Made by a program: the position numbers and the translations under genes
In this document: positions 1 through 39,841 of the stretch, piece after piece
How the letters are laid out: every line of letters begins with the position of its first letter
Position numbering within the stretch: the first letter of the stretch is position 1
The notes under the pieces: generated by a model
The model's input: the letters and a program-made list of their open reading frames with translations, nothing else
Database searches by the model: none
Told to the model about the DNA's origin: nothing
Assembly (NCBI GenBank): GCA_031254155.1
Contig: JAIRVA010000011.1
Coordinates: forward strand, 1 to 39,841
Source of the DNA: Propionibacteriaceae bacterium
Lineage (GTDB): Bacteria > Actinomycetota > Actinomycetes > Propionibacteriales > Propionibacteriaceae
DNA: 39,841 nucleotides
Direction: 5' to 3'

Positions 1-113
1 GCATGGGCTACGGCTTCCGCAACCTCGACAACCTCACCAGCCTCATCATCCTCAAATGCGCAGGACTCAACCTCACCCTCCCAGGACGCCAAACCACCCA
101 CACAACCTCATGA
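1..113 (+). mobile_element. 3' end of a transposase gene (ISL3-family-like C-terminal tail); the rest lies left of the window
   Basis: Frame 3 reads MGYGFRNLDNLTSLIILKCAGLNLTLPGRQTTHTTS* and ends at TGA 111-113. The ..YGFRN..N......L..GG....LPGR tail matches what I recall of actinobacterial ISL3-type transposase C-termini. At 37 aa it is too short for the ORF track. Confidence 0.45.
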
Positions 114-123
114 AGCCTCAGAA

Positions 124-1023
124 AACGTCGCGGGCTACTCCTTCCATTTCGACGAGACCAACCCGCACGTCCAGTTGTTTGCAGTGCCGCTCGACCCTCA
201 GGGCCGGTTGCGGACGAAGAGCTTCGTCGGGGCGGACTCGATGGCCGCGTCGAAAGCCCGGTACTCCGCGCTGCACGATTCAATGCGCCGTCGCCTCCAG
301 GCCGCCGGGTACGATGCCACCATGGACCGGGTCGACGGCGGGAAGAAACATGTCGGCCTGGCCGAGTACAAACGGCAAAAGGATCAGGACAAGGCTCGAG
401 AGGCCGTATTGGCCGAGCGGGCCGCCGAACTCGACGCGACAACCCGGTCGGTTGACGCCGAACGGGCCAAAGCCGCCGACGTGATCATCCAGGCGACACG
501 GGAGGCCGACGTGATCAAGGACGAGGCGCGCCAATGGGCGCTCCAGGGCATGCGGGACGTTCGCGCCCACGTCCAGCAAGCCACCACCGCCGCGGACGCA
601 GACCGGGCGGCCGCCGCCCACGACCGTCACGAAGCCGCCGAACGCCTGGCCCGGCTTGACGCTCTCCGCCGGGAAGGCGAGACCCTGCTAGAACAGCAAC
701 AAGCCACACGATCCCCGTCCGACACCGAACTGGCGACGTTAATGGCCGACGTTCCTCAACGCTTCATCGCGCACGTCAACACCCAGCAAAACAAGGACCC
801 GAGCAGGCCAAAAGACTCGTTCTTGCGACAGTTCCTCCGGTTTGCGTGTGACCAGTACGAGCGGGCCCATCGTGCCATGGCGCTCAAACCGGCCTTCGCC
901 GACTGGCTGGCCAAAACCCGTCAGGCCGTGCACGCCGAGAGACAAGTCGAATTTCGACAGATGATCGACTCGGACCAGCAGGAGCAGGCGGCGCTGGTCG
1001 GCAGCGTTGACTGGGAACGTTGA
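124..1023 (+). pseudogene. MobV-family (Mob/Pre, MobM-like) relaxase, 5'-truncated remnant
   Basis: Frame 1 becomes relaxase-like only from about nt 127. VAGYSFHFDETNPHVQLFAVPLDPQGRLRTKSFVG...GGKKHVGLAEYKRQK parallels pMV158 MobM [30 protein letters not shown]...SEAKHKTVAEFKR (HxDE..PHxH motif; the last His is Gln here). The N-terminal ~120 aa with motif I and the catalytic His is absent and is replaced by the transposase tail. The C-terminal Ala/Glu/Arg coiled-coil is typical of MobV. The ORF track lists the ATG-delimited part, 175..1023. Confidence 0.7.
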
Positions 1024-1081
1024 GCCCGGATGCACTCCCTACGAAACCAAGACAACGAGATATGTATATGGAGGATTGATT

Positions 1082-1318
1082 GTGTATAACCAGCGTACCT
1101 GCCCGGCATGCGGCAAAACGTTGCGCAATGGGAGCTGTCCCTCTTGTCGTGACGACCCGCAGCTAGAATTGCTCTACCCGTGGCCCGGCCGCATCACGGG
1201 GGCAACGGGCTACCCGCATGAGCCTGCGCCAGCCCGGCGTCCGTCACCATCGATCCTGCTACGGTGCTACCTCCCGGCCCCGCCGGAACGGGAAGACGAC
1301 CCCGGCCCTGAACTATAG
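1082..1318 (+). CDS. small zinc-ribbon-like hypothetical protein
   Basis: GGAGGA (1070-1075) lies 6 nt upstream of GTG 1082. The product has a CPAC-x9-CPSC cysteine pair and mostly G/C third positions. No family recognised. Confidence 0.3.
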   Translation: MYNQRTCPACGKTLRNGSCPSCRDDPQLELLYPWPGRITGATGYPHEPAPARRPSPSILLRCYLPAPPEREDDPGPEL

Positions 1319-1472
1319 ACCCCGCCGCGAGGGAGTGTATGGGGGACGACTCAGGCGATTGGCCTGGCAAGTCTGTGAGACTGTTGTCACCCCTGGTGCT
1401 CAATACCGGACTGGACTGTTTTGGGAACTATTCTCTGGACCGGTGTGTTTTTAGCATACTCTTATTATGTGG

Positions 1473-2708
1473 TTAGGGGCACCAGCAGTATGGCGTGTCG
1501 GAGCCGGGAACCGCTTTGCACTGAGGTTGTGCACCACTTAGGCATTTGCCGCTATTAGCGTTACCACTGCCTACACCTCCTGAGACGCCATTACCGGGGT
1601 TGCTAGACCCACCTGAGCCGCCGGAGGATCCCGACGAGCTGTGCGAACTGGAACTAGAGCTGGAGCCCGATCCCGATGACTTCGAACTGGAGCCGGATGA
1701 CTTCGCCGGGCTGGTGTTCGCGGCCTGCTGGCGCTGGCGTTCCGCCTCGGCGGCGGCTGCCGCGGCAGCCGCGTCGGCGTCCGCTTTCGCCTGTTGCGAC
1801 GCCTGGACGGCTGCTGTGGGCGCGTCGAAGGCGGGGAGGGCGGCCGTCAGGGCGTCGGTGCTGGCCTGGGCCTCGGCGGCCGTCCGCAGGTCGGTGAGCG
1901 ACCAGAGGCCGTTCACCTGGAGGACGGCCTGGGCGGCGTCGATGACGGCGCTGAGCGCCTGGCGGGTCGCGTCGTCGGCCACCTGGCCCTCGCTCGTCTG
2001 GAGCAGGCCCGTGGCGTTGCCGACCGCTGTTTCCAGGGCCGTGGCGGCCGCGTCGTGGTCGGCCTGCGTGGCCGCCTTCTGCGCCGTGGCGAGAGCCGTC
2101 GCGAGGGCGGCGACACCGGCCTGGAAGCGGTCGTGCTGGCCGGTGAGCGTCTGCAGGAAGTACTGCGCCTCTTGCGCCGTGATCATCGCCGTGGCGGGGA
2201 TGTCTGTGGCCGTGAGGTAGTCGGGGAAGCTGACACTGGGGTTCTTGTCAACGACCTTCGTCTTGGCCGCGTCGGTGTACAGCGTGGTCCAGGCGTGGAG
2301 TGTGGCGTCTTGCGCCACAAGCGCGGTGAACGCGGTGACCGCCGGGTCGTCCGTTGCGAGGACGACGGACTGCCACGGGTGGGCGTCGGCGGGCAGGTCC
2401 GCGGGAACCGTGGTGACGAAGCCGGTTTGGCGCGGGGCGTCCGCGACATCCTGGGCGAGCACGTCGTCGGCGGCGACGATCTGGTCGTACAGGTCCGCGT
2501 CGGCCTTCTGGAGCGAGGGCGGGCGGGTGACCAGCCAGACAGTCAGGGCAGCCGCGGCGAGCAGGGCCAGCACGACGGCGGCGATGACGATGGTGAGCAT
2601 CTTCTTGTTGGCGAACAGCTTTGTGATGCCGGTGGCGGCGTTCGTCGTGAGAGTGGTGGTGGTCATGGTGTGTTTGCGCCGCCCGTCAGCGACGCTCCCC
2701 CTTTTCAT
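1473..2708 (-). CDS. membrane-anchored Ala-rich protein with Ser/Gly low-complexity tract and Cys-rich tail
   Basis: 411-aa ORF with one N-terminal TM helix (IVIAAVVLALLAAAALTVWLV) and a long Ala-rich helical region. It carries an SSGSSSKSSGSGSSSSSSSHSSSGSSGGSGGSS tract and ends CLSGAQPQCKAVPGSDTPYCWCP. The overlapping + strand ORFs look like high-GC shadows. The start could instead be the ATG at 2669. Confidence 0.6.
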   Translation of the reverse strand: MKRGSVADGRRKHTMTTTTLTTNAATGITKLFANKKMLTIVIAAVVLALLAAAALTVWLVTRPPSLQKADADLYDQIVAADDVLAQDVADAPRQTGFVTTVPADLPADAHPWQSVVLATDDPAVTAFTALVAQDATLHAWTTLYTDAAKTKVVDKNPSVSFPDYLTATDIPATAMITAQEAQYFLQTLTGQHDRFQAGVAALATALATAQKAATQADHDAAATALETAVGNATGLLQTSEGQVADDATRQALSAVIDAAQAVLQVNGLWSLTDLRTAAEAQASTDALTAALPAFDAPTAAVQASQQAKADADAAAAAAAAEAERQRQQAANTSPAKSSGSSSKSSGSGSSSSSSSHSSSGSSGGSGGSSNPGNGVSGGVGSGNANSGKCLSGAQPQCKAVPGSDTPYCWCP

Positions 2709-2809
2709 TGATTTTGGTAATGAACAAGCCGATACTACAGGAAGTTATTAGTTCTAGTGGAAATGATGAGTACCTGGTACGCCTAGCTTCTACCTAGCAG
2801 GCTGGGAAG

Positions 2810-3058
2810 GTGACTGATCCTCTCAAGCGCAGCCTGGGCCGAAACCTCCGCTCTTGGCGTTTGGCAAGGGGTTTCACGCAGGAGAGGCTAGCCGAGCAAC
2901 TGGGTGTGACGCCGAGGTATCTTGCCGGGATCGAGCGTGGCGAACGAAACTTGACGCTTGACTCGATCGACGCCTTGGCCACGCAGCTCGGCGTGGACAG
3001 CATGGTCCTGCTCACCGGTACCGCGGCCACCTCGGCCGTCCCGGATCAGGCGTCGTAA
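2810..3058 (+). CDS. XRE-family helix-turn-helix transcriptional regulator
   Basis: LRSWRLARGFTQERLAEQLGVTPRYLAGIERGERNLTLDSIDALATQLGV is a textbook Cro/C1-type HTH. GTG start with GGGAAGG adjacent. Confidence 0.85.
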   Translation: MTDPLKRSLGRNLRSWRLARGFTQERLAEQLGVTPRYLAGIERGERNLTLDSIDALATQLGVDSMVLLTGTAATSAVPDQAS

Positions 3059-3291
3059 CGCCGCCGTGCCGACTCCGGGGTGATGCTCAACGCCGCCGCG
3101 ACGGCGGTCCACGATACCCCTTCAAACGTCGCAACCTCACGCGCGTGACGGGTGATCGCATCCTCAATCGCGTCCCGCAAGATTGCGAGGTCCCGTAATT
3201 CCGCCTCGGCCAACGACACTTCCGCCCCTGGTCGGTCGACCCACCAGCGGAACGCCACAACGTGATCGCGGGCAGCAGTTTCGGCATACAC
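3046..3291 (-). CDS. small HTH protein, second gene of the ardA operon
   Basis: GTG start at 3291 with AAGGGGAG 6 nt upstream, and 12 nt after the ardA stop. The C-terminal GVSWTAVAAALSITPESARRRY is an HTH of the same type as in the 32742..33026 gene. Confidence 0.55.
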   Translation of the reverse strand: MYAETAARDHVVAFRWWVDRPGAEVSLAEAELRDLAILRDAIEDAITRHAREVATFEGVSWTAVAAALSITPESARRRYDA

Positions 3292-3303
3292 GTTGTCTCC
3301 CCT

Positions 3304-3846
3304 TCACATCACCCGGAACACGAAAACCCCGCCATCGGGCGCGGTCTCAACCGTGTAGTCGAACTCCAGGTCGCGAGTCCACGCATCCCAGTCGAAATAT
3401 CTACTGACATGGTCGGGGACGTCGTCGAGCAGCCCTATGTCGTCGGCCAACTGTTCGGCGTACTCTCCGAACGACCCCCAAGTACCGCAGAACCGTTCTT
3501 CGAACTCGGCCACACAGGGCAGGCCGTCGCGGTCCACGACGAAACCGCCGGTGGCGATCCACGCGACAAACGCGGCCCGCTGGGCCTCTCCCAATTCGGC
3601 GATCCGGCGGGCAAGCCTTGCCACCTCTGCTGGTGAACTCTCGCCCCGTGTAGGCAAACCCTCGTGGTCACCGACCCACATCTCCTCATGCGTTCCCGCA
3701 GTGATCGGCTGGCCGTGCAACGCCGACGAAGTCACCAGGTCAGCTGACTCAGCGGCATACCATCCGCCCACAAGCAAACCGTTGCTGGAGCACTCCAGGC
3801 AGCCGAGCCACACTTGCGGGGTCGTGTCAGAAGCTAGTGTTGTCAT
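3304..3846 (-). CDS. ardA: ArdA-type antirestriction protein
   Basis: VWLGCLECSSNGLLVGGWYAA (ArdA hallmark vyvgcLaaYNnG.L.G.Wida), ..EEMWVGDHEG.. and a C-terminal YFDWDAWTRDLEFDY (YfDyeafaRDl). The ATG at 3846 is preceded by AAGGAGAAAC. The longer ORF-track start (4011) has no support. Confidence 0.85.
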   Translation of the reverse strand: MTTLASDTTPQVWLGCLECSSNGLLVGGWYAAESADLVTSSALHGQPITAGTHEEMWVGDHEGLPTRGESSPAEVARLARRIAELGEAQRAAFVAWIATGGFVVDRDGLPCVAEFEERFCGTWGSFGEYAEQLADDIGLLDDVPDHVSRYFDWDAWTRDLEFDYTVETAPDGGVFVFRVM

Positions 3847-4272
3847 TATGTTTCTCCTTGTCACTCGTGAGGAGCGACCGGTGCGGCGGGCAGTCGTGCT
3901 CAAGGTGAATGTGGCGCCGCACCGCCGCACCACGCCGCTCCCAGTGCTTCCCCGGCCGCGCCCCTGCGCGGCTCCCAGGCAACTGTGACGGTGGCTCCTC
4001 CAACTGTTCAAATCGACAGCATTTGGTACGTAGCCGCTTGCATGAAACCCGCAAAGCTCAGGTTATGCGCCTAGTTGACGAGCCGCGAAAGGGGCAAGCG
4101 GTTTCGTATCGCCTGTGGTGGGTGCCGTCGACAACTCGGTTGTGACCCGGAGTGTGCGAAACCCATCATTACGAAAACGCTGAGTTTACGTGGCCCGAAC
4201 CCTGTAAACTTAACGGGCAAGTAACAAGAGGAAGTTCGGCGTCACGCGCCGATGGAGCTGAAAGGAAGGATC

Positions 4273-4548
4273 ATGTCGAACATGGACAACAGGTGCCTGG
4301 TGTGCCGGGAAATCCTACTTGTCAACTTTTGTTGCCCGAAGTGCGACAAGGGAATGCTGGCCAAGTCCTACCCACGACTCCCACGCGAACCCGGGGAAGT
4401 ACGCCCAAGGCGCCCGCAATTGCCCCCACTCTATGATCCCGATCTTGCCATGCCGTCGCCGAACACGTCTGGTCTGCGTAACTCGACGATGGGAAATCCC
4501 GACCAGAGTGGAGATGAGAGCTCTGACAAACGCACGATCTCGACCTAG
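4273..4548 (+). CDS. small CxxC-x10-CxxC zinc-ribbon hypothetical protein
   Basis: AAAGGAAGGA lies immediately upstream of ATG 4273. The product has CLVC...CPKC and G/C-rich third positions in this frame. It competes with antisense ORF 4315..4779. Confidence 0.3.
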   Translation: MSNMDNRCLVCREILLVNFCCPKCDKGMLAKSYPRLPREPGEVRPRRPQLPPLYDPDLAMPSPNTSGLRNSTMGNPDQSGDESSDKRTIST

Positions 4549-4751
4549 CCACTGAATCTTGTTGCCGCGCTGAGAAGCACTCAGGGCGGACCGCCCGAGC
4601 CAGGCACACAAATTCTGATACTGTCGCGGTATGAGCCAGAAGAAGTACCGGGTGTCTGGTAGCTCAACGGTGTATTCCCACCATGCGGCCACCAGTTGCG
4701 CCCTCGTGGGTATGTATTCTGACTGTCCCCGAAATGAACGGAGCATACAGC

Positions 4752-5441
4752 ATGACCCCGACTGACTGGATGTCCGCAATCAGCGAACTAGTCACAGCCG
4801 CTCTCACTGTCTTGTTGGTGGTGGCAGCGTTCGTTGCCTGGAGGACTGCGAAACAGGCACTGAATGAGTCTCAACGGGCGAGCCTGGCAGCCGCAGAAAG
4901 CGCAAAAGCGGCGCAGAAGGCCAATGAACAAGCACAAGTAGATAGCGTTCGGCAGACGCGCCCCTATGTTTTTGTTGAACTGGTGCCAAGTCTGGCCGGT
5001 GTTGGATGCTTCGACATTCGTATTGTCAACGCAGGTAAATCGTCGGCCAAGCACCTCCGACTAACCAGTGACAGATGGCCAGACCCAATGGATCAAGTAG
5101 CGATAGCTGTCAAACGCCTCTTCGATACGCCTCGCACACTCCCACCGCGATGCTCTATACGCTCGTTCTGGCGACTGACTCCTACGGGATCTCCTAGCTT
5201 CGCCGATGGCAGCACGGAAGTCGGTATGCCCGCTGAGGCAACCACCATCGGCGTGACCTACAGCGACGACGACGGCAACCCTAGGTGCTACTCCGACAAC
5301 TACTCCCTGATGCTGGAGGACTCCGGGCTGTGGCCGGCTCCTGGCAGCGGGCCTGACGGGGTAGGACTAAAAGGGGATGTTCGCAAGTTTTACCTGCTTG
5401 GCCAAGCAATTGCTCGACATGTTGCTCATATCGCGAGGTAA
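4752..5441 (+). CDS. membrane-anchored hypothetical protein
   Basis: ATG 4752 has GGAG 8 nt upstream. N-terminal TM helix (LVTAALTVLLVVAAFVAW), then a soluble domain with no family recognised. G+C is lower than in the core genes. Confidence 0.55.
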   Translation: MTPTDWMSAISELVTAALTVLLVVAAFVAWRTAKQALNESQRASLAAAESAKAAQKANEQAQVDSVRQTRPYVFVELVPSLAGVGCFDIRIVNAGKSSAKHLRLTSDRWPDPMDQVAIAVKRLFDTPRTLPPRCSIRSFWRLTPTGSPSFADGSTEVGMPAEATTIGVTYSDDDGNPRCYSDNYSLMLEDSGLWPAPGSGPDGVGLKGDVRKFYLLGQAIARHVAHIAR

Positions 5442-5766
5442 CAGCAGGTCACCCGTGTTGCATTGTCGGTATCTCTTCGGCTCTACTACGCTTGTTCCGT
5501 TTGGGCTACCACGTCGGACTGCTGGACTCTGGGTGTGGTCTCACATGCTCGCATAGTGGGGCGGGTTGGTCCGTTCAGTTCGACGTGCTGAGGACAGATT
5601 GGCTCACTCCGGCGAAACTGTGCGCGTGAAGGAGGTGTGAGTGCGACCCCGGAACTGTGCAATGCGTTCCAAGGAGTAGATTGCCGAACTCGAATATTGG
5701 CACAATATTGGCATGCGGTCAGATCGACTCATTATCGTTGCTTGTCAAAGTATATACTGTGACTGA

Positions 5767-5789
5767 TTCAAATCCTGTCACCCCGACCA
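5767..5789 (+). other. tRNA 3'-end-like fragment (T-loop, 3' T-stem, 3' acceptor strand, ACCA); possible att scar
   Basis: TTCAAATCC TGT CACCCCG A CCA has canonical tRNA spacing: T54-T55-C56-A57-A58..C61, a 7-nt acceptor strand, a discriminator and CCA. The 5 nt before it match a T-stem partner at only 3/5 positions. No 5' acceptor strand (CGGGGTG), D arm or anticodon arm lies upstream, so it is not an intact tRNA. Confidence 0.35.
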
Positions 5790-6190
5790 GAGGTTCAGCG
5801 TTTGAACTCTGTGACATGCACGCGCCAAACCGAGTTTCTGGAACTGTCGTTTCGTCGCATCTATTGTAGTGGAAGCGGTTGTTGTCTCGTTTTGGGGCGT
5901 TGATGTCGCATGAAGCAGTTTTTGTTCTCAGCGCGTCGTCTGGCGTGTTTTTGACTTTGTTTGGTGTGCCTGGGTCGTTTTCGCGAGTGATGCTGCGCTG
6001 GGGTGTCATGCGCCTTGTCAAAGAGTTTGCAGGGTGTCGCGATGGCAGGCACCAAGCTCGGCGAGTTCGTGGTTTTGGGCGGAGACGCGCCCGGTCGCTG
6101 TCGTACAGGCGTTGGTAGAGGTGACCCAACGGGGTGCAGTCTGCCTGCTCGTTCACGTATCAGGGTCGGGCCTTGGCCGGGTTGACACCG

Positions 6191-7009
6191 CTATTGTGGT
6201 CGGTAACTCTTCGCGCTGAGCAGGTCTTGTGCGAGCAGGGCGACGCTCTCGGCCACGGCGGCGGGGTCGCCGACCATCCGTTCGGCCGCGCCCGCCAGGA
6301 CTGACCCCGGCGCGTCGGGCCGTCCGAACAGGCCGGCGAGATAGCTGAGCGCATCCAGCGTCACCGGTGCGCTCAGCGGCACGGAGAGCAGCCGGTCGAC
6401 CCCTTCGACAAACGCCGCTGCGCCGATGGCCCGTAGCAGGCGGTACACGTCGTGGGCGTCCTTGTTGTCCCGCCGCGACGGCGTCTCGATCCGGTCATGG
6501 AGCTTGTGGAGCTTGGCAACCAACAGTGCCGTCGGGCCTGCGACCGCGACAACGAAGGCTCGGGAGTCCACTGCGGGGTCAAAGGCCGTGATTGTCATCC
6601 TGGAGCTGTCGACCAGGGCAGCCTCAATGCCGCGCGCCCGGCGCATCGTCTTCGAACCATGGGGTGGTACCCTGACGCCGCGCCGTCCCGTACCTGCGAC
6701 CGCGTCGGGAACCATCAGATCAACCGACACGCCACCGGGCGAGATCCAGGTGCCGACGGCACTGTCGCGGGGGTCCGGTGTGAAGCCCGCCTGGCGCATC
6801 GCGTCCTCGATCAGCGGCTCCGCTGTCAGCAGGTCGGGGTCGACCGCGAGGTCGGCGTCGGTGGTGTACTCGGCCAGGGCCACTGCTATCGAGCCGGCGC
6901 GCAGGTAGATCGCCTGCGCGCCGATGAGTACGAGCGCGTTCAGGTGTGGTTCCAGCGCGCCCAACGCGTCCAGCAGCCCCGTCCGGGCCATCGTCACCGC
7001 GTCATTCAC
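6191..7009 (-). CDS. nucleotidyltransferase-fold protein (AbiEii/MNT-like toxin candidate)
   Basis: NTase signatures LIGAQAIYLR, TTDADLAVDP (DxD) and VDLMVP, plus a C-terminal AKLHKLHDR...RRDNKDAHDVYRLL resembling AbiEii-type proteins. GTG 7009 overlaps the upstream gene's stop by 8 nt. An alternative ATG lies at 6991. Confidence 0.7.
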   Translation of the reverse strand: MNDAVTMARTGLLDALGALEPHLNALVLIGAQAIYLRAGSIAVALAEYTTDADLAVDPDLLTAEPLIEDAMRQAGFTPDPRDSAVGTWISPGGVSVDLMVPDAVAGTGRRGVRVPPHGSKTMRRARGIEAALVDSSRMTITAFDPAVDSRAFVVAVAGPTALLVAKLHKLHDRIETPSRRDNKDAHDVYRLLRAIGAAAFVEGVDRLLSVPLSAPVTLDALSYLAGLFGRPDAPGSVLAGAAERMVGDPAAVAESVALLAQDLLSAKSYRPQ

Positions 7010-8081
7010 GACGCCACCTCCCTTCGTTGGCCTTCATCCAGTCGATCAAGAACTCACCCTCGGCGGGTTCACGGCCCGGACCGGACAACAAGTCGACCGC
7101 CACCTGAGCCGGGGCGGCGACCGGATACCCCGCCTGCGACGCGACTGTGTTGACGAACGGCACATCCCTCACAGAAGCGGGCTCCAGCAAGATAACGTTC
7201 GGGGCGGCCACGTTGGGTCGCAGTGCCCATTGCTCGGCGGCCTCCTGGATCGACGACACATACACGTAGGCCGCCTTGGCTGGAGCGTACGGCGCCCACT
7301 CCCGAGCCGCGAACGACCCCGTCACCGCGCACGGGAACCCCCACTCCCGGCCGGACAAGGTCGCAAGGAAATGGTCGACACCTCTGGGTTCGATGAACGC
7401 CATCGCGCGAGTGGTCTCTGGCGTCGGCGCGTCGGCGCTCCACAGACGAAGCAGCCGTTCCCAATCGGTCAGCACGTACCGATCATCAGTCTTGACGACC
7501 AGGTCTTCCCGTTGGAGGAAATCCAACACCCGGTACGTCGCCCCACTCGACGCGCCAGCGGTCGCGATCAGGTCGCGGGCGCGCCAATCCCGCCGGTAGT
7601 CGAGCAGCGCGCGTGTGACCCGGGCAGCCGGTTCGCCCTTGAGCGTCCCGCGCGGTCTGCCTTGTCGCCATGGATCACGGTCCTCACCCCGGTCCGCGAT
7701 GAACACGGCTGGATCATTCACGACGATGCGCAGGTTCCCGGTGGCATCCACGTACGACACACCCTCGTTCGCGAGCGCCTCCCGTACCGACGGTGACAGG
7801 TAGCGGGCAGCGACGACCGGTACGCCCCCACACCTGACAGCCCAGCCCCGGACCTGGCCGACCAGACGTGGTACGTCGCGGCGCTCGACGAACTGCCTAA
7901 CCTGGACGACCAGCCGTGTGGACCGTCCGTCCGGAGCCTTGATCGTGATGGCCAGGTCCGGCCCCGACAGATCGCCCGGAGTATCAGTGGTTGCTGCCCA
8001 GCCGACGGGGAAACGCTCCCCCACTAGGGCAGCGACACGACGCTCGACCTCGGCCGCCGTGGGCACAGTGGCTGGCGCCAT
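7002..8081 (-). CDS. partner of the NTase: wHTH regulator/antitoxin-like protein with PD-(D/E)xK-like N-terminal region
   Basis: ATG 8081 has GGAGG 8 nt upstream. The N-terminus GPDLAITIKAPDG..RLVVQVRQ resembles a restriction-endonuclease-fold core. The middle ARVTRALLDYRRDWRARDLIATAGASSGATYRVLDFLQREDLVVK is a winged helix. The C-terminal AAPAQVAVDLLSGPGREPAEGEFLIDWM resembles AbiEi C-terminal domains. Confidence 0.55.
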   Translation of the reverse strand: MAPATVPTAAEVERRVAALVGERFPVGWAATTDTPGDLSGPDLAITIKAPDGRSTRLVVQVRQFVERRDVPRLVGQVRGWAVRCGGVPVVAARYLSPSVREALANEGVSYVDATGNLRIVVNDPAVFIADRGEDRDPWRQGRPRGTLKGEPAARVTRALLDYRRDWRARDLIATAGASSGATYRVLDFLQREDLVVKTDDRYVLTDWERLLRLWSADAPTPETTRAMAFIEPRGVDHFLATLSGREWGFPCAVTGSFAAREWAPYAPAKAAYVYVSSIQEAAEQWALRPNVAAPNVILLEPASVRDVPFVNTVASQAGYPVAAPAQVAVDLLSGPGREPAEGEFLIDWMKANEGRWRRE

Positions 8082-8428
8082 CGGGTACACCTCCGTTCGT
8101 GTACTGGGATCTTCCCGCTGTCAGCGGAATACTCCACTTTCCAGAACACTATACTGTGTGTTCGCGAAACTCTACTAATCCGCCGTCAGCGGGTTCGGTG
8201 GCTTCTCCGAACGCCTTTGCCGAAGCCGCCCCGCAGCAACTGGCATCCCGTGGTCATCTCTTTGTCATGCAAAACCACCCGGGAGAACCCGGTTTATGGG
8301 CTGTAGGTGTGAGTCATGTCGCATGTTTGTGGGTGGTTGGTGTTGGGCGTATCATGGCGTGAACTGGTGTCGGTGCCGCCCGATCGGCTTTTGAACCGAG
8401 GCCTCTGGTTCGACAGGAGGGTGCGGCG

Positions 8429-9346
8429 ATGAGTGACTTGAAGCTCTTCCGGGTCAGCGGGGACAAGGTGGTGTCGCTGCCTGGGGGTGGGGTCGCCTTG
8501 GAGAAGTCTCTCCAGGTCTTGATCGAGAGGAACATGGAGACCATGTTCGGGGTGCGGTTTCTCGTCTCCGAGCATTCCACAGGCGTGAAACACGGCGGGC
8601 GGATTGATTCGCTGGGCATCGACGAGAACAACTCGCCTGTCATCTTCGAGTACAAGCGCGCCACCAACGAGAACGTCATCAACCAAGGATTGTTCTACCT
8701 CGACTGGCTGGTGGACCACAAAGCAGAGTTCCAACTTCTGGTGCTGAAGCACTTTGGCCAGTCGGTGGCTGACGCCATCGAGTGGTCGACGCCCCGCCTG
8801 ACCTGTGTGGCAGGCGACTTCACGAAGTACGATGTCCACGCGGTGTCCCAGATGGGCCGAGCCATTGAACTGGTCAAGTACACACGTTTTGGCGACGATC
8901 TGATCGCCCTTGATCTGATTGCGTCGACTCGTGCTTCCGCTGGGGTGGGAGAGATGTCCGTACCTAAACCGAACGGTGGCAAGGCCAAGGAGAGGACCGT
9001 CACCAGCTTGCTGGACCAGGCTCCCGTGACCCTGGGCGACCTGTACGCCGAGTTGGAGGCGTTCATCGTCGCTCTCGGCGATGACGTGACGAAGAACACG
9101 CTCAAGTTTTACTTTGCCTTCCGGCGCTTGAAGAACTTCGCTTGTGTGGAAGTACATCCGCAGACGAAGAACCTGCTGGTGTACCTCAAAGTCGTCCCGG
9201 ACACGGTCGAGTTGGTCGAGGGCTTCAGCCGCGACGTGCGCAACGTCGGCCACTTCGGTACGGGCGACCTGGAGCTTCGCATCACCAGTCCCGCTGATCT
9301 GGCCAAGGCGCAACCACTGATCCAGATGAGCTACGAAAACAACTAG
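8429..9346 (+). CDS. NucS/DUF91-like PD-(D/E)xK endonuclease-domain protein with an additional C-terminal domain (DUF5655-like)
   Basis: AGGAGGG lies 8 nt upstream of the ATG. The motif GGRID60SLGIDENNSPVIFE74YK76R...QGLFYLDW fits the D...ExK...Q..Y layout of NucS-type nucleases. The C-terminal ~120 aa (TKNTLKFYFAFRRLKNFACVEVHPQTKNLLVYLKV...) matches my recollection of DUF5655. G+C is lower than in neighbouring genes. Confidence 0.7.
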   Translation: MSDLKLFRVSGDKVVSLPGGGVALEKSLQVLIERNMETMFGVRFLVSEHSTGVKHGGRIDSLGIDENNSPVIFEYKRATNENVINQGLFYLDWLVDHKAEFQLLVLKHFGQSVADAIEWSTPRLTCVAGDFTKYDVHAVSQMGRAIELVKYTRFGDDLIALDLIASTRASAGVGEMSVPKPNGGKAKERTVTSLLDQAPVTLGDLYAELEAFIVALGDDVTKNTLKFYFAFRRLKNFACVEVHPQTKNLLVYLKVVPDTVELVEGFSRDVRNVGHFGTGDLELRITSPADLAKAQPLIQMSYENN

Positions 9347-9351
9347 CCCGC

Positions 9352-10290
9352 TCAGGCTCCGTCGATGGCAGTTATCCAATCGTTGAGGGTCGCGACAACC
9401 TTGGCGAGAGGCAGTCTAACCTGGGCGTCGTCGCTGGCTTTGGCGTAGTCGTCCGCCCAGTGGGGGTAGGCGGTGAGGGTGGGTGGCCAGGTACGGGGCA
9501 CCCGGTTCAGAATGGTCGCTTCGGCCGCGCGAGCAGTGAAAATGTCGAGCGCGGCTGTCCGGATGTCGCCTAACGTTGGTGATCCGGTGGACTCGGTCAG
9601 GTCTTTGAGCAGAAGCAGGTCGATGGCGTCGCGGGCACGGTCGTTGACGTGCGCAGGCGGGTCGTGGGGATCGGTGGAAGCGTGCAGTTTCTGGGCGATC
9701 TGGTAGCGTATGGCCAAGCCGACGAGCGCATCCGGGTCGGGCAAGCCGAAGCCGGCCAACGCTGGAGCCGGGAACACTTCCCCGGTTTCGCCGGCGTGGC
9801 CCTCGTCCGGCGACAACTCGACCTGGATCTTTCGCCAGGTCACACCGCGCAGGGTCAGGGTGAGTTGCACGCGGCGCGGCTTAATGATCTTGGCGGGCGT
9901 GTCGATTACTTCGATGTTGCCGCGTCGGAACCCGACTGGTCCCCACGGTTCGGCGAGCACGTCGTCCAACACGTCCAGGAATGACTCGATATCGCCTCGT
10001 ACCAGGCCGTCCACGTCTTTCGTCGCCCGTGTGGGGACGGACAGACGGTGCTGCAGCATCGTACCGCCCTTGAGTAAGAAACAACTCGTCCCGTCTTCGT
10101 GGACCGCGCGCTGGAGCGCCGCCGTCACGACCGTCGACGCGACCAGCCAGCCCAGGCGTCCACCCTCGGTGCCTTCGAGGTCGCGTTCGGCGTGTAGGAT
10201 CCAGTTGTTCAGCACGTTGGCGGAGTTGGGTTCTTTCGTCTTCGGCTTGAGCGTACGCAGCTGTTCGTACAAGCGTGGTTCATTGGTCAT
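9352..10290 (-). CDS. abiEii: AbiEii/AbiGii-family nucleotidyltransferase toxin (type IV TA / abortive infection)
   Basis: FLLKGGTMLQHRLSVPTRATKDVDGLV is the KGGTaL...R.T.DiD hallmark. ATG 10290 overlaps the abiEi stop by 11 nt (ATGACCAATGA). The longer ORF-track start (10395) would lie inside abiEi. Confidence 0.9.
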   Translation of the reverse strand: MTNEPRLYEQLRTLKPKTKEPNSANVLNNWILHAERDLEGTEGGRLGWLVASTVVTAALQRAVHEDGTSCFLLKGGTMLQHRLSVPTRATKDVDGLVRGDIESFLDVLDDVLAEPWGPVGFRRGNIEVIDTPAKIIKPRRVQLTLTLRGVTWRKIQVELSPDEGHAGETGEVFPAPALAGFGLPDPDALVGLAIRYQIAQKLHASTDPHDPPAHVNDRARDAIDLLLLKDLTESTGSPTLGDIRTAALDIFTARAAEATILNRVPRTWPPTLTAYPHWADDYAKASDDAQVRLPLAKVVATLNDWITAIDGA

Positions 10291-10849
10291 AGCGGGCCTC
10301 CAGTAGCGTTGTGAGGTGGTCACGTTCGGCCGGGGGTACGAGGCCGGTACGGGCGGAGCGTTCGAGTGCTTGGCGGATGAGGTACGTGGGTACACCGGTT
10401 TCCAGGCACTGCCGGATCGCCGTCCCAGCGGTCACGATGGGGATCGATTCCCACCACGTCATCTCGGGCGGAGTGAGGTCTTCCCGGTGGATGACGTACC
10501 GAGCCGGAATCACCCGCTCGACACGGCGTTTCGCACCGACGGTGACATGGATCTTGTCGGGGTTGATGTCGCTGATGTCCCACGCGTCCAACGCTGATTC
10601 GTGGCTCAGGCACGCCTCGGGAAAACCCGTCCAGAGGACGGCTTGCATCAACGGAGCGTATGGGATCACAGGCATCTGACCGAGCCGGTACACCCCGCGA
10701 GAGACGTGATCGATCCGGCCTCGTCTAACCATCATGGCTAAGAGCGGCGGTGACACTCCCGCATCGTACGCTTGGCGGGCGGTGACAAAACCGTGTTGCT
10801 CAAGAGCGATCTCCCGCAACCGGTCCACGCTTGTCAGCGCCTCAGCCAT
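10280..10849 (-). CDS. abiEi: AbiEi-family antitoxin / transcriptional autoregulator
   Basis: The N-terminal wHTH (REIALEQHGFVTARQAYDAGVSPPLLAMMVRRGRIDHVSRGVYRL) and C-terminal domain are typical of AbiEi. It sits immediately upstream of, and overlaps, abiEii. Confidence 0.9.
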   Translation of the reverse strand: MAEALTSVDRLREIALEQHGFVTARQAYDAGVSPPLLAMMVRRGRIDHVSRGVYRLGQMPVIPYAPLMQAVLWTGFPEACLSHESALDAWDISDINPDKIHVTVGAKRRVERVIPARYVIHREDLTPPEMTWWESIPIVTAGTAIRQCLETGVPTYLIRQALERSARTGLVPPAERDHLTTLLEARYDQ

Positions 10850-10850
10850 A

Positions 10851-10881
10851 CGTAAACCCTAACATAATGTTAAGGTTTACG
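10851..10881. promoter_or_regulatory. 31-bp near-perfect palindrome abutting the abiEi start; candidate AbiEi operator overlapping a -10 element
   Basis: CGTAAACCCTAACAT-A-ATGTTAAGGTTTACG has 14 of 15 arm positions complementary and begins 2 nt upstream of ATG 10849. On the coding strand TAGGGT (TANNNT) lies 6 nt before the ATG, which suggests a leaderless transcript. Confidence 0.55.
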
Positions 10882-11094
10882 GAGTGATTCCAATCCGGTG
10901 CGGGACGCCGTATAACGGCATTCGAGCCGAACGGGCCCCATGGGCGCGTTTCTAAATGATTTAGTACTGAAGTAAGTAGGCTCCGTCGTCCCCCCGCAAT
11001 GACGGACTGTCTGACCGAGAATTCCGCTTGACACACCTACGTACGAGAGAATAGCCTTAAGGTACTTAATTCATTACTAAATGAAGGACGAAGG

Positions 11095-12327
11095 ATGCAG
11101 GACTCGGGAAGAGCTGACATGACTCGCTCCGCCGTACTGTCGTTCATCGGTGGCCACGGCCCGGTGTCGCGGGCCGACCTGGCGCGGAGCCTGGATGTGT
11201 CGCCCGCGCTGATGACGCAGACCACGAAGGAGTTGCTGCGCCAGGGCCTGATCACTGAGATGGCACTGTCGCCGTCGCGCGGTGGCAGACCAGCCAGGCT
11301 GCTGGGGCTGGCCGTGGACGCGGGGACGGCGGTCGGTGTCAAGGTCGTGGTCGATCACATCACCGCAGTGGAGTGCGGAATCGACGGAACCGTTCTGAGG
11401 GCAGCCACGGAACCGTTCGACGCGGCTTCCCCCGCGGCGCTGGACGCGCTGGTGGCGTTGTTGCGGACGTTCATGGCCGGTTCGTCCAGCCGCCGGATCC
11501 TGGGTATGGGTGTGGCGACGCCGGGCAACGTGGACGCACAATCGGTGGGGACGGTCGAGTCCACCCAGATGGGTTGGTCTGGGGTTCCGCTGGGCGCGCG
11601 GCTGCGCGCCGAGTTCGACCTGCCCGTCCTGGTTGACAACAACGTCAACGCCCTGGCCATCGCGGAGACGTTGTACGGACAGGCGAAGGGTCACGAGAAT
11701 GCGCTCGTGGTGACCATCGGCACCGGCATCGGCGCGGGGATCATCGCCGATGGCGTGGTGTTGCGCGGCCACGCCGGGATCGCGGGCGAGATCGGGCATC
11801 TGCCGACGGTTGAGGGCGGCCCGCTGTGCCAATGCGGCGCCCGCGGCTGTCTGGAAGCGGTCATCGGGCAGCAAGCGCTGGTCGGAGAGGCCCGCCAACG
11901 GGGCATTCTCACGTCCGGAGAGGCCATTGGCGTCCTCGGGGACCGAGCCGATAGCGGCGATCAGCGGGCGCAGGAAGTGTACGAGCAGGCAGGCCACCTC
12001 CTGGGCCGGGCCCTGGCCGGGGTCGTGAACCTTCTCGACCCGGAGGTCGTCATCGTCTCGGGCGAAGGTGTGGAGTCGTGGCGGCACTGGATGTTCGGCT
12101 TCGAGCCGGCGTTCCGCGCCTGTCTGATCCCGGCCAAACGGGGTGTCCCCGTCACGGTCGAGGCGTGGGCGGATGACCGCTGGGCGCAAGGCGCGGCCTG
12201 CCTCGTGCTCGGTACCCCGTTCGACGGGCAGGGTTTGTCGGGCGAGCAGGGCGAGTGGGTACGGCAGCGTTTGGCGGAAACCACCTCTCCACCGCCGGGC
12301 GAAGCTGACAAGGCAGACCTGCGATGA
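11095..12327 (+). CDS. ROK-family transcriptional regulator
   Basis: N-terminal wHTH (SRADLARSLDVSPALMTQTTKELLRQGLI), a sugar-kinase-like fold and the ROK Cys motif CQCGARGCLEAV. GAAGGA RBS. Confidence 0.9.
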   Translation: MQDSGRADMTRSAVLSFIGGHGPVSRADLARSLDVSPALMTQTTKELLRQGLITEMALSPSRGGRPARLLGLAVDAGTAVGVKVVVDHITAVECGIDGTVLRAATEPFDAASPAALDALVALLRTFMAGSSSRRILGMGVATPGNVDAQSVGTVESTQMGWSGVPLGARLRAEFDLPVLVDNNVNALAIAETLYGQAKGHENALVVTIGTGIGAGIIADGVVLRGHAGIAGEIGHLPTVEGGPLCQCGARGCLEAVIGQQALVGEARQRGILTSGEAIGVLGDRADSGDQRAQEVYEQAGHLLGRALAGVVNLLDPEVVIVSGEGVESWRHWMFGFEPAFRACLIPAKRGVPVTVEAWADDRWAQGAACLVLGTPFDGQGLSGEQGEWVRQRLAETTSPPPGEADKADLR

Positions 12328-13241
12328 TGTCGGCGACAACGACCTCACGGGGACGATCTCGGTTCACGTGGCAGAAGGCCAAGTACGCCCTGACGGTACT
12401 GCTGTTCCTGCTGCCGAGCGCCGTACCTCTGGCGTACTTCACGATCTATCCCATGTTCGCGGCCCTGTGGACATCGCTGCACAAGTGGAACCTGCTGTCG
12501 CCGATGCAGTGGGTTGGTCTCGACAACTACGCGACGCTCTTGCAAAACCCGGAGACCTGGCGGGCGTTCGGGAACACGGTCTACTACATCGTGGGCTACC
12601 TGCCGCTGGTGTACGTCGGTGGTCTCGGCCTGGCCATCGCTCTCAACGCGGCGATCCCGTTCCGGAACTTCTTGCGCGGCATGTACTTCCTGCCAGTGGT
12701 CACAAGCTGGATCGTGGTGGCCCTGGTGTGGCGGTGGCTGCTGAACCCGTCGGTGGGCATCGTCAACTCCCTCCTCGGCCTGGTCGGCATTGACGGGCCG
12801 GGCTGGTGGACGGACCCCACGTGGGCCATGCCGTCGATCATCCTGGCGTCGGCATGGAAAGACCTCGGGTTCGTCATGATCATCCTGCTCGCCGGCTTGC
12901 AGACGGTACCGCAGGACTTGTACGAGGCCGCCCGGATCGACGGCGCGGGCTGGTGGGCCAGGCTTCGGTACGTCACCTTGCCGCTGCTTTCGCCGACGAC
13001 CTTCTTCGTGGTCGTGATCTCGCTGATCAACGGTTTCCAAGTCTTCGACCAGGTGTACGCGATGACCGGCGGCGGCCCCGCCGGAGCGTCCCAAGTCGTC
13101 GTACAGCAGGTGTACGACCTGACCTTCCGCTACTCGCAGGCGGGTATGGCGTCGGCCTTGTCCTGGCTGCTGTTCCTCCTGGTCCTGGTGGTGACCATCG
13201 TCCAGATGGTCGGGCAGAGGAAGTGGGTGAACTATGCCTGA
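12324..13241 (+). CDS. carbohydrate ABC transporter permease (MalF/BPD-type)
   Basis: Six-TM BPD permease with the EAA loop LYEAARIDGAGWWARLRYVTLP. ATGA overlap with the ROK gene stop. Confidence 0.9.
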   Translation: MMSATTTSRGRSRFTWQKAKYALTVLLFLLPSAVPLAYFTIYPMFAALWTSLHKWNLLSPMQWVGLDNYATLLQNPETWRAFGNTVYYIVGYLPLVYVGGLGLAIALNAAIPFRNFLRGMYFLPVVTSWIVVALVWRWLLNPSVGIVNSLLGLVGIDGPGWWTDPTWAMPSIILASAWKDLGFVMIILLAGLQTVPQDLYEAARIDGAGWWARLRYVTLPLLSPTTFFVVVISLINGFQVFDQVYAMTGGGPAGASQVVVQQVYDLTFRYSQAGMASALSWLLFLLVLVVTIVQMVGQRKWVNYA

Positions 13242-14097
13242 GGCGACGAACACCGCCGCGCTGGCCGTGCCCACTGCCCGCCGGAAACTGAAATCCTGGC
13301 AAATTGTTCTCGTGGTCGCAGTGGTTTGCGGGGCCTGCGTGATGTTCTTCCCGTTCCTGTGGACGTTCATCACCTCGGTCTCGCCCGGCGCGGGCCTGAC
13401 CGCCACGCCGAAGCTGATCCCCGACAACCCGTCACTGGGCGCCTACGAGTTGCTGTTCTCGAAGACGAAGTTCCCGCGCGTCATCGCCAACTCTCTGGGG
13501 CTGGCCGTGGCCACGACGCTCCTGCAGTTGCTCACCAGTTCGCTCGCCGCCTACGTCTTCTCCCGGATGCCGTTCCCTGGCCGGGGCGCGGTGTTCGCCC
13601 TCTATCTGGCCACGATGATGATCCCGATGCAGGTGCTGATGGTCCCGTTGTTCGTCCAGATGCGTGACCTCGGCCTGGTCGACTCGTACCTCGGTGTCCT
13701 GCTGCCGGGCGTGGCGTCCGCGTTCGGCGTGTTCCTGCTGCGCCAGGCGATGAACACGGTGCCCCGCGAACTGGACGAGGCCGCCCGCCTCGACGGGGCC
13801 GGGCACTTGCGAATCTTCGGCCAGATCGTGCTGCCGCTCGTCGGACCGTCCCTGGCCACGCTCACGGTCTTCTCGTTCATGTCCAGTTGGAACGCGTTCC
13901 TGTGGCCGCTCGTCATCCTGCGCTCGGAGGAACTCAAGACGCTGCCACTGGCGCTGGCCGGGATGCAGGGCCAGTACACGACGCAGTGGGATGTGATGAT
14001 GGCCGGTTCGGTCATCTCGATCCTGCCTATGCTCGCCATCTACTTGTTCGCCCAGAAGTACGTCATCCAAGGCGTAGCCAACACGGGTATCAAATAA
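13234..14097 (+). CDS. carbohydrate ABC transporter permease (MalG-type)
   Basis: EAA loop LDEAARLDGAGHLRIFGQIVLP. 8-nt overlap with the preceding permease. Confidence 0.9.
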   Translation: MPEATNTAALAVPTARRKLKSWQIVLVVAVVCGACVMFFPFLWTFITSVSPGAGLTATPKLIPDNPSLGAYELLFSKTKFPRVIANSLGLAVATTLLQLLTSSLAAYVFSRMPFPGRGAVFALYLATMMIPMQVLMVPLFVQMRDLGLVDSYLGVLLPGVASAFGVFLLRQAMNTVPRELDEAARLDGAGHLRIFGQIVLPLVGPSLATLTVFSFMSSWNAFLWPLVILRSEELKTLPLALAGMQGQYTTQWDVMMAGSVISILPMLAIYLFAQKYVIQGVANTGIK

Positions 14098-14122
14098 CCC
14101 ATTTGCAGAAAGGAAACACACC

Positions 14123-15397
14123 ATGTCACGCATGACCCAACTTGCCCGTGTCGGCCTCGTCGCCGTCCTCGGGCTGAGCCTCACCGCCTGTTCGGGGGGT
14201 GGGGAGCCGGGCGGCGGCGCCTCCTCCGGCGCTTCGGCGACGAGTACGCCGGTGACCATCACGTACTCGAACTTCATCTCCAACGGTGGCAACGAGGCGA
14301 ACCTCGCCGCGATCGTGTCCGCGTTCGAGACCGCGAATCCCGGCATCAAAGTCGAGGTGAAGACGCTGCCTTACGCGGACTACTTCACCGCGCTCCAGAC
14401 CGATGTCGCGGGCGGGACCACCGCTGACGTGTTCGACATCGAGTACGCCAACTACGCCGCGTACCAGGCCAACGGTGTCCTCGCCGCGCTGGAAGGCGTT
14501 GACACGGCGGTCTACCAGAAGAACCTGGCCGACGCCTACGCCACCGGTGGTACTCAATACGCGCTCCCCAGCTCCTTCTCGAACGTCGTCCTGTTCTACA
14601 ACAAGACCCTGTTCGACGCCGCCGGCGTCGGTTACCCGACCGCCTCGTGGACGTGGGCCGACGAGCAGGCCGCAGCGGAGAAGCTGACCGACACCGCCAA
14701 GGGCGTGTGGGGCGACTACCAGCCGATCAGCTACAACGAGTACTACAAGGTGGTCGCGCAGACGGGTGGGCAGTTCCTGTCCGCTGACGGCAAGTCGGCC
14801 GCGTTCAACAGCCCCGAGGGCATCAAGGCCGCGAAGTGGCTGGTCGACAAGTCCGGCCAGACCATGCCGACGGCCGCGCAGGGCGCGGGCACCGCTGACT
14901 TCGACTCCAACCTGTTCAAGGACGGCAAACTGGCGATGTGGCACACCGGTATCTGGATGTTCGGCGCCTACGCCAACGCCAGCTTCGACTGGGACATCGC
15001 GGTCGAGCCGGGTGACACCACCCATGCGTCGGCGATGTTCTCCAATGCGCTGGCCGTGTCGGCGAACTCGAAGAACAAGGAGGCCGCGCAGAAGTGGGCG
15101 GTGTTCATGTCGAGCTCGCAGGCCATGGTGGACACCCGCCTGAAAGCCGGCTGGGAGCTTCCGCCCATCGCCGACAAAGCGGCGCTGTCCTCGTACCTCA
15201 CCGCCGGGAAACCCGCCAACCGGCAGGCCGTGCTCGACTCGTTGGATGCCGTGGCTCTGGCCCCGTCTCTGGGTGAGAACCAAGCCGAGATGCAAGATGC
15301 CGTGAACGGACAACTGACCGAGGCCGCCGCCGGACGCAAGACGGTCGAAGACGCCGTCAAGGCCGCCGCTGACAAAGTTGACGCCCTCCTGAAGTAA
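14123..15397 (+). CDS. extracellular sugar-binding lipoprotein of the ABC transporter
   Basis: Lipobox LSLTACSGG and family-1 solute-binding features (ITYSNFISNGG..., LFYNKTLFDAAGV, MWHTGIWM). AAAGGAAAC RBS. Confidence 0.9.
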   Translation: MSRMTQLARVGLVAVLGLSLTACSGGGEPGGGASSGASATSTPVTITYSNFISNGGNEANLAAIVSAFETANPGIKVEVKTLPYADYFTALQTDVAGGTTADVFDIEYANYAAYQANGVLAALEGVDTAVYQKNLADAYATGGTQYALPSSFSNVVLFYNKTLFDAAGVGYPTASWTWADEQAAAEKLTDTAKGVWGDYQPISYNEYYKVVAQTGGQFLSADGKSAAFNSPEGIKAAKWLVDKSGQTMPTAAQGAGTADFDSNLFKDGKLAMWHTGIWMFGAYANASFDWDIAVEPGDTTHASAMFSNALAVSANSKNKEAAQKWAVFMSSSQAMVDTRLKAGWELPPIADKAALSSYLTAGKPANRQAVLDSLDAVALAPSLGENQAEMQDAVNGQLTEAAAGRKTVEDAVKAAADKVDALLK

Positions 15398-15495
15398 GAC
15401 CAGATTAGACGGTGGGGGCGACTCTCCAAGGTCGTCCCCACCACCGATACAGTCAAGGGAAGCGCCAACACCACACCGGAAGGGAACCTGGCCAC

Positions 15496-16617
15496 ATGAC
15501 CACCGCCCACCCGACGGACCTGACCGGTCTGCTCGCCCACTCCCGTACTCTGATCACCGGGTTGCAGACCGCCAGCGGCGCCTATCCGGCCAGTCCGACC
15601 TTCTCCGCCTACCGGGGCTACTGCTGGTTCCGTGATGGTTCGTTCATCGCGGACGGGGTCTCAGTGGCGGGCGACGCGGATTCGGCGACCCGGTTCTTCG
15701 ACTGGTGCGCCCGCGTGATCGCCGACAACCGGCGCCAGATCGACAAGGTCGTCACCGCCGCCGCCCACGGTTCGCCGCTGCCGGACGCCGACATGCTGCC
15801 CGCCCGGTTCACAGTCGACGGACAGCCCGGGGACGACGAGTGGTGGGACTTCCAGCTCGACGGCTATGGTACGTGGCTGTGGGCCGTCGTCGAACACGCC
15901 CGTCGGCACCGGATCGGCGTCAGCCGGTGGGCCGACGCTATCAGCGCCACCGTCGACTACCTAGTCTCATCGTGGCGGCGGCCTTGCTTCGACTGGTGGG
16001 AAGAGCACAGCGAGGCCGTCCACATCTCAACCCTCGGTTGTATCAAGGCCGGGCTCGACGCAGCCCTGGGCACGGGGCTGCTCGACGCGGCGCAAGCTGA
16101 TCGCGCCCACCGGGCCAGCCGGGACATTGCCGGCCTCATCACGACGGGGGGAGTCGCCGACGGCCATCTGACCAAGTGGATTGGCTCCCCGCAACTGGAC
16201 GGCAGCCTGTCCGCGCTGCTCGCCCCGCTGGGCGTCATCAACCCCGCCTCCGCCCTGGGGCGGGGGACCATCGCCGCTATCGACGCTCAACTCGTCGCCG
16301 ACGGCGGCGTGTACCGCTTCCGCGCCGACACCTTCTTCGGTGGCGGCCGCTGGCCGCTTCTGACCTGCTTCCTCGGCCTGGCGAAACTCGCGGCCGGCGA
16401 CCCCGACGGGGCGCGGGCCTGCCTCGACTGGGCCGCGTCCACCGCCACCTCAGGCGGTGACCTCCCCGAACAAGTCGATGGCGGGCGGCTGCTCGACCCG
16501 GCCGCCAAGCAACAATGGATCGACCGCTGGGGCACCGTGGCCACGCCGCTGCTGTGGAGCCACGCCATGCTGCTGCGCCTCGCCGCGGACCTCGGTGTGA
16601 CGGGGGTCGCCGCATGA
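15496..16617 (+). CDS. glycoside hydrolase family 15 protein (glucoamylase/trehalase-like catalytic domain)
   Basis: YRGYCWFRDGSFIADG, WWDFQLDGYGTWLWAV and LPEQVD are typical GH15 (alpha/alpha)6 motifs. ATG 15496 has GGAAGGGA upstream. The ORF-track start 15412 is an unsupported extension. Confidence 0.85.
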   Translation: MTTAHPTDLTGLLAHSRTLITGLQTASGAYPASPTFSAYRGYCWFRDGSFIADGVSVAGDADSATRFFDWCARVIADNRRQIDKVVTAAAHGSPLPDADMLPARFTVDGQPGDDEWWDFQLDGYGTWLWAVVEHARRHRIGVSRWADAISATVDYLVSSWRRPCFDWWEEHSEAVHISTLGCIKAGLDAALGTGLLDAAQADRAHRASRDIAGLITTGGVADGHLTKWIGSPQLDGSLSALLAPLGVINPASALGRGTIAAIDAQLVADGGVYRFRADTFFGGGRWPLLTCFLGLAKLAAGDPDGARACLDWAASTATSGGDLPEQVDGGRLLDPAAKQQWIDRWGTVATPLLWSHAMLLRLAADLGVTGVAA

Positions 16618-18890
16618 TCCGGCACCGGCCCCTTGGCTCCGGCCACCCGTACTCACCCGACACCGAACAGCGCTGGCCGGTCGTCCCCGTCGTCGGCGAG
16701 CCGTTGCGCCTGGGAGTACGGACATCGGGGGACGTCCAGGTCGTCACAGTTGAACTAGTGGTCATGAGCAGTAATTCGCCCACGGTGATGGGGGCCAGCG
16801 CGGCGCTGGGCGGCGCGAAGACCCTCGACCTCACCCCGGTTCCCCGGTCCTCACGCGGCCAGACCACCGACGGCGGCCACCTGGCCTCCGCGCAGGCCCG
16901 CCAAGCCCGTCAAGCCGGCGGCTGGCAAGTCGACCTCCCCGCCGCCCCGGCGGGCGATCTCCGCTACCGGTTCACCGCCCGCCTGGGCGACGGCACCACG
17001 GAAACCACCCGCTGGTACACCGTCCGGGGGGCCGCCTGGCGGCCCGCCGCCGACACCGCAGTGGGCGTCGGTACGGACATCCGGCGACCGGTTCCGGGCA
17101 GCGTCGAGGTGCTGGACGACGGCGAGCGTATTCACCGGGTCCGCCTCGCCCTACCGCTGGCGTCCGGTGAACACGTCACCGGCTTCGGGGAACGCTACGA
17201 CACCGTCGATCAGCGCGGCCTCACCCTGGACAACCAGGTCTTCGAGCAGTACAAGAGCCAGGGCGCGCACCGCCGTACCTACCTGCCCATGCCGTTCGCA
17301 CACGTCGTCGGCGGTGACGGGTGGGGCTTCCACGTCCCAACCACCCGCCGCGTCTGGTTCGACGTTGGCCACACCACGGCTGACCGCTTGGTGATCGAAG
17401 CCGAAACCGACACCTTGTCTGACGCCGAGGTCCAACTCAGCCTGGCGGTCTACTCGGGCAGTCCCGCCGAGGTACTCGACCAGTTCCTGGCCGAGGTCGG
17501 ACGGCCCGCCGAACTGCCCGCCTGGGTGTTCCGCCTCTGGGCCTCCGGCAACGAATGGAACACTCAGGCCGAGATCGGCCGGCAAGCCGCCCTCCACACC
17601 CAGTACGGCATCCCCGTCGGCAACATCGTCATCGAGGCCTGGAGCGACGAAACCACCTTCACCTGCTTCAGGGACGCCCAGTACGACGTTCACGCCGACG
17701 GAAGCCCCCACCGCCTGGGCGACTTCACGTTCCCGCCCGACGGGGCCTGGCCCGACCCGAAGGGGATGGTCGATTCCCTGCATGACCAGGACATTCGCGT
17801 TCATCTGTGGCAAATCCCCCTGCTCAAGACCCGTCCCCACCCCACCGGCCAGGCCAAGGCCGACGTCCACGCCGCCATCCGCGACAACGTCCTGGTCCGC
17901 GAGACCGCGACGGACGGGACGCTGCGCCCGTACCGAAACCGGGGCTGGTGGTTCCCGCTCGGTCTCATGCCCGACCTCACCGACCGGCGCGCCGCCGACT
18001 GGTGGACCGCCAGACGGCGCTACCTGGTCGAGGAGGTCGGCATCGACGGGTTCAAGACCGACGGTGGCGAACACGCCTGGGGCCGCGATCTGGTGTATCT
18101 CGACGGCGCCCACGGCGACGCGAGAAACAACGCCTACCCGGTGGCGTACGCCGCCGCCTACGGACGCCTCCTGGAGTCGTGCGGCAAGGCGCCGGTCACC
18201 TTCTCCCGGTCCGGGTACGCCGGTTCGCAGGCCCACGGGGCGTTCTGGGCCGGCGACGAGAATTCCACCTGGGAGGCATTCCGCTGGTCCATGATCGCCG
18301 GACTGGGCGCCGCCAGTTGTGGCATCGTCTACTGGGGCTGGGACATCGCCGGATTCTCCGGCCCCGTCCCCGACGCCGAACTGTACGTCCGGGCGATGGC
18401 CGCCAGTGCCTTCCTGCCCATCATGCAGTACCACTCCGAGTACAACCACCACCGCTCGCCGTCCCGCGACCGTACCCCGTGGAACATCGCGGAGCAAACC
18501 GGCGAAGCCAGTGTGATCGAGGAAGTCCGCCAGATCGTGGCTGTGCGCGAACGCCTCGTCGGCTATCTGGCCGAGCAGGCCCGCCGCACTCTCGCCACCA
18601 GCCGTCCGCTGTTGCGCCCACTGTTTTTCGACCACCCGGACGATCCTGCGATCTGGGAACACCCGGTCCAGTGGACACTCGGCGACCATATCCTCGTCGC
18701 ACCCGTCCTCGCCCCCGGGCAGACCGCCTGGCCGGTGTACCTGCCGGCCGGACACTGGATTGACGCCTGGACCGGCGAGCCCCACGAAGGCCGACGAGTC
18801 ATCACCGCCCACGTACCCCGCCATCACGCGCCCGCCTACGTTGACGCCGGCCAATGGCCGACGCTGCAGGCCGTCTTCCGAGGCGAGTAG
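16614..18890 (+). CDS. glycoside hydrolase family 31 (YicI-like alpha-glucosidase/alpha-xylosidase)
   Basis: GFGERYDTVDQRG, IDGFKTDGGE (nucleophile region, YicI-type KTD.GE) and FWAGDENSTWEAF. ATGA overlap with the GH15 stop. Confidence 0.9.
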   Translation: MIRHRPLGSGHPYSPDTEQRWPVVPVVGEPLRLGVRTSGDVQVVTVELVVMSSNSPTVMGASAALGGAKTLDLTPVPRSSRGQTTDGGHLASAQARQARQAGGWQVDLPAAPAGDLRYRFTARLGDGTTETTRWYTVRGAAWRPAADTAVGVGTDIRRPVPGSVEVLDDGERIHRVRLALPLASGEHVTGFGERYDTVDQRGLTLDNQVFEQYKSQGAHRRTYLPMPFAHVVGGDGWGFHVPTTRRVWFDVGHTTADRLVIEAETDTLSDAEVQLSLAVYSGSPAEVLDQFLAEVGRPAELPAWVFRLWASGNEWNTQAEIGRQAALHTQYGIPVGNIVIEAWSDETTFTCFRDAQYDVHADGSPHRLGDFTFPPDGAWPDPKGMVDSLHDQDIRVHLWQIPLLKTRPHPTGQAKADVHAAIRDNVLVRETATDGTLRPYRNRGWWFPLGLMPDLTDRRAADWWTARRRYLVEEVGIDGFKTDGGEHAWGRDLVYLDGAHGDARNNAYPVAYAAAYGRLLESCGKAPVTFSRSGYAGSQAHGAFWAGDENSTWEAFRWSMIAGLGAASCGIVYWGWDIAGFSGPVPDAELYVRAMAASAFLPIMQYHSEYNHHRSPSRDRTPWNIAEQTGEASVIEEVRQIVAVRERLVGYLAEQARRTLATSRPLLRPLFFDHPDDPAIWEHPVQWTLGDHILVAPVLAPGQTAWPVYLPAGHWIDAWTGEPHEGRRVITAHVPRHHAPAYVDAGQWPTLQAVFRGE

Positions 18891-18907
18891 CGCCCGTACG
18901 CCGGGCG

Positions 18908-18924
18908 GCGGGGCGGCGCCCCGC
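18908..18924. terminator. GC-rich hairpin between convergent genes (GH31 / EcsC-like)
   Basis: GCGGGGC-GGC-GCCCCGC: 7-bp stem, 3-nt loop, no U-tract (common in high-GC actinobacteria). Confidence 0.35.
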
Positions 18925-18963
18925 GCCCACGTTGCGTGGCCTACCAATGCCTGATCGATTCGT

Positions 18964-19635
18964 CTACGGCAGCGGCGGTCCAGGCTTCGGGGGTGGGCCA
19001 AGTATCTTGCCTGGCGAGGTGACCGCGAGTCGCCCAAAGACATAGTTCCTGCCTGCTCCGATACCGACGCCGATGGCGAAAGGAACCTGCTTGCCGCAGA
19101 CGAGGAGTCCTTGCTTGGTACCGTACTTGGTGACGAAGTAACGTCCCAGGGTTTTGTTGGCGGCCTTAATCGCCTCCGTTGGGATCGCTTACACTATCTT
19201 TCTTCCCCAGTAAGGGGCGGTGCGCCCGATCAACGGCTTCAGTACGGTCTTCGCAGTACTATCACCAACGAGTGCCACAGTGACCAACAGCCGTCGGCTC
19301 TCGTAGTCTTCGGCATCGGTACCGTGGACTTCGGCGGCGGACAGGGTGTACAAGACTGAGGTTTCCAGGAACGTGAGAAGGTCGGCCAAGGCGACGGGAA
19401 CCTGAACGAGCCCGTTGGGGATGATTGCCGCCGCACCAGCACCAACTCCTGTGACGGTGACCGTGCCCAGGTACCATTTCCCCACATAGGCGAGGAGCTC
19501 TCCGGGAGGTTTGTCGGGGTGCACCCGCCGCAAGCGTGCGACGTACTCCGTCCCCAACGGGTATGGGGTCTCCAGAGCCTTGTTTGGGCCCGCAGCTAAG
19601 GCGGCCTCGGGATCAAGTTTTCTGATATCCGACAC
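18964..19635 (-). pseudogene. EcsC-like membrane-associated protein interrupted by an in-frame TAA
   Basis: The ORF-track entry 19189..19635 stops at TAA 19189-19191. The same frame then continues directly as AIPTEAIKAANKTLGRYFVTKYGTKQGLLVCGKQVPFAIGVGIGAGRNYVFGRLAVTSPGKILGPPPKPGPPLP* to TAG 18964-18966. The Gly-rich GKQVPFAIGVGIGAGRNY end resembles EcsC-family C-termini. Total length is 672 nt, in frame. Confidence 0.5.
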
Positions 19636-19782
19636 TGACTCGTTGTGGCACTCTTTCGTTTCGAGCGACGGGTGGACCTTGGGGACGGAACTGAAAGGGG
19701 GCCGGTTGTGGTCGTATCAGCCACGCGGAAGCGCCTCTTTGGCGCTAAACTGAGATTACACTCTTCGACATGACGATGGAGG

Positions 19783-20889
19783 ATGATGCGAGACGAGGGT
19801 GGACTCTCCGTGATACCAGAGGTTTCGGCGTCGCCAAGTGTTCCTCCGATTGTCATCGATTTCTTTAGTGGGTGTGGGGGAACGAGTGCCGGGCTACGGA
19901 GAGCGGGCTTACGCATCGTGGCCGCTGTCGACTTCGACCCAGCCGCATCGGCAACCTATCGGGCGAACTTTCCAGAAGCCGAGTTCCACGAGATTGATGT
20001 ACGTAAACTCCCTCTCAATTCCTTTGACCACTTGATGGAAGCCGATACGCCGATTGTTTTCTCCGCGTGTGCGCCTTGCCAGCCGTATAGTTCTATGCGC
20101 CCTCGTGACTCGCGTCAGCGGCCTCGTGAGAGATCGTTGCTCCTGTCGCTCCTCCCATTTGTCGATCGCTTGTGGCCAGACTCGATTGTCGTGGAAAACG
20201 TTCCGGGGTTACAGAAGGTTTCCGGAGCTTCTACATGGAATCGTTTTCTGCGGCATCTTGAACGCGGGGGGTACTCCATTCGATGGGATGTTGTTGATTG
20301 CCGTAACTACGGCGTGCCGCAGCGGCGGCGGAGGTTGGTCCTTCTAGCTTCTCGCCACGGAGGAGTCGACCTACCCGCTGCTACGCATGGGGTGGGTGGG
20401 CGGCCCTACTCCACTGTGCGAGACTGGATCGGGCATCTGCCGCCGCTAGATGCCGGTGAGACCTGTGCTGAGGACCCTATTCACCGAGCGGGCAGGTTGG
20501 GAGAGCAGAACCTCCGGCGTATCATGGCGACCCCTGAAGGGGGAAGTAGATCGGATTGGCCCGCAGAACTCTGGCTGGAGTGCCATAAGCGCGCCAAAGG
20601 GCATCAAGACTCTTACGGTCGAATGCGGTTTGACGAGTCTGCCCCGGTGCTGACCACCAAATGTACTGACATCACAAACGGGAGATATGGGCATCCGAGT
20701 CAGAACCGAGGCCTGAGCGTCAGGGAGGCGGCTCTGCTCCAGACTTTTCCACAAGATTTCACATTCATCGGAGGGCTCCGATCAATGACCAAACAGATTG
20801 GTAACGCGGTTCCTGTTCTCGTAGCGGAGGCGATGGGGCGGCAGGTTGCTCAGCATCTTCAAACAGAGCGGGCAGCGCGCAATGGCTGA
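19783..20889 (+). CDS. DNA (cytosine-5)-methyltransferase
   Basis: All C5-MTase motifs are present: I VIDFFSGCGG, IV SACAPCQPYS, VI ENVPGL, VIII QRRRRLVLLAS, IX REAALLQTFPQDF and X QIGNAVP. The exact start is uncertain (ATG 19783/19786 or GTG ~19810). Confidence 0.9.
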   Translation: MMRDEGGLSVIPEVSASPSVPPIVIDFFSGCGGTSAGLRRAGLRIVAAVDFDPAASATYRANFPEAEFHEIDVRKLPLNSFDHLMEADTPIVFSACAPCQPYSSMRPRDSRQRPRERSLLLSLLPFVDRLWPDSIVVENVPGLQKVSGASTWNRFLRHLERGGYSIRWDVVDCRNYGVPQRRRRLVLLASRHGGVDLPAATHGVGGRPYSTVRDWIGHLPPLDAGETCAEDPIHRAGRLGEQNLRRIMATPEGGSRSDWPAELWLECHKRAKGHQDSYGRMRFDESAPVLTTKCTDITNGRYGHPSQNRGLSVREAALLQTFPQDFTFIGGLRSMTKQIGNAVPVLVAEAMGRQVAQHLQTERAARNG

Positions 20890-23818
20890 GTTTCGCGCGA
20901 GTGCGCGGACAGTGGACATGCTGGGTAGGCAGCAGATCGCGGGCGTTCCCACCGCAATCAGCGAGTTGTACAAGAATGCACACGACGCGTATGCGACGGT
21001 CGCGGAAGCTGACTTCGTTCGTTACAAAGGCGTCTTCGTCCTCCGAGACAATGGAGACGGCATGTCGCGTACGGACTTCGAGGGGAGATGGTTGACGCTG
21101 GGCACCTCATCCAAGTCCGCTACAAGCTCTCTTCGTGTCGATACTGCGCGCCCGCGTAGAGCGATTCTTGGTGAAAAAGGAATCGGACGGCTTGCGATCG
21201 CTGCTATTGGTCCACAGACTTTGGTGGTGACTAAGGCTCGAGGGCACAAGCGCGTCGCCGCGCTTGTTCACTGGGGCGTGTTCGAGTTAGCGCATGCAAG
21301 CCTTTCGGAGATCAAGGTGCCAGTGGTTGAGCTCGAACCCAGCCAGGGACCGGATGTGCGGGAGATGAGTCACCAGATACTTGCCAACGTTCGTCATCTC
21401 GTGACTGACGACGATCCCGGACTGTATGACAGGATTCACCAGGACTTGCGCCGATGGTCCGAAGTTGGTCTGGACGAAGTCACGGCTGCGGCAGGAGTCG
21501 ACCTTGCGGCGTTCGAGCCGGGTACGGCTTTCGTGATTGTTCCGACGTCACCTGACTTGGAAGCCGATCTGGAGGCCCCACCAAAGGAGGCCGCACCATT
21601 GCTGAGAACTCTCATCGGGTTTGCCAACACGATGACTCCAGGTCATTCTGTACCCGAACTAAAGACAGTTTTTCGGTACCACCGTGCTCCCGACGATGTT
21701 CGAGATCTCATCGAAGACCAAGAGTTCTTCACTGTAGACGAATTTCGGAAGGCTGATCATCACTTCGAGGGGGAGTTTGACGAGTATGGTCAGTTCCGAG
21801 GGACCGTGTCGGTGTTTGATGGTCCCCCACAGTCTTACCCCCTCCCTTGGAGTCCGGCGCGTGGTGTGCGAACCCGCTGCGGCCCGTTTCGCCTTCACCT
21901 GGCCTACGTTCAGGGAGTTGCCAAGTCCTCGCGCCTTGAGGCGAACGACTTCGTCGCGATCGGGGAGAAGCTCGATTGCTATGGCGGCTTGTACATCTAC
22001 AGGAATGGTGTTCGAGTACTTCCCTATGGGGATAGTAGTTTCGACTGGCTTGATGTTGAGAAGCAGCGCACTAAATCAGCATCAGATCATTTCTTTTCGT
22101 ATCGCCGGATGTTCGGTGCCGTTGAGATTACGAGAGAGAGGAATAGCCAACTCCGGGAGAAAGCAGGGCGTGAAGGTTTCGCGACGAACGAAGCATACCG
22201 TCAGTTTCGGGAGATCCTGAAGAACTTTCTGACGCAAGTCGCGAACGAGTTTTTCCGTGAGGGCGGACCTCAGGCCGAAGCCTGGGAAGAAGGAAAACTG
22301 GCAAATGAGCGAATGGACAAGGCGAGGCGAGTTCGGAGCAAACAAGTGCGAGCGCGGCGTACCGAGTACAGTGGCGCGCTGGATCGCTTTTTTGAGGAGG
22401 TAAACGCTGGAGTGCCTGAGGCCAAAGTGGAGCGAATCCTGGGAGATCTCCGCCTCGAAGTGGGGCATGCTCAAGTGACCGAAGATCCGTCGACAGCGGT
22501 TGACCTGTTGGTACGCGCAGAACTGAGTGCACGCTCCCAACTCCGAGAACTTGTGTCAAGCCTTCAAGTGCGACGACCCCGCGGAGTTGCGCTTAGTGGG
22601 ATTCTGACTAGACGATCTAGGCTCTATGACGAGACTCGGGTCGACATTCTCGAGTCCGTGTTGCGGCCTGCTGAGCAACAGGTGGATGAAACACTCTCAG
22701 TGGTGGACCTTCAACTAGACCGAGCCGTTCATCGCCGTCTGCGATTTGATCAATCGGTCTTGCAGGCAGTAGATGAGTCGCGAGACATGGTCAGTGGGGC
22801 GAGAGGTGATCTACAGAAGCAGGCTGCGCAAGTCGCTGATCGGATAAAGGAACTAGTTGGCGAGGCTCGAAAAGCGGTTGAGATGGAAGCGGTGGCGGTG
22901 CTACAGCAGGCGGCAACGACTGAGCTTTCGTGTCTTACTGATCCGGAGTTCGCGCGATTGAGGAATGAGTTGGAGACCCGTGTCAGGGCTATGGCGGGTT
23001 CTCAGCTTGATGCGTTGCGTGCGGTCGAGGAGCAGTTGCGTTCAGTGGTCTGGGCGGCGGAAGATGAGAACGGGGGTACGGCCTCCTTGCTGGACCAGGT
23101 GGAGCAACTCGAAGAACGCGTTGAAGTACTTACCGATCGTGCATCCCAGGATTTTGAGCTTGTTCAGATCGGGCTAGCGGTTAATATCGTGACTCACGAG
23201 TTCGAGAACAGCATCCGATCCGTTCGTGAGAACCTGCGACGTCTCAAAGTCTGGGCGCAAGAGAACGCGAGCTTGCGACCCCTTTACAGCGATCTCCGAA
23301 CATCCTTTGAACATCTCGATGGGTACCTGCGGCTCTTCACACCGCTTCACCGGCGTCTGTACCGTGAACCGGTGGAGATCGCTGGAACCGACGTGGTGAG
23401 ATACCTGAGCGACGTGTTCGAGCGGCGACTGATTGAGGAAGGAGTGGAACTGAACGCGACAGCGGCGTTTCAGAGCATGCGTGTACGAATGTTCCCGTCC
23501 ACATTATACGCAGTGTTGGTGAACCTAGTTGACAATGCGGTGTACTGGGTTGCGCAGTACTCTGGAACCCGAGAGATAACTCTCGACAAGTCGGAGGGAT
23601 TGATCTCCGTGACTGACTCAGGTCGCGGCGTTAGTCTCGGTGATGAGGAAGTGGTGTTTGAGCAGGGGTTCTCCCGGAAACCGGCCGGATCGGGGTATGG
23701 GCTTTTTGTGGCCCGTGAGGTGTTGCGTCGTGACGGAGCCGACGTTCGGCTCGCACCGCCAAGTGCGGATCGCGGCGCTCGTTTCGAGATACTTCTTCCT
23801 GACGGAGGCGAGAAGTAA
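20882..23818 (+). CDS. fusion protein: N-terminal MutL/MORC/Hsp90-type GHKL ATPase, long helical region, C-terminal histidine-kinase transmitter (DHp + CA)
   Basis: ATG 20882 overlaps the MTase stop (ATGGCTGA). N-terminal Bergerat motifs: ISE28LYKN32AHD35A, LRD56NGDGM, LGTSSKS, GEKGIGRLA and GLYIYRNGVRVLPYGDSSFDWLDVEKQR. C-terminal kinase motifs: H-box VTHEFENSIRSV (His772, nt 23195-23197), N-box NLVDNAVYW, G1 VTDSGRGV and G2 GSGYGLFVAREV. Confidence 0.85.
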   Translation: MAEFRASARTVDMLGRQQIAGVPTAISELYKNAHDAYATVAEADFVRYKGVFVLRDNGDGMSRTDFEGRWLTLGTSSKSATSSLRVDTARPRRAILGEKGIGRLAIAAIGPQTLVVTKARGHKRVAALVHWGVFELAHASLSEIKVPVVELEPSQGPDVREMSHQILANVRHLVTDDDPGLYDRIHQDLRRWSEVGLDEVTAAAGVDLAAFEPGTAFVIVPTSPDLEADLEAPPKEAAPLLRTLIGFANTMTPGHSVPELKTVFRYHRAPDDVRDLIEDQEFFTVDEFRKADHHFEGEFDEYGQFRGTVSVFDGPPQSYPLPWSPARGVRTRCGPFRLHLAYVQGVAKSSRLEANDFVAIGEKLDCYGGLYIYRNGVRVLPYGDSSFDWLDVEKQRTKSASDHFFSYRRMFGAVEITRERNSQLREKAGREGFATNEAYRQFREILKNFLTQVANEFFREGGPQAEAWEEGKLANERMDKARRVRSKQVRARRTEYSGALDRFFEEVNAGVPEAKVERILGDLRLEVGHAQVTEDPSTAVDLLVRAELSARSQLRELVSSLQVRRPRGVALSGILTRRSRLYDETRVDILESVLRPAEQQVDETLSVVDLQLDRAVHRRLRFDQSVLQAVDESRDMVSGARGDLQKQAAQVADRIKELVGEARKAVEMEAVAVLQQAATTELSCLTDPEFARLRNELETRVRAMAGSQLDALRAVEEQLRSVVWAAEDENGGTASLLDQVEQLEERVEVLTDRASQDFELVQIGLAVNIVTHEFENSIRSVRENLRRLKVWAQENASLRPLYSDLRTSFEHLDGYLRLFTPLHRRLYREPVEIAGTDVVRYLSDVFERRLIEEGVELNATAAFQSMRVRMFPSTLYAVLVNLVDNAVYWVAQYSGTREITLDKSEGLISVTDSGRGVSLGDEEVVFEQGFSRKPAGSGYGLFVAREVLRRDGADVRLAPPSADRGARFEILLPDGGEK

Positions 23819-23819
23819 C

Positions 23820-25469
23820 ATGAGTGACAGCTTCGAGAGTCACATTCGAGAACAAGTGAAGTGTTTTTTGCAGACCGTGTTGGTGATCGACGACGAGGCA
23901 TATCGGCCGCTTGACTCATCAGCGCTGGACGTGGATGATGGCGAAGACTGGGGTGTTGGTGGCCGGGAGTCGCTGCCAGGAAAGCTGCCGCAACTGAAGG
24001 TTCCGCTGGAAGAACATGCAAGTGAAGCGTTCGATGCTAAGTCGGTGTCAGTCGCCTTCGCAAAGGTCGGGCTGTCTTGCGCAATCTTGTCGCCACAGTC
24101 AACGCAGGAGAACAAGGAACACGAACCTGCGTTCACTTCGGCTGCAAAACGCGCTGACGTACTTGTTTTGGACTGGAGTATGAACGGCGACCATGGACAA
24201 ACTGCCAAAGACCTAGTTGGCTCTGTGTTACGCGATGATGCGAGTAACGAGCATCATCGTCTTCGACTTATCGTCGTCTACACGGGTGAACCGTTTCTCG
24301 GGGACATTGCAGTGCAGATAGCCTTGGTAGTCAAGTCGATTCTTGGCGACGAGCCTGACTGGGACGATAGAGAAACAATGGTCTCATTCTGTTGTGGGCC
24401 TGTGCGAGTATCGGTATACGCGAAAGAGCATGTGAGTAACCTCCCCATCGGCCTCGAGGAGCGTAGACGCAGTCTTTCCGCGTTACCTCAGGTGACTGTG
24501 GAAGAGTTCGGCCGCCATCGTATTGGGCTCGTCACTACGGCAGCGATATCCGCTCTAGCGGCGATCCGAAATGATGCCCATAGACTGCTCGCTGTTTTTG
24601 GTCCAGAACTGGACCCTGCGGTTCTTGGTCAACGCGTCGCCTTGCCCCATCCAGAAGATGTGGAACGGCAAGTTGAGGAACTTATCGGATCCGAGTTACT
24701 GGCTATTGTGCAAGACCATGAAGTGGGTGCTCACATCGGAGTACCAGAGATTGAGGCTTGGCTTGCGCATGACAAGAGTTTGGGTTCGCATGGGTGCAGC
24801 GAGTTCGAGGGCGTTACGGATGCGATCCGCCTCCAACTTCTCAAGGACGGGCTTACGGAGAAACTGAAGGGCGAAGCGGGGATAAGTGGGAACAAAAGTA
24901 ACCGCTTTAGGAAAAGAGGTGCTGCTCTGTTTGCTTCTAGCGAAGAGAAGTCCGACAGCTCGCGCGATCTCCTGGGTGTACTCATGTCCATGCGTAGTCG
25001 CTATACTAGGCCAATTCCACGGCTTCAGCTTGGCTCGGTCGTTGAACAAGGGGGTGTCTACGCGGTTTGCGTGCAACCTTTGTGCGATTGTGTGCGGATC
25101 GTCGGAGAACGTGCATTCCCGCTACTACCCGCAGAAGTCGTGGAGGAAGACAACGGTGGCGCCGGGGGATATCTTGCCACGGTTTATGATCCCGCCGCTG
25201 ACCGGACTTCCTGTCGGAATGGGTATGTACGGCTGCGAGTGAGAGCTGATCCCTGGCGGATTCAAATGGTTGCGTTCGCCGCGTCAACTACGGGAGAAGT
25301 CGAGTCGATCATAGAGGATGGTGCGATTACTTTTCGGTCGAAGACTGGTGAAGTGTGGCGATGGATTGGGGAGTTGAACCCGGAACACGCTCAGCGAGTA
25401 GTGGTGAGTCTTGCAGCAAGTCTTGCTCGGGTTGGTGTCACTGAAGTTGAGGCTCTACGCGTCGGTTGA
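23820..25469 (+). CDS. divergent response-regulator receiver-domain protein with an uncharacterised ~330-aa C-terminal region
   Basis: ATG 23820 lies 1 nt after the upstream TAA, with GGAGG 11-15 nt upstream. Receiver signature residues sit in canonical order: TVLVID24D25E, ADVLVLD118WSM (nt 24171-24173), RLIVVYTGEP and VSVYAKE. A ~45-aa acidic insert follows beta-1. I recognise no motif in the C-terminal half. Confidence 0.75.
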   Translation: MSDSFESHIREQVKCFLQTVLVIDDEAYRPLDSSALDVDDGEDWGVGGRESLPGKLPQLKVPLEEHASEAFDAKSVSVAFAKVGLSCAILSPQSTQENKEHEPAFTSAAKRADVLVLDWSMNGDHGQTAKDLVGSVLRDDASNEHHRLRLIVVYTGEPFLGDIAVQIALVVKSILGDEPDWDDRETMVSFCCGPVRVSVYAKEHVSNLPIGLEERRRSLSALPQVTVEEFGRHRIGLVTTAAISALAAIRNDAHRLLAVFGPELDPAVLGQRVALPHPEDVERQVEELIGSELLAIVQDHEVGAHIGVPEIEAWLAHDKSLGSHGCSEFEGVTDAIRLQLLKDGLTEKLKGEAGISGNKSNRFRKRGAALFASSEEKSDSSRDLLGVLMSMRSRYTRPIPRLQLGSVVEQGGVYAVCVQPLCDCVRIVGERAFPLLPAEVVEEDNGGAGGYLATVYDPAADRTSCRNGYVRLRVRADPWRIQMVAFAASTTGEVESIIEDGAITFRSKTGEVWRWIGELNPEHAQRVVVSLAASLARVGVTEVEALRVG

Positions 25470-25792
25470 CTGGGGTGAGAGAAACCCGTCGGTTGGTCGG
25501 GGTGCCATATGGACCCTGGTATACGGCGATGCCTCCTCTTTGGTCCCTTGCGTAAACCCTGTCCCCAGCCGCTGGCGTCTACAACAACGATGCCGGTCGC
25601 CACGGTTTCCAGGTTGGGTCGTCTCCCGCTCGCCCCGTTCGCGCAACGTGTCAGCCCGCGGCCGGGCACGAGCCCGCAGGCAGTCGAGCAGGCGACGACG
25701 AACGCCGAGGTCTGTAGAAAGCGAGGCTACAGATTGGTATATGGATTGAACTATTGCGTGTATGCTGGTACCGCTATCGGAAAGGAACTGTC

Positions 25793-26437
25793 ATGTCTCC
25801 CAGCGCCGCCCCTGTCCCGCCGAAGAAACCCCTAGTCAGTATCATCGTTGGTATCTGCGTGCTGGTACTCGGCCCGATTGTTGGGACTATCATTATTGTT
25901 TATTCGACAATGAGTTCGTTTAGTGGGGTCCTTGATGCGCCGACTCACACGGCGGATGGTTCGCCTAGCGCGGTCACGTTGACGGCGGGTGCGGAGATGG
26001 GGATTTGGACGGAGCAGGGGAATTTTGGGCAGTGTTCGGTGACGGATCCGACCGGCCAGGCTGTCGCTCTCAACGCCAACTCGGCGGTGAGTGTGAATAC
26101 GGGGAACTTCTCTCTGGGTGGGATTTTCACCCCGACGGTGGACGGGTCGTACGAGGTGCAGTGTACCTCCAGCGGCACGCCGTTTGAGTTCCGGGTGGCG
26201 CCGTCTGTCCAGGTCGCTAAGTTTGCGGGTGGGCTCGTGATTGGGATCGGTCTCATCATTGTGACCGGCTTGGCCGGTCTGGCTATTCTGATCGTGGGGA
26301 TTGTCCGCCGGGTGAGCTGGAATAGCCAGTACGGCCGGCGGGGCGTACCTGGCTATCCACCCGTCGGCGGCTACCCGCCTGCTGGTAGTTACCCACCCGC
26401 GGGGCCGGCGGGTCCGGTACCTGGTCGGGCCAACTAG
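25793..26437 (+). CDS. two-TM membrane protein with Pro/Gly/Tyr-rich C-terminal tail
   Basis: GGAAAGGAA RBS. TM helices IIVGICVLVLGPIVGTIIIVY and GGLVIGIGLIIVTGLAGLAILIVGIV flank a beta-rich extracytoplasmic segment. The tail reads GYPPVGGYPPAGSYPPAGPAGP. Confidence 0.6.
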   Translation: MSPSAAPVPPKKPLVSIIVGICVLVLGPIVGTIIIVYSTMSSFSGVLDAPTHTADGSPSAVTLTAGAEMGIWTEQGNFGQCSVTDPTGQAVALNANSAVSVNTGNFSLGGIFTPTVDGSYEVQCTSSGTPFEFRVAPSVQVAKFAGGLVIGIGLIIVTGLAGLAILIVGIVRRVSWNSQYGRRGVPGYPPVGGYPPAGSYPPAGPAGPVPGRAN

Positions 26438-26525
26438 TGCTGGCGGCGCTCGCGTCCTGAGGGTGGGGTGGGGCGGACCTGTGGAAAGTGTTCGGCGACT
26501 CGTTGACCGTTTCCCCATCCTGGTT

Positions 26526-26667
26526 GGCAATCCGTAAGGGTTTTCCCCGCCACCGTATGGGTTGCGTTATGAGGGTGAACCAGTACCCCCGGCGGTGGTG
26601 GAATTGCTCTTAGGGTGTCCTTTGTACGGGTACCCGCAACGTGGGGTCGCCCCAGTCAGACGGGCCC
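26526..26667 (+). promoter_or_regulatory. structured leader; candidate ydaO-type (c-di-AMP) riboswitch upstream of the kdpF-like sORF
   Basis: Elements occur in the order I recall from ydaO RNAs: GCAAUCC-GUAA-GG (compare GCCGAAUCC-GAAA-GG), GAGGGUGAACC (GGGGUGAAUC), UUAGGGUGUCC (GUAGGGAUACC), and UACCCGCAAC...CCCAGUCAGAC (UACCCGAACCCGUCAGCUAAC). There is also an 8-bp helix CGCCACCG/CGGUGGUG. I did not find the GGGGGACCCA-like 5' element, so this is tentative. Confidence 0.3.
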
Positions 26668-26687
26668 AATGACCATTGGAGGAAGTT

Positions 26688-26849
26688 GTGGCCAGTGTCT
26701 TGGCGGTGCACGTCAACCTGCTGCTCGGGGCCGTCCATTTCCTGGAGCGTCACGGGGGCGGCCTGGCTCTGACGGGCTTTGAAATCACGGTCGGGGTGGC
26801 GGCCGTCCTGTTCCTTGTTTTGGTGATGGTAAGACCGAACTTGTTCTGA
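26688..26849 (+). CDS. 53-aa small membrane protein with KdpF-like C-terminal half
   Basis: GGAGGA lies 5 nt upstream of GTG 26688, and third positions are very G/C-rich. The sequence is VASVLAVHVNLLLGAVHFLERHGGGLALTGFEITVGVAAVLFLVLVMVRPNLF*. The last 22 aa resemble actinobacterial KdpF (E..VG...AV.L..YL..AL.FPERF). It falls below the ORF-track length cutoff. Confidence 0.3.
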   Translation: MASVLAVHVNLLLGAVHFLERHGGGLALTGFEITVGVAAVLFLVLVMVRPNLF

Positions 26850-26866
26850 TTACCTCGCACCCCTGT

Positions 26867-26933
26867 TTGTGCGGGGTCCGGTACGGCGTTGAGGGGCCGG
26901 TGCTCCTGGGTGGACGGGCCGGACCCCGCACAA
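26867..26933. repeat. 13-bp perfect inverted repeat (TTGTGCGGGGTCC / GGACCCCGCACAA) with a 41-nt spacer, between the sORF and kdpD
   Basis: Read directly from the sequence: arms at 26867-26879 and 26921-26933. Function unknown (attenuator, terminator or deletion-junction structure). Confidence 0.5.
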
Positions 26934-27119
26934 GCGCTCTCACCCTCGCTTCGCTCGCCCGCCCGGCGCCCGGCTGACGACGCAGCGTGGATCAGCGCTT
27001 CCCCGGGCGAGTTCCTGGCCCGTTGTACCTTGCCGTACTGGCCCCGAAACCACGGTGAGAGCGTTAGGCTATACCCGGTGGTTGCACGCGTGTGCCCACC
27101 GCTGGCAAGAAGGGAAGAC

Positions 27120-29663
27120 ATGGATCGCGGCCGGTTGCGGGTCCTGCTCGGTGCGGCTCCGGGCGTCGGGAAAACGTACGCCATGCTGGACGAGGGCCGG
27201 GGTCTCAAAGCGTCGGGCAAGGACGTCGTCGTGGCGGTCGTCGAAACCCACGGCCGCCCGGCCACAGCCGCCCAGACGCGGGGCCTGGAGATCCTGCCGC
27301 GGAAGATCGTGGTCCACCGCGGGATCGAGCTGACCGACATGGATACCGACGCGGTCATCGCCCGGCGCCCGGACATTGCCCTGGTCGACGAGCTGGCCCA
27401 CACCAATGCCCCCGGAATGCGCCATGACAAGCGCTGGGAGGATGTGGAAGACCTGCTCGCCGCCGGGATTGATGTCATCACGACCGTCAACATCCAGCAC
27501 ATCGAGTCGATGAACGACGTGGTCGAGGAGATCACCGGTGTCGCCCAGCACGAGACCATCCCCGACGGCATCCTGCGCGCCGCCGATCAGGTGGAGGTGG
27601 TCGACCTGGCACCGCAAGCCCTGCGCGACCGGTTGTCGGCCGGGTACGTCTATCCGGCCGAACGTGTCGACGCCGCCCTCTCCAACTATTTCCGGGTCGG
27701 CAACCTGACGGCCCTGCGCGAGCTGGCGCTGTTGTGGGTCGCGGACGAGGTGGACACGGCCCTCAAGAAGTACCGTACCGAACACGGCATCGCCCAGCAG
27801 TGGGAGGCCCGCGAGCGGGTCGTGGTGGCGCTCGGCGGCGCGAGCGAGGGCGAGATGCTGCTGCGCCGCGGGGCCCGGATCGCGTCGCGGTCGGTTGGCG
27901 GCGAGCTGATGGCGGTCCACGTCGTGAGCCAGGACGGGCTCAGTACGCCGCACCCGGGTGTTCTCGCCGCCCAACGGGCGCTGATCGAGCACCTGGGGGG
28001 CACCTACCACCAGGTCGTCGGCGACGACATCCCCGGCGCCCTCGTCGAGTTCGCGAAGGCCGCCGAGGCCACCCAGCTCGTCGTCGGCTGTTCGCACCGC
28101 CACTGGGCGCTTGGTCCCCTGGTCGGGCGGGATATCGGGATGGCGGTCATCCGGGATTCGGGGACAATCGACGTTCACATCGTCAACACGTCCGTGACGG
28201 CGGTCCGGCTGGCCCTGCCGCGGCTGGGGGGTGCGATGTCGCTGCGTCGAATCCTCGCCGGTTTCCTGGTCACGCTCGCGGGCGGCCCCCTGCTGACGTG
28301 GCTGCTCCGTGTGACCCACCCCGAGGGGACAATCGCGCCGCACGTTCTCGCGTTCCAGGTCCTGGTCGTGGTCGCGGCCGTGATCGGCGGGCTGTGGCCC
28401 GCGCTGGCCGCGGCCGTGATGTCGGGCCTGCTCCTGAACTACTTCTTCGTCGCCGCGACCGGTACCTTCACGATCCAGGAGCCCAGCAACCTGATCACGC
28501 TCGCGCTGTACGTCCTGGTGGCGGTCTTGGTCAGTTTCGTTGTCGGCGAAGCCTCCCGTCGGTCGCGCCAGACTCGTCGTACCGCCGCCGAGTCCGAGCT
28601 CCTCGCCGCCGTCGCGGGCAGCGTCATGCGCGGCCAGGATGCGGTTCAAGCCATCCTGGAACGGATCAGTGAGGCGTTCAGGCTTGATGGCGTACGTTTG
28701 CGGGCGGGCGACACCGTTCTAGGTACGGTGGGCGAAGTGGGTGGCAAACCGCCCACGGGGACGTTCCCGGTGGGGGAGCGGGCGGTGCTCGAGGTCCGGG
28801 GACCGGATCTGACGACGTCGGAGCGCCGTCTCATGGCCGTACTCGTGTCCCAGCTTGACGCCGCGCTCGAGGTCGGCGACCTCGCGAAGACGGCGAGCGA
28901 GGTGGAGCCGCTTGCCGCGTCGGAGCGGGTCCGGACGGCCCTGCTGGCCGCGCTGAGCCACGACCTGCGCCGGCCCATCGCCTCCGCGACGGCCGCCGTG
29001 AGCGGGCTGAAGGCCATGGGGGCCGACATGACGCAGGACGACCGGGAAGAGTTGCTGTCCACCGCCACCGAGAGTCTCGACGCGCTCGCGGAGCTTGTCA
29101 ACGACCTGTTGGACGTCAGCAAGCTCCAGGCCGGGGCGCTCGTGATCGCCACGACGCCGGTCGATGTGGACGACGCGATCGCGCCGGCGCTGGACGAGTT
29201 GCGGCTCGACGCGCACGATGTCGAGCTCGACCTCGGCGACGTACCCCCGGCGATGGCCGATCCCGTGTTGCTCCAGCGGGTCATCGTGAACCTGCTGCTC
29301 AACGCGTTGCGGTACGCGCCGAAGCACACCAAGGTCCGGCTGGCGACGAGCGCGTTCGGCGGCAACGTCGAGGTGCGGATCACGGATCACGGGCCCGGTG
29401 TGCCGCCCGAGCGGGTCGGGGCGATCTTCGTACCCTTCCAGCGTGAGGGCGACACGGACAATACCAAGGGCTTAGGGCTGGGACTCGCCCTGTCGAAGGG
29501 CTTTGTCGAGGCGATGGGGGGTACGCTGACCCCCGAGGACACCCCGGGCGGCGGGCTGACGATGGTGGTGTCCCTCGCCGCGGCCGTCTTGGCGGCCGGC
29601 TCGCCCGGCACCCCCGATTCCGACTCCGACGACGGGAGAACCGATGAAGATACTGATCGTTGA
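27120..29663 (+). CDS. kdpD: sensor histidine kinase KdpD
   Basis: N-terminal KdpD domain LRVLLGAAPGVGKTYAML...ALVDELAHTN...DVITTVNIQHIES, then a USP-like domain, four TM helices, H-box LSHDLRRPI, N-box NLLLNALRYA, and G boxes DHGPGV / GLGLGLA. Confidence 0.9.
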   Translation: MDRGRLRVLLGAAPGVGKTYAMLDEGRGLKASGKDVVVAVVETHGRPATAAQTRGLEILPRKIVVHRGIELTDMDTDAVIARRPDIALVDELAHTNAPGMRHDKRWEDVEDLLAAGIDVITTVNIQHIESMNDVVEEITGVAQHETIPDGILRAADQVEVVDLAPQALRDRLSAGYVYPAERVDAALSNYFRVGNLTALRELALLWVADEVDTALKKYRTEHGIAQQWEARERVVVALGGASEGEMLLRRGARIASRSVGGELMAVHVVSQDGLSTPHPGVLAAQRALIEHLGGTYHQVVGDDIPGALVEFAKAAEATQLVVGCSHRHWALGPLVGRDIGMAVIRDSGTIDVHIVNTSVTAVRLALPRLGGAMSLRRILAGFLVTLAGGPLLTWLLRVTHPEGTIAPHVLAFQVLVVVAAVIGGLWPALAAAVMSGLLLNYFFVAATGTFTIQEPSNLITLALYVLVAVLVSFVVGEASRRSRQTRRTAAESELLAAVAGSVMRGQDAVQAILERISEAFRLDGVRLRAGDTVLGTVGEVGGKPPTGTFPVGERAVLEVRGPDLTTSERRLMAVLVSQLDAALEVGDLAKTASEVEPLAASERVRTALLAALSHDLRRPIASATAAVSGLKAMGADMTQDDREELLSTATESLDALAELVNDLLDVSKLQAGALVIATTPVDVDDAIAPALDELRLDAHDVELDLGDVPPAMADPVLLQRVIVNLLLNALRYAPKHTKVRLATSAFGGNVEVRITDHGPGVPPERVGAIFVPFQREGDTDNTKGLGLGLALSKGFVEAMGGTLTPEDTPGGGLTMVVSLAAAVLAAGSPGTPDSDSDDGRTDEDTDR

Positions 29664-30333
29664 CGACGACCCCCAGATTGTGCGCGCGTTGCGGATCACG
29701 CTGCGCGTCAAGGGGTACGAGGTCGTGATCGCCGCTGACGGCGCCCACGCGATCGCGCTGGCGGTGGACGAGCGGCCGGACGTGTACCTGATCGACCTCG
29801 GCCTGCCCGGCATGGGCGGGCTGGAGGTGATCAAGGCGGTACGCGGGTGGTCGATGGCACCGGTCCTCGTCGTCTCGGGCCGCGCGGGCTCGACGGACAA
29901 GGTCGAGGCGCTCGACCTCGGGGCCGACGACTACGTCACCAAACCCTTCTCCATCGACGAATTGCTCGCCCGCATCCGGGCTCTGACCAGGCGCATCCCC
30001 GCTGGCGAGGAGGAGGAACCGCTGCTGAAGCTCGGGCCGGTGACGATCGACTTCTCGGCGCGGACGGCGATGAAGAAAACCGGGCGGCGGAGCGAACCCA
30101 TCCGGCTCACCCCGACCGAGTGGCAGGTTCTGGGGCTGCTGGCCCGCAACCCGGGTCGGCTCGTCACCCGGCAGACCATGCTCACGGAGATCTGGGGCTC
30201 GGTCCACGTGGCCGACACGGGGTACCTGCGGCTGTACATGTCCCAACTCCGCAAGAAGCTCGAGCCCAACCCGGGCAAGCCAAGATACTTGATCACCGAG
30301 TCCGGGATGGGGTACCGTCTCCAGGTGGGGTGA
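29644..30333 (+). CDS. kdpE: OmpR-family response regulator KdpE
   Basis: MKILIVDDDPQIV..., DVYLIDLGLPGMGG, VLVVSGR, DDYVTKPF and a winged-helix C-terminus (LTPTEWQVL...GMGYRL). 20-nt overlap with kdpD. Confidence 0.9.
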   Translation: MKILIVDDDPQIVRALRITLRVKGYEVVIAADGAHAIALAVDERPDVYLIDLGLPGMGGLEVIKAVRGWSMAPVLVVSGRAGSTDKVEALDLGADDYVTKPFSIDELLARIRALTRRIPAGEEEEPLLKLGPVTIDFSARTAMKKTGRRSEPIRLTPTEWQVLGLLARNPGRLVTRQTMLTEIWGSVHVADTGYLRLYMSQLRKKLEPNPGKPRYLITESGMGYRLQVG

Positions 30334-30342
30334 AACAGGGGG

Positions 30343-31338
30343 TCAGCGTACGGCCGGGGGCAGGGCGAAGGTCAGGGTCTCCTCGGCGGCCTGGTGTTCG
30401 ATGACCTCGGGGAAGCCGTTCTCCTGCAGGTGGGCGACAACGTCCTGGACGAGGTAGTCCGGTACCGACGCCCCGGAGGTCACGCCAACGGTGTGGCAAC
30501 CAAGCCAGGCGGGGTCGATGTCTGCCACGGCGTCGATGAGGTACGCCGCCCCGGCCCCGGCGTCCAGCGCCACCTCGACCAGCCGCCGGGAGTTGGACGA
30601 GTTGGCGGAGCCGACGACGAGGACGCAGTCGCACGCCGGGGCGACCTCGCGTACCGCCCCCTGCCGGTTCTGCGTGGCGTAACAAATGTCCTCGCTCGGA
30701 GGATCCGCCAGCGCCGGGAAGCGGGCGCGCAGCCGGGTGACCGTCTCGCGGGTCTCGTCCACGCTGAGGGTCGTCTGGGACAGCCAGGCGAGCCGCGCGG
30801 GGTCCCGGACCGCTACCCGCTCCGCGTCGTCGGGGTGCTCGACCAGGTGAATCGCGTGGGGCGCCTCCCCAAACGTCCCCTCGACCTCCTCGTGACCCGC
30901 GTGCCCGATGAGCAGGATCTCTTGCCCCGCCGCCGCGAGGCGCTGGGCCTCCTTGTGGACCTTGGTCACGAGCGGGCAGGTAGCGTCGATGGTGACGAGC
31001 CCGCGCGCGGCGGCAGCCGCCCGGACCGCCGGCGACACCCCGTGGGCCGAGAAGACGACGACGCCGCCCGGTGGTACCTCGTCGACCTCGTCCACGAACA
31101 CGGCTCCCTGGGCGCGGAGCGCCGCCACAACGTACTTGTTGTGAACGATCTCCTTGCGGACGTGTACCGCGCTGTCGGAGCGGGCAAGCGCCCGCTCGAC
31201 GGTCGTGATGGCGCGATCGACCCCGGCGCAGTACCCCCGCGGCGAGACCAGGATGACCCGCCCGTCTCGCGCTCCGGCATGTTGCGTAGTTTCCTTTGCG
31301 ATCGCTGGTAACATCGCTTGAGAGGTCCCTGATGCCAT
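30343..31338 (-). CDS. ispH: 4-hydroxy-3-methylbut-2-enyl diphosphate reductase
   Basis: [62 protein letters not shown] and SSNSRRLVE are near-colinear with mycobacterial LytB. The start is uncertain (31338 or 31314). The ORF-track start 31407 would overlap the divergent gene. Confidence 0.9.
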
Positions 31339-31394
31339 GCGGAAGATTCTACCGGGGGAGGGGCAGGGCCGCCGACCACCAGTGAGGAGTACGT

Positions 31395-31967
31395 ATGACG
31401 ATGTCAATCGGGTTGCTCGCCTTCCCCGATATGGAGTTGATTGATTACGCGGGGCCGTACCAGACCTTTGCCACCGCCTCCCGCATCGCGGGCGGGGACG
31501 CGTTCAGTTTGGTGACAATCGGGGCCAGCCGGGAGCCAGTGGTGGCCCGTGCGGGCGCGACGCTGCTGCCGGACGTGAGCGTGGCCGACCAGCTCGCCCT
31601 GGATTGCCTCATCATCCCCGGCGGGATGCACGACCGGTCGGACGAGACCAGGGCGACCCTGACGGCGTGGATCGCGGCGCAGGCTGAGATGGTACCGATC
31701 ATTGCCAGTGTATGTACGGGGGCCTTCTACCTCGCGGCGGCCGGCCTGCTCGACGGGCGCGACGCGACGACCCACTGGGCGGCGCTCGACACCCTCCGCG
31801 AACGGTACCCGGCGGTCAACGTGATCGAGAAGCGCCGCTGGGTGGACTCGGGGCGGATCGTCACCTCGGCCGGCATGACCGCCGGCATCGACATGGCCCT
31901 GCACCTAGTCGAGCGGCTCGCGGACGCCGACCTCGCCACCGCCACCGCGAAGCGGCTGGAACTGTAA
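31395..31967 (+). CDS. DJ-1/PfpI (class I glutamine amidotransferase-like) family protein
   Basis: LIIPGG..., nucleophile elbow [22 protein letters not shown] and [26 protein letters not shown]. Confidence 0.85.
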
Positions 31968-31994
31968 CCTAGTCGCCCGGTGACCCCCGATTCT

Positions 31995-32016
31995 TGCACA
32001 TGTTAATATATGTGCA
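31995..32016. promoter_or_regulatory. 7-bp inverted repeat (TGCACAT-N8-ATGTGCA) spanning a TAATAT -10 element just before the vapB start
   Basis: Read directly from the sequence. TAATAT (32004-32009) lies 6 nt upstream of ATG 32016, the same geometry as at abiEi, phd and the AbrB-like gene. Confidence 0.4.
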
Positions 32017-32279
32017 TGCCAACCCTTGAACGTCGTGTCCAGGTCCTCTTCGAACCGGAGGAGTACGCTCTCCTAGCGGCGCAGGCAGAGCGGGAACACC
32101 GGTCGGTCGGGTCACTCGTCCGCCAGTCGGTTCGCCAGACCCTGTCGCCGCCCGCGGCCACCCGGCAGGCTGTGCTCGAACGACTGCTGGCCCGCGCTGA
32201 CGCCGATCCGCGACCGGTCGGTGACTGGGCGGGCGTGAAAGACGGGTTCGAGAGACCGAGTCTGCGAGTTGTCGGGTGA
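32016..32279 (+). CDS. vapB: ribbon-helix-helix (CopG/VapB-type) antitoxin
   Basis: RRVQVLFEPEEYALLAAQAEREHRSVGSLVRQSV is an RHH pattern. GTGA overlap with the downstream PIN gene. The start could be 32010 or 32016. Confidence 0.7.
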   Translation: MPTLERRVQVLFEPEEYALLAAQAEREHRSVGSLVRQSVRQTLSPPAATRQAVLERLLARADADPRPVGDWAGVKDGFERPSLRVVG

Positions 32280-32701
32280 CTGGACGGTACGTTCTGATCG
32301 ACTCGAGCGTACCTTTGTACGCGCTCGGGCAAGAGTCGCCGTGGCGGGCAGCCTGCCGACAGGTACTGGCGGATCTCGCGAGTGGTGAACTCGTGGGCAT
32401 TGCGAGTACGGAAATGATCCAGGAGGTTGTGCACCATCGTCTCCGCATGACGGGTGACTCCGGACTGGCCGTGGCCGATGCCCGGGACGTGGCGGAACTG
32501 GTGACAGTCGTCCCGTTTGACGAGCCGGTACTGGCACGGGCGCTTGAGTTGATCGAACACACTGGGATCCGGGGCCGGGACGCCGTTCACGCGGCCACTG
32601 CCCTGGCCCACGGCGTCGACTGTGTCGTGTCCACCGATCCGGCCTTTGACCTGCCCGAGCTGTCCCGGGTGGACCCGGTCGCCCTGTCGAACGCTGCCTA
32701 G
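32276..32701 (+). CDS. vapC: PIN-domain ribonuclease toxin VapC
   Basis: YVLIDSSVPLYA (first acidic residue), TEMIQEVVH, RDAVHAATAL and VVSTDPAFD. Confidence 0.85.
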   Translation: MTGRYVLIDSSVPLYALGQESPWRAACRQVLADLASGELVGIASTEMIQEVVHHRLRMTGDSGLAVADARDVAELVTVVPFDEPVLARALELIEHTGIRGRDAVHAATALAHGVDCVVSTDPAFDLPELSRVDPVALSNAA

Positions 32702-32741
32702 TCGTTCCGCGTGATCCTCACGGCATTGCTCCAGGGGGGCG

Positions 32742-33026
32742 TCAGCCGACCTTAACGCGATACCGTTGTCGGGCGGCTTCAGCCGTCGTTCCTAGCGCCA
32801 AGCCAATCTTGTGCCATGACTGACCCTCCCGACGGGCAGATTGCACGAGTCGTTCCGCTGCCGTCTCCAGAGTTCGCTGCTGGTGCCGTACGCGACGAAG
32901 TTCCATGAGGGGCGGCACAGGTACACCGGGACTCGGCTCAACACCGGCCTCGAAGCGATCTGCCAGCTAGTCTCCCCAGTCGGCGAGGTCCTTGCGCTCT
33001 GCACTCGTCAGGGTATCCATGATCAT
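32742..33026 (-). pseudogene. small HTH protein gene interrupted by an in-frame TAG
   Basis: ATG 33026 has AAGGAGGA 8 nt upstream and an ATGA overlap with the upstream gene's stop. The reading is MIMDTLTSAERKDLADWGD-TAG(32967-32969)-LADRFEAGVEPSPGVPVPPLMELRRVRHQQRTLETAAERLVQSARREGQSWHKIGLALGTTAEAARQRYRVKVG*. All 285 nt are in one frame. The HTH tail is paralogous in style to the 3046..3291 protein. Confidence 0.45.
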
Positions 33027-33268
33027 TGTGCCAGTCCTCCTTTTCTCAGCGTCTCGTTTCTCGCCACCATCGCGTGGACCAGGCAGATCGCGTCGTAGTC
33101 TGCCCGTTCGACAGCGCCGACCTCAATCAGAGTCGTTCCAGAGCGGGCTGGTCCGATGTACATCACCAGTATTCTGGGCCCGGAGTCATCGGAAAAGGCC
33201 GCTACAGCGAAGTCGTAGGCGTGCATGGTGTCCGCATTTGCTATCCCGTGCCGATGAGCGGATGGCAA
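33023..33268 (-). CDS. small hypothetical protein (toxin-like; ..YIGPARSGTTLIEVG...VHAMVAR.. family)
   Basis: 81-aa ORF with a TTG start. RHGIANADTMHA...LVMYIGPARSGTTLIEVGAV...ICLVHAMVAR resembles a mycobacterial small-protein family with an ..iGpD.aG.lLEv....iHAM..R pattern. Start and function are uncertain. Confidence 0.45.
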   Translation of the reverse strand: MPSAHRHGIANADTMHAYDFAVAAFSDDSGPRILVMYIGPARSGTTLIEVGAVERADYDAICLVHAMVARNETLRKGGLAQ

Positions 33269-33296
33269 GATCAGCGGATCTGGCGGCGCGTCTGAG

Positions 33297-33671
33297 TTAC
33301 GTGAGGGCGACCCCGTAGGCCGCGAACTGGCGGTCGCTGGTCATGATCGTGAGATCCTCCACCAGGGCCTGGGCGATGAGCATGCGGTCGAAGGGGTCGC
33401 GGTGGATGAGGGGCAGCGTACCCAATCGCGCCGCGTGATCCTCCGTGAAAGGTAGATTGCGGAAGCCGAGACGGTCTGCCACGTGCGCTAGGGCGGTCGG
33501 TGGCTCGGGCAGCTTGCCGATACTGGCCTTGACTGCGATTTCCGCGAGACTGATGGCTGACACCCAGACCTCGTTACCGGGGTCGGTCAGCAGGTCGCGC
33601 CGGACGGAGTCGAGGTCACTTGAGTCGGCGAGAACCCACAACAATGCGTTGGTGTCCACTAGGATCCTCAC
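33297..33671 (-). CDS. vapC: PIN-domain toxin VapC
   Basis: The GTG at 33671 overlaps the phd stop (GTGA). Motifs are ILVDTNALLW, SAISLAEIAVK, HRDPFDRMLIAQA and IMTSDRQF. Confidence 0.85.
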   Translation of the reverse strand: MRILVDTNALLWVLADSSDLDSVRRDLLTDPGNEVWVSAISLAEIAVKASIGKLPEPPTALAHVADRLGFRNLPFTEDHAARLGTLPLIHRDPFDRMLIAQALVEDLTIMTSDRQFAAYGVALT

Positions 33672-33940
33672 GAGGTCGCCCCCGCGGGGGTATCGTCGGC
33701 GACCGTCTCGTCGCCGTACCATAGCCGGTCGTCGTCTGGCGTGTACGCGTCCCAGCCGTCCGGGATGGTGTAGTCCTTCCACAGCCCGAGCGTTCGGACG
33801 ACCGGCGAAACGCCGGGCGGGGGAGCAATCCGCGCGACCGGGCGGCCGTGACGGGTGAGGACAGTCTCGTACCCGTTCTCCGCGAGAGCGACCAACCGGG
33901 AGAACTGGTTTTTAGCGTCCAAGATACCGACTGCTGTCAT
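33668..33940 (-). CDS. Phd/YefM-family antitoxin
   Basis: MTAVGILDAKNQFSRLVALAENGYETVLTRHGRPVARIAP is the canonical Phd/YefM N-terminus. Confidence 0.85.
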   Translation of the reverse strand: MTAVGILDAKNQFSRLVALAENGYETVLTRHGRPVARIAPPPGVSPVVRTLGLWKDYTIPDGWDAYTPDDDRLWYGDETVADDTPAGATS

Positions 33941-33953
33941 GATCGAATGTTAG

Positions 33954-33983
33954 CAGATTCTGGCCAGATGTGGCCAGAATCTG
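33954..33983. promoter_or_regulatory. perfect 13-bp inverted repeat (CAGATTCTGGCCA-GATG-TGGCCAGAATCTG) upstream of phd; candidate operator
   Basis: Read directly from the sequence. On the coding strand it is followed by TAACAT (-10-like, 33947-33952), 6 nt, then ATG 33940, with no Shine-Dalgarno sequence. This suggests a leaderless, autoregulated promoter. Confidence 0.6.
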
Positions 33984-34087
33984 ACTGGTCGATCACAGTT
34001 GGCTGGTCGACTGCACCTCAGCGGATTTGGCGGACCGGGGCGTTTGTACCCCACGCCGCGTCGGCGGTCAAGACGGTGGCTGAGGCG

Positions 34088-34357
34088 TCAAGCGCGCACA
34101 CCGCCGAGTTCTTCCAGGTCTCGGGCCGCTTCAGCCCGTCGGTCGGCAATGAGTTCGTCGACTACGTTGACGTCGGGGTGCTTCAGGTTGGCCCAGATCT
34201 CATCTCGTAGCTGCTCCCGGGTGCACAATCTCCACCCGTACTCGACGGGGACCATCACCAACTTGACGCCCGGTCTCCAGCCCTCGGCGTCGCAGATGTC
34301 TTGGGGGATGAAAACCTCTCCCTCATCGCCGATCGTCAGTACGACAACGGTGTTCAT
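34088..34357 (-). CDS. AbrB/MazE/SpoVT-domain protein (orphan antitoxin-like)
   Basis: MNTVVVLTIGDEGEVFIPQDICDAEGWRPGVKLVMVPVEYGWRL fits the SpoVT-AbrB swapped-hairpin pattern. TACGAT lies 6 nt upstream of ATG 34357. No toxin ORF lies downstream. Confidence 0.65.
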   Translation of the reverse strand: MNTVVVLTIGDEGEVFIPQDICDAEGWRPGVKLVMVPVEYGWRLCTREQLRDEIWANLKHPDVNVVDELIADRRAEAARDLEELGGVRA

Positions 34358-34423
34358 TCTGCTATCGTACCAGAGCTGTTCGTCGCGGGGACCCGTCTCG
34401 GGCCGGTCTGGTGGTACCGACAA

Positions 34424-34457
34424 CAAGGGTGCCCCAGGTTTCCCCGGGGCACCCTTG
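34424..34457 (-). terminator. strong hairpin downstream of glpK (12-bp stem CAAGGGTGCCCC / GGGGCACCCTTG, 10-nt loop)
   Basis: Read directly from the sequence, 19 nt after the glpK stop. On the minus strand it is followed by TTGTCGG. Confidence 0.55.
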
Positions 34458-34475
34458 GCTGAGAAGCCCGAAAGC

Positions 34476-35990
34476 TTACTCCGCAACGTCCTCGTCGACC
34501 CAGTTGAAGGTCTTGGTGACGGCCTTCTTCCAGTTGCGGTACAGACGGTCGCGGTGCTCCTCGTCCATCTCCGGGACCCACCGCTTGTCAACGGCCCAGT
34601 TGTCGATGACATCCTGCTCGCCGTTCCAGAAGCCCACGGCGATGCCGGCGGCGTACGCCGCGCCGAGCGCGGTGGTCTCCGCCACGACCGGGCGTACCAC
34701 CGGCACGCCGACCATGTCGGCCTGGAACTGCATGAGGAGGTTGTTGGCGGTCATGCCGCCGTCAACCTTGAGCTCGGCGAGCTTGGCACCCGAGTCGGCC
34801 TCCATGGCGTCCAGGACCTCGCGGGTCTGGAAGGCGGTCGCCTCCAGAGCGGCGCGAGCCAGGTGGCCGCGGTTGACGTACCTGGTCAGGCCGACGATCG
34901 CGCCGCGCGCGTCGCCGCGCCAGTACGGGGCGAACAGGCCGGAGAAGGCCGGGACGAAGTACGCGCCACCATTGTCGTCGACCGACATGGCCAGGGCCTC
35001 GACCTCGGGGGAGGAGTCGAACATCTTCAGGTTGTCGCGCAGCCACTGGATGAGCGAACCGGTGACGGCGATCGAACCCTCGAGCGCGTAGACCGGCTTC
35101 TGGCCGTCGATCTGGTAGCACACCGTGGTGAGCAGGCCGTTCTGGGAGAAGACCGGGGTCTCACCGGTGTTCATCAGCATGAAGCAGCCCGTGCCGTACG
35201 TGTTCTTGGCCTTGCCGACCTCGAAGCACGCCTGGCCGAACGTCGCGGCCTGCTGGTCGCCCAAGTCGCCCGCGATGGGCAGCCCGGCGACGACCGGCTC
35301 CTTGGCCTCGCCGTACACCTTCGACGACGGGACGATCATCGGCAGCATCGAGGCGGGGATCGTCAGCGCCTCGGCCATTTCGGGATCCCACTGGAGCGTC
35401 TGGACGTCCATGAGGAAGGTCCGGGAGGCGTTGGTGACGTCGATGATGTGCATGCCGTCGTTGACGCCGCCGGTCAGGTTCCAGATCAGCCAGCAGTCAA
35501 TCGTGCCCATGAGCAGGTCGCCGGCCTCCGCCGCGGCGCGCGCGCCCTCGACGTTGTCCAGGATCCACTTGACCTTGGGGCCGCAGAAGTACGTCGCCAG
35601 GGGCAGACCGACCTTGTGCTGGTACTTGTACTGGTCGCCGCCGCCGAGCTCGTCGACGATGGCCTGGGTCCGGGTGTCCTGCCAGACGATGGCGTTGTAA
35701 ACGGGCTTGCCCGTGTGCTTGTCCCACACCACCGTGGTCTCACGCTGGTTGGTGATGCCGATGGCCGCGATGTCGTCCTTGGTGACAGCGGCGGCGTGGA
35801 GCGCGCCGGTGATGACCTGGACCGTCCGGGTCCAGATCTCAATCGGGTCGTGCTCGACCCAGCCGGCGCGCGGGAAGATCTGCTCGTGTTCGAGCTGATG
35901 GCTGCCCACGATGCGCCCGGAGTGGTTGAAGACGATCGCCCGCGAGCTGGTCGTACCGGAATCGATTGCGAGAATGTACTTTTCTGACAT
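34476..35990 (-). CDS. glpK: glycerol kinase
   Basis: [21 protein letters not shown]...GWVEHDP..IW...[12 protein letters not shown]...GTGCFML...[17 protein letters not shown]. Full-length FGGY kinase. Confidence 0.95.
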
Positions 35991-36152
35991 GTAGTTCCTC
36001 CGAATTGTAAATTTTTAGTGACAAGTGAGTTTGGCTCGAAGCGAGCCAGAGCGGCGGTACGACACTGTCGTAGGTCGTACTGCCAATAGTGAACCGGGTG
36101 TGAACCGGGGCCAAGACCCTGACGGCGACTTGGCCCCGGTCAATCTCATGAG

Positions 36153-36944
36153 TTAGGCGATCGGGCCGAAGGCGCCGTTGAAGGCGAGGTACACGAGCGC
36201 AGCGAGGACGCCGCCGATGATCGGGCCGACGATGGGTACCCACGCGTACCCCCAGTCGGAGCTGCCCTTGTCCTTGACCGGCATGACGGCGTGCCACAAG
36301 CGGGGGCCGAGGTCACGAGCCGGGTTGATGGCGTAGCCGGTCGGCCCGCCGAGCGAGGCGCCGATGCCAACGATGAGCAGGGCGACACCCAGCGCGTTAA
36401 GCCAGCCCATGTTGCCAGCGTTGCCCTGGTAACCCGAAAGCAGGACGACGGTGACCAGCACGAAGGTACCGATCGCCTCAGTGACGCAGTTCCAACCGAG
36501 GGACCGGATGGCCGGGCCCGTCGAGAAGACACCCAGCTTGGTGCCCTCGGGCTGCGGGATGTCGAACTGCTTCTTGTAGGTCAGCCAGCAGAGCCCGGCG
36601 CCCACGAAGGCTCCGAGCACCTGGGCGACAAGGTAGATAGTGACATTGCCTGCGGTCACCGGCACCCCGGCTGCGAGCGTGACTGAGCTGTCGCCCATGT
36701 GGGCCACCACTTTGCCAATGGTCACGGCGGGGTTCAGATGGCCGCCGGACTTGAAGGCGACCAGAACGCCGGCGAAGACACCGATGCCCCATCCCCAGTT
36801 GATCAGGAGCCAGCCGGTCCCGGAGCCTTTGCTTTCATTGAACACGGTGTTGGCGACAACACCAGTGCCCAGGAGCAGCAGTATTGCAGTGCCTGCGAAC
36901 TCGGACAGGAAGATCTGTCCGAGGGATACGTCAAGAAGCACCAT
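36153..36944 (-). CDS. glpF: glycerol uptake facilitator (MIP/aquaglyceroporin)
   Basis: Two NPA boxes (GGHLNPAVTIG and YAINPARDLGPR) and six TM segments. ATG 36944 is preferred over GTG 36977, but the start is uncertain. Confidence 0.9.
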   Translation of the reverse strand: MVLLDVSLGQIFLSEFAGTAILLLLGTGVVANTVFNESKGSGTGWLLINWGWGIGVFAGVLVAFKSGGHLNPAVTIGKVVAHMGDSSVTLAAGVPVTAGNVTIYLVAQVLGAFVGAGLCWLTYKKQFDIPQPEGTKLGVFSTGPAIRSLGWNCVTEAIGTFVLVTVVLLSGYQGNAGNMGWLNALGVALLIVGIGASLGGPTGYAINPARDLGPRLWHAVMPVKDKGSSDWGYAWVPIVGPIIGGVLAALVYLAFNGAFGPIA

Positions 36945-37035
36945 TCCTCTCTTTCTGGCATCTGCAATGATGCCCACTAGTCGATAGGCTTAATCTTGCC
37001 CGTTTTTGGACGCATGATCCACGCCATGGGAGAAT

Positions 37036-38037
37036 GTGCAGATGGAGAGGACGCTTATGCACGACCGGTACGACGATATGTACGAGGCTTGCATCCGCTA
37101 CTACATACAAGACGAAACGATGGAATCCATCGCGCGCCATCTTAAGTTGTCGCGTTCGTCGGTGTCGCGGTTGCTGGCGGAAGCGCGCGGTTCGGGGATG
37201 GTACGGATATCGGTCGAGGCGCCACAGGGCTCATCCTCCCCTGTCGCCCGCAGTGTTGCCGCCATTTTCGGGGTGCGCGTGCACCTGGTGACGGTCGGCG
37301 ACTCGGCGTCCATCGCGACCCGGTTCGAGCGCGTGTCCAAGCTGGCCGCGGCCCTCTTGCGGGACAGCGTCCGGGACGGGCAGTACATCGGGGTGGCGTG
37401 GGGCGTCACGTTGTCGAACATCGTACCTTTTCTCGAAAAACGCTCCTTGCACGATGCCACGATTGTGCAAATGAATGGTGGTACGAACGTCCATGATACG
37501 TCGGCCCGTCACGTCGCTGCTATACTACAATCCCTCTCGGCCAACTTCGACGCCCGCATCGTCCAGTTCCCCGTACCGGCCTTCTTCGACTACGCCGACA
37601 CCAAGCGGGCCATGTGGCGGGAGCGGTCGGTTCAGTTGGTCCTTAACCTCCAAGCCCGGCTTGACATCGCCATTTTCGGTGTCGGCTCGGTCTATGGCCG
37701 CGTCCCGTCCCACGTTTACGCCGCGGGTTTTCTGGATGAGGCCGACCTGGCGCAGGCCAAGGCGCAGGGCGTCGTGGGCGACGTGTGTACGGTATTGATT
37801 CGTGAAAATGGGTCGTACGAGGACATCACTCTCAACCAGCGGGCGTCCGGGCTGACGCCGGCCGAGTTGCAGCGGATCCCCCGGCGCATCGGCGTGGTGG
37901 CCGACCCGTCGCGGGCGGCGGCGCTGCTCGGCGCGCTGCGGGCCCGGACCATGACCGATCTGGTGTGCGACGACTCCACCGCCCGGGCACTGCTCGACCT
38001 CTTCGATCCCGAGGAAGGCCGCAAGGTCCGGGTGTAG
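37036..38037 (+). CDS. SorC/DeoR(Bsu)-family sugar-binding transcriptional regulator
   Basis: N-terminal HTH ACIRYYIQDETMESIARHLKLSRSSVSRLLAEARGSGMVRISV followed by a sugar-phosphate-binding domain (GVAWGVTL..., IFGVGS...). Divergent from glpFK. Confidence 0.85.
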   Translation: MQMERTLMHDRYDDMYEACIRYYIQDETMESIARHLKLSRSSVSRLLAEARGSGMVRISVEAPQGSSSPVARSVAAIFGVRVHLVTVGDSASIATRFERVSKLAAALLRDSVRDGQYIGVAWGVTLSNIVPFLEKRSLHDATIVQMNGGTNVHDTSARHVAAILQSLSANFDARIVQFPVPAFFDYADTKRAMWRERSVQLVLNLQARLDIAIFGVGSVYGRVPSHVYAAGFLDEADLAQAKAQGVVGDVCTVLIRENGSYEDITLNQRASGLTPAELQRIPRRIGVVADPSRAAALLGALRARTMTDLVCDDSTARALLDLFDPEEGRKVRV

Positions 38038-38065
38038 ATGTCGGATGTGGGGGACTCCGAGCGCG

Positions 38066-38722
38066 TTAGTCCCGCCCGGGCGGGAGGCCGAGTTGGGCGA
38101 CGTCGATGCGCCGGGTGGCGGCGGGTGCCCAGGCGTTCACCTGGCGGGCGTTGGCTTCATCGACCTGCGCCACCCAGTCGGCGGCCGCCTGGGCTGACTT
38201 GCCGAAACGTTGGTGCCGCTCGATCAGGCGGTGGCGGCGCTCGGCGTCGTCGAGGTCGCAGTGCCAGATCTCGTGGACGAGGTGCCGGATGCTGGACCAG
38301 GGGGCGGCGGGGGCGAGCAGGTAGTTGCCCTCGGTGATCACGACGTGGCAGTCCGGGGCGACGGCCAACCCGGCGGCGAGGGGCTGCTCGAGGGTCCGGT
38401 CGAACTCCGGCGCGTACACCACGTGGTCGCGCTCGGTCCGCAGTCGTTGCAGGAGGGCGAGGTACCCCCAGCCGTCGAACGTGTCCAGCGCACCCTTGCG
38501 CTCCCGCCGGCCGAGCGCGGCCAGCTGGGCATCGCTTAAGTGGAATCCGTCCATCGGCACACGGGTGGCCGGTACGCCGGCGGCGGTGAGCGCGGCGGCG
38601 AGGTGCCAGGCCAGCGTCGACTTGCCCGCCCCCGGGGCGCCCGAGAGGCCCAACAGGATGCGGTCGTTGGTCGTGTCGGCCAGCGTGATTGCGGCGTCGA
38701 CCAGAGCGGTCAAAGTGGTCAT
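38066..38722 (-). CDS. P-loop nucleoside/nucleotide-kinase-family protein (PRK/uridine-kinase-like, FrcK-like)
   Basis: Walker A GLSGAPGAGKST, then VPMDGFH...LDTFDGWGY and VITEGNYLL. ATGA overlap with the upstream mannitol-dehydrogenase-family gene. Confidence 0.75.
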   Translation of the reverse strand: MTTLTALVDAAITLADTTNDRILLGLSGAPGAGKSTLAWHLAAALTAAGVPATRVPMDGFHLSDAQLAALGRRERKGALDTFDGWGYLALLQRLRTERDHVVYAPEFDRTLEQPLAAGLAVAPDCHVVITEGNYLLAPAAPWSSIRHLVHEIWHCDLDDAERRHRLIERHQRFGKSAQAAADWVAQVDEANARQVNAWAPAATRRIDVAQLGLPPGRD

Positions 38723-39841
38723 GCCGCGGCCAGAGCGCGGAGCATGGCTAGGGCGCCGGTCGTGTGGAGTTGGTCCAGGGCCCAGCGGTACGGGGTGGTG
38801 AAGCGGGGGTCGGCGACGAGGTCGCCGAAGAACTGTTCCAGGCGCAGGAAGGCCAGGGGGTCATCGGGGTGGCGGGCGGCCGCTGCGACCAACTCGTCGC
38901 GGGCGCGGTCGTCGATGGCGAGCGGGCGGCCGGTGTCGTCCGTACCTTCGCACTCACGCGCCCACGCCGCCACCATCGCCGCCGAACGCCGGATGTCGGC
39001 GGCCGGGTCACTGGCGAGGCGCTCCTTGATCATCGGTACCAGCCACTTGGGGATCCGGTCGGACGTTTCCGCGGCCAGCCGCTCGACCGTGTCCCGGACC
39101 GCCACGTTCGAGAAGCGCGCGACCAGGGTGTCCTTGTAGGCTGTCAGGTCCTCACCCGGTACGGGGGTGAGGCTCGGCGTCACGTCGATGTCCATGAAGC
39201 CGCGCACGAACCCGGCGATGTCCGGGTCGGCCATGGCCTCGTGAACGAACTCATAGCCCGCGAGGCGGGCGGGGTACGCGAGCGCCTGGTGCGAGCAGTT
39301 CAACAACCTGAGCTTCATGAGTTCGTAGGGGATGACGTCGTTGGTGAGGTGGACTCCGGCGTGTTCGTAGGCGGGCCGGCCGGTGGGGAAGTCGTCGGTG
39401 AGGGCCCATTGGATGAAGGCTTCGGCTACGACGGGCCAGCCGTCGTCGATGCCGTACCGTCCGGCGATGTCACGGCGGTCCTGGTCGGTGGTTTGCGGGG
39501 TGATCCGGTCGACCATGGACGACGGGAAGTGGACAGTGTCGGCGATCCAGGTGGCGAAGGCGGGGTCGCGGAGTTTCGCGTACGCGGTGAGGGCTTTGCG
39601 GGCGACGGCGCCGTTGTGGAGGATGTTGTCACACGACATGATCGTGAACGGGGGCACGCCCTGGTCGTGGCGGCGGCGCAACCCGTCGTAGAGGTAGCCG
39701 AAGATGGTGGTGGGCCGGGTGCCGGGGACGAGTTCGGCTTGGACGGCGGGGTTGTCGGTGAGGAAGTCGCCGGTGACTTGGTCGAAGTTGTAGCCGCCTT
39801 CGGTGATCGTGAGGGACACGATGCGGATGGCCGGGTCGGCC
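38719..39841 (-). CDS. mannitol dehydrogenase family oxidoreductase (mannitol 2-dehydrogenase/arabinitol dehydrogenase-like); N-terminus outside the window
   Basis: VSLTITEGGY, FTIMSCDNILHNG, VDRITPQTT and KLRLLNCSHQAL. The frame stays open to the window edge, so the Rossmann N-terminus is missing from the window. Confidence 0.85.
   Translation of the reverse strand, partial: ADPAIRIVSLTITEGGYNFDQVTGDFLTDNPAVQAELVPGTRPTTIFGYLYDGLRRRHDQGVPPFTIMSCDNILHNGAVARKALTAYAKLRDPAFATWIADTVHFPSSMVDRITPQTTDQDRRDIAGRYGIDDGWPVVAEAFIQWALTDDFPTGRPAYEHAGVHLTNDVIPYELMKLRLLNCSHQALAYPARLAGYEFVHEAMADPDIAGFVRGFMDIDVTPSLTPVPGEDLTAYKDTLVARFSNVAVRDTVERLAAETSDRIPKWLVPMIKERLASDPAADIRRSAAMVAAWARECEGTDDTGRPLAIDDRARDELVAAAARHPDDPLAFLRLEQFFGDLVADPRFTTPYRWALDQLHTTGALAMLRALAAA

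Follow-up and report, generated by a model that had tools for sequence, protein, structure and literature searches.

The cassette at positions 19783-25469 of the window (the whole stretch of DNA that was analysed, 39,841 nucleotides from a Propionibacteriaceae bacterium) is, judging from its domains and gene order, a typical intact member of the already described HEF_HK/Response_reg_2 family. It encodes a C5-type DNA methyltransferase (MTase), a 978-aa ATPase-kinase and a 549-aa receiver protein. On balance, we take it to be a self-contained restriction-like conflict system, acting in defence and/or post-segregational addiction, every functional step of which we infer. The Pfam families PF19191 (HEF_HK) and PF19192 (Response_reg_2) were defined on exactly this kinase/receiver gene pair (Bellieny-Rabelo, Pretorius and Moleleki 2021, Genome Biol Evol, PMC8011034), in a computational description that reported a kinase-receiver linkage of 91.6% over 644 regions, a C5-MTase gene upstream and a paraMORC origin. 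The novelty implied by an earlier, sequence-only reading of this DNA does therefore not hold, since the gene pair already had its two Pfam families and the C5-MTase had been noted.

Three genes, their junctions and their composition

ORF calling gave three genes on the same strand (+), with the signs of translational coupling described below. The features are:

18964-19635 (-): interrupted neighbour ORF, with an in-frame TAA at 19189-19191 (frame translation); outside the system
19783-20889 (+): gene 1, C5-MTase, 368 aa; alternative ATG starts at 19774 or 19786
20882-20889 (+): ATGGCTGA, where the MTase stop and the start of gene 2 overlap (letters read directly)
20882-23818 (+): gene 2, paraMORC-like GHKL ATPase with a fused histidine-kinase transmitter (Pfam), 978 aa, soluble
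20951-21265 (+): N-terminal Bergerat ATP-binding core, residues 24-128; HATPase_c_3, 1.7e-14
21287-22306 (+): middle module, residues 136-475; would hold what remains of the GHKL fold and a putative S5-like transducer
22307-23161 (+): variable linker from ATPase head to kinase, residues 476-760; weak coiled-coil-type Pfam matches
23165-23365 (+): HEF_HK DHp domain, residues 762-828; PF19191, 2e-27; His772 codon at 23195-23197
23498-23803 (+): kinase catalytic ATP-binding (CA) domain, residues 873-974; HATPase_c, 3.6e-16
23804-23822 (+): gene 2/gene 3 junction, with a GGAGG ribosome-binding site at 23804-23808, TAA at 23816-23818 and ATG at 23820-23822 (letters read directly)
23820-25469 (+): gene 3, receiver and fixed output half, 549 aa; PF19192, 2.3e-37
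23865-24437 (+): REC domain, residues 16-206, with D24, D25, D118 (codon 24171-24173), T155 and K202
24438-25001 (+): all-helical output domain, residues 207-394 (AF2 secondary structure)
25002-25466 (+): C-terminal beta-sandwich and long helix, residues 395-549 (AF2 pLDDT 89.2)
25068-25097 (+): motif C417-x-Q-P-x-C422-D423-x-x-R426, kept in 66/66 cassettes

The ATG of gene 2 at 20882 lies within ATGGCTGA and overlaps the TGA of the MTase gene. An 8-nt overlap of like style is found at the MTase/kinase junction of homologues from Nocardioides and Pseudoclavibacter. As far as the letters tell, the overlap is a translational coupling of the MTase and the 978-aa gene. Direct reading agreed with the sequence-only reading, which had described three co-directional genes with this overlap and a third ATG placed 1 nt past a TAA and preceded by GGAGG.

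The G+C content of the cassette is 0.566 against 0.68-0.69 in the flanks, and the GC3 of its genes is 0.53-0.59 against 0.85-0.91 for the flanking genes. By this composition, the cassette is horizontally acquired and of foreign origin, as had been proposed from its lower G+C. The inactivated gene that had been seen beside it is the interrupted ORF on the minus strand, which has no Pfam or PADLOC match. This ORF marks the left edge of the low-GC segment. Profile searches with Pfam, NCBIfam and PADLOC found no Vsr, nuclease or helicase gene inside or beside the cassette in the window, which accords with the earlier statement that none was recognisable.

The MTase matches Pfam DNA_methylase over its full length (6.8e-56, profile positions 3-322 of 324), as well as TIGR00675 dcm (1.4e-42) and PADLOC MTase_II (3.6e-84); its relatives in the PDB are DNMT1 and M.HaeIII. 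The set of C5 motifs, which had been called complete, is present, and the motifs FxGxG, PCQ, ENV, QRR and GNAVP are conserved across 66 cassettes.

The ATPase-kinase and the receiver protein

The gene 2 protein has the group 1 architecture, with HATPase_c_3 at residues 24-128, HEF_HK at 762-828 and HATPase_c at 873-974 (Pfam). These matches correspond to the two complete Bergerat modules, the second within a kinase transmitter, that had been read from the letters. They also answer the Pfam search proposed at that time: HATPase_c_3 and HATPase_c were found, and the kinase hit HEF_HK while the receiver hit Response_reg_2. No transmembrane segment is apparent, the maximum 19-residue Kyte-Doolittle value being 1.43 in a simple scan (no dedicated predictor).

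In the N-terminal core, the Bergerat motifs E28, N32, D56xGxG60 and G97EKGIGR are found in 65 of the 66 cassettes, the remaining one being an alignment gap. Hsp90 and MutL are the sole PDB relatives of a profile of residues 1-475. Residues 8-130 match the head of the NCBIfam BbrUII/HgiDII enzymes (NF050001; 1.6e-16, positions 7-127 of 659); only the head matches, with 60 bits where the family cut-off is 550. This match supports the kinship, suggested earlier, with GHKL/MORC ATPases embedded in restriction-modification (R-M) systems. No profile or structural match, and no nuclease match in Pfam or the PDB, was obtained for residues 136-475, where K427 (in EKAGREG) and R430 are invariant in all 66 cassettes; by analogy with paraMORCs, this module is presumed to contain an S5-like transducer (PMC2292703). 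The linker (residues 476-760) diverges more than any other part of the protein, with a p-distance of 0.71-0.75, and is probably a coiled coil, as its weak Pfam matches suggest.

The DHp domain scores 95.9 bits with PF19191 (gathering cut-off 24.1). H772 and E773 of its H-E-F motif are invariant (66/66 cassettes), and F774 is found in 62. In the CA domain, the N-box residues N881/N885 and the glycines G936xG938xG940 are conserved in 65-66 of the 66 cassettes. Residues 748-973 match ZraS and other kinases in the PDB.

Response_reg_2 (PF19192) covers residues 16-206 of the receiver protein with 129.3 bits (gathering cut-off 27). Homologues of this protein form 1,327 clusters at 50% identity (E<=1e-30), and nearly all of the best 150 listed matches cover the full length of ~540-600 aa. 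The REC domain gives weak Foldseek matches to the response regulator 6xvu and to flavodoxin-like folds, the AF2 model of the whole protein having a pLDDT of 85.6. D24, D25, T155 and K202 are conserved at 94-100% (179 representatives; 66 cassettes). The residues singled out in the sequence-only reading, N32, H772 and D118, proved to be the conserved ones, as they are invariant across the 66 cassettes or absent by one gap only; C87 and D113 of the REC domain are likewise invariant. With the DD/D/T/K receiver residues kept and H772 conserved, the His-to-Asp relay that had been considered plausible appears intact.

The output half (residues 207-549), which had been described as unrecognisable, has no match in Pfam, no sequence match in the PDB, and no HTH or other known DNA-binding domain. 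AF2 models it with confidence, and comparison of the model with PDB folds by Foldseek gave no match (best E 0.25) and no known nuclease core; neither this comparison nor HMM searches revealed a nuclease or other toxic fold in the receiver output. R250, D265, R272 and E292 are conserved in the helical domain. Two segments are hypervariable and diverge about twofold faster than the rest: at a kinase identity of 75-90%, the median identity is 0.43 for residues 300-394 and 0.37 for residues 431-520.

Distribution of the family and its likeness to known systems

Every defining trait of the HEF_HK/Response_reg_2 family was found: both Pfam domains, the group 1 architecture, a soluble kinase, an upstream C5 DNA_methylase gene, and adjacent kinase and receiver genes, adjacency being defined as within three genes (PMC8011034). 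The cassette is structurally no different from the described system; it is actinobacterial and without Vsr. Its proteins share 52-54% identity with their nearest relatives. The possibility had been raised that the genes belong to an already described system; this is so for the literature and Pfam, which describe the cassette, and not for PADLOC v2.0.0 (2023), which lacks a model for either gene 2 or gene 3 and gave for them only a weak GHKL match to REase_II. No experimental work on any family member was found in the literature.

A census was made of 80 species-level loci, 73 of which had enough flank for the MTase to be counted. The kinase gene is adjacent to the receiver gene in 79-80 of the 80, a C5-MTase lies within 5.5 kb in 70/73, and the exact order MTase-kinase-receiver on a single strand occurs in 55/80. 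The triad was also found in the six neighbourhoods that were looked up (6/6), and its co-occurrence in other genomes, put forward earlier as a check, is thereby confirmed. Vsr is encoded within 5.5 kb in 51/80 loci, frequently directly downstream of the receiver gene, and is absent from 29/80 and from this window. Any other gene family occurs in 4 of the 80 loci at most, and there is thus no conserved nuclease partner, such as the defining paper had sought within 10-gene neighbourhoods (PMC8011034). The catalytic residues of the MTase, of both ATPase sites, H772 and REC D24/D25/D118/T155/K202 are conserved in 62-66 of the 66 cassettes; as read from this conservation, they are under purifying selection. 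Relatives are carried by ICEs, a Tn7-like element and a prophage-like region. Rare variants without MTase adjoin PLD nuclease/helicase genes or ThiF-JAB genes.

The MTase is less tightly bound to its partners than these are to each other: pairwise distances correlate at 0.67 between kinase and receiver, 0.33 between MTase and kinase, and 0.19 between MTase and receiver. Between loci L081 and L086, the kinases are 93-94% identical, the receivers 80-97% and the receiver outputs 80-94%, whereas the MTases are only 55% identical (45-55% divergent) and their TRDs 46-47%. Conversely, the MTases of L078 and L050 are 99% identical and the output segments only 27%. From these comparisons, MTases are swapped between near-identical kinase/receiver pairs.

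Among the closest described systems are the paraMORC/MORC GHKL ATPases, which occur in R-M operons (Iyer, Abhiman and Aravind 2008, PMC2292703). The cassette shares with them a Bergerat ATPase of the Hsp90/MutL type at the N-terminus, its motifs intact, and after it a middle module in which a Lys is conserved; it also shares a neighbouring DNA methylase gene, neighbouring Vsr genes in related loci, and lateral mobility. paraMORC/MORC proteins carry or adjoin a RecB/DUF4263 PD-(D/E)xK nuclease, an HNH nuclease or an SF2 helicase, whereas no fused or operonic nuclease or SF2 helicase was found in the window and the 80 related loci have none that is conserved. Unlike them, the gene 2 protein has a histidine-kinase transmitter at its C-terminus and leaves the output to a separate receiver protein. 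VcSduA, a GHKL-nuclease fusion of the paraMORC3 type (Shedu type I-D, Nat Microbiol 2025), is anti-phage by experiment and requires its ATPase (PMC12137116). The cassette has no match to DUF4263 or to the PADLOC Shedu models.

With the BbrUII/HgiDII Type II enzymes (NF050001), the cassette has in common the GHKL head (first ~130 residues) and the pairing with C5-MTases; gene 2 has nothing of the rest of the restriction enzyme. The cognate endonuclease that accompanies the MTase in classical Type II R-M systems was sought, and the searches showed no known domain or fold of a nuclease.

Detocs (Rousset et al. 2023) is reportedly a defensive two-component system comprising a TPR sensor kinase, a buffer receiver and a receiver fused to a PNP effector. 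The likeness is one of logic only, a cytoplasmic kinase that would sense and a receiver-effector that would execute through His-to-Asp phosphotransfer. Here the DHp belongs to the HEF_HK family, and a C5-MTase, absent from Detocs, is integral to the cassette. Detocs was rejected: Pfam finds neither TPR nor PNP_UDP in genes 2 and 3 at E<=1, there is one receiver gene, and PADLOC gave no match to these genes beyond the weak GHKL one to REase_II. The composition thus differs from that of Detocs as had been stated, with no TPR, PNP or buffer receiver.

Protein phosphorylation is also used by Pgl, through the PglW kinase and the PglZ phosphatase, and a classical nuclease is missing from BREX. In BREX/Pgl and in R-M systems of Types I and III, self is marked and restriction targeted by the MTase while ATPases couple recognition to outcome, a logic that the cassette may share by analogy. 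There is no homology to these systems, the cassette being without a PglX-type N6-adenine MTase, PglZ, BrxC/PglY, HsdR or Res, and PADLOC matched genes 2 and 3 to none of them. BREX/Pgl membership was discarded, as the MTase is of the C5 type and genes 2 and 3 have no PADLOC BREX matches.

Proposed function and alternatives

In the restriction-like conflict system that we favour, the MTase would methylate host DNA and thereby mark self. Because it is exchangeable between near-identical kinase/receiver pairs, it probably recognises the DNA site as well, a role that MTase subunits have in R-M systems of Types I and III and in BREX. The overlapping stop and start codons would provide the 978-aa protein in stoichiometric amounts. 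Its GHKL-S5 head would close, in an ATP-dependent manner, on DNA or on an MTase-DNA complex at unmodified sites, and the signal would travel along the long helical linker and reach the DHp/CA transmitter, where His772 would be phosphorylated. Transfer of the phosphoryl group to Asp118 of the 549-aa protein would then release or assemble the output, that is the helical domain and the beta-sandwich with its CxQPxCDxxR motif, as the executing activity. The chemistry of this output could be that of a new nuclease or a non-nucleolytic block. The foreign GC3, the carriage by mobile elements, the BbrUII/HgiDII-like head, the VcSduA precedent, the fast-diverging output segments and the PLD or ThiF-JAB neighbours of MTase-less variants support a conflict system. 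The swapping, the distance correlations and the coupling at 20882-20889 appear to favour the MTase as specificity subunit, although swapping is also compatible with a kinase/receiver pair that is indifferent to methylation.

A more specific version, which we put forward tentatively and hold to be doubtful, is an immune system that is nuclease-free or uses a new nuclease. A MORC-like DNA clamp would read the methylation state set by the exchangeable C5-MTase and signal by phosphorelay to an effector of unseen fold, with C417, C422, D423 and R426 (perhaps with C87) being catalytic or metal-binding and the hypervariable segments forming the interface of an arms race with phages. This hypervariability could instead reflect relaxed constraint.

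Ordinary two-component systems usually end in regulation, and the kinase might sense an intracellular cue (NTP pool or DNA state) while the receiver tunes the expression or activity of the MTase or of a nearby R-M system. Control of R-M systems is the speculation of the original authors (PMC8011034), and the lack of a nuclease in the cassette would suit it. However, neither an HTH nor another known DNA-binding domain is seen in the output half, its fold is unmatched in the PDB, and the three genes are co-transcribed and translationally coupled instead of divergently regulated. The MTase is the sole conserved partner, which therefore leaves nothing else for the receiver to regulate. Mobility, hypervariable output and MTase swapping fit a conflict module better, and regulation is considered unlikely. 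It is improbable that the cassette is a Type II-like R-M system with an unrecognised endonuclease, in which the C-terminal half of the receiver would be a divergent site-specific nuclease sharing the site of the MTase and the relay would only serve as a checkpoint of timing or ATP. Restriction endonucleases notoriously escape recognition, BbrUII/HgiDII enzymes have the same GHKL head, and the output has an invariant Asp/Arg/Cys cluster. Yet the divergent MTases of L081 and L086 pair with near-identical kinases and similar receiver outputs, and the near-identical MTases of L078 and L050 go with dissimilar output segments; it is therefore unlikely that the receiver has a matched sequence reader of its own. 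Nor do the predicted beta-sandwich and helix match a known nuclease core.

E. coli MutL stimulates Vsr, and a MutL-like GHKL head could assist Vsr in the very-short-patch repair of T:G mismatches arising by deamination at MTase sites, with the relay reporting damage. Such maintenance of 5-methylcytosine would account for the Vsr genes of 51/80 loci, often immediately downstream of the receiver, but Vsr accompanies C5-MTases generally, ordinary R-M systems included, and is missing from this window and from 29/80 loci. GHKL-S5 proteins are relatives of MutL, and their occasional recruitment to repair was raised by Iyer et al. (PMC2292703). The phosphorelay, the large conserved output protein, its hypervariable segments and the mobile-element carriage would be left unexplained, which makes repair a very improbable role.

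The value of this window in itself is modest, as it adds one more canonical intact member, with a foreign origin that is unusually clear in a high-GC actinobacterium. The family is large: its 1,327 clusters at 50% identity in public data come from many bacterial phyla and from a few archaea, and it rides on mobile elements. If the cassette acts in defence or addiction, restriction-like immunity would gain a new signalling logic, with a phosphorelay between sensing and execution, and a tractable bacterial system would be at hand for MORC-type ATPases that respond to DNA methylation. If the methylation-reading clamp exists, a two-component phosphorelay would for the first time be seen to gate a restriction-like system, and bacteria would offer a model of how MORC ATPases couple DNA methylation state to output.

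Gene layout, domains and family membership

The cassette consists of three genes on the forward strand, listed here with their surroundings.

Features of the window
3304–4011, minus strand: ArdA antirestriction gene (Pfam 4.4e-24)
9352–10395, minus strand: AbiEii (PADLOC 4e-127; Pfam AbiEii)
10280–10849, minus strand: AbiEi (PADLOC 2e-65; Pfam AbiEi_4)
11095–18890: host backbone, left (sugar ABC transporter; GH15, 15412–16617; GH31, 16515–18890)
19783–20889, plus strand: C5-MTase gene, 368 aa (Pfam DNA_methylase)
From ATG 20882, plus strand: kinase gene, 978 aa, TAA at 23816–23818
From ATG 23820, plus strand: receiver gene, 549 aa
26889–30333: host backbone, right (KdpD, 26889–29663; KdpE, 29644–30333)

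By direct reading of the sequence, the kinase start overlaps the TGA of the MTase gene in ATGGCTGA, and the receiver ATG lies one base past the kinase TAA, with GGAGG at 23804–23808. The ORFs, the start/stop overlap and the GGAGG were found where the sequence-only reading had placed them, and the three genes are tightly coupled for translation. The G+C content of the cassette is 0.566 versus 0.68–0.69 in the flanks. GC3 follows the same pattern, with 0.53–0.59 in the cassette genes versus 0.85–0.91 in the flanking GH31, KdpD and KdpE genes. The lower G+C noted at the outset is borne out, and the cassette is compositionally foreign. The neighbouring gene described as inactivated is a minus-strand ORF (18964–19635) with an in-frame TAA at 19189–19191. 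It has no Pfam or PADLOC match and forms the left edge of the low-GC segment. As had also been noted, no Vsr, nuclease or helicase gene lies within or adjoining the cassette in the window.

Att repeats, tRNA, promoters and terminators were sought near the island, and nothing exceeded chance. Synteny gave no information on insertion, because the closest homologue of the GH31 gene, in a Propionibacteriaceae MAG, is only 73% identical and its locus, which keeps the order of the sugar operon, differs downstream. This low identity also implies that the source organism is poorly represented. The GH31 product is 1,3-alpha-isomaltosidase-like. Between the cassette and kdpD, an intermediate-GC stretch (0.62) contains a plus-strand gene (25754–26437); its 227-aa product is predicted to be a membrane protein, has a tail rich in Pro, Gly and Tyr, and matches no family. 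About 9 kb upstream of the cassette, a complete AbiE abortive-infection/type IV toxin–antitoxin pair (9352–10849, minus strand) occupies a lower-GC stretch. The ArdA gene adjoins another low-GC stretch (4000–6000; GC 0.55–0.57) with two ORFs without family match (4315–4779 and 4683–5441). ArdA and these ORFs suggest that the first 10 kb of the window preserve the remains of a conjugative or mobile element.

Pfam domains were matched in all three proteins: DNA_methylase over the full length of the MTase (6.8e-56); HATPase_c_3 (residues 24–128), HEF_HK (762–828) and HATPase_c (873–974) in the kinase; and Response_reg_2 (16–206) in the receiver. Residue conservation was scored across 66 complete cassettes. 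The MTase motifs are kept, and both ATP sites of the kinase are intact, that of the head (E28, N32, D56xGxG, G97EKGIGR) and that of the catalytic domain (N881, N885, GxGxG). H772-E773 is invariant, as is K427, part of an EKAGREG motif such as is typically seen in GHKL transducer domains. Receiver residues D24, D25, D118, T155 and K202 are 94–100% conserved. The C5 motifs, the two complete ATP-binding modules, the second in a transmitter with an H-box His, and the DD/D/T/K receiver residues, all first described from the sequence alone, hold across these cassettes.

The kinase head matches the N-terminal stretch (~120 residues) of restriction enzymes of the BbrUII/HgiDII family (1.6e-16), which agrees with the link to GHKL/MORC ATPases of restriction–modification (R-M) systems proposed earlier. 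Its sole solved relatives in a PDB profile search are Hsp90 and MutL; for the transmitter, the PDB matches are ZraS and other kinases. Residues 371–970 match PHROG 8137 (2e-96), a phage/prophage family without assigned function, so kinase-like homologues are carried by prophages. Nothing nuclease-like was detected in kinase residues 136–760 by profile and PDB searches, and hydrophobic segments are absent from all three proteins.

The HEF_HK (PF19191) and Response_reg_2 (PF19192) families were defined from a Pectobacterium locus by Bellieny-Rabelo, Pretorius and Moleleki (Genome Biol Evol 2021; PMC8011034), and were created for exactly this gene pair. These authors reported 91.6% linkage in 644 regions of 628 strains, a C5 DNA_methylase gene upstream, frequent Vsr, and HATPase_c_3 + HEF_HK + HATPase_c as the dominant kinase architecture. 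They proposed the paraMORC ATPases (Iyer, Abhiman and Aravind, PMC2292703) as ancestors. As the cassette has every feature of the 2021 description, it is a new member of this computationally described, experimentally uncharacterised family; a literature search found no later paper testing the family experimentally. The sequence-only reading had left the cassette unassigned, which no longer stands, since PF19191, PF19192 and PMC8011034 describe exactly this pair. PADLOC v2.0.0, one of the defence annotators it proposed to run, has no model for the kinase or the receiver.

The output half of the receiver

Receiver residues 207–549 match no Pfam family. An AlphaFold2 model of the receiver, built from a 27-sequence alignment, is confident (pLDDT 85.6), with residues 32–68 disordered. 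It consists of the REC domain, an all-helical domain (~207–394) and a β-sandwich capped by a 28-residue C-terminal helix (395–549). The C-terminal domain modelled alone has a pLDDT of 89.2. In Foldseek searches of the PDB, the full model gave no matches other than flavodoxin/REC-like ones, and the C-terminal domain gave none of note (best E 0.25, TM < 0.3); its PH, PilZ and diphtheria-toxin matches are at noise level (E ≥ 0.25, TM < 0.3) and were not interpreted. No relatives of the models were found in BFVD (Foldseek), nor of the output half in a PDB profile search. The output half had been called unrecognisable, and it has neither a Pfam family nor a PDB fold match.

A hidden nuclease was sought in the three proteins and their sub-regions with Pfam, NCBIfam, PADLOC and PHROGs, and none was found. 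Together with the Foldseek runs and with searches of PDB sequences, by single sequence and by profile, this yielded REC/flavodoxin and GHKL/kinase matches only. Invariant polar residues of the helical part are R250, D265, R272 and E292. The motif C417-x-Q419-P420-x-C422-D423-x-x-R426 of the β domain is kept in 66/66 cassettes, as is C87 of the REC domain.

When 1.84 billion representative proteins were searched with a profile, 1,327 clusters passed E ≤ 1e-30. Of the best 150 matches listed, nearly all are full length (~540–600 aa), so the output half is a fixed part of the protein rather than a variable add-on; linker insertions account for the length of longer members. A C-terminal domain that stands free or has other partners was rejected, the 10 short matches being gene fragments on very short contigs. 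The two of them on longer contigs that were looked up each proved to be the C-terminal part of a receiver gene, split or truncated, adjoining the kinase.

Conservation of the triad and exchange of the MTase

MTase, kinase and receiver genes occur together in 6/6 homologue neighbourhoods (24–52% identity): a Nocardioides ICE, Pseudoclavibacter, Rhodococcus, a proteobacterial T4SS element, a Tn7-like element and a prophage-like contig. With each species represented by a single genome, scanning gave 175 relatives, of which the best 80 loci were analysed with genes called by HMMs built from our own alignments. They span Actinomycetota, Acidobacteriota, Chloroflexota, Pseudomonadota, Bacteroidota, Planctomycetota, Verrucomicrobiota and three archaea. 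In this form of the neighbourhood check proposed for the triad, 79–80/80 loci have the kinase immediately upstream of the receiver. Of the 73 loci with enough flank, 70 have a C5-MTase within 5.5 kb. The exact one-strand order MTase-kinase-receiver is found in 55/80. Vsr lies within 5.5 kb in 51/80 loci and is absent from 29. All-against-all clustering of the 80 loci, with antisense shadow ORFs of the three genes filtered out, found no other family in more than 4/80, so the conserved unit is the triad, joined by Vsr in about two thirds of cases. Across the 80 loci, neither a nuclease nor a helicase emerged as a conserved partner. The three genes co-occur obligately and are horizontally mobile.

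The three loci without MTase (L033 and L053, from Dehalococcoidia, and L041) adjoin PLD-nuclease/helicase-like genes or ThiF-JAB genes, which are conflict-system contexts. In two of them, a Vsr-like remnant lies upstream of the pair together with genes for a PLD-family (PLDc_2) protein and for a protein with an MrfA Zn-binding domain; in the other one the pair adjoins ThiF and prokaryotic JAB genes. The archaeal loci (L018, L025 and L032) come from assemblies of Methanosarcinaceae and Methanosarcina and from a Promethearchaeum MAG. In all three the kinase is directly upstream of the receiver; a C5-MTase was detected in L018 and L032 and not in L025, a short contig with the kinase split into two ORFs. 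The archaeal copies indicate inter-domain transfer. Among plasmids, a DNA-level search returned nothing and a protein-level search two distant copies; tblastn of the receiver against 50,697 phage records was negative.

Pairwise distances (Spearman) are correlated at 0.67 between kinase and receiver, 0.33 between MTase and kinase, and 0.19 between MTase and receiver. Loci L081 and L086 have kinases 94% and receivers 80–97% identical along their length, with MTases 55% and target-recognition regions 47% identical. Between L078 and L050, the MTases are 99% and the kinases 83% identical, and receiver residues 431–520 are 27% identical. Tested segment by segment, neither the kinase nor the receiver co-varies with the target-recognition region of the MTase (partial correlations ~0 or negative), and a matched independent DNA reader in these proteins was therefore rejected.

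Hypervariability was measured on 15 pairs with kinases 75–90% identical. Median identity is 0.43 for receiver residues 300–394 and 0.37 for 431–520, against 0.67 for REC, 0.72 for 207–299 and 0.79 for the C-terminal helix. These segments fit an interface under antagonistic selection, relaxed constraint being the alternative. Between L063 and L086, identity drops with sharp borders (~299 and ~520) inside a protein otherwise 85–97% identical, a pattern that suggests exchange of a cassette within the output domain by recombination. In the mosaic receiver genes (L063, L081, L086, L078 and L050), residues ~299–520 fall to 12–40% identity, again with sharp borders and 85–97% identity elsewhere, whatever the MTase similarity. 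The distance correlations, MTase swaps and hypervariable segments form an evolutionary pattern absent from the 2021 paper (PMC8011034).

A restriction-like reading and its rivals

The cassette combines an intact C5-MTase, a kinase in which a long variable linker connects an intact ATPase head of paraMORC type with an intact transmitter, and an intact receiver with a fixed novel output. As a whole it is, on balance, probably a restriction-like conflict module. The MTase of Type I, Type III and BREX systems has two tasks, marking self and recognising the site. Since the MTase is exchangeable without matching change in the kinase or receiver, the simplest reading is that it would likewise mark self and give the complex its site recognition. 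In other systems the GHKL head serves as the sensor or clamp that depends on ATP, and it may do so here; for VcSduA (paraMORC3), anti-phage activity has been verified by experiment and requires the ATPase (PMC12137116). A phosphorelay from His772 to Asp118 would stand in for the nuclease of the relatives and gate the output protein.

Control of the MTase or of R-M genes by a regulatory two-component system, as the family's original authors speculated (PMC8011034), appears unlikely. An unrecognised site-specific nuclease within the receiver protein would make the cassette a plain Type II system; the MTase-swap data weaken this reading, which we consider improbable. Slightly less credit still is given to an accessory role in 5mC repair of the Vsr/MutL type, which is weakened by the lack of Vsr at the cassette in the window and in 29/80 loci.

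The conflict module would resemble Detocs in its logic, in which a kinase senses and a receiver-effector executes. This part of the likeness drawn from sequence stands, but the defining features of Detocs are absent from the cassette. The kinase has its head in common with paraMORC, Shedu I-D and BbrUII-type enzymes, whereas their nucleases are absent. Membership in Detocs, Shedu, BREX and classical paraMORC was rejected because their defining parts are missing. The cassette thus represents a large, experimentally uncharacterised family, apparently built without a conserved nuclease and carrying an output that has no solved structural relative.

Follow-up and report, generated by a model that had tools for sequence, protein, structure and literature searches.

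What does the long C-terminal region of a receiver-domain protein do when its gene lies directly downstream of those for a DNA methyltransferase and a histidine kinase (HK)-like protein, and could this region be, as the original prediction proposed, a novel effector? The locus is part of a Propionibacteriaceae genome (GCA_031254155.1, contig JAIRVA010000011.1), of which positions 1 to 39,841 of the forward strand were analysed (hereafter the window, 39,841 nucleotides; Table 1). The reading frame of the response regulator (RR)-like protein is real, and its product is also on record as called gene P0001. A single base separates its ATG from the TAA stop codon of the kinase gene (23816–23818), a GGAGG motif is located 5' of the ATG at about 23806–23810, and translation of the receiver gene is coupled to that of the kinase gene.

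Table 1. Features of the cassette, in positions of the window.
Feature	Position	Strand	Basis or remark
C5 cytosine DNA methyltransferase, first cassette gene	19783..20889	+	368 aa; Pfam DNA_methylase, E 7e-56
HK-like protein: paraMORC-type GHKL ATPase head, helical linker, HEF_HK, HATPase_c	20918..23818	+	called gene P0307, 966 aa
RR-like protein gene	23820..25469	+	ATG start, 549 aa + stop codon
Receiver domain, Response_reg_2 type	23865..24437	+	aa 16–206; PF19192 match
Variable acidic loop, beta-1/alpha-1	23901..24017	+	aa 28–66; length and composition across the family
Phospho-acceptor D118 codon	24171–24173	+	inside receiver domain
C-terminal module, helical subdomain (predicted)	24453..24992	+	aa 212–391; AlphaFold model m29a80a805325, conservation
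C-terminal module, beta-barrel subdomain (predicted)	24993..25355	+	aa 392–512; nine strands in model, signature
Long C-terminal helix (predicted)	25356..25466	+	aa 513–549; helix at model residues 310–337, conservation

The N-terminal part of the RR-like protein is matched by Pfam family PF19192 (Response_reg_2) over model positions 1–179 of 180, with 129.3 bits against a cut-off of 27 (E 2e-37). The receiver core that had been read from the sequence is intact, and its residues are kept by 93–100% of 161 full-length relatives, the set used for all conservation counts of receiver and C-terminal region: D24 in 159, D25 in 158, T155 in 151 (with Ser in eight others), and D118 and K202 in all 161. 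The phospho-acceptor Asp, whose loss among homologues had been raised as a possible objection, is therefore invariant. Family HMM, active-site residues and the adjoining HEF_HK kinase gene place the protein in Response_reg_2. It is not a canonical response regulator: PF00072 was not matched, PF19192 was the sole Pfam report at E ≤ 0.1, and no Pfam output family appeared at any threshold, in contrast to a KdpE-like gene of the same window (29644–30333) that matches PF00072 and Trans_reg_C. The acidic insert said to follow beta-1 also exists; it reads YRPLDSSALDVDDGEDWGVGGRESLPGKLPQLKVPLEEH and has a net charge of -5. Loops at this site span 0–98 aa among the relatives (median 41 aa), are rich in P, E, A, S and D and are net negative; judged by these sequences, the loop characterises the family in general and is not particular to the window protein. 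Loop extensions in the receiver were also noted by the paper that defined the family (PMC8011034).

Residues of the HK-like protein are numbered in the 990-aa frame of the mechanical open reading frame, which begins at TTG 20846. Its Pfam domains are HATPase_c_3 (aa 36–140), HEF_HK (PF19191, aa 774–840, 95.8 bits) and HATPase_c (aa 885–986), and its profile matches histidine kinases in the PDB (3a0r, E 2e-15). These three domains, like PF19192 and DNA_methylase, score well above their cut-offs. Among 31 relatives, H784 and E785 are invariant, as are the N box (N893, D896, N897) and the G box (G948, G950, G952); F786 is kept in at least 90%, and E40, N44, D68, G70 and G72 of the N-terminal GHKL head are conserved. 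The HEF motif, the boxes of the CA domain and the HATPase_c_3 head thus identify a HEF_HK/paraMORC-fused kinase. A nuclease hidden in the remaining stretch was considered and rejected: the AlphaFold model of aa 130–780 is alpha/beta to about aa 440 and consists solely of long helices thereafter, and Foldseek returned weak matches to the ATPase regions of GyrB, ParE and MutL and to coiled coils, and none to a nuclease. A GHKL and transducer-like ATPase module takes up the first part of the protein, long helices the next 330 aa or so, and the DHp and CA domains the rest. According to the model, no globular domain is left unassigned, and a nuclease domain would not fit in.

The methyltransferase further matches NCBIfam dcm and the PADLOC models for type II and DruM-like methylases. 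Its conservation is even along the whole length, including what we take to be the position of the C5 target-recognition region. In 81 loci from Actinomycetota, Acidobacteriota, Chloroflexota, Bacteroidota, Pseudomonadota and archaea, the kinase-receiver pair was present 78 times and the order methylase-kinase-receiver on one strand 69 times, most of the other loci being cut by contig ends. Vsr was the only other recurrent neighbour (45/81 loci; lacking from the window copy), and no separate nuclease is conserved. Two intact kinase-receiver pairs (L030, L039) have no adjoining C5 methylase; we interpret both contexts as defence islands, reading the L030 genes as DISARM-like, while the L039 pair lies beside ThiF/JAB. 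The gene is located in a defence-type cassette, a possibility that had been raised. As Vsr alone recurs as a further neighbour and the kinase is fully occupied, elimination leaves the C-terminal region of the RR-like protein (hereafter the tail) as the sole candidate effector of the cassette, with no rival candidate across the 81 loci.

This part of the original prediction, a candidate effector that may be an executioner or an adaptor, held; the word novel did not, as the protein is an ordinary PF19192 member and its pairing with the kinase was published in 2021. Bellieny-Rabelo et al. (PMC8011034) described, bioinformatically, two-component-like elements of PF19192 and PF19191 tied to restriction-modification (R-M) systems. 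The full-length PF19192 match, the neighbour with HATPase_c_3, HEF_HK and HATPase_c, and the upstream C5 methylase identify the window cassette as that system. We found the published traits again, namely a linkage of about 92%, the upstream C5 methylase, Vsr often downstream and the receiver loop extensions, and the window copy differs from the description only in its absent Vsr. The 2021 paper defined the receiver and DHp domains only and did not discuss the output region of ~340 aa, and Iyer et al. 2008 (PMC2292703) mention no receiver partner. A literature search found no experiment on a methylase/HEF_HK/Response_reg_2 cassette. New here are the two-subdomain model of the tail, its signature motif, its fixed architecture, the archaeal members and a lead to a toxin fold.

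The tail, whose boundaries were refined to about aa 212–549 (~340 aa), has no Pfam match, even when 21 members are searched at E ≤ 10, and none in NCBIfam, PADLOC or PHROGs, and a profile search of PDB sequences yielded nothing but a designed helix bundle (E 0.17). It is unassignable by sequence, as had been claimed, and the four family libraries contain no HTH, nuclease, cyclase, PNP, TIR or transmembrane family for it; a housekeeping output domain was likewise searched for and not matched. The tail is not junk sequence, being strongly conserved within its own family. Conserved polar residues of the helical part are R250 and D265 (161/161 each), E292 (159/161) and R272 (152/161), and W515, L519, R537, G539, E544 and R547 are conserved in the C-terminal helix. 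The beta-barrel part carries the family signature C-[VLI]-Q-P-x-C-D-[SC]-[VL]-R (aa 417–426, positions 25068–25097), in which C417 is kept by 159 of the 161 relatives, Q419 by 154, P420 by 159, C422 by all, D423 by 156 and R426 by 157; a search by this signature led to 174 confirmed genomic loci. Invariant His or Lys residues are missing from the tail, which therefore lacks a standard nuclease signature. Several catalytic readings were tried and dropped. A HEPN motif fails because R250-x3-H254 is one residue short of Rx4-6H, H254 is only 80% conserved (else Y, S or F) and Foldseek gave no HEPN match, and readings of C-x-Q-P-x-C-D as PD-(D/E)xK, HNH, deaminase (PCxxC) or cysteine protease find no conserved Lys or His partners.

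These results bear directly on the possibility that the tail is a DNA endonuclease of a new type, an 'R' subunit for which the paraMORC kinase would find unmethylated sites, phosphorylated D118 would license cutting and the C5 methylase would protect the host. The C5 methylase, a single orthologous group linked to the pair almost without exception, and the frequent Vsr would fit such an enzyme, as would the mildly basic beta subdomain (median net charge +3), and paraMORCs are known as partners of restriction endonucleases (PMC2292703; PMC12137116). The GHKL head of the kinase moreover resembles GHKL-fused restriction enzymes of the BbrUII/HgiDII family (NCBIfam NF050001, 60 bits, N-terminal part only), and the only PADLOC match of the kinase is a weak one to a type II restriction endonuclease model. 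Like those enzymes and the Shedu nuclease VcSduA/paraMORC3, the window kinase combines an N-terminal MORC-like GHKL head with an R-M or defence context; the nucleases, however, are direct fusions of the ATPase to a recognisable nuclease domain, whereas the window protein has a histidine-kinase core in that place, with the putative effector on another protein that can be phosphorylated. The tail is unlike the C-terminal part of the BbrUII/HgiDII enzymes in NCBIfam, and no PD-(D/E)xK, HNH, GIY-YIG, PLD or other nuclease was recognised in it by Pfam, NCBIfam, PADLOC, PDB sequences or Foldseek. Nor is the cassette a classical type II R-M system, having a methylase, no recognisable endonuclease and only Vsr conserved alongside. 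The pairs without an adjoining methylase argue in the same direction, as such an arrangement would be lethal with a classical restriction enzyme unless a methylase acted in trans. We therefore regard an endonuclease as unlikely.

An experimentally characterised relative of the kinase belongs to Ambrosia (AbrR/A/B/C/D) of Pseudomonas aeruginosa, a validated anti-phage system that requires the receiver Asp (bioRxiv 10.1101/2025.09.30.679545). The published N-terminal AbrB sequence of ~400 aa is homologous to the window kinase (BLASTP E 4e-24 over about 420 aa, including the motifs IYRD..R..PYG and NREG), and both systems encode a methylase together with a kinase headed by HATPase_c_3 and a receiver protein. 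Unlike the window cassette, Ambrosia has an N6-adenine methylase (AbrA), an XRE regulator (AbrR) and a separate HNH nuclease (AbrD); no HNH or XRE gene adjoins the cassette. Its receiver protein AbrC has 209 aa, comprises REC and wHTH domains and carries its Asp at position 60, compared with 549 aa including the tail in the window; neither Pfam nor hhalign links AbrC to Response_reg_2. Receivers in this clade can thus be regulators, given that the Ambrosia receiver is a short REC-wHTH protein and the executioner a separate HNH gene. By analogy, the tail might hide a divergent DNA-binding domain among its about eleven predicted helices, with an HTH missed by profile methods, and the protein might act as a transcription factor, switching on the cassette or other genes upon infection; this role was proposed for AbrC with its reported wHTH, and cassette expression rises there on infection. 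We consider this improbable for the tail, in which no HTH or wHTH family was found at any threshold and no transcription factor was among the Foldseek matches. Its helical subdomain is acidic, with a median net charge of -6, AbrC is not a detectable relative, and a target corresponding to the inducible HNH gene of Ambrosia is not conserved here.

The AlphaFold model of the tail (pLDDT 85.6, pTM 0.79) is confident and predicts two subdomains, a helical one followed by a beta-barrel with a terminal helix. The pLDDT of the helical subdomain is about 69–92 in blocks of ten residues and lowest N-terminally; that of the nine-stranded barrel is mostly 80–96. MazF/PemK toxins were the only Foldseek matches of meaningful probability in both libraries: in the PDB, the MazF structure 6kyt_D (probability 0.99, E 0.04, TM 0.58 on target, rmsd 5.0) and similarly the MazF toxins 7d2q, 5cr2 and 9ikd, and in BFVD PemK-like and endoribonuclease proteins (probability 0.54–0.72). 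The E-values of these matches range from 0.02 to 0.5, none being ≤ 0.001. The order of elements in the model, a beta hairpin, a short helix, more strands and a C-terminal helix, is also that of MazF and CcdB structures, and by eye Y-x-V-C-V-Q-P...R-x-F-P-x-L-P of the tail recalls F-V-D-V-Q-S-D...R-x-V-I-P-L of CcdB. Sequence homology to either toxin was rejected. With the 161-sequence tail profile, hhalign gave a probability of 0.4% against a MazF/Kid/ChpBK/EndoA profile; a comparison by hhalign with CcdB gave 0.09%, with strands in the expected order and from a shallow alignment of three CcdB sequences (a viral scan yielded one CcdB locus, a metagenome scan 80 near-identical F-plasmid copies); neither PemK (PF02452) nor CcdB (PF01845) was matched in Pfam at E ≤ 10 on 21 members. 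MazF has a long substrate-binding loop between its first two strands. In the model, a mere two-residue turn joins the first two barrel strands and the beta1-beta2 loop with the MazF catalytic Arg appears to be missing, which makes a MazF-type active site unlikely. The domain is also part of a 549-aa protein, unlike the toxins, which have about 100 aa and a separate antitoxin. We take the predicted likeness of the beta subdomain to MazF and CcdB toxins as a weak lead and not as a demonstration.

We know of no counterpart of C417, Q419, C422, D423 and R426 in CcdB, MazF or PemK toxins. A tail with no catalytic signature, whose conserved Arg, Asp and Glu pairs could be interface salt bridges, might instead be a non-catalytic adaptor or regulator that binds back to the paraMORC ATPase, to the methylase or to some host factor once the receiver is phosphorylated, and modulates how DNA is methylated or compacted. 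It would make the cassette an epigenetic or regulatory two-component system, as speculated in the 2021 paper, which proposed a regulatory link to R-M systems and summarised how eukaryotic MORC ATPases compact and silence DNA (PMC8011034). The near-invariant Cys-x4-Cys-Asp-x2-Arg cluster with its Gln and Pro, however, looks more like a functional site than an interface, and with an adaptor the cassette would hold no effector at all. The genes form a compact unit that moves horizontally across phyla and archaea, some copies lying near defence-type genes, a pattern better suited to a selfish or defence element than to housekeeping regulation. An adaptor role accordingly seems doubtful to us. The G+C content of the cassette (55–58%) is lower than that of its flanks (65–67%); in a search for island boundaries, we found no convincing flanking direct repeats (the best 15-nt pair was at chance level) and no tRNA gene.

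We favour, at somewhat less than even confidence, a phosphorelay-based defence system tied to DNA methylation, with the tail as its toxin-like effector. Points in its favour are the strict gene linkage and order, the conserved phosphorelay residues, the lack of another effector candidate, the lower-G+C island, the defence-type surroundings of L030 and L039, and the precedents of Ambrosia and Detocs. In this scheme, the methylase would mark host DNA and the dimeric GHKL/MORC-like head of the kinase would engage DNA or another infection cue. The signal would travel via the helical linker of ~330 aa to the DHp domain, H784 of the HEF motif would autophosphorylate, and the phosphoryl group would pass to D118 of the receiver. 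The phosphorylated receiver might then release the C-terminal module, an acidic helical subdomain and a CcdB/MazF-like barrel capped by a helix, as an effector that would halt growth or damage nucleic acid; the candidate effector is probably gated by phosphorylation. The logic proposed here operates in Detocs, an abortive-infection defence with a kinase-to-receiver-effector relay whose isolated effector is toxic (bioRxiv 10.1101/2023.01.24.525353) and in which a cytoplasmic sensor kinase phosphorylates a receiver fused to a non-DNA-binding effector domain. The cassette is not a Detocs system: DtcA/B/C comprise a TPR kinase, the stand-alone buffer receiver DtcB and PNP or other known effectors and no methylase, whereas no stand-alone receiver gene occurs in the cassette and the RR-like protein matches no PADLOC model, Detocs included. 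A more specific form of the favoured explanation, which we rate as rather unlikely, is R-M-like immunity with a phosphorelay-triggered toxin in place of the nuclease: the MORC-like kinase would read methylation, unmethylated and hence foreign DNA would cause receiver phosphorylation, and a CcdB/MazF-fold domain, inhibited in cis by the acidic helical subdomain, would be unmasked and arrest the cell. The weakness of the toxin-fold evidence, the improbable MazF-type active site, the missing invariant His or Lys, the regulator-type receiver of Ambrosia and the pairs without methylase speak against the favoured explanation.

The cassette joins three well-studied modules that are not usually combined, DNA methylation, a MORC-type DNA-dependent ATPase and a His-Asp phosphorelay, and its unexplained chemistry is concentrated in a single conserved module of 340 residues. 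The function of this module would decide whether the cassette is a new coupling of methylation-based self-recognition to an effector, and knowing it would reveal the signal to which prokaryotic MORC-like ATPases respond. Such kinases do serve phage defence, as Ambrosia demonstrates, but its receiver and effector are different and its answer is not simply transferable. If true, the toxin reading would tie epigenetic self/non-self discrimination to abortive infection via two-component signalling and would add to the CcdB/MazF fold a branch not recognised before, with a Cys-x4-Cys-Asp-x2-Arg site. The system is widespread, yet absent from PADLOC models: tails grouped at 50% identity form about 1,800 clusters, from at least six bacterial phyla and archaea. 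Fusions of the tail to other sensor modules, suggested as a check, did not turn up; in the best 150 of the about 1,800 representative clusters, it is always C-terminal to the same receiver, and the architecture is fixed. Apparent stand-alone tails or other fusions were discarded, the short representatives being contig fragments or decayed copies with remnants of an upstream receiver, and a match on a Pseudomonas syringae plasmid is a remnant disrupted by IS5.

We found the receiver gene to be the third of a co-directional cassette, after a C5 cytosine methyltransferase gene and a gene for a kinase-like protein whose HATPase_c_3 domain is of the MORC/MutL-type GHKL kind. A longer, GTG-initiated frame also opens at 23640, but it runs into the upstream gene and the gene call does not use it. 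The receiver ATG lies one base past the TAA stop of the kinase gene and is preceded by GGAGG, and the two genes are thus probably translationally coupled. The G+C content of the cassette (55–58%) is lower than that of its flanks (65–67%; sugar-utilisation genes upstream, kdpD/kdpE-like genes downstream), so that the cassette looks horizontally acquired; neither a tRNA gene nor convincing flanking repeats were found around it.

Positions of the cassette genes and of surrounding features
Feature	Position	Strand	Remarks
C5 cytosine methyltransferase	19783-20889	+	Pfam DNA_methylase, E 7e-56; first cassette gene
Kinase-like protein, ~970 aa	20918-23818	+	Pfam HATPase_c_3 (N-terminal), HEF_HK phosphoacceptor, HATPase_c (C-terminal)
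Receiver protein ORF	23820-25469	+	ATG start, 549 aa; public gene call P0001 has the same form
ArdA antirestriction protein	3304-4011	-	PF07275, E 4e-24
Low-GC stretch	4001-6000		55-56% GC
Sugar-utilisation cluster	11095-18890		ROK-family regulator, solute-binding protein, GH15 and GH31 glycosidases
148-aa ORF	19189-19635	-	
227-aa ORF	25754-26437	+	
KdpD sensor kinase	26889-29663	+	Canonical
KdpE-like regulator	29644-30333	+	Response_reg and Trans_reg_C

The Pfam family PF19192 (Response_reg_2) matches aa 16-206 of the receiver protein over the whole model (129 bits, cut-off 27). The residues that the original prediction had named as an intact receiver core are those conserved in 161 full-length relatives, namely D24 (159/161), D25 (158/161), T155 (151/161, with Ser instead in 8), K202 (161/161) and the receiver Asp itself, D118 (161/161), whose conservation among homologues had been raised as a point to settle. 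The predicted acidic insert exists (aa 28-66), but it is a loop that varies family-wide (0-98 aa, P/E/A/S/D-rich, net negative) rather than a peculiarity of one protein, and the family-defining paper had already remarked on it (PMC8011034). That paper, Bellieny-Rabelo et al. [quoted passage not shown] The receiver gene, presented earlier as a candidate novel effector, is therefore a member of a family already named, not a new kind; its described anatomy is confirmed and its functional interpretation partly supported. No experimental work on the cassette was found in the literature searched, and the published analysis covers the receiver and DHp domains only, being silent on the C-terminal ~340 aa of the receiver protein (PMC8011034). 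It is this conserved, sequence-orphan candidate effector module, with its possible CcdB/MazF-type fold, on which the interest centres.

A signature from the C-terminal module (the tail, aa ~212-549), C-[VLI]-Q-P-x-C-D-[SC]-[VL]-R, was run on one-genome-per-species contigs and gave 174 confirmed loci, 80 of which were kept for analysis. These derive from Actinomycetota, Acidobacteriota, Chloroflexota, Bacteroidota, Pseudomonadota, Verrucomicrobiota and other bacteria and, among archaea, from Methanosarcina and a Promethearchaeum MAG, the closest relative being that of Phycicoccus elongatus (Actinomycetota, 51% identity). Methylase, kinase and receiver genes follow one another on the same strand and in this order in 69/81 loci, the exceptions being mostly cut by contig ends. 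Clustering of all neighbouring ORFs yielded Vsr as the only further recurrent neighbour, directly after the receiver gene (45/81 loci); in the window, the stretch just after the receiver gene (25470-25750) is without vsr, and tblastn with the Vsr of a related locus (L003) found none elsewhere in it. Methylase conservation is even along the whole length, including the stretch that we take to be the C5 target-recognition region, which suggests one specificity common to the cassettes. Two intact kinase-receiver pairs have no adjacent C5 methylase: L030:26-3516 lies with a helicase, an MZB/DUF1998 protein and a PLD nuclease, neighbours that we interpret as DISARM-like, and L039:836-4291 with metallo-beta-lactamase, ThiF and JAB genes; both settings are interpreted as defence islands. 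Plasmid records contained just two cassette copies, one an IS5-disrupted remnant (L081; mobilizable Pseudomonas syringae plasmid pPsy0479a, NZ_ON146836.1, 41745-42750) in which an 82-aa 'ATP-binding protein' beside an IS5 transposase is all that is left of the kinase, and the truncated receiver gene ends after ~260 aa.

The tail is unassignable by sequence, as predicted: outside the receiver domain the protein had no match in Pfam, NCBIfam, PADLOC or PHROGs, and PDB sequences gave none to a profile of its last 338 aa. Among 1.84 billion representatives, a profile of aa 212-549 matched 1,778 proteins at E≤0.001 (1,175 at E≤1e-30). Since the module occupies residues ~210-550 of a ~550-aa protein in the best 150 of these 1,778 matches, it is, among them, always fused to a Response_reg_2 receiver and not shuffled among sensors; fusions to other sensor modules, which had been suggested as a check, were absent from this set. 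The short matches examined as stand-alone tails comprised a fragment on a 1.7-kb contig and one decayed copy (L164:1-1456, also L165 and L166; three metagenome samples), where the tail is called as a 340-aa gene and a stop codon and frameshifts interrupt the receiver remnants upstream; this lineage appears to be decaying. The near-invariant polar residues of the tail form three groups (R250, D265, R272 and E292; Y395, C417, Q419, P420, C422, D423 and R426; R537, E544 and R547), and no His or Lys is invariant among 161 relatives.

An AlphaFold2 model of the tail from a 21-sequence alignment was confident (mean pLDDT 85.6, pTM 0.79), with a predicted helical subdomain (aa ~219-390, median net charge -6), a nine-strand, mildly basic beta subdomain (aa ~406-519, +3) and a 28-residue terminal helix. 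Foldseek on this model, as originally recommended, returned nothing from the PDB at E≤0.001. The high-probability PDB matches were MazF toxins only (6kyt_D, prob 0.99, E 0.04, TM 0.58 normalised on target; 7d2q_A, 0.89; 9ikd_L, 0.87; 5cr2, 0.72-0.77), while diphtheria toxin, DH-PH modules and PCNA followed at ~0.1, and an independent viral-model library returned above 0.5 only a 'PemK-like protein' and two 'endoribonucleases'. CcdB and MazF structures run from a hairpin through a short helix and further strands to a C-terminal helix, and the modelled element order agrees with theirs. MazF, however, has a long substrate loop where the model places a two-residue turn. Nor is homology supported at the sequence level: hhalign assigned a probability of 0.4% to a MazF/Kid/ChpBK/EndoA profile and of 0.09% to a CcdB alignment of little depth, and Pfam yielded neither PemK nor CcdB at E≤10. 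For these reasons the putative CcdB/MazF-like barrel is a fold lead, not a family membership.

The kinase profile matched histidine kinases in the PDB over DHp and CA (3a0r, E 2e-15) and, weakly, HtpG/MutL over the N-terminal GHKL domain. Across 31 relatives, conservation covers the HEF motif (H784 and E785; F786 at ≥90%), the N/G boxes and the N-terminal GHKL motifs. When modelled, aa 130-780 (pLDDT 81) are alpha/beta to ~aa 440 and long helices only beyond, with weak Foldseek matches to GyrB/ParE/MutL ATPase regions and coiled coils and no nuclease among them. One source labels a kinase relative (P0394) 'signal transduction histidine kinase/HEPN domain-containing protein'; no evidence of HEPN was found in the window proteins. 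As no nuclease was recognised in the kinase and no other neighbour gene is conserved, the receiver tail is the sole remaining candidate for an effector activity.

We tentatively favour a reading in which the cassette serves methylation-linked defence, the receiver protein is its phosphorylation-gated output and a toxin-like barrel is the effector. Beyond the observed anatomy, conservation and linkage, we infer a scheme in which the methylase would mark self DNA, the MORC-like kinase head would sense DNA or an infection cue, H784 would autophosphorylate and pass its phosphoryl group to D118, and the tail would be released to act. Detocs, whose effector is toxic in isolation, shows that a kinase-to-receiver-effector relay can by itself provide abortive infection (bioRxiv 10.1101/2023.01.24.525353). 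GHKL heads are fused directly to nucleases in BbrUII/HgiDII restriction enzymes (NCBIfam) and a validated Shedu variant (PMC12137116). That the tail is itself a new DNA endonuclease, the true 'R' subunit, we regard as improbable, and no more probable is a tail that serves as a non-catalytic adaptor or regulator. Five-gene Ambrosia of Pseudomonas aeruginosa comprises an XRE regulator (AbrR), an N6 methylase (AbrA), a HATPase_c_3 and HATPase_c kinase (AbrB), a 209-aa REC-wHTH protein (AbrC) and an HNH nuclease (AbrD), and its anti-phage defence needs all five genes and AbrC D60 (bioRxiv 10.1101/2025.09.30.679545). Over its published N-terminal ~400 aa, AbrB shows homology to the window kinase (BLASTP E 4e-24; family motifs in common). 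For AbrC, no relationship to Response_reg_2 was detected. A cryptic transcription factor in the tail, as in Ambrosia, is quite improbable.

The sugar-utilisation cluster is ordinary host context, and the KdpD/KdpE-like pair directly downstream of the island contrasts usefully, within the window, with the divergent kinase and receiver of the cassette. No Pfam or PHROGs family matches the 148-aa ORF just upstream of the methylase, in a moderately lower-GC (61%) stretch; it does not recur among the related loci and may or may not be a real gene. Downstream of the receiver gene, the 227-aa ORF (two hydrophobic segments, Pro/Gly/Tyr-rich tail, no family match) probably encodes a membrane protein outside the cassette. 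The ArdA gene, ~15 kb from the methylase cassette, adjoins a low-GC stretch without a Pfam match in any of its ORFs, and together they look like what is left of a conjugative or mobile element.
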